Source: a virus
Taxonomy: Duplodnaviria; Heunggongvirae; Uroviricota; Caudoviricetes
Direction: 5' to 3' (one strand)
IMG/VR virus record: IMGVR_UViG_2541047745_000013
Length of the DNA: 13,518 nucleotides
Position 1 is the first letter of the stretch, and every line of letters begins with the position of its first letter. A model generated the notes under the pieces. That model was not told where the DNA came from. It worked only from the letters and a program-made list of their open reading frames with translations, and ran no database searches. The position numbers and the translations under genes are program-made. This document shows positions 1 through 13,518 of the stretch, one piece after another.

Positions 1-819
1 ATGCGATTAGCCAGTCGTTTTGGTTATGCGAACCAGGTACGTCGTGATCGTCCGCTGACACACGAAGAACTGATGCGCCATGTACCGAGTATTTTTGGGG
101 AAGACCGACATACCTCCCGCAGTGAACACTATGCGTACATTCCCACTATCACCGTCCTGGAAAATCTGCAGCAGGAAGGCTTTCAGCCATTCTTCGCCTG
201 CCAGACCCGCGTACGTGACCCGGGCCGCCGGGGATACACAAAACACATGCTGCGCCTGCGCCGTAACGGGGAGATAAACGGACAACATGTCCCTGAAATT
301 ATTCTGCTCAACTCCCATGACGGTACCTCCAGCTACCAGATGCTGCCGGGTTACTTCAGATTCGTCTGCCAGAACGGCTGCGTCTGCGGTCAGTCTCTGG
401 GGGAAGTCCATGTGCCCCACCGGGGAAATGTGGTGGACAGAGTCATTGAAGGGGCTCACGAGGTAGTGGGCGTTTTTGACCGGATTGAGGAAAAGCGTGA
501 TGCCATGCAGTCTCTGGTTCTGCCGCCACCGGCACGTCAGGCACTGGCACAGGCGGCGCTGACTTACCGTTATGGTGATGAACATCAACCCGTCACCACT
601 GCCGACATTCTGACACCACGACGCCGGGAGGATTACGGTAAGGACCTGTGGAGCGCATATCAGACCATCCAGGAGAATATGCTGAAAGGCGGGATTTCCG
701 GCCGTAGTGCAAAAGGAAAACGTATCCATACCCGCGCCATTCACAGTATCGACACCGACATCAAGCTCAATCGCGCATTGTGGGTGATGGCGGAAACGCT
801 GCTGGAGAGTATGCGCTGA
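1..819 (+). CDS. DUF932-domain protein (YfjQ/YafZ family)
   Basis: 272-codon ORF with ATG at window position 1 and TGA at 817-819. The translation (MRLASRFG ... NRALWVMAETLLESMR) matches my recollection of YfjQ-type proteins. Upstream context is not visible, so the start cannot be verified. Confidence 0.8.
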   Translation: MRLASRFGYANQVRRDRPLTHEELMRHVPSIFGEDRHTSRSEHYAYIPTITVLENLQQEGFQPFFACQTRVRDPGRRGYTKHMLRLRRNGEINGQHVPEIILLNSHDGTSSYQMLPGYFRFVCQNGCVCGQSLGEVHVPHRGNVVDRVIEGAHEVVGVFDRIEEKRDAMQSLVLPPPARQALAQAALTYRYGDEHQPVTTADILTPRRREDYGKDLWSAYQTIQENMLKGGISGRSAKGKRIHTRAIHSIDTDIKLNRALWVMAETLLESMR

Positions 820-910
820 TGTTGTTTCCCTGAAAGTGCAACCCTGACTCACGTCTGTATCAGTCCCCAGGCATTCTTCCATTCATTTGCTTTTTATAAG
901 GAATAGTCTC

Positions 911-1396
911 ATGACAACCTCTTCGCATAATTCCACCACACCTTCTGTTTCCGTAACAACTGCATCAGGGAATAACCAGTCTCAACTGGTTGCCACTCCT
1001 GTCCCTGATGAACAGCGCATCAGTTTCTGGCCGCAGCATTTTGGCCTCATTCCACAGTGGGTGACCCTGGAGCCCCGTGTCTTCGGCTGGATGGACCGTC
1101 TGTGCGAAGACTACTGCGGTGGTATCTGGAATCTGTACACCCTGAACAACGGCGGGGCATTTATGGCCCCTGAACCGGATGGCGATGATGACGAAACATG
1201 GGTACTGTTCAATGCCATGAACGGTAACCGCGCTGAAATGAGCCCGGAAGCCGCCGGCATTGCCGCCTGTCTGATGACGTACAGCCATCACGCCTGCCGT
1301 ACGGAGTGTTATGTCATGACGGTTCATTATTACCGTCTGCGGGATTACGCCCTGCAGCATCCGGAATGCAGCGCCATTATGCGCATCATTGACTGA
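911..1396 (+). CDS. Antirestriction-family protein (YfjX/YafX-like)
   Basis: The open frame begins at TTG 887, but ATG 911 has an AAGGA 9 nt upstream and gives the MTT... N-terminus expected for this family. TGA stop at 1394-1396. Conserved-looking core WPQHFGLIPQWV ... GGIWNLYTLNNGG. Confidence 0.8.
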   Translation: MTTSSHNSTTPSVSVTTASGNNQSQLVATPVPDEQRISFWPQHFGLIPQWVTLEPRVFGWMDRLCEDYCGGIWNLYTLNNGGAFMAPEPDGDDDETWVLFNAMNGNRAEMSPEAAGIAACLMTYSHHACRTECYVMTVHYYRLRDYALQHPECSAIMRIID

Positions 1397-1411
1397 AAGG
1401 GGGCCGGAACA

Positions 1412-1888
1412 ATGCAACAGATTTCCTTTCTGCCCGGAGAAATGACAACCAGAGAGCGCAGCCTCATTCAGCGGGCCCTGAAAGCCCTGGACCGCCATCT
1501 TCATGAACCCGGCGTGGCCTTCACCTCCACCCGTGCGGCACGGGAATGGCTGATTCTGAACATGGCGGGACTGGAGCGTGAAGAATTCCGGGTGCTGTAT
1601 CTGAATAACCAGAATCAGCTGATTGCCGGTGAAACCCTCTTCACCGGCACCATCAACCGCACGGAAGTCCATCCCCGGGAGGTGATTAAACGCGCCCTGT
1701 ACCACAATGCCGCTGCCGTGGTGCTGGCACACAATCACCCGTCCGGTGAAGTCACACCCAGCAAGGCAGACCGCCTTATCACGGAACGTCTGGTACAGGC
1801 ACTGGGCCTGGTGGATATCCGGGTACCGGACCATCTGATAGTCGGTGGCAGCCAGGTTTTCTCCTTTGCGGAACACGGCCTGCTTTAA
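1412..1888 (+). CDS. RadC-like JAB/MPN-domain protein (YeeS/YfjY/YkfG family)
   Basis: 158-aa ORF with AGGGGG ribosome-binding site upstream of ATG 1412. Contains the HNHPSG JAMM-type motif (…VVLAHNHPSGEVTPSKAD…). TAA stop at 1886-1888. Confidence 0.9.
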   Translation: MQQISFLPGEMTTRERSLIQRALKALDRHLHEPGVAFTSTRAAREWLILNMAGLEREEFRVLYLNNQNQLIAGETLFTGTINRTEVHPREVIKRALYHNAAAVVLAHNHPSGEVTPSKADRLITERLVQALGLVDIRVPDHLIVGGSQVFSFAEHGLL

Positions 1889-1956
1889 CCCGTCACCGTC
1901 ACAACCACATCACACCTGTTTTCACTTTTATCTTCTGTCTTCAGAGGTATCCCATC

Positions 1957-2178
1957 ATGAAAATCATCACCCGTGGTGAAGCCATGCGTATTCACCGTCA
2001 GCATCCGGCATCCCGTCTTTTCCCGTTCTGTACCGGCAAATACCGCTGGCACGGCAGCACTGAAGCGTATACCGGTCGTGAAGTGCAGGATATTCCCGGT
2101 GTGCTGGCCGTGTTTGCTGAACGTCGTAAGGACAGTTTTGGCCCGTATGTCCGGCTGATGAGCGTCACCCTGAACTGA
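1957..2178 (+). CDS. DUF987-domain protein (YeeT/YpjJ/YkfH family)
   Basis: 73-aa ORF MKIITRGEAMRIHRQHP…RLMSVTLN, at the expected position between the RadC-like gene and the antitoxin. Confidence 0.8.
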   Translation: MKIITRGEAMRIHRQHPASRLFPFCTGKYRWHGSTEAYTGREVQDIPGVLAVFAERRKDSFGPYVRLMSVTLN

Positions 2179-2291
2179 TGTTCCGTCACCCGGAAAACGA
2201 GTACGACTGGCTGAGCTCAGACGCCGCTGTGGATGAGGCCCTGCTCATAAACGAATACACCTTTACCGAAGGCGGTCTGCGCGCCGGCTGA
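2178..2291 (+). CDS. Candidate 37-aa small ORF coupled to the DUF987 gene (speculative)
   Basis: ATG at 2178-2180 overlaps the DUF987 TGA (2176-2178) in a TGATG arrangement. Reads MFRHPENEYDWLSSDAAVDEALLINEYTFTEGGLRAG, stop TGA 2289-2291. No ribosome-binding site other than coupling; may be a remnant. Confidence 0.2.
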   Translation: MFRHPENEYDWLSSDAAVDEALLINEYTFTEGGLRAG

Positions 2292-2340
2292 CCTGTCATC
2301 GTTAAACCATTCTTAACCGATTTTCTGTGAGGATTTTATC

Positions 2341-2709
2341 GTGTCAGACGCACTCTCCGGGACAATGCTTCCCGACGACAATCACGACCGCCCCTGGTGG
2401 GGGCTGCCCTGCACCGTGACGCCCTGTTTCGGGGCACGTCTGGTGCAGGAGGGTAACCGCCTGCATTACCTTGCCGACCGCGCCGGTATCAGAGGCCTGT
2501 TCAGCGATGCAGATGCGTACCACCTGGACCAGGCCTTTCCGCTGCTGATGAAACAACTGGAACTCATGCTCACCAGCGGTGAACTGAATCCCCGCCATCA
2601 GCATACCGTCACGCTGTATGCAAAAGGTCTGACCTGCAAAGCTGACACTCTCGGTAGCGGTGGTTACGTTTATCTGGCTGTTTATCCGACGCCCGAAACG
2701 AAAAAGTAA
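2341..2709 (+). CDS. cbeA: Type IV toxin-antitoxin antitoxin CbeA (YeeU family)
   Basis: GTG start at 2341 with GAGGA about 8 nt upstream. The 122-aa translation ([49 protein letters not shown]…) closely matches my recollection of E. coli YeeU/CbeA. Confidence 0.9.
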
Positions 2710-2798
2710 ACCACCGGAATAATCGTCTGTTCCGGCCCGGTGCATTACAGCACCACTCTTCCCACAATTTACTCTCTCATATCAGGAATATCTTCAGT

Positions 2799-3176
2799 AT
2801 GAAAACATTACCCGACACACACGTACGGGAGGCATCGCGCTGCCTGTCTCCGGTTGAAATCTGGCAGACACTGCTCACCCGGTTACTGGACCAGCACTAC
2901 GGCCTCACACTGAATGACACACCGTTCGCTGATGAACGTGTGATTGAGCAGCATATTGAAGCAGGGATTTCACTGTGTGACGCGGTGAACTTTCTCGTTG
3001 AAAAATACGCCCTGGTGCGTACCGACCAGCCGGGATTCAGCCCCTGTACCCGCTCTCAGTTAATCAACAGTATCGATATCCTCCGGGCACGCCGGGCAAC
3101 CGGCCTGATGACCCGCGATAACTACAGAACGGTAAATAACATTACCCGGGGTAAGCATCCGGAGGCGAAACAATGA
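2799..3176 (+). CDS. cbtA: Type IV toxin-antitoxin toxin CbtA (YeeV/YkfI/YpjF family)
   Basis: 125-aa ORF with the conserved core [52 protein letters not shown] as recalled for YeeV. Lies immediately downstream of cbeA. Confidence 0.9.
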
Positions 3177-3661
3177 AACTGGCCCTGACGCCGGAAGCCG
3201 ATAGCATTAACGTGCAGGCACTGAACATGGGGCGCATTGTCGTTGACGTCGATGGTGTTACTCTCGCTGAACTGATTAACGTGGTCTGTGATAATGGCCA
3301 CTCCCTTCGTATTGTTGATGAATCTGACCGGGCCTCAACAGACTGCATGCCACCATTTGCTGCCCTTACCGGTATACGCTGCAGTACCGCACATATCACG
3401 GAAACGGACAACGCCTGGCTGTACTCGCTGTCACACCAGACTAATGACGACGGCGAATCAGAATGGATTCATTTTACCGGCAGCGGCTATCTGTTACGTA
3501 CTGATACGTGGCCGTATCCGGTTCTGCGGCTTAAACGACTGGGCCTGTCCAGAACGTTCCGCCGTCTGGTTGTCACTCTCATCCGCCGTTATGGCGTCAG
3601 TCTCATTCATCTGGATGCCAGTGCCAGATGCCTGCCGGGTTTACCCACTTTCAACTGGTAA
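3173..3661 (+). CDS. YeeW-like protein (DUF-type family that follows cbtA in CP4-type islands)
   Basis: 162-aa ORF whose ATG (3173-3175) overlaps the cbtA stop (ATGA at 3173-3176). Assignment rests on position and gene order, not on a recognised motif. Confidence 0.65.
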
Positions 3662-3672
3662 CCAGGAACAAC

Positions 3673-3870
3673 ATGAAATCATTAACCACGGAAACCGCAC
3701 TGGATATTCTGATTGCGTGGCTGCAGGACAATATCGACTGCGAATCGGGGATTATCTTCGACAACGATGAGGATAAAACGGATTCGGCAGCACTGCTGCC
3801 CTGTATTGAACAGGCCAGGGAAGATATCCGTACCCTGCACCAGTTGCAGTTTCTGCAACAGAACTGGTGA
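3673..3870 (+). CDS. DUF957-domain small protein
   Basis: ATG 3673 preceded by AGGA at 3663-3666. 65-aa product MKSLTTETALDILIAWLQDNIDCESGIIFDNDEDKTD…; the longer frame from 3628 lies inside the previous gene and is less likely. TGA stop 3868-3870. Confidence 0.7.
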   Translation: MKSLTTETALDILIAWLQDNIDCESGIIFDNDEDKTDSAALLPCIEQAREDIRTLHQLQFLQQNW

Positions 3871-3899
3871 GTCTTACTCACCAGACTTCATTCCACTGA

Positions 3900-3931
3900 C
3901 GCCAGCCTGAACAGGGCTGGCGTTTTCATTT
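3900..3931 (+). terminator. Rho-independent terminator after the cbeA-cbtA-yeeW-DUF957 block
   Basis: 7-bp GC-rich stem CGCCAGC (3900-3906) / GCTGGCG (3916-3922) with a 9-nt loop, followed by TTTTCATTT. Confidence 0.7.
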
Positions 3932-3984
3932 ATCTGCAAAAAGGAATATCGATTATATCTGAACTCACAGCCTCCCGTCCGGAA

Positions 3985-4809
3985 GTGGTCAACGGACATA
4001 CGGACGTTATCGGCTCAACCAGTATCCGCCACATTCTGGCTGTACGACAGAGTACATTGCTGCAAATCGACACACTTATCCGGCAACTGGCTGAAATCTC
4101 AGCAATGACAGTAAGTATTGGCGGTAAAACTGCACTGGACTGGGCCATGAAACAGGATTTTCGCTGCGGTTTCTGGCTGATGGAGAAACCTGAAATCGCA
4201 ATGAAAGCCATCACCCGGAATCTCGATCGCGAACTCTGGCGTGACCTGATGCAACGTTCCGGGATGCTTTCCTTAATGGATGCACAGGCCCGTGAGACAT
4301 GGTACCGGTCACTGGAGTACGATAATGTCCCGGAAATCAGTGAAGCAAACATTCTGAACACATTTAAACAACTGCACCAGAATAAGGATGAGGTGTTTGA
4401 GCGAGGGGTGATCAACGTCTTCAGGGGACTGAACTGGAATTACAAAACCAATTTACCCTGCAAATTTGGCAGTAAAATTATCGTCAACAATCTGGTGAGA
4501 TGGGACCGGTGGGGATTTCATATTGTCACCGGACAGCAGGCTGACCGGGTTGCTGACCTGGAAAGGATGCTGCACCTGTTCAGCGGCTGGCCCATCCCCG
4601 ACAACCGGGAAAATATCATCATCCGTCTGGATGACCACATTCAGTCCGCTCAGGGTCAGGAGTGCTATGAATATGAAGATGAGATGTTCAGCATCAGATA
4701 CTTTAAGAAGGGCTCCGCGCACATCACGTTCAGAAAACCGGAACTGATTGATCGGCTAAATGACATCATTGCGAAGTATTATCCAGAAATAATCCCATAC
4801 AATATCTAA
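3985..4809 (+). CDS. DUF4942-domain protein (conserved terminal gene of CP4-type islands); start codon uncertain
   Basis: 274-codon ORF ending TAA 4807-4809. The first canonical start in frame is GTG 3985 with no convincing ribosome-binding site; the frame is open back to 3871. Family call from recall of the gene order CbtA / YeeW-like / DUF957 / DUF4942. Confidence 0.65.
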   Translation: MVNGHTDVIGSTSIRHILAVRQSTLLQIDTLIRQLAEISAMTVSIGGKTALDWAMKQDFRCGFWLMEKPEIAMKAITRNLDRELWRDLMQRSGMLSLMDAQARETWYRSLEYDNVPEISEANILNTFKQLHQNKDEVFERGVINVFRGLNWNYKTNLPCKFGSKIIVNNLVRWDRWGFHIVTGQQADRVADLERMLHLFSGWPIPDNRENIIIRLDDHIQSAQGQECYEYEDEMFSIRYFKKGSAHITFRKPELIDRLNDIIAKYYPEIIPYNI

Positions 4810-4853
4810 TAAAACTAATCATTTCTTGTTGTGACTGATTTAGTTGAACCATA

Positions 4854-4899
4854 CTGCATGGTCGAGTAGACAGGGTATCTCAGACCATGCATGTATTTT
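4854..4899. terminator. Possible bidirectional terminator between convergent DUF4942 gene and integrase
   Basis: Inverted repeat TGCATGGTC (4854-4862) / GACCATGCA (4882-4890) followed by TTTTT (4895-4899). The 19-nt loop is long for an intrinsic terminator. Confidence 0.3.
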
Positions 4900-4901
4900 T
4901 A

Positions 4902-6221
4902 TCATCTGTTCCCAAATTTTATATGAATAACATTATCCGGAGCATTCTGCTGCACAGTAATGACGTTATTCATAATAAAATTCCCCCATTCTATAAATAA
5001 ATTTTTTAATTTTTCAGCTTGTTGTCCGACTTGATATGTTCGTATTAAACGGTCTTTGGGTACATGATTTAACAGTAACTCTATTAGGCGCTCTGGAGCA
5101 TCAAGGTATTCAGCGCATCCAGTCGCAACACTTCTACGCAGATCATGAGGAGAAAATGGAGTAAGTTCGGCTAGATACTTAGAGCGAACCCTTTCTAACG
5201 CGCGAGTCAGAGCGTCATTTGTGATGGGAAAGTCAGGTTTGCTAGTAGAACCAAAAACATATGCACCTTCAGTGAATTCACGTTGTGTTTTTATTAAAGA
5301 AAGCATATACGGATGTAAAGTAACAATATGGCTTTTCCCATTTTTAGTGGCTGGTATGGTCCAACGCTCTCCATTAATTTGATCCCAGCGCATTTGTGCC
5401 GCTTCAGAGCGGCGCACTCCTGTGAAAATAATCAAACGGAGTGCATTTGCGACAGAATGAGATAATACCACACTAGAGGAAATTCCATAGCCACCAGATG
5501 CAATGGAGCCTCCTCCAACAGTAGCATCATCCAAAGCCTTCCATAGCATCCGGAGTTCATTCTCAGGAAGCCATCGCTCGCGAGGTTTATTCATCGATGC
5601 ACCAAACATTGCTGGTTTGAGCAGTCGTGCTGGGTTATGCTCAAGCATACCCTGTAAGTTGGCATGATCAAGAGTCATATTTAGAATAATTAATCCTTTA
5701 CGAACTGCTTCAGAACTGGTTTTTCTTACATTACTGAGATGTTCAAAAATAACGCTTTTGGTAAGTTCGTCAATGCGAAGGTTTCCTAATGCTTTTTCAA
5801 GGTGGCGGTGATAAGTCCCTTCATAATCTGCAAGGGTTCTGGTGCTAATTGGTTTGCTTGTCTTTCTGAATTCTATCCAATCTTTCCATAATTCAGAGTA
5901 AATAATCATTTGTTCATTTTTTTGTTTTTCATTTTTTCTAATATGACGAGGATCTATACCTTTTCTTACTAATTCAATTGCATCCGCATGAGCTTTACGA
6001 GCTTGAGCTAATCCCATGGCAGGGTAACTACCTAGTGTTAATTTAGCTGGCTTTTGAGCTATTCGATAACGATAAATCCAGCTTTTATTGTCGCTACCAT
6101 AACGAACGCGTATAAAGAGTCCTCCCCCAGCTTTAGATTTTACAGCAAATAAGATTTCTTTTTCTTCTTTAGTAACGGTCAATGAAGCCAATTGTCTGTC
6201 TTGTGTAATAGTAAAAGTCAT
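4902..6221 (-). CDS. Tyrosine recombinase / phage integrase (P4-type; plausibly IntF-like of CP4-6-type islands)
   Basis: Open frame 4902-6257 on the - strand. Preferred start is the ATG at 6221-6219 (MTFTITQ…), which places the GGGL arm-binding motif at a typical distance; ATG 6257 is the alternative. C-terminal catalytic signature is present (…RRSEAAQ…, HDLRRSVAT, LNHV, RTYQ). Sampled 60-nt stretches are about 37-40% GC versus 52-60% in flanking genes. Confidence 0.9.
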   Translation of the reverse strand: MTFTITQDRQLASLTVTKEEKEILFAVKSKAGGGLFIRVRYGSDNKSWIYRYRIAQKPAKLTLGSYPAMGLAQARKAHADAIELVRKGIDPRHIRKNEKQKNEQMIIYSELWKDWIEFRKTSKPISTRTLADYEGTYHRHLEKALGNLRIDELTKSVIFEHLSNVRKTSSEAVRKGLIILNMTLDHANLQGMLEHNPARLLKPAMFGASMNKPRERWLPENELRMLWKALDDATVGGGSIASGGYGISSSVVLSHSVANALRLIIFTGVRRSEAAQMRWDQINGERWTIPATKNGKSHIVTLHPYMLSLIKTQREFTEGAYVFGSTSKPDFPITNDALTRALERVRSKYLAELTPFSPHDLRRSVATGCAEYLDAPERLIELLLNHVPKDRLIRTYQVGQQAEKLKNLFIEWGNFIMNNVITVQQNAPDNVIHIKFGNR

Positions 6222-6386
6222 ATCTTCAGCCTTTTGGGTACACAGCGGGGTACACATTTAACATGATATCATCAGAAACAAGGCGAAACATCTTGATACT
6301 GCATTTGTGTGTATTTTATTGATTTTTATATATTTTTTATTGTATGTTGAAACGGCTGTGAACATCTTGAATCACTGGTCTCGCTA

Positions 6387-6432
6387 ATTCGTAATGCGAA
6401 GGTCGTAGGTTCGACTCCTATTATCGGCACCA
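6387..6432 (+). other. 3' 46 nt of tRNA-Thr(CGU) (thrW-type): pseudo-tRNA / att core copy
   Basis: ATTCGTAATGCGAAGGTCGTAGGTTCGACTCCTATTATCGGCACCA matches the anticodon loop, T-arm, 3' acceptor strand and CCA of E. coli thrW as I recall it. The upstream sequence has no complementary 5' acceptor strand (GCCGATA) or D-arm, so this is not an intact tRNA. Confidence 0.85.
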
Positions 6433-6448
6433 TTCAAACATCTCCCCA

Positions 6449-6597
6449 AGTCTACTAAAGTCTTTCAAAACCCCTTATAATCCACGTATTAAAGCCCCGT
6501 TCGTCTTTTGACGTCTACTAAAGCCCCTCAAAATCTACGGTCAGATGGGGGTACTTATGGGGGTATTTGCTGTTCGGTTTAGTGGAGGTACCCCCAA
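6449..6597 (+). promoter_or_regulatory. Direct and inverted repeats between att core and integrase start (candidate arm-type / regulatory sites)
   Basis: TCTACTAAAG at 6451-6460 and again at 6515-6524, each followed by a (T/C)-rich tract then TCAAAA. TAAAGCCCC at 6490-6498 and 6518-6526. GGGGGTA twice (6547-6566) and the inverted complement GTACCCCC at 6587-6594, beside the GGAGG ribosome-binding site. Confidence 0.4.
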
Positions 6598-7812
6598 GTG
6601 AAACTCAATGCCCGTCAAATAGACACAGCCAAGCCAAAAGAGAAGGCTTACAAGCTGGCCGATGGTGGCGGTTTGTATCTCTTGGTAAAACCTAATGGAG
6701 GTAAATACTGGCGACTTAAATATCGTGTAGCTGGTAAAGAGAAGCTATTGGCACTAGGTGTGTATCCTGAGGTTACTCTAGCCGATGCTCGGGCAAAACG
6801 TGAAGATGCGAAAAGAGGTATCGCTGGTGGTATCGATCCGATGGAAGCGAAACGAGAGGAAAAGATTGCCCGGGAAACGCAGTTAAACAACACCTTCAAA
6901 GATATTGCCCTTGAGTGGCACAGCAGCAAATTAAAAAAATGGTCTGCTGGTTATGCTTCAGACATCCTCGAAGCCTTCAACAAAGATGTGTTCCCTTACA
7001 TTGGCAAAAAACCAATCGCCGAAATCAAACCACTTGAACTTCTGAATGTGCTGCGGCGCATCGAGGGGCGCGGTGCGACAGAAAAAGCCAAAAAAGTGAG
7101 GCAGCGGTGCGGGGAAGTTTTCCGCTATGCAATAGTCACTGGTCGCGCAGAGTATAACCCTGCACCAGACCTTACTAGCGCGATGCAAGGCCATGAATCT
7201 AATCATTACCCTTTCCTTACGACCAAAGAATTACCTGATTTTTTCAAGGCATTATCCAGTTACTCAGGAAGCGCATTGGTTGTTATGGCGGCTCGTCTAC
7301 TGATTATCACCGGCTTGCGAACTGGCGAACTACGTGGCGCATTATGGGATGAAATTGATTTCAACAAGGCTATATGGGAGATACCCGCTTCACGTATGAA
7401 AATGCGGCGGCCTCATATTGTGCCATTGTCTGAGCAGGCTCTTTCGCTTATTGGGAAGATTAGAGAAATAACAGGCAATTACCCTCTTATGTTTCCCGGG
7501 CGCAATGATCCAAGGAAAACAATGAGTGAGGCCAGCATAAACCAAGTGTTTAAGCGCATTGGCTACGCTGGACGTGTAACTGGTCATGGGTTCCGACACA
7601 CTATGAGCACGATTTTGCATGAGCAGGGCTATAACACCGCGTGGATAGAAACGCAGCTCGCTCACGTTGATAAGAACTCAATTCGTGGCACATACAACCA
7701 TGCGCAATATCTGGATGGACGGCGGGAGATGCTTCAATGGTATGCCGACTATATGGATTCTCTCGAGCATGGCGGAAATGTGGTGCATATGGTGTTTGAA
7801 AAACACGCATGA
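6598..7812 (+). CDS. Tyrosine recombinase / phage integrase (P4 / CP4-57 IntA-like)
   Basis: 404-aa ORF with GTG start at 6598 and GGAGG at 6582-6586. N-terminal arm-binding-like region (KPKEKAYKLADGGGLYLLVKPNGGKYWRLKYR…LGVYPEVTLADAR). C-terminal signature GLRTGELRG, HGFRHT, and the terminal tyrosine region AHVDKNSIRGTYNH. TGA stop 7810-7812. Confidence 0.9.
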   Translation: MKLNARQIDTAKPKEKAYKLADGGGLYLLVKPNGGKYWRLKYRVAGKEKLLALGVYPEVTLADARAKREDAKRGIAGGIDPMEAKREEKIARETQLNNTFKDIALEWHSSKLKKWSAGYASDILEAFNKDVFPYIGKKPIAEIKPLELLNVLRRIEGRGATEKAKKVRQRCGEVFRYAIVTGRAEYNPAPDLTSAMQGHESNHYPFLTTKELPDFFKALSSYSGSALVVMAARLLIITGLRTGELRGALWDEIDFNKAIWEIPASRMKMRRPHIVPLSEQALSLIGKIREITGNYPLMFPGRNDPRKTMSEASINQVFKRIGYAGRVTGHGFRHTMSTILHEQGYNTAWIETQLAHVDKNSIRGTYNHAQYLDGRREMLQWYADYMDSLEHGGNVVHMVFEKHA

Positions 7813-8062
7813 AACAACTGGACAAGTATACAGAGGTTTACTAAAGTATAGGGGAGTAGATTGATAAAAACTCACAGAGGATTGCTATTTAACAGTTAGC
7901 CCTGGAGAAGGGCAATCGCTCTTTTATAAACGAAGGTGTATTGAGCCTTCTACGCTGCTGAAAAGCGGAATGTTCTTTAACAGGCTTTGGCGCTGACAAA
8001 GCGCAATTGTTCTTTAAAACTACTGGATGTCACGCCTAATAGCGTGATCCTGCCGAAATGCA

Positions 8063-8076
8063 GGGTAGCTCTACCC
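8063..8076. promoter_or_regulatory. 14-bp palindrome GGGTAGCTCTACCC (candidate operator)
   Basis: Half-sites GGGTAG and CTACCC, perfectly inverted, in the int-alpA intergenic region. Confidence 0.3.
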
Positions 8077-8117
8077 TTGTGGAGCAAACAAACCAAAACA
8101 ATCTGACTATCTTTTAT

Positions 8118-8153
8118 AAAAGACCGCAATATGTTTTTCATATTGTGGTCTTT
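8118..8153. promoter_or_regulatory. 15-bp-arm palindrome AAAGACCGCAATATG-TTTTT-CATATTGTGGTCTTT (candidate operator or hairpin) upstream of alpA
   Basis: Arms differ at a single position around a TTTTT centre, about 90 bp upstream of the alpA ATG. The motif CTTTTATAAA immediately precedes it and also occurs at 7921-7930. Confidence 0.4.
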
Positions 8154-8239
8154 GGCGTATTCGACATTTGACGCAAATAAAACTCTCGCCATTCGTTGCA
8201 GGAGGGGGTTATTGCGTCATTAGTACAGGATATTAATAA

Positions 8240-8443
8240 ATGGCTAATTACAATTCATTAATTCGTCTCTCTGAAGTTCAAAGGCGAACTGGTTATAGCA
8301 AAGCATGGATTTATCGTCTTATTAGTCAGGGGAGGTTCCCTAAACAGGTAAAAATTGGAAGTCGGGCAATTGCTTTTGTTGAGTCTGAAATAGATGAATG
8401 GATTGAGAAGTGTATATTAGAATCTAGAGACGAGGTGGCCTGA
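8240..8443 (+). CDS. alpA: AlpA-family phage regulatory protein / excisionase-like helix-turn-helix protein
   Basis: 67-aa ORF with AGGA 9 nt upstream of the ATG. Motif IRLSEVQRRTGYSKAWIYRLISQGRFPKQVKIGSRAIAFVESEIDEWI matches the AlpA/Vis-type pattern. Confidence 0.85.
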   Translation: MANYNSLIRLSEVQRRTGYSKAWIYRLISQGRFPKQVKIGSRAIAFVESEIDEWIEKCILESRDEVA

Positions 8444-8874
8444 TGGAAAAGAAAAACCGCCCATTACAGGCGGCTAATTCAGATATTCGCGTATCTGATG
8501 TTACGCCCCTGACAAAATCCCTTCAAGCACCAAAGCGCACGCCGAAAAAGCATCGTGCCCGAGTCTATATGCTGCGTACTGGTATAGAGGGATGGACAGA
8601 AAATGACATTCTTCGCTACTGCCGTCTGTCTTCTGGTCGTAACTATGCAACAGAGTTAGAACGCCAGCTCGGAATCACTCTGGAGCGTATCGACGAAAAG
8701 AATCCTGATGGTATCGGAACACACCTTCGCTACCGTTTCTCCTGCCGTGGTGATGTTCTGAAAGTGATCACTCATATTAACCATCTTGCGAACATAAATG
8801 ATCACAACGGACTTTCTCAGCAGGAAATTGCCGACATTCTGAAACTCTACCCGGACGCGTTTAACGCCGCCTAA
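8443..8874 (+). CDS. Hypothetical protein (143 aa), translationally coupled to alpA
   Basis: ATG at 8443 overlaps the alpA TGA (TGATG). The translation looks like ordinary protein; no family recognised. Confidence 0.6.
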   Translation: MEKKNRPLQAANSDIRVSDVTPLTKSLQAPKRTPKKHRARVYMLRTGIEGWTENDILRYCRLSSGRNYATELERQLGITLERIDEKNPDGIGTHLRYRFSCRGDVLKVITHINHLANINDHNGLSQQEIADILKLYPDAFNAA

Positions 8875-8886
8875 CGGAGACTGAAA

Positions 8887-9720
8887 ATGAACATCGAAAA
8901 AAGCAGATTAATTTCTGAGGCTGCCCCTCATCTGAACGCCTCTCTGGGCACAATTAACGGTAATGAATTTGCCGCAATTGTCCCGGTTATTCCTGGTCAT
9001 ATCGGTGGGCGTGAAACCAATATTGTTAGCGCAAAAGCGTTACACAAAGCGTTGGGCGTGGGAAAAGACTTCTCTACATGGATCACTGATCGCATCTCTG
9101 AATATGACTTCACCATTGGGCACGATTACTCAGTCCATAAAACTATTTCCCCAAATTTGGGGAAAATCCCGAATGGCGCGGCTTACAGCAAGATTAAGCA
9201 GTCTGGAAGACCCGGCAAAGACTATCTGTTAAGTGTCGGAATGGCGAAAGAACTGGCAATGATCGAACGCAATGATCAGGGGCGCGCTATCCGCCGTTAT
9301 TTCATCCAGTGCGAGGAAGAATTACAGCGTAGCGTGCCTGAAATCGCCGCCCGCTATCGTCGCCAGCTAAAAGCCCGTATCAGTGCCGCAAACAACTTTA
9401 AGCCAATGTGCGATGCGCTGAATATGGCCCGTGCCGAGATGGGGAAAACGACGCAGCAACACCACTACACAAACGAGAGCAATATGATTTCTCGTATCGT
9501 TCTTGGTGGGCTAACTGCTAAGCAGTGGGCGCGGATAAATGGCTATTCTGGCGAACCTCGCGACCATATGAACGCAGAACAGCTTGAGCACCTCTCATAT
9601 CTCGAAAGCACCAATATCACGTTAATTGATATGGGCATGGAATATGAGCAGCGCAAAGGAGAACTCACCCGCCTGTCGCAACGCTGGCTCGCTAAGCGTC
9701 TGGAGGCGGTCCATGTTTAA
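8887..9720 (+). CDS. Phage antirepressor-like protein (AntA-domain-like N-terminal region)
   Basis: 277-aa ORF with GGAG upstream. The region …ALHKALGVGKDFSTWITDRISEYDFTIGHDY…GRPGKDYLLSVGMAKELAMIERNDQGRAIRRYFIQCEEEL resembles AntA-type antirepressor domains as I recall them; not verified by search. Confidence 0.55.
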   Translation: MNIEKSRLISEAAPHLNASLGTINGNEFAAIVPVIPGHIGGRETNIVSAKALHKALGVGKDFSTWITDRISEYDFTIGHDYSVHKTISPNLGKIPNGAAYSKIKQSGRPGKDYLLSVGMAKELAMIERNDQGRAIRRYFIQCEEELQRSVPEIAARYRRQLKARISAANNFKPMCDALNMARAEMGKTTQQHHYTNESNMISRIVLGGLTAKQWARINGYSGEPRDHMNAEQLEHLSYLESTNITLIDMGMEYEQRKGELTRLSQRWLAKRLEAVHV

Positions 9721-9895
9721 GCCGACAGGAACACCACAACCTCAAAAACGCTACAAAGATGCCCACGGAGCACTCGTTACTGTCGAAAGCGTGTCTCACA
9801 ACCGAGTGACGTTTTATCGCGACGGGTATCAATCGCCATGCGTACAACCGCTGGCACGTTTCATGAAGGAGTTCGCGGAGGTTAACAAATGCTAA
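9713..9895 (+). CDS. Small hypothetical protein (60 aa; possibly DUF4222-like)
   Basis: ATG 9713 with GGAGG at 9702-9706, overlapping the upstream TAA (9718-9720). Product [60 protein letters not shown]. Confidence 0.55.
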   Translation: MFKPTGTPQPQKRYKDAHGALVTVESVSHNRVTFYRDGYQSPCVQPLARFMKEFAEVNKC

Positions 9896-10956
9896 CCGCC
9901 CAGAAGAAGACATTTTCACTGGCTGGTATGTCGCCAAAATCCAGCAATATGACAGCAAAGTCAGGCATTAATACAGCAGATACAAGCAAAGTTTATCATT
10001 TGCTGGTGGTAGGAGCGGATGCCTTAACTATGTCAGAAATTACGGTCGATGGTGTTAGCGTTGAGAAGGTCAGCGGCTGCGCCAGAGAATTTCTGGTCGT
10101 AGATGGCTTTCTCTGCTCGCGTAGTGACTCCACAAAAACCTTCGTCCACGCGCGTGACGTTAACGAAATGAGCGCGATGTACTGTGCTTCTGGTTCTTCC
10201 AATAGTGAGTTTTCGGAGTCCATAAAAAAGAGCTTGCCGTTATGCGGCAACACGGTTTATGGTTATAAGGCACCTCATAAAACGGGTGCCGGGATTGGCG
10301 TCCTGGTAAATCGAATGGCGACATATGACGCGCCGAGCGTCTTTTTTTATGTCGTAGGTCTGACTCACCCATTTTTTGGGCGTTGGTGTATAATCCAGCG
10401 CCTTTGTCAATCAATGGTGGCTCAGGCAGGGGCTTCTTCGGAAGCGCCGGTATCCATTCGAGCCGGTTACGCCAACCCTGTCTGGGCTACCACCAGCGAA
10501 ATTGGCGTTTCCGGTGGTAGCGTTACATGCTATCGAATGGAGGCTGCCACATGCTGGCTACTACCCCTACCCAAAAACCGCAATTTATCTGGATTATCGC
10601 CGCAGTTCGCCGCGATTGCCCGACAATTACCGCCAAAATTCATCATATTGCTGCCGAGTCTGAACGCGATGCTCGCCGTTCTCTGGTGCGCGATCACGTC
10701 TGCTTTTTTGCTGGTCGTATCCGCATGGAGGTGGCACATGATTAAAACCTACGATGTGCATATGGATCCCCTCGAACGCACAAGCCAGATCATCACACTG
10801 ACAGAAGTGATTAACGACATTCTGGTGAGCAACTCTCCCTCACGAGACGAAAGACTGAAGGCGTTACTCGCGATATTGGATCTCGCCGTTCGTGACGTTC
10901 ATTTCCTGCTGGAAGGTGGCGAAATGCCAGTAAAAACGGGGGAAACCAATGAATAA
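9889..10956 (+). CDS. ORF of unresolved extent: strong coupled start at 9889, frame open for 355 codons through a terminator-like hairpin, a promoter-like element and the Icd-like gene
   Basis: ATG 9889 with GGAGG at 9877-9881 overlaps the upstream stop. The other two + frames have many stops across 9889-10330. The first roughly 145 codons look coding; beyond about 10330 the translation is A/S/G/L/P-rich and resembles off-frame reading. No in-frame stop until 10954-10956. Confidence 0.3.
10327..10348 (+). terminator. Candidate intrinsic terminator (short GC stem plus T7 run)
   Basis: GACGC (10327-10331), loop GCCGA, GCGTC (10337-10341), then TTTTTTT (10342-10348). The stem is only 5 bp. Confidence 0.35.
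10360..10394 (+). promoter_or_regulatory. Candidate sigma70 promoter (perfect -10 TATAAT with upstream TG; weak -35) for the icd-like operon
   Basis: TATAAT at 10389-10394 preceded by TG at 10387-10388 and a T-rich tract at 10372-10377. No good TTGACA at 17-bp spacing. Confidence 0.35.
10400..10530 (+). ncRNA. Candidate structured leader / immunity-type antisense RNA region (P1 c4 / P4 CI-like by position) upstream of the icd-like gene
   Basis: Hairpin GCTTC-TTCG-GAAGC at 10432-10445 (UUCG tetraloop closed by C-G). A 9-bp stem GCTACCACC (10486-10494) / GGTGGTAGC (10513-10521) with an 18-nt loop. A related motif TGGTGGCTCAGG at 10415-10426. Translation of this stretch looks non-protein-like. 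Confidence 0.3.
10551..10745 (+). CDS. Host cell-division inhibitor Icd-like small protein
   Basis: ATG 10551 with GGAGG at 10540-10544. 64-aa product [64 protein letters not shown] resembles Icd-like proteins of P4-type prophages as I recall them. TAA stop 10743-10745. Confidence 0.55.
   Translation: MLATTPTQKPQFIWIIAAVRRDCPTITAKIHHIAAESERDARRSLVRDHVCFFAGRIRMEVAHD
10738..10956 (+). CDS. Hypothetical small protein (72 aa)
   Basis: ATG 10738 with GGAGG at 10727-10731 overlaps the icd-like stop. Acidic, helical-looking product. Same frame as the long 9889 ORF. Confidence 0.5.
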   Translation: MIKTYDVHMDPLERTSQIITLTEVINDILVSNSPSRDERLKALLAILDLAVRDVHFLLEGGEMPVKTGETNE

Positions 10957-11143
10957 CTCAATTAATACCCCTCGCCTTACGTCCGCACTTCAATTAATCG
11001 AGCAAGCAGCGGCTGTCCTGGTTGCTGTCAGTCTTTCGGCTGAAGAAATGGACGCTACTGATGTCGTGGATGCGATTAAAGCGTGCTCATCTTTGGTTAA
11101 CGATGCCCGTGCAGAGCTGGTAATTCTTGGGGGTGAAAAATGA
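10949..11143 (+). CDS. Hypothetical small protein (64 aa)
   Basis: ATG 10949 with GGGGGA upstream overlaps the previous stop by 8 nt. Product [64 protein letters not shown]. Confidence 0.55.
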   Translation: MNNSINTPRLTSALQLIEQAAAVLVAVSLSAEEMDATDVVDAIKACSSLVNDARAELVILGGEK

Positions 11144-11403
11144 ATATCAACTTAATTTATCGTCATCCGTGTGAGCTGGAAATTGAATCATTGCTGAGCC
11201 GTGAAGAGCCATATCCAGACACATTCACTCTTGCAGATCGCACGACTGAACGGCTTACCAGAGCGCGCACAGGTCTGGTTCATGTGATGAATGAGATTCT
11301 TCCATCGGTGGGAGGGGAACAGGCGACAGTAATCACTAGCTGGCTACAAAAAGTTACCTCTCTGATAGATATCAGTTTAATCGATGCGGAGAGTGCGAAA
11401 TGA
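11140..11403 (+). CDS. Hypothetical protein (87 aa)
   Basis: ATGA overlap with the previous stop at 11140-11143; G-rich ribosome-binding site upstream. Confidence 0.6.
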   Translation: MNINLIYRHPCELEIESLLSREEPYPDTFTLADRTTERLTRARTGLVHVMNEILPSVGGEQATVITSWLQKVTSLIDISLIDAESAK

Positions 11404-11621
11404 CCAACATCCAGCTCATTGAAGCGCAATGTCGCATCGAACAGGTTCAGACTGTTTTAGGGTTCTGGCTTGAAGGGGCCAGCCCCAGCAACAGAGACAA
11501 GTTAATGATTGGCGCGGTTATGTCACTGCTCAATGGCGTACCAGAAGCTATTCAGGAAGCAGACGAATTGTTGGGCAAATATGAGTTACAGAATCATTCA
11601 GGCGAGGCGAAACATGAATAA
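11400..11621 (+). CDS. Hypothetical protein (73 aa)
   Basis: ATGA overlap at 11400-11403; GGAG 8 nt upstream. Confidence 0.6.
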   Translation: MTNIQLIEAQCRIEQVQTVLGFWLEGASPSNRDKLMIGAVMSLLNGVPEAIQEADELLGKYELQNHSGEAKHE

Positions 11622-12216
11622 TTTCTTAACTTTCCATGCAGAAGCAACGCCTGACGGCGTAAACATCATGCACCGCAGCAACGATGGCATGACAGAACGC
11701 GTTGAGACCGTCTCATATATTGATGCCGTAAATCGTCTGGATGCCGGGGATTATGACGATAAACCAGATGAAGGCATGTCAATACATCTCGCTATAGCCG
11801 ATGGCGGCAACCAGGGATATTTCGATTACACATCACAGCATAACGTCATTATGTGGAGATGGCTGATCGCAACAGTATTCATGCTGGAAATGAGAGAGGA
11901 AAACGGCACTGTCAGCATCATTGATGATACTGGCAATCCTTCCGAAGTGGCTGTTTATTCCAACGGCATCGTCGCCATGCCGCTGTATCCAGTAGCAGAG
12001 CGCCTCGCTATGGCAAACAACATTGAGGGCGCGATGATAGAACGTTTTGGCATCGAGTCTGGCACAGAACGCGCCATCATTTTCTACAGAGCCATGATGG
12101 ATGTGGAACAAGGAGCACTGACTCCATTTGGTCGTGAAACGCTTGCTGAACTTCACAACAGCTTTATAGCTGAACTGAATGAAAACGGCATGCCAGCGGA
12201 ACCAGTGACGCACTGA
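11614..12216 (+). CDS. Hypothetical protein (200 aa)
   Basis: ATG 11614 with GAGG at 11604-11607, overlapping the previous gene by 8 nt. The track ORF beginning 11509 is the same frame read through the upstream gene. No family recognised. Confidence 0.6.
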   Translation: MNNFLTFHAEATPDGVNIMHRSNDGMTERVETVSYIDAVNRLDAGDYDDKPDEGMSIHLAIADGGNQGYFDYTSQHNVIMWRWLIATVFMLEMREENGTVSIIDDTGNPSEVAVYSNGIVAMPLYPVAERLAMANNIEGAMIERFGIESGTERAIIFYRAMMDVEQGALTPFGRETLAELHNSFIAELNENGMPAEPVTH

Positions 12217-12226
12217 GGATGGAGCC

Positions 12227-12568
12227 ATGATTACTAAAAATTTCCGACTGAATGCGCTGGCAAATAAGTATGCGTCGGCACTGTATAACCACATTACCTC
12301 CACCAGCGGCGGGGACTATTTCATGGTTGATGCGGACGGCGAGGCCGTACGTGTGGAAATCGTCAATGGAGTAAAAGGCGTTCGCAGCCTGATCGATAGC
12401 TACACACTGGCAGCCATGAAAGTGTTCTACCCGCAGTGGGAAACCGTGGGGATCGAGCTTCTTGATCGTTGCGTCACTAAGGACGGATTGACTGACGTCG
12501 GGCGTGAGATATGGCAAAGCATGGTTAATGACATGGGCGCAACTGTAGCGGGAGGTTCTCATGCGTGA
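12227..12568 (+). CDS. Hypothetical protein (113 aa)
   Basis: ATG 12227 with GAGGA at 12216-12220. No family recognised. Confidence 0.6.
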   Translation: MITKNFRLNALANKYASALYNHITSTSGGDYFMVDADGEAVRVEIVNGVKGVRSLIDSYTLAAMKVFYPQWETVGIELLDRCVTKDGLTDVGREIWQSMVNDMGATVAGGSHA

Positions 12569-12932
12569 AAATGCAGAAATGGCGCTTAGCTCCGCAATCG
12601 GAGAGCAGGTGGCAAAGATTGCTGGTGCTGTGTGGATTCATAACCTTCATTCTACTGGTGAAGAGAAAATGGCAATTCAGACGCCAGAGGGACGCACCAT
12701 TACTACATCTCTGAAGCCGTCAGATGTTTGTGATCTGATTTGCGCATTCATGTACCCAGCAATGAGGACTGCCCACGGCGATAAGTGGAAACTTGCGACA
12801 ACCGCTGAATTTGATATGTGGCTAAACAATGATGGCATGCTGACTGATTACGGAATAACCAAGTGGCAGATGCTGGTTAGCCATATCGCAAACGCTATAG
12901 ACCACGTGGGGTACGGTGATGCGAAACATTGA
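12561..12932 (+). CDS. Hypothetical protein (123 aa)
   Basis: ATG 12561 with GGAGG at 12551-12555, overlapping the previous stop by 8 nt. Confidence 0.6.
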   Translation: MRENAEMALSSAIGEQVAKIAGAVWIHNLHSTGEEKMAIQTPEGRTITTSLKPSDVCDLICAFMYPAMRTAHGDKWKLATTAEFDMWLNNDGMLTDYGITKWQMLVSHIANAIDHVGYGDAKH

Positions 12933-13518
12933 TCTTATCCGTCAGGTTATCAGTGCGTCTGAAAACAACTGGCCTCATGTGCTGGGCTGCCTGAACATAA
13001 ATGTCCCTGACTCTCCGCGCCGTCATGCTCCCTGCCCTGCATGTGGGGGCAAAGATCGATTCCGGTTCGATGACAACGGGCGCGGTAGCTTCATCTGTAA
13101 TCAGTGCGGCGCTGGTGATGGGCTGGATTTAATTAAACGCGTAAATAACTGCGACACAACAGAGGCGGCGCTTCTTGCCGCTGATGTTCTGGGTATTGAT
13201 TACCGGACAACGGAAACACCAGAAGCCACCAGCCAGAAACGGGAACAACTGGAAACCGAGCGCCAGCGACGCGAACAGGAGCGCCTGAAAAGGGCAGAGA
13301 AGGACGAACAACAAAGACGGGATACGTTTTCCCGTCAGTTTGATGACATGCGCAGAAAGGCTGTAAACGGCAAATCTGATTATCTGGTTGCGAAAGGGGT
13401 AGGTGATTTTACATTCCCCGTGTTGCCCGATGGATCTCTGTTGCTGGCGCTGGTGGATAAATCCGGCGCAGTCACAGCAGCACAGACTATTACCTCACAT
13501 GGTGAAAAAAGACTCCTG
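12919..13518 (+). CDS. DNA primase, P4 alpha / PICI Pri-type (N-terminal zinc-ribbon; 3' truncated by window end)
   Basis: ATG 12919 overlaps the upstream stop (12930-12932). My own translation gives …HAPCPACGGKDRFRFDDNGRGSFICNQCGAGDGLDLI…, the CxxC…CxxC zinc-binding motif of P4-type primases, followed by a charged ERQRREQERLKRAEKDEQQRR linker. This ORF is absent from the supplied track because it has no stop in the window. Confidence 0.85.
   Translation, partial: MRNIDLIRQVISASENNWPHVLGCLNINVPDSPRRHAPCPACGGKDRFRFDDNGRGSFICNQCGAGDGLDLIKRVNNCDTTEAALLAADVLGIDYRTTETPEATSQKREQLETERQRREQERLKRAEKDEQQRRDTFSRQFDDMRRKAVNGKSDYLVAKGVGDFTFPVLPDGSLLLALVDKSGAVTAAQTITSHGEKRLL

What the first reader, a model, noticed from the sequence alone, without database searches (positions are those of the whole stretch)
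6222..6597. Junction of two integrative elements: a 46-nt tRNA-Thr(CGU) 3' fragment flanked by two divergent integrase genes
Only the 3' half of a thrW-type tRNA is present (6387-6432). A - strand integrase ends its N-terminus about 165 bp to the left, and a + strand integrase begins 165 bp to the right. This is what serial (tandem) integration at one tRNA site would produce: the fragment would be the displaced attR copy of the left CP4-type island and at the same time the attL-side core for the right satellite-like element. The arrangement recalls intF next to the pseudo-tRNA ptwF at the end of CP4-6 in E. coli K-12. The equal 165-bp spacing depends on choosing the MTF start for the left integrase.
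Basis: partly seen in the sequence, partly recalled or inferred. Interest (0 to 1): 0.6.

Follow-up and report, generated by a model that had tools for sequence, protein, structure and literature searches.

The report
Two mobile elements sharing one tRNA stub
A 46-base leftover of the threonine tRNA gene thrW marks where a pathogenicity-island-type element and a phage-parasitising island (an EcCIMP1-type PICI) sit back to back in E. coli; this is a real but ordinary and already documented kind of tandem insertion.

Summary
Confirmed and ordinary. Window 6387-6432 is an exact copy of the last 46 nt of E. coli thrW, and no whole tRNA is present. To its left, a P4-family integrase (4902-6221, minus strand) ends a PAI III536-type island. 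To its right, a second P4-family integrase (6598-7812) starts an element 97.9% identical to EcCIMP1, a PICI shown experimentally to be mobilised by the P22-like phage Kapi1.

Complete E. coli genomes show every occupancy state of the site: empty, island alone (100 genomes), PICI-type integrase next to intact thrW (859), and both together (5 with this PICI). In strain PRO_A-1028 the full array reads proA, intact thrW, 45-kb island, integrase, 46-nt stub, 19-kb PICI, 17-nt core, yagP.

Each element has its own arm repeats at both of its ends: GGGTACACA for the island, TGGGGGTA for the PICI. The stub is therefore the island's attR and the PICI's attL.

- The left integrase is not an IntF orthologue (25% identity).
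- The equal 165-bp spacing is coincidence.

Tandem arrays at thrW are already annotated (O157 Sakai Sp1/Sp2), so novelty is low. One side observation may matter more: the PICI carries a fragment of a P22-type small-terminase gene that begins at the pac site.

The parts
1..4809 (+). Distal conserved module of the left island: DUF932, antirestriction, RadC/JAB, DUF987, CbeA antitoxin, CbtA toxin, DUF5983, DUF957, DUF4942.
   Evidence: RefSeq annotation of near-identical loci in EC36 and 536. Pfam families on identical contigs.
4902..6221 (-). Integrase of the left island (PAI III536 type), 439 aa, a P4-family tyrosine recombinase.
   Evidence: Pfam Arm-DNA-bind_3, Phage_int_M and Phage_integrase. 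PHROG 1 integrase. The R-K-H-R-H-Y positions are visible in the alignment. Region 4810-6386 is 100% identical in strain 536 and present in 203 of 5426 genomes.
6222..6386 (.). P arm of the left island's attachment site, which also holds the integrase's upstream region. It contains the tandem GGGTACACA repeat at 6236-6244 and 6248-6256.
   Evidence: These are the only two copies in the window. The same motif (GGGTACACACAGGGGACACAA) recurs 57 nt downstream of intact thrW at the other end of the island in PRO_A-1028, and nowhere else in that 48-kb locus. That far-end arm is single-copy in 279 genomes and co-occurs with this integrase.
6387..6432 (+). 46-nt 3' fragment of tRNA-Thr(CGU) thrW: attR core of the left island and attL core of the PICI.
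   Evidence: Exact match to thrW positions 31-76. No tRNA called. Homology to PICI-only genomes breaks exactly at 6385/6387.
6387..6394 (+). Anticodon-loop end of the fragment (ATTCGTAA): inferred strand-exchange region for the left island's integrase.
   Evidence: Inference only. The identity block starts at the anticodon loop, as in anticodon-type (A) tDNA sites (PMC4383910). P22/SfV-type prophages give the same 46-nt block.
6416..6434 (+). Core used by the PICI integrase (TCCTATTATCGGCACCA plus TT). The inferred overlap is GCACCAT at 6427-6433.
   Evidence: The right-end copy of the PICI is TCCTATTATCG-CACCA, one G fewer. This holds in A34, PRO_A-1028, EC36, MP1, EC-10 and Sakai Sp2, with three different sequences to its right. 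It also holds in about 48 listed genomes, none of which has the GG form.
6433..6597 (+). P' arm of the PICI. It holds GTCTACTAAAG twice (6450, 6513) and TGGGGGTA three times (6546, 6558, and inverted at 6589).
   Evidence: Two further TGGGGGTA copies lie 75-100 nt upstream of the PICI's right-end core in A34, PRO_A-1028 and EC36. In PRO_A-1028 and A34 the motif occurs nowhere else in the fetched locus; EC36 was not scanned as a whole.
6598..7812 (+). PICI integrase (EcCIMP1 IntS_1 type), 404 aa.
   Evidence: Pfam. 403 of 404 residues identical to the MP1 EcCIMP1 integrase. The exact protein is indexed in 4668 collection blocks and sits next to proA in six of the eight places shown. It is required for excision and transfer (PMC11773190).
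8240..8443 (+). AlpA, the PICI master regulator and excision factor.
   Evidence: PHROG excisionase/regulator. Pfam Phage_AlpA. Function shown for EcCIMP1.
8443..13518 (+). Remainder of the PICI's left half: PM1773-family protein, AntA/B antirepressor, DUF4222, 'Ash' region with isrK and C4 RNAs, small ORFs, and the start of the TOPRIM/DUF927 primase.
   Evidence: 97.9% identity to MP1 EcCIMP1 over 6387-13518.

Best explanation
The region is the internal junction of a tandem array of two independent integrative elements at the thrW tRNA gene.

The left element is a large island of the PAI III536 type. Its integrase gene lies at the end far from the intact tRNA. The 46-nt stub is the piece of thrW that was displaced when that island recombined at the anticodon-loop end of the gene.

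The right element is an EcCIMP1-type phage-inducible chromosomal island (PICI). Its integrase recognises only the last 17 or so bases of the tRNA and exchanges strands at the very 3' end (GCACCAT). For this integrase the stub is as good a target as the whole gene.

The stub therefore serves two integrases at two different sub-sites, its 5' edge for the island and its 3' edge for the PICI. Each element keeps both of its own arms, so each should be able to excise without the other.

What is shown: the identity of the stub, the identity of both elements, their boundaries, and their independent occurrence. What is inferred: the positions of strand exchange and the order of arrival. The PICI arriving second, into the displaced stub, is somewhat more likely than the reverse.
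For: Identity of the stub:
- Exact 46-nt thrW 3' fragment and no intact tRNA.

The whole array in a syntenic genome:
- PRO_A-1028 reads proA, thrW, 45-kb island, integrase (minus strand), 46 nt, 19-kb PICI, 17-nt core, yagP-paoD.
- A contig 99.98% identical to the whole window exists.

All occupancy states are seen:
- Empty site in no107.
- Island alone in 100 genomes.
- PICI-type integrase next to intact thrW in 859 genomes.
- Both elements in 5 genomes with this PICI. A further 32 genomes have the island next to the related truncated vat-island integrase.

Element-specific arm repeats at both ends of each element, and only there.

Both integrases are intact P4-family recombinases.

The right element is EcCIMP1:
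- 97.9% nucleotide identity, integrase 403/404.
- Excision is integrase-dependent and AlpA-dependent, and transfer by phage Kapi1 was shown experimentally (PMC11773190).

The PICI crosses over 3' of the missing G:
- The one-G-shorter core always travels with the PICI's right end, whatever follows it. This was seen in five inspected E. coli genomes (A34, PRO_A-1028, EC36, MP1, EC-10) and in Sakai Sp2.
- About 48 listed genomes fit the same allele and none has the GG form. The attL side is always GG.

Precedents:
- O157 Sakai has thrW, Sp1, a 46-nt stub, the P4-like Sp2 and the same shortened core.
- Sp10 integrates next to Rac using Rac's attR as attB (PMC2669165).
- Islander defines and counts such tandem arrays, 125 among 3919 islands.
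Against: - The window itself holds only the middle copy of the core, so the full array is shown in syntenic genomes and not in the source genome.
- Strand-exchange positions are inferred from sequence patterns and were not measured.
- Three of five sampled island-only genomes carry the one-G-shorter allele in their stub. Precise PICI excision under my model should not produce that. This would fit better with exchange at the T-stem/acceptor junction.
- The order of integration cannot be decided. Both possible single-element ancestors exist, 536-like and MP1-like.
- The island's mobility has not been tested here, and the papers on PAI III536 excision could not be read.
Confidence: 0.9

Rival explanations
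1. Order variant A. The island was there first and the PICI later integrated into the island's displaced 46-nt stub, using attR as a secondary attB.
For: The island next to the stub without this PICI is common (100 genomes with the native flank; 32 with the vat-island arm). EC36 looks like a 536-type array with the PICI inserted between the stub and the vat-island arm. The PICI is demonstrably mobile. Use of an attR as attB has been shown for Sp10/Rac. The PICI needs only the last 17 or so nt, which the stub contains.
Against: The final structure is identical under the reverse order. MP1-like ancestors (thrW, PICI, vat island) also exist.
Confidence: 0.55
2. Order variant B. The PICI was at the intact thrW first. 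The island then integrated at the anticodon-loop site of that thrW, pushing the 3' 46 nt together with the PICI downstream.
For: A PICI-type integrase next to intact thrW is by far the commonest state (859 genomes). The island's inferred crossover site exists only in an intact thrW.
Against: No transfer mechanism is evident for the 45-75 kb island. Island plus stub without a PICI is widespread.
Confidence: 0.35
3. One composite element with two integrases that moves as a unit, with the tRNA stub as an internal relic.
For: The two elements are adjacent and divergent integrase genes flank the stub.
Against: Each half occurs alone at thrW in hundreds of genomes. Each has its own arm repeats at both ends. 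The pairing is rare, 5 of 5426 genomes.
Confidence: 0.03
4. A thrW gene truncated in place by an insertion or deletion. The stub would be the remains of the only copy, with no duplication.
For: Only a 3' fragment is visible in the window.
Against: In syntenic genomes an intact thrW lies at the other end of the island. The stub boundary equals that of P22/SfV-type attR sites. thrW matches 5031 of 5426 genomes.
Confidence: 0.02

Closest known systems
E. coli O157:H7 Sakai prophages Sp1 and Sp2 in tandem at thrW
   Same: Same chromosomal site. The order is thrW, element 1, identical 46-nt stub, P4-family integrase on the plus strand, element 2, one-G-shorter 17-nt core, yagP flank.
   Different: Element 1 is a lambdoid prophage remnant whose integrase lies at the thrW end. 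Element 2 is a classical P4-like satellite (psu, sid) whose integrase is 64.6% identical to the window's.
E. coli K-12 cryptic prophage CP4-6 with intF next to the thrW pseudo-fragment (ptwF)
   Same: Integrase on the minus strand at the far end of the island, directly before a 3' thrW fragment, with yagP beyond it. The island contains the same kind of YkfI/YafW-type module.
   Different: IntF is only 25% identical to the window's left integrase. The repeat is 49 nt and the gap is 109 nt. [quoted passage not shown]
EcCIMP1, the PICI of E. coli MP1 (Pick et al., ISME J 2025, PMC11773190)
   Same: The right element is this PICI: 97.9% nucleotide identity, integrase 403/404, same thrW site, same gene order. 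In MP1 it is also in tandem, with the vat-island remnant on its right.
   Different: In MP1 the PICI abuts the intact thrW. Here it abuts a displaced stub behind a large island. The paper does not discuss att sites.
PAI III536 region of uropathogenic E. coli 536
   Same: The left 6.9 kb of the window is 98.9% identical to the right end of this island. The integrase region is 100% identical and is followed by the same 46-nt stub.
   Different: In 536 the stub is followed by a truncated related integrase and the marR-vat island, not by an intact PICI. The thrW end of 536 carries a different integrase on the minus strand.
Sp10 integrating in tandem with Rac by using Rac attR as attB (Asadulghani et al. 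2009, PMC2669165)
   Same: An experimental demonstration that a displaced attR copy can serve as the target for a second element.
   Different: The site is different and both elements there are lambdoid prophages.

Membership tests
Tandem array of tDNA-integrated islands (Islander definition, PMC4383910) | Each member has its own integrase gene. | tested here: met
   Two intact P4-family integrases at 4902-6221 (minus strand) and 6598-7812 (plus strand).
Tandem array of tDNA-integrated islands (Islander definition, PMC4383910) | Each member has its own tDNA fragment, oriented like the intact tDNA at one end of the array. | tested here: met
   In PRO_A-1028 there is an intact thrW, a 46-nt stub and a 17-nt core, all on the plus strand. 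The window itself contains only the middle copy.
Tandem array of tDNA-integrated islands (Islander definition, PMC4383910) | The members are separable: each is found alone at the same site, and an empty site exists. | tested here: met
P4-family (Arm-DNA-bind_3 / DUF4102) tyrosine integrases | Domain order Arm-DNA-bind_3, central domain, catalytic Phage_integrase domain. | tested here: met
   Both proteins. The central-domain hit of the left one, 26.3 bits, is just under the 27-bit cut-off.
P4-family (Arm-DNA-bind_3 / DUF4102) tyrosine integrases | Catalytic R, K, H-x-x-R, H, Y residues. | tested here: met
   Read off the pairwise alignment. Left: GVRRSE, TKNGKSH, HDLRRS, NHV...RTY. Right: GLRTGE, MKMRRPH, HGFRHT, AHV...GTY. 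Assignment is by inspection, not by a structure.
EcCIMP1-type PICI | Sequence identity and gene order: int, alpA, antirepressor, Ash region, primase, at thrW. | tested here: met
   97.9% over 7.1 kb, integrase 403/404, same order.
EcCIMP1-type PICI | Helper-phage-dependent excision, circularisation and transfer. | not testable with these tools
   Shown for the MP1 copy only (PMC11773190).
CP4-6 / IntF island | Integrase orthologous to IntF. | tested here: not met
   25% identity over 387 residues.
PAI III536-type thrW island | The same integrase and distal module next to a thrW stub. | tested here: met
   100% identity of 4810-6386 to strain 536, and 98.9% over 1-6933.
Anticodon-loop (A) versus T/acceptor-junction (J) attachment sub-sites | Position of strand exchange within the tRNA gene. 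| tested here: inconclusive
   The island's identity block starts at the anticodon loop, which fits type A. The PICI's block starts at the T-stem 3' strand, which looks like J. However, the shortened G allele always stays with the PICI, which places exchange further 3', in GCACCAT. Island-only stubs with the shortened allele argue the other way.

The most novel reading that the evidence does not exclude
The PICI carries a fragment of a P22-type small-terminase gene (window 10037-10152) that begins at the pac site. It is oriented so that packaging would run leftwards, across the thrW stub and into the neighbouring island. If that site works while the PICI is still integrated, a helper phage with a P22-type terminase could fill heads with the adjacent 45-75 kb pathogenicity-island DNA. 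The tandem junction would then be a launch pad for 'piggyback' lateral transduction of a uropathogenic island. A comparable process has been reported for staphylococcal SaPIs; that comparison rests on my own recollection and was not checked here.
Probability: 0.05. Interest if true: 0.65.

Novelty: already known. Interest (0 to 1): 0.18.

Why it matters
The finding mainly helps annotation. It gives exact boundaries for two elements that gene callers leave unmarked. It shows that a tRNA stub keeps a hot spot open for further insertions. It also identifies the right-hand element as a PICI with experimental support.

It adds a small mechanistic point: two related integrases use opposite edges of the same 46 bases, so the elements can come and go independently.

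The tandem arrangement also places a mobile, phage-packaged element directly beside an island of the PAI III536 type (S fimbriae, salmochelin, Ag43 and Vat in strain 536). This would matter only if the pac-like fragment proves functional.

Tried and rejected
- Intact tRNA overlapping the stub: none found by ARAGORN or by Rfam at E<=1.
- IntF orthology of the left integrase: rejected, 25% identity.
- Functional meaning of the 165/165 spacing: rejected. The arms are unrelated (z = -1.1) and relatives have 109 and 162 nt.
- Promoter scan of the junction: no sigma-70-like site, so nothing can be said about integrase regulation.
- Papers on PAI III536 and the VAT island (Dobrindt 2001, Parreira and Gyles 2003): not held. 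Two searches for thrW/PAI III536 literature gave little.
- Looking for the source genome: no complete E. coli genome is identical. The best is EC36 at 98.2% over 95%. A 45.8-kb draft contig matches at 99.98%, but its far ends could not be fetched.
- EC36 as a model for the whole array: unsuitable on the left, where the island abuts cadB/lysU and not thrW.
- LR-48 as a model for the island's thrW-proximal arm: unsuitable, because other DNA lies next to thrW there.
- Similarity of the window to helper phage Kapi1: none at nucleotide level.
- T/acceptor-junction crossover for the PICI: considered and judged less likely than a 3'-end crossover, but not excluded.

Full report
**Observation**

Window 6387-6432 is an exact copy of positions 31-76 of E. 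coli K-12 thrW, the tRNA-Thr(CGU) gene, which I read from NC_000913.3. The 30 bases before it do not resemble the 5' half of the gene. ARAGORN finds no tRNA anywhere in the window. Rfam finds none even at E<=1.

The flanking ORFs are 4902..6257 on the minus strand and 6598..7812 on the plus strand. RefSeq annotation of near-identical genomes starts the left gene at 6221 (MTF..., 439 aa). That start puts the Arm-DNA-binding domain at the N-terminus, as in the right protein. It also leaves a tandem GGGTACACA repeat outside the gene.

With that start, both gaps are 165 nt. The two arms are unrelated in sequence (z = -1.1 against shuffles). Relatives have 109 nt (K-12 intF) and 162 nt (Sakai Sp2). 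The symmetry is therefore accidental.

**The two elements**

Both proteins have the P4-family architecture of Arm-DNA-bind_3, a central domain and a Phage_integrase domain. They are 28% identical to each other, and the catalytic R, K, H-x-x-R, H and Y positions are present in both.

*The left element.* The left integrase is only 25% identical to K-12 IntF. Its gene and upstream region are 100% identical to those of uropathogenic strain 536 and occur once per genome in 203 of 5426 complete E. coli genomes. In 536 it lies at the right end of the thrW island called PAI III536. It follows the same Ag43, DUF932, antirestriction, RadC, CbeA/CbtA and DUF4942 module that fills window 1-4809.

*The right element.* The right element is 97.9% identical over 7.1 kb to EcCIMP1 of E. 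coli MP1, and its integrase matches at 403 of 404 residues. EcCIMP1 is a phage-inducible chromosomal island. Its excision needs this integrase and AlpA, and it is transferred by the P22-like phage Kapi1 (PMC11773190). The exact integrase protein is indexed in 4668 blocks of the assembly collection and sits right after proA in six of the eight places shown.

**The array and its occupancy states**

In complete genome PRO_A-1028 the whole structure can be read in order:
- proB and proA
- intact thrW
- an island of about 45 kb
- the integrase on the minus strand
- the 46-nt stub
- a PICI of about 19 kb
- a short core, TCCTATTATCG-CACCA
- the flank TTAAAATCAAAGAGTTACC..., then yagP and paoD

That flank is the native one. 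It directly follows intact thrW in the empty-site strain no107.

Other states of the same site are also present:
- The island alone, followed by the native flank, occurs in 100 genomes. In LR-48 the intact thrW sits 44 kb upstream.
- A PICI-type integrase directly after intact thrW occurs in 859 genomes, counting variants down to 83% identity.
- The island, stub and this PICI together occur in 5 complete genomes. The island, stub and a related truncated integrase of the marR-vat island occur in 32.
- A draft contig matches the whole window at 99.98%.
- When the whole window is searched, PICI-only genomes align from exactly 6385/6387 onward.

Other left neighbours of the same PICI include a gtr-carrying prophage (ET565, with the same 46-nt stub) and a prophage with a DUF6538 integrase. 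EC36 carries three elements in a row: island, PICI and vat island.

**Arm sites**

GGGTACACA occurs twice in the window, both copies at 6236-6256 between the left integrase and the stub. In PRO_A-1028 the only other exact copy in 48 kb is 57 nt after the intact thrW, as GGGTACACACAGGGGACACAA. That far-end arm is single-copy in 279 genomes. At least eleven of the genomes listed for it also appear among those listed for the integrase, at distances of 29-111 kb.

TGGGGGTA occurs three times in the window, all at 6546-6596 just before the PICI integrase. It occurs twice more 75-100 nt before the PICI's right-end core in A34, PRO_A-1028 and EC36. In PRO_A-1028 and A34 these are the only copies in the whole fetched locus. 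EC36 was read only around its core and not scanned as a whole.

Each element therefore has its own presumed integrase arm sites at both ends, which is what independent attachment sites require.

**Where the strands are exchanged (inference)**

The island's identity block with thrW starts at the anticodon loop (A|TTCGTAA). P22/SfV-type prophages give the same 46-nt block. This fits the anticodon-type sub-site of Islander.

The PICI's block is only the last 17 nt, and its right-end copy lacks one G. That shortened core is found at the PICI's right end in five inspected E. coli genomes (A34, PRO_A-1028, EC36, MP1, EC-10) and at the right end of Sakai Sp2. Three unrelated sequences lie to its right: the native flank, the vat-island arm and a lambdoid arm. 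About 48 listed genomes match a GG version of the junction only with a one-base gap, and none matches it perfectly. The left-end copy is always GG.

The simplest reading is that the missing G belongs to the PICI's attP and that exchange occurs 3' of it, in GCACCAT (6427-6433). The stub thus serves the island at its 5' edge and the PICI at its 3' edge.

One observation does not fit. Three of five island-only genomes have the shortened allele in their stub, and two have GG. Precise PICI excision should restore GG. A scar left by loss of a former PICI through the 10-11-nt left block is possible but untested.

**Order of arrival**

Both orders give the same structure, and both single-element ancestors exist: 536-like and MP1-like. 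I lean towards the PICI arriving second, into the displaced stub. The PICI is known to be mobile, and a displaced attR has been shown to serve as attB for another phage pair, Sp10 and Rac (PMC2669165).

**Comparison with what is known**

- At this very site, O157 Sakai is annotated with Sp1 and the P4-like Sp2 in tandem. They are separated by the identical 46-nt stub, and the array ends with the same shortened core.
- K-12 CP4-6 shows the same integrase-then-stub topology with an unrelated integrase.
- MP1 has EcCIMP1 in tandem with the vat remnant.

The finding is therefore correct, well delimited and not new in kind.

**Side observations**

The PICI contains 107-116 nt (window 10037-10152, sense on the minus strand) that are 86-89% identical to P22 gene 3, nt 268-374. 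The match starts at the annotated pac site. The 22-bp pac equivalent matches P22 at 16 of 22 positions. It is conserved among PICI copies, including MP1's.

Kapi1 has a different small terminase and no nucleotide similarity to the window. The EcCIMP1 paper states that the packaging mechanism is unknown and that transfer by Kapi1 is inefficient. A pac mimic aimed at helpers with a P22-type terminase is a testable lead.

The pac-like fragment points towards the junction. The speculative 'piggyback' reading given as the novel case rests on that orientation.

Noticed in passing
window 10037-10152 (sense on the minus strand): A fragment 86-89% identical to phage P22 small-terminase gene 3, nt 268-374, beginning exactly at the annotated pac site. 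The pac 22-mer matches at 16/22. The fragment is conserved in all PICI copies, including EcCIMP1 of MP1, and is absent from helper Kapi1. It may be a pac mimic for helpers with a P22-type terminase. The published EcCIMP1 study calls the packaging mechanism unknown.
   Followed up: partly
window 9889-10956: The 355-aa ORF annotated as 'ash family protein' contains, on the same strand, Rfam hits to isrK (10270-10347) and C4 antisense RNA (10410-10497), and on the opposite strand the terminase fragment. It is split into 'ash (partial)' plus 'Icd-like' in other genomes. It is probably not one real protein. The region looks like a P1/P4-type antisense-RNA immunity locus.
   Followed up: partly
L008, L012, L014 versus L015, L017 (island-only genomes, stub next to yagP flank): Three of five island-only genomes carry the one-G-shorter allele (..TATCG-CACCA) that otherwise marks the PICI's right end; two carry GG. 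The same integrase allele occurs with both. This may be a scar of a lost PICI. It remains unexplained.
   Followed up: partly
L001 (EC36) 1-20500: In EC36 the island's left part abuts lysU-cadA-cadB and IS66 remnants (the pheU neighbourhood), not proA-thrW. This suggests a large rearrangement between CP4-like islands. EC36 also has three elements in a row: island, PICI, vat-island remnant.
   Followed up: no
L016 (strain C4) about 2265-2345: The stub next to the same integrase has a compensatory T-stem variant (GGAGG/CCTCT in place of GTAGG/CCTAT) and a divergent flank (TTTAAATCAAGTAGTTACCTCACAT). It looks as if the island and its attR were imported from a lineage with a different thrW allele.
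   Followed up: no
L021 (2011EL-1370-2) 8398-9675 and junction: A different integrase (DUF6538 plus Phage_integrase, minus strand) with phage genes sits left of the same PICI. Homology to the window starts only at 6414, so that element leaves a stub of about 19 nt.
   Followed up: no
L009 (LR-48) 19100-24051: Between intact thrW and the rest of the island lie about 4.8 kb with an ABC-three-component system, DUF2326 and HigA. This replaces the island arm seen in PRO_A-1028.
   Followed up: no
L042 (EC-10) 2574-2600: At this PICI right end the base after ..CACCA is G, not T, and a lambdoid-type arm and a truncated integrase follow. This is a third kind of right-hand neighbour.
   Followed up: no
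loci downstream of the window (e.g. L006 24052-28710, L040 13981-19149): The PICI carries homologues of the P22 gene cluster 14-7-20-16 (DUF2824, P22_gp7, injection translocase, gp16-type ejection protein) after its primase. This is unusual cargo for a satellite.
   Followed up: no

Follow-up and report, generated by a model that had tools for sequence, protein, structure and literature searches.

The genes from alpA to a DUF4222 reading frame form the front of one long AlpA-driven operon in an EcCIMP1-type chromosomal island

The phage-inducible chromosomal island (PICI) EcCIMP1 was described in Escherichia coli MP1 (Pick, Stadel & Raivio 2025; PMC11773190). Its excision, replication, and transduction depend strictly on an induced helper, the P22-like phage Kapi1. 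Experiments showed that its mobilization needs alpA, the helper-induced master activator of the island; the alpA promoter is active only upon induction of the helper itself and is subject to positive autoregulation (PMC11773190). The island EcCICFT073 follows the same AlpA logic (PMC6092414), and Gram-negative PICIs in general consist of four zones, namely integration, Bro, replication, and late (PMC10111431). The left operon of the satellite P4 has the order vis/orf88, eta (with seqA and the CI RNA), epsilon, orf151, orf106, and alpha, and eta is described as combining translational coupling with antitermination by translation (PMC10111431).

We analyzed a 13,518-nucleotide stretch of Caudoviricetes DNA (IMG/VR record IMGVR_UViG_2541047745_000013; hereafter, the window), in which positions 8240-9895 contain alpA, a gene for a 143-aa protein (orf143), a gene for an AntA-like protein, and a small DUF4222 open reading frame (Table 1). 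The part of the window that starts at about position 6385 matches islands of roughly 20 kb that belong to one family. Homology to the EcCIMP1 family begins at 6385-6387, and positions 6387-13518 aligned to EcCIMP1 with 97.9% DNA identity across 7145 bp. The att core at the left end, which lies in a tRNA-Thr fragment, is identical to that published for EcCIMP1 (PMC11773190). Records that are 99.8-100% identical over 8240-9895 carry the AlpA protein WP_000035054.1, and the AlpA of EcCIMP1 has the same accession. The order of genes is also that of EcCIMP1: int, alpA, hypothetical, AntA/AntB, DUF4222, ash, icd, small ORFs, and primase. The 8240-9895 stretch is present in 674 of 5426 complete E. 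coli genomes.

Table 1. Features of the island portion of the window (positions are those of the whole window).
Feature	Position	Strand	Evidence or remarks
tRNA-Thr 3' fragment	about 6385-6432		terminates in CCA; encloses att core
att core TCCTATTATC	6416..6425	+	within tRNA-Thr 3' fragment; marks left island end
P4-type tyrosine integrase (int)	6598..7812	+	Arm-DNA-bind_3, Phage_int_M, Phage_integrase
alpA, island master activator	8240..8443	+	Phage_AlpA PF05930, 7e-20
orf143, 143-aa basic protein	8443..8874	+	winged-helix-like core aa 35-100 (predicted)
AntA-like Bro-network protein, 277 aa	8887..9720	+	
Conserved leader of AntA-like protein	N-terminal, about 15 aa		
AntA head	aa 47-129, nt 9025-9273		PF08346, 1.4e-21
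AntA-like C-terminal domain, unnamed, conserved	about aa 160-270, nt 9364-9696		separated from head by a long helix
DUF4222 small ORF, 60 aa	9713..9895	+	PF13973, 6e-25; overlaps both neighbors
eta/'ash'-like long ORF	9889..10956	+	Phage_ASH, aa 124-232 = nt 10258-10584
isrK-like leader RNA with intrinsic terminator	10270..10347	+	Rfam
C4/CI-type immunity antisense RNA	10410..10497	+	Rfam, 79.5 bits
icd-like ORF	10527..10745	+	annotated Icd-like in ET565
Six small coupled ORFs (64, 87, 73, 200, 113, 123 aa)	10949..12932	+	
Primase gene start	12919..13518	+	gene cut by window end; TOPRIM + DUF927 in full copies

The first-pass annotation had described the element as satellite-like, and both the att core in the tRNA-Thr fragment and the identity to EcCIMP1 bear this out: the element is a satellite. 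As in other Gram-negative PICIs, int and alpA are co-oriented at the left end beside att, and the element has its own primase module and lacks capsid, tail, and lysis genes. Because the window stops within the primase gene, the absence of these structural and lysis genes was judged on four full copies of the island (L001-L004), which contain TOPRIM/DUF927 or DUF5906 and a late zone that holds ejection-protein homologues only. The EcCIMP1-type late zone, with P22-like ejection proteins and PerC, can be seen in these full copies but not in the window. Unlike EcCIMP1, the window copy is not beside an intact tRNA-Thr but comes after another island with its own integrase. The layout, with int and alpA followed by Bro-network genes with embedded isrK/C4 RNAs and then a primase, is that of Gram-negative PICIs in general (PMC10111431). 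Positions 8240-9895 are the front of an AlpA-driven operon in an EcCIMP1-type Gram-negative PICI and match the published integration and Bro zones. Earlier publications already cover the element, the order of its genes, and its dependence on a helper, and the AntA-like gene already bears the label antirepressor; the locus does not represent a new kind of system.

All four ORFs were found in the ORF list and the sequence with the overlaps and abutments that the first-pass annotation had described. The alpA stop codon (TGA, 8441-8443) has one base in common with the orf143 ATG at 8443 (TGATG); a 12-nt spacer that includes GGAG separates 8874 from 8887; and the DUF4222 ATG at 9713 lies 8 nt into the end of the AntA-like gene (stop codon 9718-9720). 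The DUF4222 ORF is found in many, but not all, related loci. For the four genes, NCBIfam and PHROGs agreed with the Pfam assignments. The same annotation had grouped these genes as a coupled module. Their coupling stands; however, they do not form a self-contained unit, as coupling goes on past 9895 (9889/9895, 10949/10956, 11140/11143, 11400/11403, 11614/11621, 12561/12568, and 12919/12932), and each junction from 9895 to the primase start at 12919 is either an overlap or a 10-nt gap. One long operon begins with these four genes, which do not constitute a module of their own. A simple consensus scan of the + strand from 8240 to 9900 detected no promoter-like site, and we found no LexA box near alpA. 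The alpA promoter, which in EcCIMP1 needs an already induced helper, is probably the only promoter that serves the AntA-like gene.

Downstream of the four genes, the ORF annotated as ash family is homologous to the P4 eta open frame (2.5e-21), and its Phage_ASH match spans exactly the region of the isrK-type and C4-type RNAs, both of which are nested in the ORF. We had considered that this ORF could be a spurious translation of RNA genes; this idea was dropped, as P4 eta is a real nested gene in the same place. The C4 loop is complementary to 10311-10318, a seqA-like target within isrK, and to 10533-10541, a seqC-like target that starts 6 nt past the icd-like ATG. An 8-nt C4-complementary site in alpA (8396-8403) was dismissed as chance, given that about seven such sites are expected by our own estimate.

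The element shares RNA-based immunity with P4: the same two RNAs occur in the same order within an eta-like frame, together with seqA/seqC-type targets of the CI/C4 RNA. The wider arrangement is also like the P4 left operon, in that an AlpA-family gene precedes an eta-like ORF with isrK-type and C4-type RNAs, followed by a primase; the N-terminus of P4 alpha matches 12937-13194. Unlike in P4, alpA and the eta-like ORF are separated by three extra cistrons (orf143, the AntA-like gene, and DUF4222). The six small ORFs hold the position of P4 epsilon, orf151, and orf106, and the window contains no homologues of these three genes. In the full island copies, psu, sid, and delta are not annotated.

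In mechanistic terms, the coupling of the cistrons is understandable as a translation chain like that of P4 eta, which would override RNA immunity. The unbroken overlapping chain from alpA through orf143, the AntA-like gene, and DUF4222 to the eta/ash-like ORF would carry ribosomes, and ribosomes translating along it would pass through the isrK/C4 immunity-RNA region. By analogy with P4 eta transcribed from the late promoter, translation through this region should block C4-RNA-dependent termination, such that the icd-like gene, the small ORFs, and the primase would be expressed only via the helper-induced alpA transcript. Coupling would thus have a purpose, as an unbroken chain would do the job of P4 eta through the immunity-RNA region. 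One caveat applies to this analogy: P4 eta directly follows the alpA homologue, whereas here three additional cistrons stand between the two. As a whole, our best explanation combines the front of an EcCIMP1-type operon, antitermination by a translation chain, a regulator that acts after induction, and orf143 as its partner; we consider this combination reasonably probable.

The putative regulator is the product of 8887-9720. A domain search with this protein identified Pfam AntA, in keeping with the antirepressor-like label that the first-pass annotation had given it. Its homologues at 74-99% identity are all annotated as AntA/AntB antirepressor; close homologues occur in E. coli, Shigella, Salmonella, Citrobacter, and Klebsiella, and they hold the same position in islands whose late zones differ. 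At E<0.1, PF08346 was the only Pfam family found in the protein; ANT/KilAC and P22_AR_C were absent, and no Pfam model covers the C-terminal domain. The C-terminal half, used as a query, identified 418 cluster representatives. Among 105 full-length proteins with this C-terminal domain, the head was Rha in 45, KilA-N in 25, AntA in 22, and Bro-N in 3, so that 95/105 representatives bear a head of one of these four types. Judged from the sequences, such pairings of heads with one C-terminal domain are the signature of the domain-swapping Bro network.

Foldseek matches in a viral library were KilA-N, Bro, antirepressor, and T5orf172 DNA-binding proteins. Searches of PDB sequences with the AntA-like protein and its family profile returned nothing significant, and structural models of orf143 and the AntA-like protein were of modest confidence (pLDDT 63 and 75), with no fold match that was decisive. 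For AntA heads, DNA binding is a prediction made at the level of the family. The AntA-like product is a two-domain Bro-network protein and most likely a nucleic-acid-directed regulator or adaptor. Its targets would be genes of the helper or of the island once the helper has been induced, and it would probably not itself be the trigger that derepresses the helper.

We also considered whether the C-terminal half is a divergent KilAC/ANT domain: Pfam gave no match, and the hhalign comparison with the KilAC region of P1 Ant was not significant (E=0.064). A Klebsiella-phage homologue with 34% identity to the AntA-like protein bears KilAC, and the AntA-like protein and KilAC proteins may share very distant descent.

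A scan for the orf143 family with one genome per species identified 38 enterobacterial loci. In most of them alpA is immediately upstream of orf143, and in 21 of the 38 the gene after orf143 is of the AntA type; in the rest, where the next gene was read, it encodes a protein either of the Bro-N type (195-200 aa) or of the Rha type (231 aa). A leader of about 15 aa (M.IEKSR..SEAAPQ) opens most of the Bro-N and Rha-type proteins in this slot as well as the window protein, and the slot genes finish close to the overlapping start of the following gene. Genes and domains are thus exchanged at one locus among related islands, as in the Bro network, and the loci identify the slot after orf143 as a swap site for Bro-network genes. 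Across genera, the C-terminal half of the AntA-type proteins is better conserved (75-82% identity) than the N-terminal half (50-61%). Neither the orf143 family nor the shared, conserved 15-aa leader of the slot proteins is singled out in the published survey of Gram-negative PICIs (PMC10111431). Given the dialogue between islands and helpers in Gram-negative bacteria, a defined, exchangeable regulator slot is a reasonable place to study it.

The first-pass annotation had gone further and put the AntA-like protein forward as a candidate for the role of P4 Epsilon with a different fold: an antirepressor that would target the repressor of a helper prophage residing in the cell and so induce that prophage. 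P4 epsilon does provide a precedent for a satellite that derepresses its helper, and the AntA domain and the uniform annotation of homologues agree with such a role. The P1 immI region (c4 RNA, icd, ant1/ant2) is like the window in that a C4-type RNA, an icd-like gene, and a gene named antirepressor lie in one operon; however, the P1 ant genes are downstream of C4 and under its control, whereas the AntA-like gene is upstream of the RNA. The position also differs from that of P4 epsilon, which is downstream of CI, as the AntA-like gene precedes the isrK/C4 RNAs inside the alpA transcript. P1 Ant1 has ANT/KilAC only and no AntA, and its pairwise similarity to the window protein was not significant (E=0.035).

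A further comparison is with the Ant protein of Stx phages, which combines AntA with P22_AR_C and corresponds to Phi24B Ant. The two proteins have the AntA head in common (45-47% identity over aa 31-157); however, P22_AR_C is the part of the Stx-phage protein that resembles P22 Ant, and the window protein has another, unnamed C-terminal domain in its place. Among the compared proteins with antirepressor-type evidence, only the Stx-phage Ant shares the AntA head. Two other candidate relatives were rejected: the antirepressor-like, IsrK-linked Gifsy-1 AnrP is an unrelated ORF6N protein, and N15 gp30 has Bro-N only, with similarity that was not significant. TP-J34 orf6 (AntA + ANT), which we had taken to be a validated antirepressor, was dropped as a precedent, as one published account credits Rir with induction in that phage. 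Of the features of the antirepressor class, the window protein has the N-terminal AntA domain; it has neither P22_AR_N/P22_AR_C nor ANT/KilAC, and its gene does not have immunity-RNA- or LexA-gated expression that could precede derepression. Since only the AntA head is common to Stx-phage Ant and the domains of P1 Ant1, AnrP, and N15 gp30 differ, the name antirepressor is, for the 8887-9720 product, a domain label assigned by sequence and not functional evidence.

In Phi24B, deletion of Ant delays induction, so that Ant assists induction (PMC3064807); by analogy, the window protein could have a helper-directed role. Two further observations are compatible with derepression: the swapping of slot heads could mean retargeting to other helper repressors, and a Kapi1-like prophage is present in only 2 of 21 EcCIMP1-carrying strains, so that the island would profit from an inducer with a broad range. 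The remaining evidence points the other way. The protein lacks domains in common with P1 Ant1 (ANT), N15 gp30 (Bro-N), and Gifsy-1 AnrP (ORF6N), its relation to KilAC is not significant, and it has no PDB relative by sequence. Besides the position of the gene relative to the C4 RNA, the lack of an epsilon homologue in the window, and the results of the LexA-box and promoter searches, alpA is switched on only after helper induction. Deletion of the whole EcCIMP1 island left the Kapi1 titer after mitomycin C unchanged, as well as a Kapi1 CI reporter (CI-lux) (PMC11773190). The slot is interchangeable with Bro-N and Rha-type genes, and the better conservation of the C-terminal half is contrary to an arms race with repressors. 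The step from an AntA domain name to a P4-epsilon-like helper derepressor is not supported, and we disfavor helper derepression by the AntA-like protein as unlikely. An epsilon-type role at the moment the island enters a lysogen would still be compatible with these observations. If the protein did derepress helpers, Gram-negative islands would gain a P4-like active strategy that is not currently ascribed to them.

PDC-S22, a candidate family in PADLOC, is matched by the C-terminal domain of the AntA-like protein over aa 165-266 (4e-11). EcCIMP1 confers added superinfection immunity against Kapi1, and no known defense system was found on the island (PMC11773190); the AntA-like protein, possibly with orf143, could be the interference or defense effector behind this immunity. 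We regard such a role as improbable, however, because PDC-S22 is a candidate family only, Bro-type genes are enriched in satellites and prophages anyway, and the immunity was observed in uninduced lysogens (PMC11773190), where the alpA operon should be off. An effector of this kind would be directed at phages, either superinfecting ones or the helper; repression or misregulation of their genes is one conceivable way.

For orf143, a Pfam search gave only a weak match to the winged-helix family HTH_91 (E=0.017), in agreement with the earlier statement that the 143-aa protein has no family assignment. We identified 611 homologues; Enterobacterales predominate among the matches listed (120 of the 611), and phage genomes gave no match. 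The core is strongly conserved (motif GWTENDILRY...SSGRNY), the N-terminal tail is disordered and rich in Lys/Arg, and a sequence search of the PDB returned nothing significant. The predicted topology is winged-helix-like. Based on this model, orf143 looks like a small basic winged-helix protein and is most likely a small DNA-binding partner of the AntA-like regulator.

The predicted winged-helix-like fold and basic tail would also suit an accessory factor for DNA transactions of the island, a role that orf143, the AntA-like protein, or both could have instead of regulating the helper. The genes are flanked by alpA, the regulator of excision, on one side and by the replication module on the other; across the 38 loci, orf143 keeps a tight linkage to alpA or int even where the integrase is of another type. 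On the same backbone, however, the AntA slot is taken by unrelated Bro-N and Rha genes, which would be unusual for a core factor, and we judge this role to be highly improbable. Excision directionality, origin recognition, and packaging-site recognition are candidate functions for such a factor. Both this role and that of a defense effector are lesser rivals than the antirepressor.

The conjunction of a constant orf143 with a changing neighbor allows one more reading, in which the gene in the exchangeable slot (with an AntA, Bro-N, or Rha head) would be the helper-specificity determinant of the island and orf143 its constant DNA-binding partner. Acting as an antirepressor or as a hijacker of transcription, the slot protein would induce certain resident prophages or commit them to lytic growth, either at island activation or upon entry into a lysogen. 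Taken together, these propositions seem to us quite unlikely. If they held, a swap of the head would retarget the island to another helper. Our preferred explanation remains a slot protein that would act as a regulator after helper induction.

The AntA-type, Bro-N-type, and Rha-type genes found in the slot after orf143 (the gene for a 143-aa protein downstream of alpA) at loci L019-L047 of related islands share a leader of ~15 aa, M.IEKSR..SEAAPQ, and are otherwise unrelated. Because this leader is common to such dissimilar genes, it suggests either that cassettes are exchanged by recombination at conserved flanks or that the first 45 nt hold a conserved regulatory signal. PDC-S22, a PADLOC defense-candidate family, was matched (E=4e-11) by the unnamed domain at the C-terminus of the AntA-like protein. 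Superinfection immunity has been reported for EcCIMP1, a published phage-inducible chromosomal island of E. coli MP1, and no known defense systems were found on that island (PMC11773190).

Six small coupled ORFs separate the primase from the immunity region in the window and occupy the position of epsilon, orf151, and orf106 in satellite phage P4. The only matches obtained for these ORFs were phrog_20558, phrog_2196, and phrog_1515, none of known function. Their position makes the six predicted ORFs stronger candidates for a role early after infection, for instance in manipulating the helper, than the AntA-like gene is.

Within the 355-aa ash-like ORF, the Pfam match to Phage_ASH overlaps the isrK and C4 RNA genes almost exactly; conservation of the RNA may therefore be part of what defines the Phage_ASH protein family. 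PGAP labels this ORF differently between genomes, as full-length, as a pseudogene, or as a separate Icd-like gene.

A 71-aa ORF between int and alpA falls within the helper-responsive alpA promoter region, and it may be the counterpart of EcCIMP1_002. The latter is mislabeled as UvrB in databases, and it did not complement a uvrB mutant (Pick et al., PMC11773190).

Features in the window, with strand and content
Feature	Position	Strand	Detail
Second-island tail	1-6300		DUF932, antirestriction, JAB/RadC-like, DUF987, CbeA/CbtA toxin-antitoxin, DUF5983, DUF957, DUF4942
Second-island integrase	4902-6257	minus	
tRNA-Thr fragment	~6385-6432		3' end only
71-aa ORF	7977-8192	minus	between int and alpA
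Slot leader	8887-8931		~15 aa
PDC-S22 match	9379-9684		aa 165-266 of AntA-like protein
Phage_ASH match	10258-10584		aa 124-232 of 355-aa ORF
Six small ORFs	10949-12932		64/87/73/200/113/123 aa

The region upstream of the satellite holds the tail of another island, which has its own integrase; the satellite is therefore in tandem with a further integrative element. This second island resembles the cryptic prophages CP4-44 and CP4-57. ARAGORN found no tRNA genes in the window, and tRNA-Thr is present only as a 3' fragment.

In E. coli ET565 (L002, 1-12000), the same island directly adjoins phage tail, baseplate, and tail-fiber genes and the yfdG/yfdH glucosyl-transferase genes; it therefore lies next to a prophage or forms a tandem with one. 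The enterobacterial module described here, with 82% protein identity for the orf143 product, was also identified (L025) on a contig labeled Chryseobacterium sp. 18061, a Bacteroidota genome; its presence there likely reflects contamination or mis-binning rather than real transfer.

Follow-up and report, generated by a model that had tools for sequence, protein, structure and literature searches.

A frame kept stop-free across the RNA immunity genes of a P4-like satellite: a probable +1 variant of the P4 eta arrangement

In phage P4, translation of the eta frame is reported to prevent premature transcription termination and thereby to bypass immunity (Forti et al. 1999, J Bacteriol 181:5225, as cited in PMC10111431). 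P4 eta has about 199 codons, begins upstream of the immunity promoter, is coupled to the preceding gene (an alpA homolog), crosses seqA, the CI RNA and the kil leader, and is in frame with kil, ending at the kil stop codon. The immI region of phages P1 and P7 (c4, icd, ant) has a C4 RNA with two loops complementary to boxes over the ribosome-binding site of its first gene, icd; heteroimmune variants differ in these boxes, and the gene downstream of icd is an antirepressor. In the isrK-orf45-anrP region of Gifsy-1, the IsrK sRNA, of which P4 SeqA has been named a structural homolog, either ends at its own terminator or is extended into a downstream operon under translational control (PMC4825925). 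There, IsrK is followed by a short orf45, conserved as nucleotide sequence and not as protein and coupled to the antirepressor, and a long frame entering from upstream is not described. EcCIMP1, a phage-inducible chromosomal island of Escherichia coli that is mobilised by the P22-like phage Kapi1, belongs to a set of islands among which the gene for an "Ash family protein" is strongly conserved (PMC11773190); in that account Ash is an ordinary protein gene, and RNA genes, an analogy to eta and a pac site go unreported.

The window analysed here (the whole stretch of 13,518 nucleotides of IMG/VR record IMGVR_UViG_2541047745_000013) resembles EcCIMP1 in its gene set: integrase, AlpA, antirepressor, Ash family protein and primase. 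Its long ORF occupies 9889-10956 on the + strand, with an ATG start and 355 codons (1068 nt), in both the program-made list of ORFs and the stop-free translation. A Shine-Dalgarno sequence, GGAGG (9877-9881, + strand), lies 7 nt ahead of the ATG (9889-9891). The preceding gene (9713-9895, + strand) encodes a DUF4222 protein (Pfam PF13973, 85 bits; also annotated by PGAP in a 100%-identical genome) and stands last in an operon ordered alpA, orf143, antA, DUF4222. Because the long ORF opens just ahead of this gene's stop (TAA at 9893-9895), in a start/stop overlap, the two are read as translationally coupled, like P4 eta and its own upstream partner, and the frame is entered ahead of the immunity RNAs, the first of which begins at 10270. 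The long ORF contains no stop codon in any of its parts, whereas its +1 and +2 frames have 7 and 9 stops from 9889 to 10257, four each from 10258 to 10550, and 2 and 1 within the Icd-like gene. Positions 9600-11200 are 100% identical to the complete E. coli genome NZ_CP031546, in which the same ORF is annotated (WP_001437061.1; RefSeq name "ash family protein"), so that a sequencing indel is ruled out. That relative also carries P22-like ejection-protein genes. Across genomes, PGAP annotates one and the same architecture in three different ways.

On its way to 10956 the frame crosses two regulatory RNA genes and the leader of the gene that follows them. The first, on the + strand at 10270-10347, matches the Rfam model of IsrK, the relative of P4 seqA (RF01394, 67.1 bits; gathering score 50), and ends in an intrinsic terminator (+ strand, stem 10327-10341 followed by seven T, in the terminator scan). 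A candidate promoter for it can be read at 10234-10262 on the + strand (TTGCCG, 17 nt, TATGGT); it scores 8/12, under the threshold of the promoter scan, and would place the start near 10270, where the 5' end of the Rfam model falls. The second, at 10410-10497 on the + strand, matches the C4 antisense RNA, the type of the P4 CI RNA, over the full length of the model (RF01695, clan CL00128, 79.5 bits; gathering score 45). A TATAAT at 10389-10394 (+ strand) is a candidate -10 element for C4, with no good -35; it is absent in one relative (L004) and deleted in another (L086). The promoter scan called neither this TATAAT nor any IsrK promoter, so both promoters stay putative. The C4 RNA has two recognition loops, TCCATTCGA (10453-10461) and ACGCCAA (10469-10475), each with two complementary targets. 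Loop TCCATTCGA pairs with TCGAATGG(A), present in the IsrK-like RNA at 10311-10318 as TCGAATGG and in the seqC-like icd leader (10498-10550, + strand) at 10533-10541 as TCGAATGGA, and loop ACGCCAA pairs with TTGGCGT, present at 10295-10301 in the former and at 10502-10508 in the latter. The leader box TCGAATGGA overlaps the icd Shine-Dalgarno sequence GGAGG (10539-10543), as the target boxes of P1 and P7 do the ribosome-binding site of their icd. As among the heteroimmune phages, relatives differ in their boxes: those in IsrK, C4 and the leader co-vary, giving at least 15 specificities, none of which brings a stop codon into the long frame.

The gene after C4 (10551-10745, ATG to TAA, + strand) encodes 64 amino acids and is, on its profile match (NCBIfam NF033153, 71.7 bits against a cut-off of 25), a member of the Icd-like/Kil family of cell-division inhibitors; it aligns with P4 Kil at 43% identity. 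Here the locus departs from P4. The spacer from GCC to the icd ATG is 2 nt ('AC') in this window and 3 nt in P4, so that the long frame reads icd in the +1 frame and ends in the next gene. That gene, of 72 codons (10738-10956, + strand), lies in the same frame as the long ORF; GGAGGTGG precedes its ATG, which overlaps with the stop of icd (ATGATTAA). It has no Pfam or NCBIfam match, and strain Z1323CEC0009 has a CDS entry for it alone (WP_001426173.1). Since icd and this gene are joined by an ATGA-type overlap, the long frame ends as the 72-codon gene, 211 nt past the icd stop, and icd is not its in-frame 3' end. As in P4, the long frame has a small gene nested in its 3' end, and a chain of overlapping genes leads on to the primase; the genes downstream of icd are for replication, unlike those of P1 and P7. 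Because the frame is +1 to icd and the nested gene is the 72-codon one, the locus is called a variant of P4 eta. The +1 variant is widespread and, as far as we have found, undescribed. Two junction forms occur among relatives, GCCAC-ATG-CTG and GCCGC-ATG-GCT; independent origins of the 1-nt shortening were considered, and no claim is made of them, as recombination could explain both forms.

The original prediction, made from the letters alone, had described an ORF open from 9889 to 10956 with a good ribosome-binding site and coupling to the gene before it, running through a hairpin with a T-run, a TATAAT, a structured leader and an Icd-like gene in another frame, and each of these elements is in place. 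What it took for a leader is the C4/CI antisense RNA, and the hairpin with its T-run is the end of the IsrK/seqA-like sRNA; neither RNA was recognised then, nor was the precedent of P4 eta/kil.

That precedent is supported by homology. The Pfam family Phage_ASH (PF10554) matches amino acids 124-232 of the long ORF with 105 bits, and these correspond to nucleotides 10258-10584, the two RNAs plus the leader. The same model is covered in full by amino acids 37-161 of P4 eta (82 bits), a part that spans the P4 matches to isrK and C4, and a tblastn search with amino acids 124-232 finds P4 at E = 8e-12. Since the match lies on the two RNAs and the model also covers the seqA-CI part of eta, the prediction's proposals of a lost stop, an indel or chance are rejected as explanations of the frame. 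The long ORF is probably, at roughly 65%, the counterpart of P4 eta in an EcCIMP1-like/P4-like satellite, with its frame kept stop-free across the RNA immunity region. It differs from eta in length, in its reading of icd, in its upstream partner and in its 5' third, which is unrelated to that of eta.

The 5' 123 codons have no Pfam or NCBIfam match. By alignment, positions 10037-10152 hold, on the - strand and thus antisense to the frame, about 116 nt that match the middle of the P22-type small-terminase gene (gene 3) at about 87-88% identity. Within this fragment, and so inside the long ORF, lies a homolog of the P22 pac site (GAAGGTTTTTGTGGAGTCACTA at 10122-10143, 16/22 identical). It emerged from the alignment, with 6 mismatches; a search of the window with the P22 pac 22-mer, allowing at most 3 mismatches, gave no match. 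The homolog offers a hypothesis for the packaging of EcCIMP1-like islands by P22-like helpers, a point left open in PMC11773190.

A different account would treat the ORF as an annotation artefact, untranslated, its middle the conceptual translation of conserved RNA genes that inherited their lack of stops, its flanks open by chance and its last 72 codons a separate gene that happens to be in frame. The coincidence of the Phage_ASH match with IsrK plus C4 fits this account, as do the three PGAP annotations. The comparison of relatives points the other way. Among 133 related loci in 66 clusters, picked irrespective of whether the long frame was open, the 300 nt before icd are without a stop in the long-ORF frame in 65 of the 66 clusters, against a mean of 2.5 and 4.9 stops in the other two frames, neither of which is ever free of them. 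This holds for the variable parts also (the spacer, the boxes and the 5' third), which are stop-free in this frame alone. These counts overstate the number of independent observations because many of the loci are related; clustering at 75% identity leaves 6 clusters. Among 70 loci from different species, selected by Icd/Kil similarity alone, 68 have a frame without a stop over 300 nt or more before icd (67 in the icd frame and one in +1), and the two remaining frames are open for 11-168 nt.

Length variation preserves the frame as well. The spacer between the IsrK terminator and C4 measures 33, 48, 75, 87, 93, 123 or 132 nt, a multiple of three in 105 of 110 loci, and indels are compensated, with deletions of 1 and 38 nt in L086 and of 1 and 14 nt in L004. 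The P1-like phage RCS47 serves as a negative control: it has the same two RNAs, yet its upstream-coupled frame stops at 1599, right after the IsrK-like element and before C4, and none crosses c4, so that an open frame does not follow from conservation of the RNAs alone. Translation is also favoured by the start of the long ORF, with its Shine-Dalgarno sequence and its overlap with the upstream stop, and by the polar nonsense mutations of P4 eta reported in PMC10111431. Full-length translation is not universal: in at least one close relative, L002, a stop interrupts the 5' third. On these comparisons the openness upstream of icd is maintained beyond chance, and an untranslated artefact is unlikely, if the least unlikely of the alternatives. 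A spurious ORF over RNA genes had been the initial idea; it was downgraded by the openness in loci picked blind to the ORF, by the multiple-of-three spacers and by the RCS47 control.

Across icd itself the frame is only weakly more open than expected. Taken by itself, this sequence gives P ~0.19 for an open frame over icd, whether codons are shuffled or synonymous codons resampled, which leaves room for chance in this part of the frame. The +1 frame over icd is open in all 65 usable loci selected by their junction; of 66 in-frame P4-type loci, which have no need of it, 39 have it open over kil too. With clustering at 90%, the +1 frame is open in 10/10 +1-type against 19/30 in-frame clusters (Fisher p = 0.024). 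In-frame relatives carry TTA-A at one icd position (TAA in the +1 frame), where +1-type loci have ATT or CTT. A synonymous-resampling null drawn from the icd sequences themselves reaches 0.89 and is circular. Openness over icd was considered as strong evidence by itself and dropped, in view of the shuffles and of the in-frame loci. For the whole distal part a rough product gives ~3e-3, in agreement with the 10^-3 to 10^-2 estimated beforehand; chance, which had been proposed for this part, may account for icd and does not account for the stretch upstream of it.

The name of the family suggests a further reading, a genuine regulator protein of the 'Ash / Bro-network' type with a folded domain, in which the RNA genes would be merely embedded in coding sequence. 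The existence of PF10554 and the 105-bit match are in its favour, and the literature views Ash/Eta as a Bro-network protein; the 5' 49 codons are under moderate constraint (pN/pS 0.38), and an N-terminal motif, K-x-x-SLAG-L/M, recurs in the E. coli and Klebsiella versions. The domain itself tells against it. The Ash region of the long frame has a pN/pS of 0.88 (561 pairs), that is, no amino-acid constraint, and icd has 0.31 in its own frame against 1.68 in the +1 frame; the value for the 72-codon gene is 0.25. AlphaFold2, with a 31-sequence alignment, gives the long-ORF product a mean pLDDT of 34, with residues 1-272 below 50 and the part encoded by the 72-codon gene the sole region above 50, so that Phage_ASH, for all its HMM match, does not behave as a folded domain under purifying selection. 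These two values, 0.88 and 34, would suit an untranslated ORF equally. Changes in the 'domain' track RNA-RNA complementarity, the 5' parts of the frame are unrelated between lineages and here include the antisense of the terminase-gene fragment, and the C-terminal parts belong to at least 4 unrelated genes. A functional folded Ash protein is therefore quite improbable. Homologs keeping the full 355-residue product had been named as a possible refutation; they do keep it as an open frame and do not keep it as an amino-acid sequence. The "unusually long overlapping gene", one of four explanations offered, comes closest to the outcome.

The idea that a recent defect (a 1-nt deletion or an assembly error) created a pseudogene or fusion by joining the upstream gene to downstream sequence, which could call on the icd-ATG spacer being one nucleotide shorter than in P4-type loci and on a PGAP 'frameshifted' flag in one relative, is contradicted by the data and very improbable, for the 2-nt junction accompanies an open frame in 65 of 65 usable contigs (of 67 retrieved from IMG/VR by junction pattern) with several icd alleles and several downstream genes, occurs in complete genomes at 100% identity and in protein clusters of hundreds to more than 1000 members, and is followed by an icd that retains an ATG and a Shine-Dalgarno sequence of its own and evolves under purifying selection. 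The related proposal that a gene of about 145 codons had lost its stop fails likewise: no relative has an in-frame stop at that place, and in the in-frame relatives the frame continues to the icd stop.

With the long ORF taken as the counterpart of eta, the region may operate as follows. In the immune state, with the internal promoters alone active, the IsrK/seqA-like sRNA, ending at its terminator (10347), and the C4/CI RNA would be made. C4 would pair with its targets in IsrK and across the ribosome-binding site of icd, blocking icd translation, and transcription would then terminate ahead of the replication genes. In the induced state, transcription would enter from the operon of alpA, orf143, antA and DUF4222, and the overlap of stop and start would pass ribosomes from that operon into the long frame. 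Translating across the sRNA, the terminator, C4, the target boxes and icd, they would prevent the RNA structures from forming and keep Rho off, making downstream expression insensitive to immunity. From the P4 case we infer that translation of the long frame prevents transcription termination; the intrinsic terminator (10327-10347) sits inside the long frame and counts against a run-through reading. It would be the openness of the frame that matters, and not the product it encodes. In this lineage the ribosomes would pass through icd in +1, instead of ending as Kil/Icd, and finish as the 72-codon gene.

It is possible, though doubtful, that the +1 arrangement is an adaptive variant of eta and not an accident. 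Ribosomes arriving from the induced upstream operon would run over the ribosome-binding site of icd and the Rho-sensitive stretch, would make no toxic Icd/Kil peptide and would reach the next gene still elongating, and selection would keep the +1 frame of icd stop-free. The open +1 frame over icd in the junction-selected loci, the cluster comparison and the ATT or CTT in place of TTA-A speak for this reading. Were this so, the following gene, which in one clade encodes an integrase-family protein, would have an N-terminally extended isoform.

These comparisons bear on a common annotation, "Ash family protein" (PF10554), which is found in thousands of E. coli and Klebsiella genomes. Ash has been used as a marker gene of P4-like satellites and taken for the epsilon protein (PMC8628076), although in P4 epsilon has a CDS of its own. 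The conserved core of the Ash family consists of two regulatory RNA genes read as protein; the frame appears to stay open so that it can be translated, whatever the product. Caution is advisable for gene-content analyses, inferences of "domain-swapping" and functional guesses that are built on the Ash family. If the long ORF is the counterpart of eta, the principle of P4 eta, translation as an anti-terminator over an RNA immunity switch, would also apply in a large group of PICI-like satellites, and in a form whose shifted frame skips the toxin gene.

The long ORF at 9889..10956 on the plus strand (355 aa, ATG start, from a mechanical ORF listing) has no internal stop, as the ORF listing and translation both confirm. 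The other elements of the original prediction are present as well: a ribosome-binding site (GGAGG at 9877-9881), coupling to the upstream gene through an ATG that overlaps the TAA of DUF4222 (9893-9895), and, within the frame, a hairpin at 10327-10341 followed by T7, a TATAAT at 10389-10394, and an Icd-like gene in a different frame (icd, 64 codons, 10551-10745; NCBIfam NF033153, 71.7 bits). Stops are absent from the long-ORF frame and number 7 and 9 in the remaining plus frames over 9889-10257, 4 and 4 over 10258-10550, and 2 and 1 over icd. Over 9600-11200 the sequence is 100% identical to E. coli cq9, a complete genome in which PGAP annotates the identical ORF as "ash family protein" (WP_001437061.1), so an error of sequencing or assembly did not create the long ORF.

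Upstream of the long ORF are genes for an integrase, alpA, an AntA/B antirepressor and DUF4222; downstream, a chain of small overlapping genes leads to a TOPRIM/DUF927 primase, the latter seen in an identical relative. This gene set matches phage-inducible islands resembling EcCIMP1, an E. coli island mobilised by the P22-like phage Kapi1. Positions 1-6400 match a different island, which adjoins the present one in related genomes and whose annotations include DUF4942, DUF932 and DUF5983 proteins, a second integrase and a toxin-antitoxin antitoxin. A 451-codon ORF occupies the minus strand at 4902-6257.

The sole Pfam match of the 355-aa product is Phage_ASH, at residues 124-232, which correspond to nucleotides 10258-10584, that is, to IsrK, a spacer, C4 and the icd leader. 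Both RNAs are recognized by Rfam at gathering level on the plus strand: IsrK, a seqA-like small RNA, at 10270-10347 (67.1 bits), with the hairpin and T-run as its 3' end, and C4, an antisense RNA of the P4 CI type, at 10410-10497 (79.5 bits). The loops of C4, TCCATTCGA and ACGCCAA, are each complementary to boxes at two targets, TCGAATGG and TTGGCGT within IsrK and TCGAATGGA and TTGGCGT in the icd leader, where TCGAATGGA overlaps the icd Shine-Dalgarno sequence. Close relatives have nearly identical flanks, but their IsrK, C4 and leader boxes change in step (the leader box is TCTGAAGGA in L003, GTACAAGGA in L002, ACACAAAGGA in L004 and TTCACAGGA in phage P4), with at least 15 box specificities among the loci compared. 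This three-part layout is the anatomy of P4-type (seqA, CI, seqC) and P1-type (c4, icd) RNA immunity. A promoter scan called neither internal promoter, that of IsrK or that of C4, and both are predicted from sequence only. In addition to these known boxes, a 9-nt segment of the icd leader at 10515-10523, GGTGGTAGC, has its complement in the 3' arm of the stem that closes C4 and co-varies among loci (GGCGGTGAC, GGCGATAGC, GGTGGTGGA); the segment may form a third pairing or compete with the folding of C4.

In phage P4 (L005), one frame at 1393-2037 spans the isrK match (1513-1590) and the C4 match (1698-1785), is matched by Phage_ASH at aa 37-161, and ends in Kil as its last 65 codons; this frame is eta. 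In the part of PMC10111431 that cites Forti et al. 1999, eta is described as having a constitutive promoter inside it, whose transcript is rapidly terminated through the CI-seqA interaction, and full-length Eta as being produced only from the late promoter upstream. The Rfam C4 and isrK models also pick up CI and seqA relatives in PICIs (PMC10111431). The Icd-like protein of the window is a clear homolog of P4 Kil, and the long ORF resembles eta in homology, position, coupling and span. It differs in that icd/kil is not its in-frame end, and for that reason it is ranked with P4 eta as a variant that fails one defining feature.

By analogy with P4, the internal promoters would yield IsrK and C4 in the immune state, C4 would cover the icd ribosome-binding site, and transcription would end ahead of the replication genes. 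Upon induction, transcripts of the alpA operon would be translated without a break across the region, through the start/stop overlap at 9889-9895, and this continuous translation would block the RNA pairings and termination, giving translation of the long frame an anti-termination effect. Nonsense mutations in eta were reportedly found by Forti and co-workers in 1999 to be polar, with suppression bringing back read-through. Openness without protein conservation is a prediction of the P4 mechanism.

Because its conserved core is RNA, the long ORF could instead be purely conceptual; this is unlikely in view of how the frame behaves among loci gathered irrespective of its openness. Among 70 loci from different species, selected by Icd/Kil similarity alone, 67 lack stops in the icd frame over at least the 300 nt preceding the icd ATG, L007 resembles the window in having the +1 frame open (over 665 nt), and the remaining two frames of each locus are open for just 11-168 nt. 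In a pooled sample of 133 usable loci (66 clusters at 95% identity), 65 of the 66 clusters are free of stops in the long frame over the 300 nt that precede icd, and the other two frames have means of 2.5 and 4.9 stops, never zero; all 26 clusters at 85% identity are stop-free, the independence of the loci being limited, since just 6 clusters are left at 75%. From the IsrK terminator to C4, the spacer measures 33, 48, 75, 87, 93, 123 or 132 nt, all multiples of three, in 105 of 110 loci, and paired deletions of 1 and 38 nt (L086) and of 1 and 14 nt (L004) together restore the frame. The P1-like phage RCS47 (L146; features at 1393-1599, 1491-1569, 1614-1701 and 1756-1977) possesses IsrK, C4 and icd, yet the frame that is coupled to pacB there meets a stop at 1599, ahead of C4, so the RNAs alone do not force an open frame. 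In the immI region of RCS47, the ORF coupled to pacB has 68 codons and covers the IsrK-like element, ending just short of C4.

That the long ORF encodes a genuine Ash or Bro-type protein is still less probable, since amino-acid constraint is lacking, no fold is predicted, the 5' and 3' parts are unrelated between lineages, and the 5' third holds the antisense of a terminase-gene fragment. In the long-ORF frame, pN/pS is 0.88 in the Ash region and 0.46 in the 5' third, the latter a weak value from 14 close sequences; for icd it is 0.31 in its own frame and 1.68 in the +1 frame. From an alignment of 31 sequences, AlphaFold2 gave an average pLDDT of 34, and residues 1-272 scored below 50. The long frame appears to be selected for openness, not for a particular protein. 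Its last 72 codons are a gene in its own right (ATG at 10738, plus strand; the overlap of this ATG with the icd stop reads ATGATTAA), which is preceded by GGAGGTGG, is annotated separately in another strain, and has a pN/pS of 0.25.

The terminase fragment (10037-10152, minus strand) matches the central part of gene 3, the small-terminase gene of P22 type, at about 87-88% identity. Within it, GAAGGTTTTTGTGGAGTCACTA at 10122-10143 aligns with the annotated P22 pac site, GAAGATTTATCTGAAGTCGTTA (AF527608, positions 4-25; 16/22 identical), and beyond this 22-mer about 85 nt are about 93% identical. The fragment is a candidate for a packaging site that was captured and would serve a P22-like helper. 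The EcCIMP1 study leaves the packaging mechanism of such islands unexplained and does not mention a pac site (PMC11773190). In one close relative, strain Z1323CEC0009 (L002), a substitution cluster in the pac-homology segment (~830-868, equivalent to ~10106-10125 of the window) creates a stop, so that the long frame restarts at an internal ATG (262 codons) and not every strain has an intact 5' third.

P4-type loci, where eta is in frame with kil, have 135 or 138 nt between the 5' end of C4 and the icd ATG; the window has 137 nt (GCC-AC-ATG versus GCC-ATC-ATG), which places the long frame in +1 relative to icd. The next gene, with an ATGA-type overlap of the icd stop, is likewise in +1, so the long frame continues to the stop of that gene. 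A search of IMG/VR by the 2-nt junction alone retrieved 67 loci, of which 65 were usable, and every one of the 65 has an open +1 frame both ahead of icd and across it. In nearly all, this frame continues in phase through a downstream gene, of which at least four unrelated ones occur, and ends 172, 181, 202, 211 or 868 nt beyond the stop of icd (the last through an integrase-family gene after an 81-aa icd variant, a 521-codon frame). In the clade with the 81-aa Icd-like variant (about 32 loci within L077-L143, such as L081 2250-3824), the frame of about 521 codons that crosses icd in +1 unites Pfam Phage_integrase and Phage_ASH in one ORF. Protein clusters of the +1 type in E. coli, Klebsiella and Raoultella have hundreds to more than 1000 members, and with the arrangement so distributed, a recent frameshift or pseudogene is very improbable. 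The probability of an open +1 frame in the icd of the window is about 0.19, and the unused +1 frame is open in 39 of 66 P4-type loci. In clusters at 90% identity it is open in 10/10 of the +1 type versus 19/30 of the in-frame type (Fisher p = 0.024), and at 97% in 23/23 versus 35/61 (p = 3.5e-5, inflated by relatedness); the TGG TTA ATC of in-frame relatives, which contains TAA in +1, is ATT or CTT in +1-type loci. Selection maintaining the +1 frame of icd open is suggested at most by these figures. No paper describing the +1-shifted arrangement was found in an incomplete coverage of the literature.

PF10554 served as the epsilon profile in a detector of P4-like satellites, in which Ash was equated with epsilon (PMC8628076). 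Epsilon is a separate CDS in P4, and PF10554 matches the eta frame (L005 1393-2037) over seqA and CI, not epsilon, which is the next CDS (2030-2317). The RefSeq record of P4 still names the 3' 137 codons of the eta frame 'cI gene product, transcriptional repressor'. PGAP gives at least three incompatible annotations of one architecture (L001 10290-11357; L002 590-1446; L003 878-1446; L004 1262-1989): in one form a full-length 'ash family protein', in another an Icd-like CDS set apart from a partial ash pseudogene, and in a third an 'Icd-like protein, frameshifted; internal stop'. The 355-codon frame of L003 is intact despite its annotation as partial. Both Phage_ASH in Pfam and "ash family protein" in PGAP are labels for a frame that has RNA as its conserved core.

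Follow-up and report, generated by a model that had tools for sequence, protein, structure and literature searches.

An intact copy of the C4/CI-type antisense RNA upstream of cell-division-inhibitor and primase genes in an E. coli genomic island

Genes and leader elements at the locus

The window, that is, the whole stretch of 13,518 nucleotides analysed here, carries a leader region, an Icd-like gene, a row of overlapping small genes and the beginning of a primase gene, all on the same strand. The main features are as follows.

10234-10263, + strand: candidate leader promoter (-35 TTGCCG at 10234-39, 18-nt spacer, -10 TATGGT at 10258-63, predicted start near G10270)
10270-10347, + strand: isrK-like / P4 seqA-type leader RNA (Rfam RF01394, 67.1 bits against a gathering threshold of 50, full length)
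10327-10341, + strand: intrinsic-terminator hairpin GACGCGCCGAGCGTC, followed by T7 at 10342-10348 (terminator scan)
10389-10394, + strand: perfect TATAAT, within the 62-nt spacer between isrK and C4
10410-10497, + strand: C4/CI-type antisense RNA (Rfam RF01695, 79.5 bits against a gathering threshold of 45, E = 1.3e-14, model positions 1-87 of 87)
9889-10956, + strand: 355-codon stop-free frame (PGAP 'ash family protein', WP_000958748.1)
10551-10745, + strand: Icd-like / P4 Kil-like gene of 64 aa (NCBIfam NF033153 phage_ICD_like, 71.7 bits against a cutoff of 25)
10738-10956, 10949-11143, 11140-11403, 11400-11621, 11614-12216, 12227-12568 and 12561-12932, + strand: overlapping small genes (ORF list)
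from 12919, + strand: start of the primase gene (zinc ribbon PF08273); the window ends inside the gene at 13518

The Icd-like protein is 39% identical to P4 Kil, which together with the NF033153 match bears out the gene identity proposed in the initial annotation. By analogy with P1 and P4, this would be the first gene under the predicted control of C4. The int, alpA and primase genes are present, and in strain 042 the primase gene encodes a TOPRIM+DUF927 protein. The genes after the primase in strain 042 are annotated as DUF2824, 'phage DNA ejection protein' and hypothetical. Neither sid, psu nor delta is annotated downstream in that strain, and the island does not look like a canonical P4. 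No tRNA gene was found in the window, and no Rho-dependent or other terminator was identified 3' of icd.

IsrK and C4 are the counterparts of P4 seqA and CI RNA (Barquist et al. 2013, PMC3632133; Hershko-Shalev et al. 2016, PMC4825925). The locus was compared with related ones in a set of 41 loci, P4 and 39 Enterobacterales genomes included. The isrK and C4 pair occurs in the same order in P4, in the P1-like phage RCS47 and in 39 of the 40 loci found via the Icd/Kil protein. With a 371-nt query covering the module, matches were obtained in 2,908 of 5,426 complete E. coli genomes.

The RF01394 match was also found in P4, at the same relative place, and in 39/40 related loci. The element has three hairpins, ends in an intrinsic terminator and lies directly 5' of C4, as it does in P4, the P1-like phage and 39 loci. 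The hairpin with its T7 run is present where the initial annotation had placed it; it proved to be the 3' hairpin of the isrK/seqA element and not the end of the preceding gene. We take this hairpin to be the equivalent of P4 t1. Folded alone, the isrK element has an unremarkable energy (z -1.0), so its support rests on the covariance model and on conservation. The Rfam model RF03163 (c4-a1b1) gave no match in the window at the gathering threshold (46.7 bits), and 13 related loci score 46.8-50.2 bits; the a1 and b1 sites themselves are present in the window.

The aligned upstream sequences of the 41 loci share GGCTTGC, a spacer of N17-18 and TATAGT, ending 6-7 nt 5' of the isrK start. At the promoter position P4 has TTGCCT...TATAGT, and RCS47 has ggtttatgcttatcagGCACCTCA where the window has ggtttatggttataagGCACCTCA. 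In position, the candidate leader promoter is the equivalent of P4 PLE and of the sequence 5' of the isrK-like element in RCS47, and it would probably be active. A consensus promoter scan called nothing at 10234-10263, where the -10 box TATGGT is weak. The initial annotation had let the leader begin after the TATAAT at 10389. This is not so: homology with P4 and the P1-like phage puts the start at about 10270 and the promoter 5' of isrK/seqA.

The C4 RNA, its fold and its target sites

The C4 RNA and the sites complementary to it consist of the following parts.

10415-10431 with 10476-10492, + strand: C4 closing stem, 17 bp
10432-10445, + strand: C4 hairpin 1 with a C(UUCG)G loop, part of the Rfam C4 model
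10446-10467, + strand: C4 hairpin 2, whose loop carries a' UCCAUUCGA at 10453-10461
10469-10475, + strand: C4 single strand b', ACGCCAA
10492-10495, + strand: C4 3' tail A-CCA, after the tRNA-like stem
10295-10301, + strand: target b1, TTGGCGT, in the loop of isrK hairpin 2
10311-10318, + strand: target a1, TCGAATGG, inside the isrK-like leader
10502-10508, + strand: target b2, TTGGCGT, in the 18-nt loop of the alternative helix
10533-10541, + strand: target a2, TCGAATGGA, overlapping the Shine-Dalgarno GGAGG (10539-10543) of the Icd-like gene, ATG at 10551
10486-10521, + strand: alternative 9-bp helix, GCTACCACC (10486-10494) with GGTGGTAGC (10513-10521), in which the 3' half of the C4 closing stem pairs with a repeat further downstream

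A search with the Rfam C4 covariance model, which the initial annotation had proposed as a check, gave a positive, full-length match well above the gathering threshold, with a score equal to those of P4 and the P1-like phage. The C-UUCG-G hairpin that had been noticed at 10432-10445 is hairpin 1 of this model. The predicted minimum free energy (MFE) of 10400-10560 is -79.5 kcal/mol (z = -5.6), and 0 of 200 shuffled sequences were as stable. With the E value of the C4 match, this places the structure suspected earlier far beyond chance. The MFE fold of the window reproduces the C4 structure.

The fold is also conserved in homologous elements. Across 37 distinct sequences and 27 base pairs, 99.7% of the cells were paired, and 13 pairs showed compensatory changes on both sides. 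This level of pairing and compensation was reached in 0/500 shuffles, and slid controls paired in 29-52% of cells. The hairpins of the initial annotation are therefore retained with compensatory changes.

We then examined the complementarity between C4 and its surroundings. In the window, 8 nt of a1 and 9 nt of a2 are complementary to a', and each of the two b targets, b1 and b2, pairs with b' over 7 nt; 0 of 20,000 shuffles yielded all four matches jointly. The targets are ordered b then a, which fits antiparallel pairing with a' then b'. The complementarity to the ribosome-binding site of the Icd-like gene that had been looked for is thus present: a2 pairs with the loop of C4 hairpin 2 and takes in part of the Shine-Dalgarno motif of icd/kil, the first gene of the operon. 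The a2 run ends 8-12 nt 5' of the icd ATG in 41/41 loci. The complementary a/b stretches are short, at 7-9 nt, and this was counted against reading the region as an immunity module.

The specificity of the sites varies among the 41 loci: the a sites fall into 14 classes and the b sites into about 8, and 23 combinations of an a class with a b class occur. The L003-type element, for example, differs from the window in its a'/b'. Cognate runs average 7.4-8.7 nt at the a sites and 6.9-7.0 nt at the b sites, compared to about 4.1-4.4 nt for non-cognate ones. With these 23 combinations, the set illustrates on a small natural scale how an RNA 'immunity code' can be built from two parts.

The 9-bp stem described earlier at 10486-10521 is real and perfect. 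It is mutually exclusive with the C4 closing stem. A perfect complement of 5-9 bp was found at the same place in 41/41 loci, and it co-varies as ACCACC/GGTGGT, ATCGCC/GGCGAT (in P4) and ACCGCC/GGCGGT. The GGTGG(C/T) repeats of the initial annotation are likewise present, at 10416, 10489 (minus strand), 10513 and 10730. However, the copy that had been placed close to the icd ribosome-binding site (10730) serves the next gene (ATG 10738) and not icd. GGTGGY was found 20 times in the whole window against 11.9 expected, a number reached in 2 of 200 shuffles. We rejected it as a meaningful repeat since the enrichment is marginal and the copies are the 5' strand of the C4 stem, its minus-strand complement and the 3' arm of the alternative helix.

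What we observed directly here is which RNAs are present and how they fold, where the targets lie and how these co-vary, which genes surround them and that an open frame is conserved across the module. The interpretation in the initial annotation is correct in its essentials, and all findings agree with the published IsrK-C4 (seqA-CI) system. The best explanation for the whole is that window positions 10234-10553 hold a complete IsrK-C4 RNA immunity module (seqA-CI in P4; a1b1-c4-a2b2 in P1), to which we assign a probability of about 0.88. The C4/CI antisense RNA copy is an ordinary, intact one. The RNA family, its targets and its mechanism have been known for decades from P1, P7 and P4, and both publications and Rfam already document the pairing of IsrK with C4 in P4-like prophages. 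The value of the locus as a discovery is small, and its practical value lies in annotation. Since the module is so common in complete E. coli genomes, a corrected annotation would touch many of them.

The predicted switch and alternative readings

Processing, repression, termination and escape would proceed here as in P1, P4 and Salmonella, from which these steps are taken over. A promoter 5' of 10270 would transcribe the leader, whose nt 1-78 would form the isrK/seqA element with b1, a1 and a leaky intrinsic terminator. C4 (10410-10497) would be carried on read-through transcripts. In P1 and P4, c4 and CI are stable RNAs of ~77-80 nt processed from a longer transcript, with RNase P acting at the 5' end. 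By analogy, C4 would be excised, with RNase P at its 5' end, to give a stable RNA of ~80 nt, in which a' (loop) and b' (single strand) would then pair in trans with b2/a2 on new transcripts. This pairing would cover the Shine-Dalgarno sequence of the Icd/Kil-like gene. With the gene untranslated, transcription would stop early, so that the operon and the primase would stay off and the island quiescent. Silencing of the small genes and the primase by C4 is presumed from P1 and P4. Pairing with b1/a1 may provide feedback at the leader terminator, or a short isrK-like RNA may titrate C4. On transcripts that start at an upstream promoter (the alpA-antA-DUF4222 operon), ribosomes reading the ash/eta frame would pass through the whole module, and such transcripts would thereby escape the RNA.

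The frame that begins at 9889 spans the RNA module from the promoter through isrK and C4 to the targets, passes over icd in another reading frame and terminates together with the separate 72-aa gene at 10738-10956. The Pfam family PF10554 (Phage_ASH) matched aa 124-232, that is, nt 10258-10584, with 105 bits. In the window, in P4 eta and in three other loci, the domain has exactly the extent of the RNA module. The ash frame is free of stops in 40/41 loci, and the other two frames in 0/41. The open frame runs from 9886 on; all indels preserve it, and six different lengths of isrK plus spacer are each 2 mod 3. The central part of the 9889 frame is the counterpart of P4 eta. In the initial annotation, translation of the region as part of the 9889 ORF had been set down as evidence against an RNA. 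The region does sit in a conserved open frame, yet the RNA is not refuted by it, because P4 eta has the same open-frame arrangement and coexists with its RNA.

We find it hardly credible that the region does no more than encode a portion of a 355-aa protein and that its RNA-like structure is incidental. The long stop-free frame, its PGAP coding sequence, the Phage_ASH match and its retention in nearly all loci speak for such a gene. However, both covariance models match far above threshold and the stems change by compensation. The three codon positions in C4 do not differ in variability (0.50, 0.55 and 0.54 bits), and codon periodicity of the ash/eta frame within C4 was absent. Variability follows RNA structure instead, with 0.38 bits in the stems and 0.90-0.95 bits in a' and b'. 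The limits of the Phage_ASH domain are those of the RNA module, and the ORF crosses a true Icd-like gene out of frame. We rejected its extension across icd to 10956 as a sign of selection since this stretch is open in 100% of synonymous icd permutations; the alternative frame across icd is open in 32/41 loci, whether used or not. In RefSeq the locus has no RNA, and 'ash family protein' covers the promoter, both RNAs, the Icd-like gene and the 72-aa gene; the identical 371-nt module sequence carries a different annotation in another genome. We also consider it very unlikely that the cryptic island is decaying and that its module survives as an inactive relic. The island in strain 042 lacks obvious capsid-hijacking genes, as a relic might. 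Against this, all parts are intact, the four target sites still match and C4 scores as in P4 and the P1-like phage; 136 complete E. coli records carry the 601-nt region with an identity of 99% or more, and the downstream genes are uninterrupted and overlapping.

Two further alternatives concern how the RNA module works. C4 could be a primary transcript from its own promoter at the TATAAT, starting near 10401 and independent of the leader, with the hairpin and T7 run ending the upstream transcript. The perfect -10 hexamer at 10389-10394, noted correctly in the initial annotation, lies 15 nt 5' of the C4 model start and has been retained in the window, L003, L007 and L071 despite differing flanks. 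However, it has neither an acceptable -35 nor an extended -10, and the promoter scan did not call it. Among the aligned loci it is present only in these four; at the aligned position it is absent from P4, the P1-like phage, L072, L074 and 36 others. The loci without it that reach far enough upstream all keep the promoter 5' of isrK. A conserved promoter at the TATAAT was therefore rejected, as it is confined to the close lineage of the window; it might serve C4 as a second promoter peculiar to this lineage, or be due to chance or to coding. We regard C4 synthesis from the TATAAT alone as doubtful, and the two promoters could coexist. The module might also be mainly an induction trigger and not a repressor, which we judge unlikely. 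It would then be an activator switch of the kind described in Gifsy-1, where a homologous module reportedly acts through a short IsrK that opens the long transcript rather than through simple repression (PMC4825925). The read-through transcript would be translationally silent through cis pairing of a1/b1 with a'/b', and a short isrK-like RNA would open it in trans and turn on the genes downstream. The MFE fold of the whole leader (10270-10560; -132 kcal/mol, z -5.95) does pair the middle of isrK with C4 a'/b' in cis and resembles 'structure A' of Hershko-Shalev et al. (PMC4825925), and the isrK match is strong. On the other hand, a2/b2 over the icd Shine-Dalgarno sequence are kept and co-varying in 41/41 loci, the hallmark of the P1/P4 repressor, and icd/kil followed by a primase is a P4 gene context, not a Gifsy-1 one. 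The repressor and activator modes are not exclusive.

The residues matched by Phage_ASH are the translated promoter, isrK, C4 and a2/b2. The 'family' therefore tracks the RNA module and a frame kept open, and no folded domain. We tentatively suggest, at somewhat less than even odds, that the 'Ash protein' family is no protein family in the ordinary sense but the translation shadow of the isrK-C4 module, with the frame kept for ribosome override and with lineage-specific twists. The frame may be held free of stops and frame-shifting indels while its amino acids are unconstrained, and ribosomes on read-through transcripts may cross the RNA targets and override RNA immunity. The icd gene is in frame with ash in 37/41 loci and offset by 2 in the window, L003, L007 and L074. 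In the lineage of the window, a one-base shift may uncouple the frame from icd, and the -10 box between the terminator and C4 could free C4 synthesis from termination in the leader.

Comparison with known systems

The immunity region of P4 (PLE, seqA/t1, cI with CI RNA and seqB, seqC, kil/eta and, further on, the alpha primase) has its parts in the same order as the window. In both, the RNA has targets on its 5' and its 3' side, the downstream target sitting on the ribosome-binding site of icd/kil. Both also have homologous Icd/Kil proteins, an extended open frame across the module and a primase at the end of the operon. The specificities differ: a' is CCAUUCGA in the window and CCUGUGAA in P4, and b' is ACGCCAA in the window and UUCUCAC in P4. 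The spacer between isrK and C4 is 62 nt in the window compared to 107 nt in P4. Just 5' of the icd ATG, the window has GCCACATG and P4 has GCCATCATG, with the open frame shifted by one base in the window, so that it is not nested with icd as P4 eta is with kil. Unlike P4, the window has antA, DUF4222 and a 123-codon N-terminal extension between alpA/vis and the module.

The immI region of P1/P7 (P51, a1 b1, c4, a2 b2, icd, ant) belongs to the same RNA family and follows the same a/b logic with two sites. The window and the P1-like RCS47 have nearly identical sequences at the promoter and the first isrK hairpin (ggtttatgcttatcagGCACCUCAUUAAAACGGGUGCC), and the overlap of a2 with the icd Shine-Dalgarno sequence is common to the window and P1/P7. 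In the P1-like phage, however, a stop 5' of icd ends the frame that crosses C4. The gene controlled after icd is the antirepressor ant in P1/P7 and would be the primase operon in the window, where an AntA-family gene sits 5' of the module instead.

In the Gifsy-1 system (IsrK, STnc1160/orf45, anrP), what the switch yields is an antirepressor, followed by the AntQ antiterminator; no Icd-like gene has been described between IsrK and anrP, unlike in the window (PMC4825925). Activation by the short RNA has been shown there (PMC4825925). In Gifsy-1, an IsrK RNA with a leaky terminator precedes a processed RNA of the CI type that has complementary sequences (PMC4825925); the window has RNAs of the same two kinds, with leakiness and processing predicted, and cis pairing between the middle of IsrK and the downstream RNA is predicted in Gifsy-1 and the window alike.

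The isrK and C4 RNAs and their setting

The initial annotation had proposed a P1 c4 / P4 CI-type immunity RNA leader at 10327-10550. The covariance-model search suggested there was positive for C4 over the full length of the Rfam model, and isrK was matched directly upstream. In the window, the Rfam c4-a1b1 model scored under its threshold. In work on P4, the IsrK-like and C4-like RNAs go by the names seqA and CI RNA (PMC3632133, PMC4825925).

Genes and RNAs of the island carrying the module
6598-7812, integrase, first gene of the island
8240-8443, AlpA-family regulator, next gene
Between the AlpA- and AntA-family genes, 143-aa ORF
8887-9720, AntA-family antirepressor, upstream of the RNAs
9713-9895, DUF4222 protein, after the antirepressor gene
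10234-39 and 10258-63, candidate leader promoter by homology (-35 TTGCCG, 18-nt spacer, -10 TATGGT)
10270-10347, isrK RNA (RF01394, 67.1 bits)
10410-10497, + strand, C4 antisense RNA (RF01695, 79.5 bits, gathering 45, E 1.3e-14)
10551-10745, Icd-like gene (NCBIfam NF033153, 71.7 bits; 39% identity to P4 Kil)
Between the DUF4222 gene and the primase, run of small overlapping genes
From 12919 (zinc ribbon), primase; TOPRIM+DUF927 protein in strain 042

The described elements were all located: a hairpin (10327-10341) followed by seven T, TATAAT (10389-10394), the C(UUCG)G hairpin (10432-10445) and a perfect 9-bp stem (10486-94 with 10513-21). The hairpin with its T run, first read as terminator-like, is the 3' hairpin of isrK. 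GGTGGY repeats occur at 10416, 10513 and 10730; the copy at 10730 lies in the ribosome-binding site of the next gene (ATG 10738), not in that of icd. Predicted stability was well above that of shuffled sequence (z = -5.6 for 10400-10560; z = -5.95 for 10270-10560). The C4 fold was assessed on an alignment of 40 C4 sequences, 37 of them distinct. The C4 hairpins are kept in homologous loci, with standard pairs in 99.7% of cells under the Rfam fold and compensatory changes at 13 of 27 pairs. None of five fold measures was reached in any of 500 shuffles, and pairing fell to 29-52% when the partner was slid by 1-3 columns. The hairpin 1 tetraloop alternates between UUCG and GAAA among loci. All testable features that define the C4 family and isrK/seqA are present at the locus.

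The module is already known. Phage P4 (C4 8507-8420, isrK 8692-8615), the P1-like phage RCS47 and 39 of 40 other Enterobacterales loci carry both RNAs in the same order and orientation; the 40 related loci were retrieved via the Icd/Kil protein alone. Window 10200-10800 (601 nt) is 100% identical to several complete Escherichia coli chromosomes, strain 042 included, and identity over this query reaches at least 99% in 136 records. The 371-nt module was matched in 2,908 of 5,426 complete E. coli genomes. In a phage collection (H21-H31: SfV, 2H10, Ayreon, 118970_sal3, Stx-converting phages), lambdoid and other temperate phages also matched the isrK-C4 segment, which lies there under genes annotated as antirepressor, Rha or 'immunity region', so the module is shared well beyond P1- and P4-type elements. 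Enterobacterial-type Icd-like genes also occur in records attributed to a Firmicute (L010, titled Vagococcus sp. WN89Y, which also has the isrK-C4 module) and to Bacteroidota (L039, a MAG titled Ferruginibacter sp.); both are likely contamination or mis-binning.

To the left, window 1-6257 is the terminal part of another island, different from the first, with genes for DUF932, an antirestriction protein, a RadC-like JAB protein, CbtA toxin (type IV toxin-antitoxin), DUF5983 and DUF4942. Since it has its own integrase (4902-6257, minus strand) beside that at 6598-7812, two integrase-bearing elements are adjacent with diverging integrase genes. No tRNA gene was found between them in a search of the window.

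Target sites and specificity

Segments of C4 (a', b') and their upstream (a1, b1) and downstream (a2, b2) sites
10295-10301, b1, TTGGCGT, loop of isrK hairpin 2; exact complement of b'
10311-18, a1, TCGAATGG, isrK linker; exact complement in a'
10453-61, a', UCCAUUCGA, within the 12-nt loop of C4 hairpin 2
10469-75, b', ACGCCAA, single strand after C4 hairpin 2
10502-08, b2, TTGGCGT, downstream of C4; exact complement of b'
10533-41, a2, TCGAATGGA, overlapping GGAGG (10539-43), 9 nt before the icd ATG (10551)

The suggested complementarity to the icd-like ribosome-binding site is borne out, as a2 matches a' exactly and overlaps GGAGG. Both target pairs run b then a, which fits antiparallel pairing with a' then b'. 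All four matches were obtained jointly in 0 of 20,000 flank shuffles of the window. The 41 loci comprise 14 a' classes and about 8 b' classes in 23 combinations, and the target sites change along with them. Cognate runs averaged 7.4-8.7 nt at a-sites and 6.9-7.0 nt at b-sites, against about 4.1-4.4 nt for non-cognate runs, and b2 is a perfect 7-mer in 41/41 loci. The strongest evidence for functional a/b pairing is this joint change at three separate sites. Target-site co-variation is the classical basis of P1 versus P7 heteroimmunity.

In an Escherichia element (L003 2220-2500, L071 640-900; compared with window 10270-10550), specificity differs (a' CCUUGUAC, b' CUGCGAA). Its Icd is 98% identical to that of the window, and because all three sites changed together nonetheless, an immunity-cassette swap between otherwise near-identical islands is implied. 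In Mangrovibacter yixingensis (L031 41-268), a1 (3 nt) and b1 (4 nt) do not match its own C4, while a2 and b2 match over 9 and 7 nt. This is the only one of 41 loci with mismatched upstream sites; recombination has probably brought in an isrK segment of foreign origin.

Leader start and the open frame

The leader had been thought to start after TATAAT; homology with P4, the P1-like phage and related loci puts the start at about 10270. In P4, TTGCCT-N17-TATAGT, which we take to be the PLE promoter, ends 6 nt before the isrK-like element, and GGCTTGC...TATAGT lies at the same place in nearly all related loci reaching far enough upstream. The region is near-identical between the window (ggtttatgcttatcagGCACCUCA) and the P1-like phage (ggtttatggttataagGCACCUCA). 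TATAAT 10389-94 is confined to the window, L003, L007 and L071, being absent from P4, the P1-like phage, L072, L074 and the remaining loci, and is no part of the conserved module design. It could be a lineage-specific second promoter, which we consider unlikely; sequence inspection and a promoter scan found neither a -35 nor an extended -10. On the minus strand, a terminator scan called a hairpin (TTGCCGCATAACGGCAA) followed by a T-run at 10234-10250, overlapping the leader-promoter -35, which could be a stop for antisense transcription into upstream genes or a chance match.

Translation within the 9889 ORF had been named as evidence against an RNA. That frame is indeed free of stops over 9889-10956, but it coexists with the RNA, and C4 variability tracks RNA structure (stems 0.38 bits, a' and b' 0.90-0.95 bits) while being equal at the three codon positions (0.50, 0.55 and 0.54 bits). 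From the isrK start as far as the icd ATG, this ash/eta frame is stop-free in 40 of 41 loci and the other two frames in none, and six isrK-plus-spacer lengths (101, 128, 140, 143, 146 and 185 nt) are all 2 mod 3. What appears to be kept is therefore the open frame, with its amino acids unconstrained. Pfam Phage_ASH (PF10554) covers residues 124-232, nt 10258-10584, which are the -10 box, isrK, spacer, C4 and a2/b2; the match is likewise module translation in the P4 long ORF (eta; L002 8704-8330), L005, L007 and L010. The family looks like a protein shadow of the RNA module. The only closed frame is that of Phytobacter diazotrophicus (L028 2363-2448), where a one-base deletion in C4 hairpin 1 brings a stop at 2411; its 86-nt C4 still scores 77 bits.

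In 37 of 41 loci the ash/eta frame runs unbroken into icd/kil, presumably the arrangement of eta and kil in P4. The window differs by one base immediately ahead of the icd ATG (GCCACATG vs GCCATCATG), so that icd falls out of the ash frame, which then continues to 10956. This extension across icd gives no sign of selection, since 100% of synonymous permutations leave the alternative icd frame open, and 32 of 41 loci have it open, used or not. The final 72 codons form a distinct gene that has a GGAGG of its own and is annotated as such in another genome. In the N-terminal extension of the long ORF, the window has an imperfect palindrome (CGTCCACGCGCGTGACG, 10143-10159), and the corresponding translations upstream of isrK in L004-L006 carry a repeated motif, STR.REG.FSD; the sequences suggest repeated DNA sites (operators, iterons) rather than a protein domain.

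RefSeq labels 9889-10956 a 355-aa 'ash family protein', and in strain 042 (L001 10690-11757) this is the single gene, with no icd and no 72-aa gene. Strain 510016 (L070 1586-2237) has a 146-aa 'Icd-like protein' and a separate 72-aa hypothetical protein. The module (10230-10600) is identical in both strains yet annotated inconsistently, and C4 and isrK are annotated in neither record. Correction of the RefSeq annotation and an 'Ash' protein family mirroring an RNA module are useful by-products.

Proposed mechanism and known systems

By analogy with P1, P4 and Salmonella, we propose that a transcript would start at the leader promoter and that a fraction would stop at the isrK hairpin to yield a short isrK-like RNA. 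The read-through remainder would be processed into an approximately 80-nt C4 RNA, which would pair with nascent transcripts at b2 and a2 and block the icd ribosome-binding site. The untranslated RNA would be terminated, and the small-gene operon and primase would stay silent. Pairing of C4 with b1/a1 may provide feedback at the leader terminator, or the short RNA may titrate C4. Transcripts of the alpA-antA-DUF4222 operon, translated through the module, would escape; Forti et al. are reported to have found in 1995 that only transcripts from an upstream promoter serve for translation of P4 eta and that this translation prevents termination.

The helix 10486-94/10513-21 takes up the 3' strand of the C4 closing stem and is thus in competition with the mature C4 fold; b2 is exposed in its 18-nt loop. 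A perfect complement of 5-9 bp stands at the equivalent place in 41/41 loci and co-varies, as with ATCGCC/GGCGAT in P4. Between cI and the kil region, P4 carries 't4', a Rho-independent terminator of an atypical kind, of which this helix is a candidate counterpart.

An activator-switch component like that of the Salmonella prophage Gifsy-1 would draw support from the full-leader fold, which pairs a1/b1 with a'/b' in cis and resembles the silent 'structure A' described there; we regard such a component as unlikely. The locus is an immunity module of the P4 type, and in promoter and first hairpin it is P1-like. It differs in having an a'/b' specificity of its own and an eta-like ORF that is frame-shifted.

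Follow-up and report, generated by a model that had tools for sequence, protein, structure and literature searches.

Sequence anatomy of a coupled small-gene chain between a predicted C4-type RNA switch and the primase gene of an EcCIMP1-type PICI

Introduction

Forti et al. reportedly found in 1999 that, within the immunity-controlled operon of P4, kil is translated first and that its translation prevents termination. ORF106 of P4, the DUF5375 protein, is taken here, partly on account of its position, to be Cnr, a binding partner of the alpha primase-initiator of P4 that restricts replication. Members of the cnr family are found between epsilon and alpha in 90% of P4-like satellites (PMC8628076). 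Gram-negative PICIs are laid out in Integration, Bro, Replication and Late zones, and carry C4 and isrK, relatives of P4 CI and seqA (PMC10111431). For EcCIMP1, a published PICI of E. coli whose small genes were left hypothetical, alpA-dependent induction and transduction by phage Kapi1 have been demonstrated, and the role of alpA has been shown by experiment (PMC11773190).

Here, a related element was analysed in virus record IMGVR_UViG_2541047745_000013 (13,518 nt, the whole stretch analysed, hereafter the window; all features described are on the + strand). The original prediction had described seven translationally coupled small genes (10551–12932), flanked by an Icd-like gene and by the primase gene of a P4-like or PICI satellite, as a plausible home for interference, anti-defence or replication-accessory proteins.

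Results

Element identity and layout

From 6387, where similarity to EcCIMP1 (E. coli MP1) begins, to 13518, the element is 97.9% identical to EcCIMP1 at the nucleotide level, with the same gene order. By sequence it is an EcCIMP1-type PICI of E. coli, an already-published kind of satellite, and the placement of 10551–12932 in an early operon of a P4-like/PICI satellite, between the Icd-like gene and the primase gene, is supported. The layout agrees with the Gram-negative PICI zone scheme (PMC10111431). The attL core TCCTATTATC (6416–6425) has one exact match in the window and is identical to the EcCIMP1 core repeat (PMC11773190). It is followed by a tyrosine integrase of 404 aa (6598–7812; Pfam Phage_int_M 1.3e-34, Arm-DNA-bind_3 1.4e-28, Phage_integrase 1.8e-26), an AlpA-family regulator of 67 aa, the Gram-negative PICI master activator (8240–8443; Pfam Phage_AlpA 7.4e-20), a basic 143-aa protein (8443–8874; pI 9.5) that is ATGA-coupled to alpA, 50–98% identical in related loci and without a match in a Pfam search, an AntA/Bro-network antirepressor-like protein of 277 aa (8887–9720; Pfam AntA 1.4e-21) at the position of the 'Bro zone' (PMC10111431), and a DUF4222 protein of 60 aa (9713–9895; Pfam DUF4222 8.7e-25; annotated by RefSeq in E. 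coli locus L001). The primase/helicase gene starts at ATG 12919, and the window ends inside it (12919–13518; Pfam Zn_Ribbon_Prim 7.8e-16); its full-length product has 918 aa, is annotated as 'TOPRIM and DUF927 domain-containing protein', and is 34% identical to P4 alpha at the N-terminus.

The coupled chain

Eight ORFs, the Icd-like gene and p2 to p8, follow one another in the same direction between 10551 and 12932, all with ATG starts, and all were found where they had been predicted, each with an SD-like ribosome-binding motif of its own. These motifs are purine-rich and lie 4–8 nt 5' of the start (GGAGG, GGAGG, GGGGGAA, GGGGGTGA, GGAGAG, GAGG, GGAG/GAGG and GGGAGG). Junctions from the Icd-like gene through p8 to the primase gene measure -8, -8, -4, -4, -8, +10, -8 and -14 nt, so the predicted packing by 1–8-nt overlaps holds for the 4- and 8-nt overlaps and fails at the 10-nt spacer between p6 and p7 and at the primase start, which p8 overlaps by 14 nt. 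In 16 related loci of other genera the spacing is again a tight -4/-8, with +8 to +16 following p6, despite cassette differences, and is therefore beyond chance; the -4/-8 pattern is also present in 3 Icd-anchored E. coli loci with other cassettes. Between 10551 and 12932 the + strand showed neither promoter-like nor terminator-like sites. As judged from this geometry, p2–p8 are arranged for translational coupling, in one chain leading into the primase gene, and the original reading of the arrangement is upheld.

The predicted RNA switch and the first cistron

Two RNA elements precede the chain. An isrK-like element (10270–10347; Rfam RF01394, 67.1 bits, gathering score 50) contains a seqA-like box TCGAATGG (10311–10318) and an intrinsic terminator (10327–10341) followed by a T-run, and a C4/CI-like antisense immunity RNA (10410–10497; Rfam RF01695, 79.5 bits, gathering score 45), ending 54 nt upstream of the Icd-like gene, presents a seqB-like loop CCATTCGA (10454–10461). 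A seqC-like target TCGAATGGA, with 9 nt complementary to the C4 loop, is fused to the Icd-like SD GGAGG (10533–10543); the box itself (10533–10541) lies 36 nt 3' of C4 and ends 9 nt before the Icd-like ATG at 10551. Across the 13.5 kb there are exactly three copies of TCGAATGG: one on the + strand in isrK, one as the complement within the C4 loop, and one on the + strand directly beside the Icd SD.

isrK and C4 were found in 10 of 11 related loci. The window and its ten C4-carrying relatives display nine different C4 loop sequences, yet every C4 locus has an exact 8–11-nt loop complement 34–39 nt downstream, adjoining the first-cistron SD, and loop and target covary in all ten related loci with the RNAs; a loop complement is also present at isrK position about 41–43 in 8 of 11 loci. 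The anatomy of the switch, the loop-target complementarity and their covariation are direct observations, and liken the locus to P4 immunity and to the P1 c4-icd-ant module.

The first cistron encodes a basic 64-aa Icd-like/Kil-like protein (10551–10745; NCBIfam NF033153 3.7e-20), 43% identical (E 5.6e-9) to Kil, the last 65 aa encoded by the P4 'cI' ORF. This similarity identifies it as a homologue of P4 Kil, and its placement behind the RNAs would make it the opening cistron of an operon under P4-type RNA immunity control, a point overlooked in the original prediction. One antisense RNA would then gate the whole coupled chain, primase included. An Enterobacter locus (L014) keeps a coupled small-gene chain yet is without isrK, C4 and Icd, and the chain is thus not strictly dependent on the RNA switch. 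The Gifsy-1 isrK locus controls a downstream gene via a small upstream ORF (PMC4825925); there the short IsrK RNA activates, not represses, so that the isrK contribution in this element may be of either sign.

The Ash ORF and p2

A 355-aa Ash/Eta-like ORF (9889–10956; Pfam Phage_ASH 3e-30, aa 124–232, nt 10258–10584), named 'ash family protein' by RefSeq in many genomes, extends over both RNA genes, runs through icd in a different frame, and has p2 (10738–10956) as its 3' end. In most relatives Ash is instead fused in frame to Icd, like P4 eta/kil. p2, an acidic 72-aa product, occupies a variable slot directly after Icd. Because it shares the frame of the Ash ORF and forms its 3' end, it is not plainly a gene in its own right; the predicted count of seven small genes thus stands firmly for six (p3–p8), with p2 a nested or terminal reading frame. 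That p2 amounts to no more than the last 72 residues of the Ash/Eta-like protein, leaving six small genes and not seven, would fit an ORF (9889–10956) that is stop-free in seven E. coli alleles, the RefSeq annotation of a 355-aa protein with no separate p2 call in the records examined, and the P4 precedent of nested eta/kil genes. Against it, p2 starts at its own ATG, preceded by GGAGG at a distance of 6 nt, and overlaps the icd stop by 8 nt; the same -8 junction geometry is used by an unrelated 59-aa gene that fills the p2 slot in other elements (L013, L107–L109). Gene callers in GenBank report the 72-aa product on >1000 contigs. The Ash frame, moreover, crosses icd only through a 1-nt indel before the icd ATG, and 16–20% of synonymous resamplings leave that crossing free of stops by chance. 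Nested genes are possible and both readings are compatible; we regard an exclusively C-terminal p2 as less likely than not. Coding support for p2 is weaker than for p3–p8: its 11 polymorphic sites favour its own frame (5 synonymous there, 0 and 2 in the alternatives), and its profile is weakly similar to the p4 family.

The proteins p2–p8

The products of p2–p8 are all acidic (pI 4.2–5.6), and none matched a Pfam, NCBIfam or PADLOC model, in keeping with the earlier statement that nothing beyond the Icd-like protein could be recognised. Comparison of related elements, proposed as a check with the original prediction, shows that reading frames p3–p8 are conserved and that p4 and p6 form a core recurring across genera, the remaining slots differing between elements. 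p4, p5, p6 and p7 are kept as ORFs across genera at 40–70% amino acid identity, and p3–p8, pooled and compared with EcCIMP1, give pN 0.0026, pS 0.020 and pN/pS ~0.13. Alternative frames carry 3–16 stops each for every gene other than the Ash-crossed icd.

p3 (10949–11143; 64 aa) has an orthologue of 61% identity in Enterobacter (L014). p4 (11140–11403; 87 aa), a recurrent core gene of this operon type, is 55–59% identical in most related loci and is present in the Icd-anchored E. coli samples; Pfam and PHROG searches returned no family for it. Databases call it 'nicotinic acetylcholine receptor subunit beta', a spurious label. p5 (11400–11621; 73 aa; phrog_20558 2.9e-9), a predicted helix-loop-helix protein, has orthologues of about 41% identity in 6 loci, and is replaced in other loci by a 66-aa 'NFRV' gene. 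p7 (12227–12568; 113 aa; phrog_37628 2.2e-49) has 131 homologue clusters. p8 (12561–12932; 123 aa) has 21 homologue clusters only, with identity down to 51%, and appears lineage-restricted, being found among 16 species loci only in the EcCIMP1-type locus L003, and additionally in E. coli locus L001. A putative ubiquitin-like resemblance was noted in the p8 sequence.

Profile comparisons against column-permutation nulls suggest distant relationships among some of the seven. p7 and p8 scored 30.7 (null 12.7±2.7, 0/100), p7 and p6 24.8 (null 12.8±2.5, 1/100), possibly through the C-terminal part of p6, and weak links above the nulls were found between p2 and p4 (21.2 vs 8.7±1.6) and p3 and p5 (20.5 vs 8.8±1.9); p8 compared with p6 gave no direct relation. 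The proteins thus appear to sort, as distant paralogues, into three groups (p2/p4, p3/p5 and p6/p7/p8), with hhalign probabilities of 8–16% for the p2/p4, p3/p5 and p6/p7 links.

p6 (11614–12216; 200 aa; net charge -21; phrog_1515 1.2e-47) has 550 homologue clusters, and its AF2 model (pLDDT 94.9, pTM 0.89), an N-terminal beta domain and a helical core, returned no structural neighbour in structure searches. By hhalign, the p6 family matched P4 ORF106 with 83% probability (P 8.7e-6, score 35.3; 200 shuffles, 10.9±2.0, maximum 18.2). DUF5375 is the only Pfam family matched by more than one p6 relative, with no p6 relative at threshold (best E 0.16), and a precomputed PF17345 match exists in three p6 homologues. 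The helical core of p6 is accordingly proposed as a remote homologue of P4 ORF106/DUF5375 (Cnr); p6 differs from Cnr in being twice as large, through an additional beta domain, and by a hairpin insertion. The 200-aa product, singled out originally as the largest unknown, is indeed the largest and falls in no characterised family, yet is not a complete orphan. Of the options raised in the original prediction, this homology favours a replication-accessory function, for p6 only. Homologues of p6 and p7 also occur in temperate phages beside ORF6N/antirepressor genes, far from a P4-type primase, which argues against a strictly primase-specific role.

Discussion

A different role for one or more of p2–p8 would be interference, superinfection exclusion, anti-repression or anti-defence through binding of helper (Kapi1/P22-like) or host proteins, and not island replication. 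Many phage protein-binding inhibitors are likewise small and acidic, the slots are exchanged between elements like cassettes, p6/p7 relatives sit in temperate-phage early regions beside antirepressor genes, and P4 epsilon, a helper derepressor, holds the equivalent position in P4. No similarity was detected, however, to P4 epsilon or to defence and anti-defence models (PADLOC), p4 and p6 are cross-genus core genes and not fast-swapped cargo, and the single detectable homology, that of p6 to Cnr, points to replication control; we consider such roles unlikely, if still worth weighing.

Much less probable are toxin-antitoxin or abortive-infection pairs (e.g. Icd/p2, p2/p3, p4/p5) serving island stability or the killing of infected cells. 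Members of the Icd/Kil family from P1 and P4 are toxic when overexpressed, the first cistron belongs to this family, the genes are small overlapping pairs, and p2-p3 and p4-p5 look duplicated. Yet Pfam, NCBIfam and PADLOC returned no match to a toxin-antitoxin or Abi model, the seven products are acidic with none resembling a nuclease, kinase or membrane toxin, and the genes would be silent by design under the immunity RNA, unlike constitutively expressed toxin-antitoxin modules. That p2–p8 are open merely by chance, within a lengthy untranslated leader of the primase gene, as the lack of family matches for p2, p3, p4 and p8 might suggest, deserves almost no credence, and is refuted for p3–p8 by conservation. 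Against it stand the cross-genus ORFs with amino acid similarity, the pooled pN/pS, the p6 model (pLDDT 95), the stops in every alternative frame of the other genes, and the conserved SD motifs and coupling junctions.

We favour, with some confidence, a reading of 10551–12932 as the distal portion of an early, 'left-operon-like' transcription unit in a Gram-negative PICI of the EcCIMP1 type, an RNA-gated coupled chain encoding tandem-duplicated acidic proteins. Ribosomes finishing one cistron could restart on the next, with the Icd/Kil-like first cistron as control point. By analogy with P4 immunity and P1 c4-icd-ant, a processed C4-type antisense RNA would cover the ribosome-binding site of Icd, and the untranslated RNA would be terminated through Rho-dependent polarity, leaving the seven small genes and the primase silent. 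When a helper phage switches on AlpA, upstream transcription, together with translation of the long Ash ORF, which ATG/stop coupling links back to alpA, would override the block. The chain would then supply p2–p8, proteins that do not look DNA-binding, from three families duplicated in tandem, around a p4/p6 core with the other slots swapped. As a guess, p2–p5 may be small adaptors that bind proteins of the helper or the host. The p6(-p7-p8) block, upstream of the primase gene and coupled to it, may, as a tentative suggestion, provide partners or modulators of the primase-initiator that are made in fixed proportion to it.

Identity of the element

From position 6387 to its end, the window was 97.9% identical at the nucleotide level to the region of E. 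coli MP1 that holds EcCIMP1, a 19,963-bp phage-inducible chromosomal island (PICI) (Pick, Stadel and Raivio 2025, PMC11773190). The two copies share gene order (int, alpA, a 143-aa gene, antA, DUF4222, Ash/Icd, six hypotheticals, primase) and the att core TCCTATTATC, which lies in the window at 6416–6425 (attL); attR and the end of the element fall beyond the window, with only the attL core inside. Pfam matches identified int (6598–7812, + strand) and the co-oriented regulator gene alpA (8240–8443, + strand), every gene from 6598 onward is on the + strand, and the primase gene starting at 12919 has the same orientation, with a full-length TOPRIM+DUF927 protein encoded in the full elements L001 and L021. 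This gene order fits the Integration, Bro, Replication and Late zones of Gram-negative PICIs, in which the C4 and isrK Rfam matches are relatives of the P4 CI RNA and seqA (PMC10111431). EcCIMP1 depends on its alpA, and its excision and transduction were seen only in the presence of the P22-like helper Kapi1 (PMC11773190); from the 97.9% identity to EcCIMP1, the window copy would likewise be excised, replicated and packaged in a helper-dependent manner. In the EcCIMP1 study the small genes, the RNAs and the Icd-like gene were left unanalysed, a superinfection-immunity phenotype against Kapi1 was left unexplained, and no known defence system was found (PMC11773190).

A 3.3-kb stretch of the island was present at ≥99.5% identity in many complete E. 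coli genomes, and the segment carrying the small genes p2 and p3 was found in 486 of 5426 complete E. coli genomes (~9%), always at ≥97.6% identity. The genomic surroundings differ from the MP1 context, the window copy adjoining a CP4-44-like island with CbtA/CbeA. This second, unrelated island, in tandem with the PICI and to its left (window 1–6257), encodes DUF932, an antirestriction protein, RadC/JAB, DUF987, the CbeA/CbtA type IV toxin-antitoxin pair, DUF5983 and DUF4942, and its integrase (4902–6257, minus strand) faces inward. No intact tRNA was found within the window. The Rfam 'int-alpA RNA' (RF02996) was located between int and alpA in L004, L007, L010, L014 and L018, and scored below the Rfam gathering score in the window.

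Beyond the window end, 3' of the primase, the full elements carry a block resembling P22 gp14-gp7-gp20-gp16 (L001 20239–24897, L021 6481–11649), consisting of DUF2824, a 225-aa product, a 'phage DNA ejection protein' and a large protein which in MP1 has a lytic transglycosylase domain. The presence of ejection-protein genes accords with a P22-like helper. The full island encodes, again 3' of the primase, a PerC-family regulator.

Anatomy of the early operon

The original prediction, of seven translationally coupled small genes of unknown function following an Icd-like gene, held for all eight ORFs, which are on the + strand, start with ATG and have an SD-like purine run 4–8 nt 5' of each start. 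These are the Icd-like gene (10551–10745, 64 aa), p2 (10738–10956, 72 aa), p3 (10949–11143, 64 aa), p4 (11140–11403, 87 aa), p5 (11400–11621, 73 aa), p6 (11614–12216, 200 aa), p7 (12227–12568, 113 aa) and p8 (12561–12932, 123 aa), followed by the primase ATG at 12919 (+ strand, Pfam). Junctions from the Icd-like gene to the primase measure, in order, −8, −8, −4, −4, −8, +10, −8 and −14 nt, and the tight overlaps that had been predicted are thus found at most junctions, the exceptions being a 10-nt spacer from p6 to p7 and a 14-nt overlap between p8 and the primase. No promoter-like or terminator-like sites were found on the + strand inside 10551–12932. Assignment of the chain to the early operon of a P4-like or PICI satellite, with genes of unassigned function, was right in outline; the predicted RNA switch, the Kil identity of Icd, the possibly nested status of p2 and the candidate Cnr link of the 200-aa protein had been missed.

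A predicted RNA switch at the Icd-like gene

Two structured RNAs precede the chain: an isrK-type element (10270–10347; Rfam, 67.1 bits) with an intrinsic terminator at 10327–10341, and a C4-type antisense RNA (10410–10497; Rfam RF01695, full-length model match at 79.5 bits, gathering score 45). The 8-mer TCGAATGG has, counting its complement, exactly three sites in the 13.5-kb window: at 10311, within isrK and directly 5' of its intrinsic terminator; at 10454, where the complement forms the C4 loop; and at 10533, where it runs into the GGAGG of icd. This three-box arrangement is the seqA/seqB/seqC layout of P4. The isrK and C4 pair was found in 10 of 11 related loci. The window and its ten C4-bearing relatives have nine C4 loop sequences among them. 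In all 11 loci an exact 8–11-nt complement of the loop directly adjoins the first cistron's SD, 34–39 nt beyond C4 on its 3' side, with a further loop complement at isrK position ~41–43 in 8 of 11. Since loop and target change together across loci, which would otherwise be hard to explain, the pairing is probably functional. The C4 loop thus exists in at least nine variants with matching targets (related loci L004–L018); that of L008, for example, is CTGTGGAA, another specificity. The diversity suggests that these islands fall into many immunity types that do not cross-react with one another.

In P4, kil is reportedly the first translated gene of the immunity-controlled operon. The Icd-like protein of the window matched its NCBIfam family at 3.7e-20 and shares 43% identity with the C-terminal 65 residues of the old P4 'cI' ORF, residues that correspond to Kil, nested in the longer eta ORF (PMC10111431). 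By complementarity, the antisense C4 RNA would mask the ribosome-binding site of icd, and this one step would shut off the primase along with all seven small genes, because all downstream cistrons are start/stop-coupled. RNA processing by RNase P, Rho-dependent polarity (termination of RNA whose first gene goes untranslated) and an AlpA-driven override may also operate, by analogy with P4 and P1. The predicted operon-level mechanism, known in kind, is well supported by the anatomy and the covariation.

A C4-family antisense RNA also lies 5' of an icd-type small ORF in P1 immI (c4 RNA–icd–ant1/ant2), where icd translation is needed for the coupled genes downstream. The window differs from P1 immI in having no ant1/ant2 downstream, the operon continuing into the primase, and in carrying its antirepressor-like gene upstream of the RNA. 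The Gifsy-1 isrK-orf45-anrP locus of Salmonella makes a short RNA that activates a small upstream ORF at the level of translation, and the next gene is coupled to this ORF (Hershko-Shalev et al. 2016, PMC4825925). Both that locus and the window have an isrK-family leader with its own terminator, and the read-through mRNA is in Gifsy-1, and would be in the window, controlled where ribosomes bind such an ORF. In Gifsy-1, however, the short RNA is an activator and the payload an antirepressor, whereas the window has a separate C4 RNA and a payload of seven small genes and a primase. The isrK element of the window could therefore contribute with either sign.

The Ash reading frame and p2

A 355-aa Ash ORF (9889–10956, + strand) starts 7 nt before the DUF4222 stop, spans both RNA genes, passes through icd out of frame and shares its stop codon with p2. 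Its match to Pfam Phage_ASH (PF10554, 3e-30) covers residues 124–232, equivalent to nt 10258–10584 and exactly the isrK/C4 region; at least in the window, the model scores the translation of conserved structured-RNA DNA. PF10554 was taken as a marker of P4 epsilon in one satellite survey (PMC8628076), and P4 epsilon itself matches PF25738, not PF10554.

In most relatives Ash is fused in frame with Icd, like P4 eta/kil. The icd ATG is preceded by one base fewer in the window, L003, L013 and L109 (GCCACATG versus GCCGCTATG), which shifts the frames, placing the window Icd in the other frame and ending the Ash ORF with p2 instead. This frame toggle, at window 10545–10551 (compare L008 6325–6337), switches between an Ash–Icd fusion and an Ash ORF that bypasses Icd and is joined to the next gene, and both states are common in nature. 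A stop-free Ash frame across icd is expected in 16–20% of synonymous resamplings, and an in-frame join of Ash to the next gene is the automatic outcome of a −8 overlap. The Ash–p2 fusion was rejected as a significant feature, because the resampling was non-significant (P ~0.16–0.20) and the join follows automatically from the overlap.

RefSeq annotates either a 355-aa 'ash family protein', or an Ash pseudogene with a 64-aa Icd-like protein, and the RefSeq records examined held no separate p2 call; GenBank callers do call p2 as its own gene. p2 has its own GGAGG, its geometry is shared with an unrelated 59-aa gene in the same slot of other elements, and its 11 polymorphisms favour its own frame, in which 5 are synonymous, compared with 0 and 2 in the two alternatives. 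p2 may be a nested gene, the C-terminus of Ash, or both.

Families and paralogy of the small proteins

Searches of p2–p8 against Pfam, NCBIfam and PADLOC gave no family match, the best E-values against the PADLOC-DB defence models (0.005–0.03) coming from fragments of unrelated models only. With PHROGs included, the Icd-like protein (NCBIfam) and function-less PHROGs for p5, p6 and p7 were the sole results, in agreement with the earlier failure to recognise any product beyond the Icd-like one. Several database names are spurious: 'nicotinic acetylcholine receptor subunit beta' for p4, '2-polyprenylphenol hydrolase' for Klebsiella phage relatives of p6, and 'ubiquinol-cytochrome C reductase' for a 104-aa cassette gene in L107. 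All seven small proteins are acidic (pI 4.2–5.6; p6 net charge −21); the upstream 143-aa protein, DUF4222 and Icd are basic.

Pairs of family profiles were compared and judged against column-permutation nulls. Scores exceeded the nulls for p7 and p8 (30.7 versus 12.7±2.7, reached by 0 of 100 permutations), for p7 and the C-terminal part of p6 (24.8 versus 12.8±2.5, 1 of 100), for p2 and p4 (21.2 versus 8.7±1.6, 0 of 40), and for p3 and p5 (20.5 versus 8.8±1.9, 0 of 40), while p8 with p6 and most other pairwise comparisons of the small families remained within the permutation nulls. Paralogy of p7 and p8 is supported at the profile level, and the putative kinships of p7 with p6, p2 with p4, and p3 with p5 are suggestive. 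The collinear p2–p3 and p4–p5 pairs look like an old duplication of a two-gene unit.

Conservation and mosaicism

The comparison took in sixteen loci of other species, anchored on p6, and three E. coli loci anchored on Icd; all carried the same tightly coupled chain with variable gene content. A p4-like gene (87 aa) and a p6-like gene (196–208 aa) recur almost everywhere in related loci, p5 alternates with a 66-aa 'NFRV' gene, p7 is present in about half of the loci, p3 occurs elsewhere once (L014), and p8 and p2 are restricted to the EcCIMP1 type. The alternative cassettes of related loci are likewise without known function. Pooled p3–p8 gave a pN of 0.0026 and a pS of 0.020 against EcCIMP1, the pooled value alone being informative, since substitutions relative to EcCIMP1 and L003 were too few for pN/pS per gene.

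In an Enterobacter adelaidei locus (L014 4545–7957), isrK, C4 and Icd are all absent, and a chain of p3-like, NFRV, p4, p5, two tandem p6 paralogues and p7 is still coupled before the primase. A p7-like frame in a Photorhabdus locus (L017 2642–3265) extends 207 codons into the primase region, which may reflect a frameshift, a fusion or an assembly error. A locus titled Chryseobacterium sp. 18061 (L011) has a 143-aa gene that is 82% identical and a p7 that is 65% identical, and p7 is 64% identical in the Elizabethkingia phage record EKP1; a typical enterobacterial operon under these Flavobacteriia labels suggests contamination or mislabelling.

Comparison with the P4 left operon

The left (early) operon of P4 has the order PLE–seqA–cI RNA–seqC–kil/eta–epsilon–orf151–orf106 (cnr)–alpha. 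The window has the same order of parts, with an AlpA/Vis-like gene, an Ash/Eta ORF over a CI-type RNA, Kil/Icd first, then small genes and a primase, whose N-terminus is 34% identical to alpha; the core of p6 shows remote homology to ORF106. Unlike P4, the window lacks homologues of epsilon and orf151, has seven small genes rather than three, and is a variant with Icd and the Ash ORF in different frames; the full elements L001 and L021 lack psu, delta and sid, and the C-terminal part of their primase carries DUF927. The helper also differs, being a P22-like podovirus for the EcCIMP1 type and P2 for P4. BLASTP of P4 epsilon (Derepression, PF25738) and ORF151 with each of p2–p8 gave no similarity, the family profiles of p6, p7 and p8 reached no P below 0.036 with the same two proteins in hhalign, and BLASTP and tblastn of p2–p8 against the P4 genes and 80 P4-like viral contigs gave no similarity.

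A candidate link between p6 and P4 Cnr

P4 ORF106, which we take to be cnr, matched Pfam DUF5375 (PF17345) at 2.9e-63. Cnr reportedly binds alpha and restrains replication. Alignment of the p6 family with P4 ORF106 in hhalign gave 83% probability, P 8.7e-6 and a score of 35.3 over 91 columns, pairing p6 residues 76–186 with ORF106 residues 9–101 and leaving a 25-residue beta-hairpin as an insertion in p6. Of 200 ORF106 shuffles (10.9±2.0, maximum 18.2) none reached 35.3, and the reversed sequence scored 12.7. The window p6 itself had no match to PF17345 at E≤10; 2 of 54 p6 family members matched it below the Pfam threshold (best E 0.16), DUF5375 was the only Pfam family matched, weakly, by more than one p6 relative, and a PF17345 match is precomputed for three p6 homologues. 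A DUF5375 profile attempted from viral contigs was discarded as useless, its 80 sequences being 93–100% identical to the query and nearly all identical.

Both p6 and ORF106 are encoded 5' of the satellite primase in the same operon, and the cnr family occupies the place between epsilon and alpha in 90% of P4-like satellites (PMC8628076). p6 differs from Cnr/DUF5375 in its 200-aa length, with an extra N-terminal beta domain, and in having relatives in phages with no P4-type primase nearby. A first AF2 model of p6 from a shallow alignment (≥63% identity) was unusable (pLDDT 45) and was replaced using the 54-sequence alignment, producing a confident predicted model with no known structural neighbour. 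Our best guess, offered tentatively from profile similarity and gene position, is that p6, and perhaps p7 and p8, may be Cnr-like modulators of the primase-initiator.

Relatives of p6 and p7 (31–36% and 61–64% identity, respectively) were found in the early regions of temperate phages, including phiP27, Stx phages, Klebsiella phages, CharmingMan and phi467, where they adjoin ORF6N/antirepressor genes, with no P4-type primase close by. This occurrence counts against a strictly primase-directed role. The main rival explanation, that some of the small acidic proteins are directed at the helper or the host, is rather doubtful.

The p8 profile matched PDB polyubiquitin chains with E down to 8e-16, and a PDB sequence search with the p6, p7 and p8 profiles returned nothing else. 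These E-values were rejected as an artefact of summing nine identical repeats at ~6 bits each. Against a single ubiquitin, hhalign of the p8 profile gave P 4.9e-4 and a score of 25.5, compared with 10.3±2.0 for shuffles and 14.0 for NEDD8; SUMO against the p8 profile, and ubiquitin against the paralogue p7, gave nothing. The resemblance of p8 to ubiquitin was retained as a lead only. A ubiquitin-like beta-grasp in p8, or a role of at least one of p2–p8 as a new effector against helper or host (for example, in Kapi1 superinfection immunity), would be surprising, as would the accompanying idea that p6 may be a new fold linking the P4 Cnr family to a wider set of temperate-phage early proteins.

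Implications

This island type is present in ~9% of complete E. coli genomes and its helper phage is proven, yet a quarter of its early operon has been uncharacterised. In the picture that emerges, one RNA switch with diversified specificities would gate a coupled chain ending in the primase, the core genes p4 and p6 can be told apart from swappable slots, and for p6 there is now a concrete hypothesis, namely that it controls the primase-initiator in a Cnr-like way. If the small proteins cause the superinfection immunity of EcCIMP1, they would be new phage-interference factors; if they are not its source, the small genes would be ordinary satellite housekeeping.
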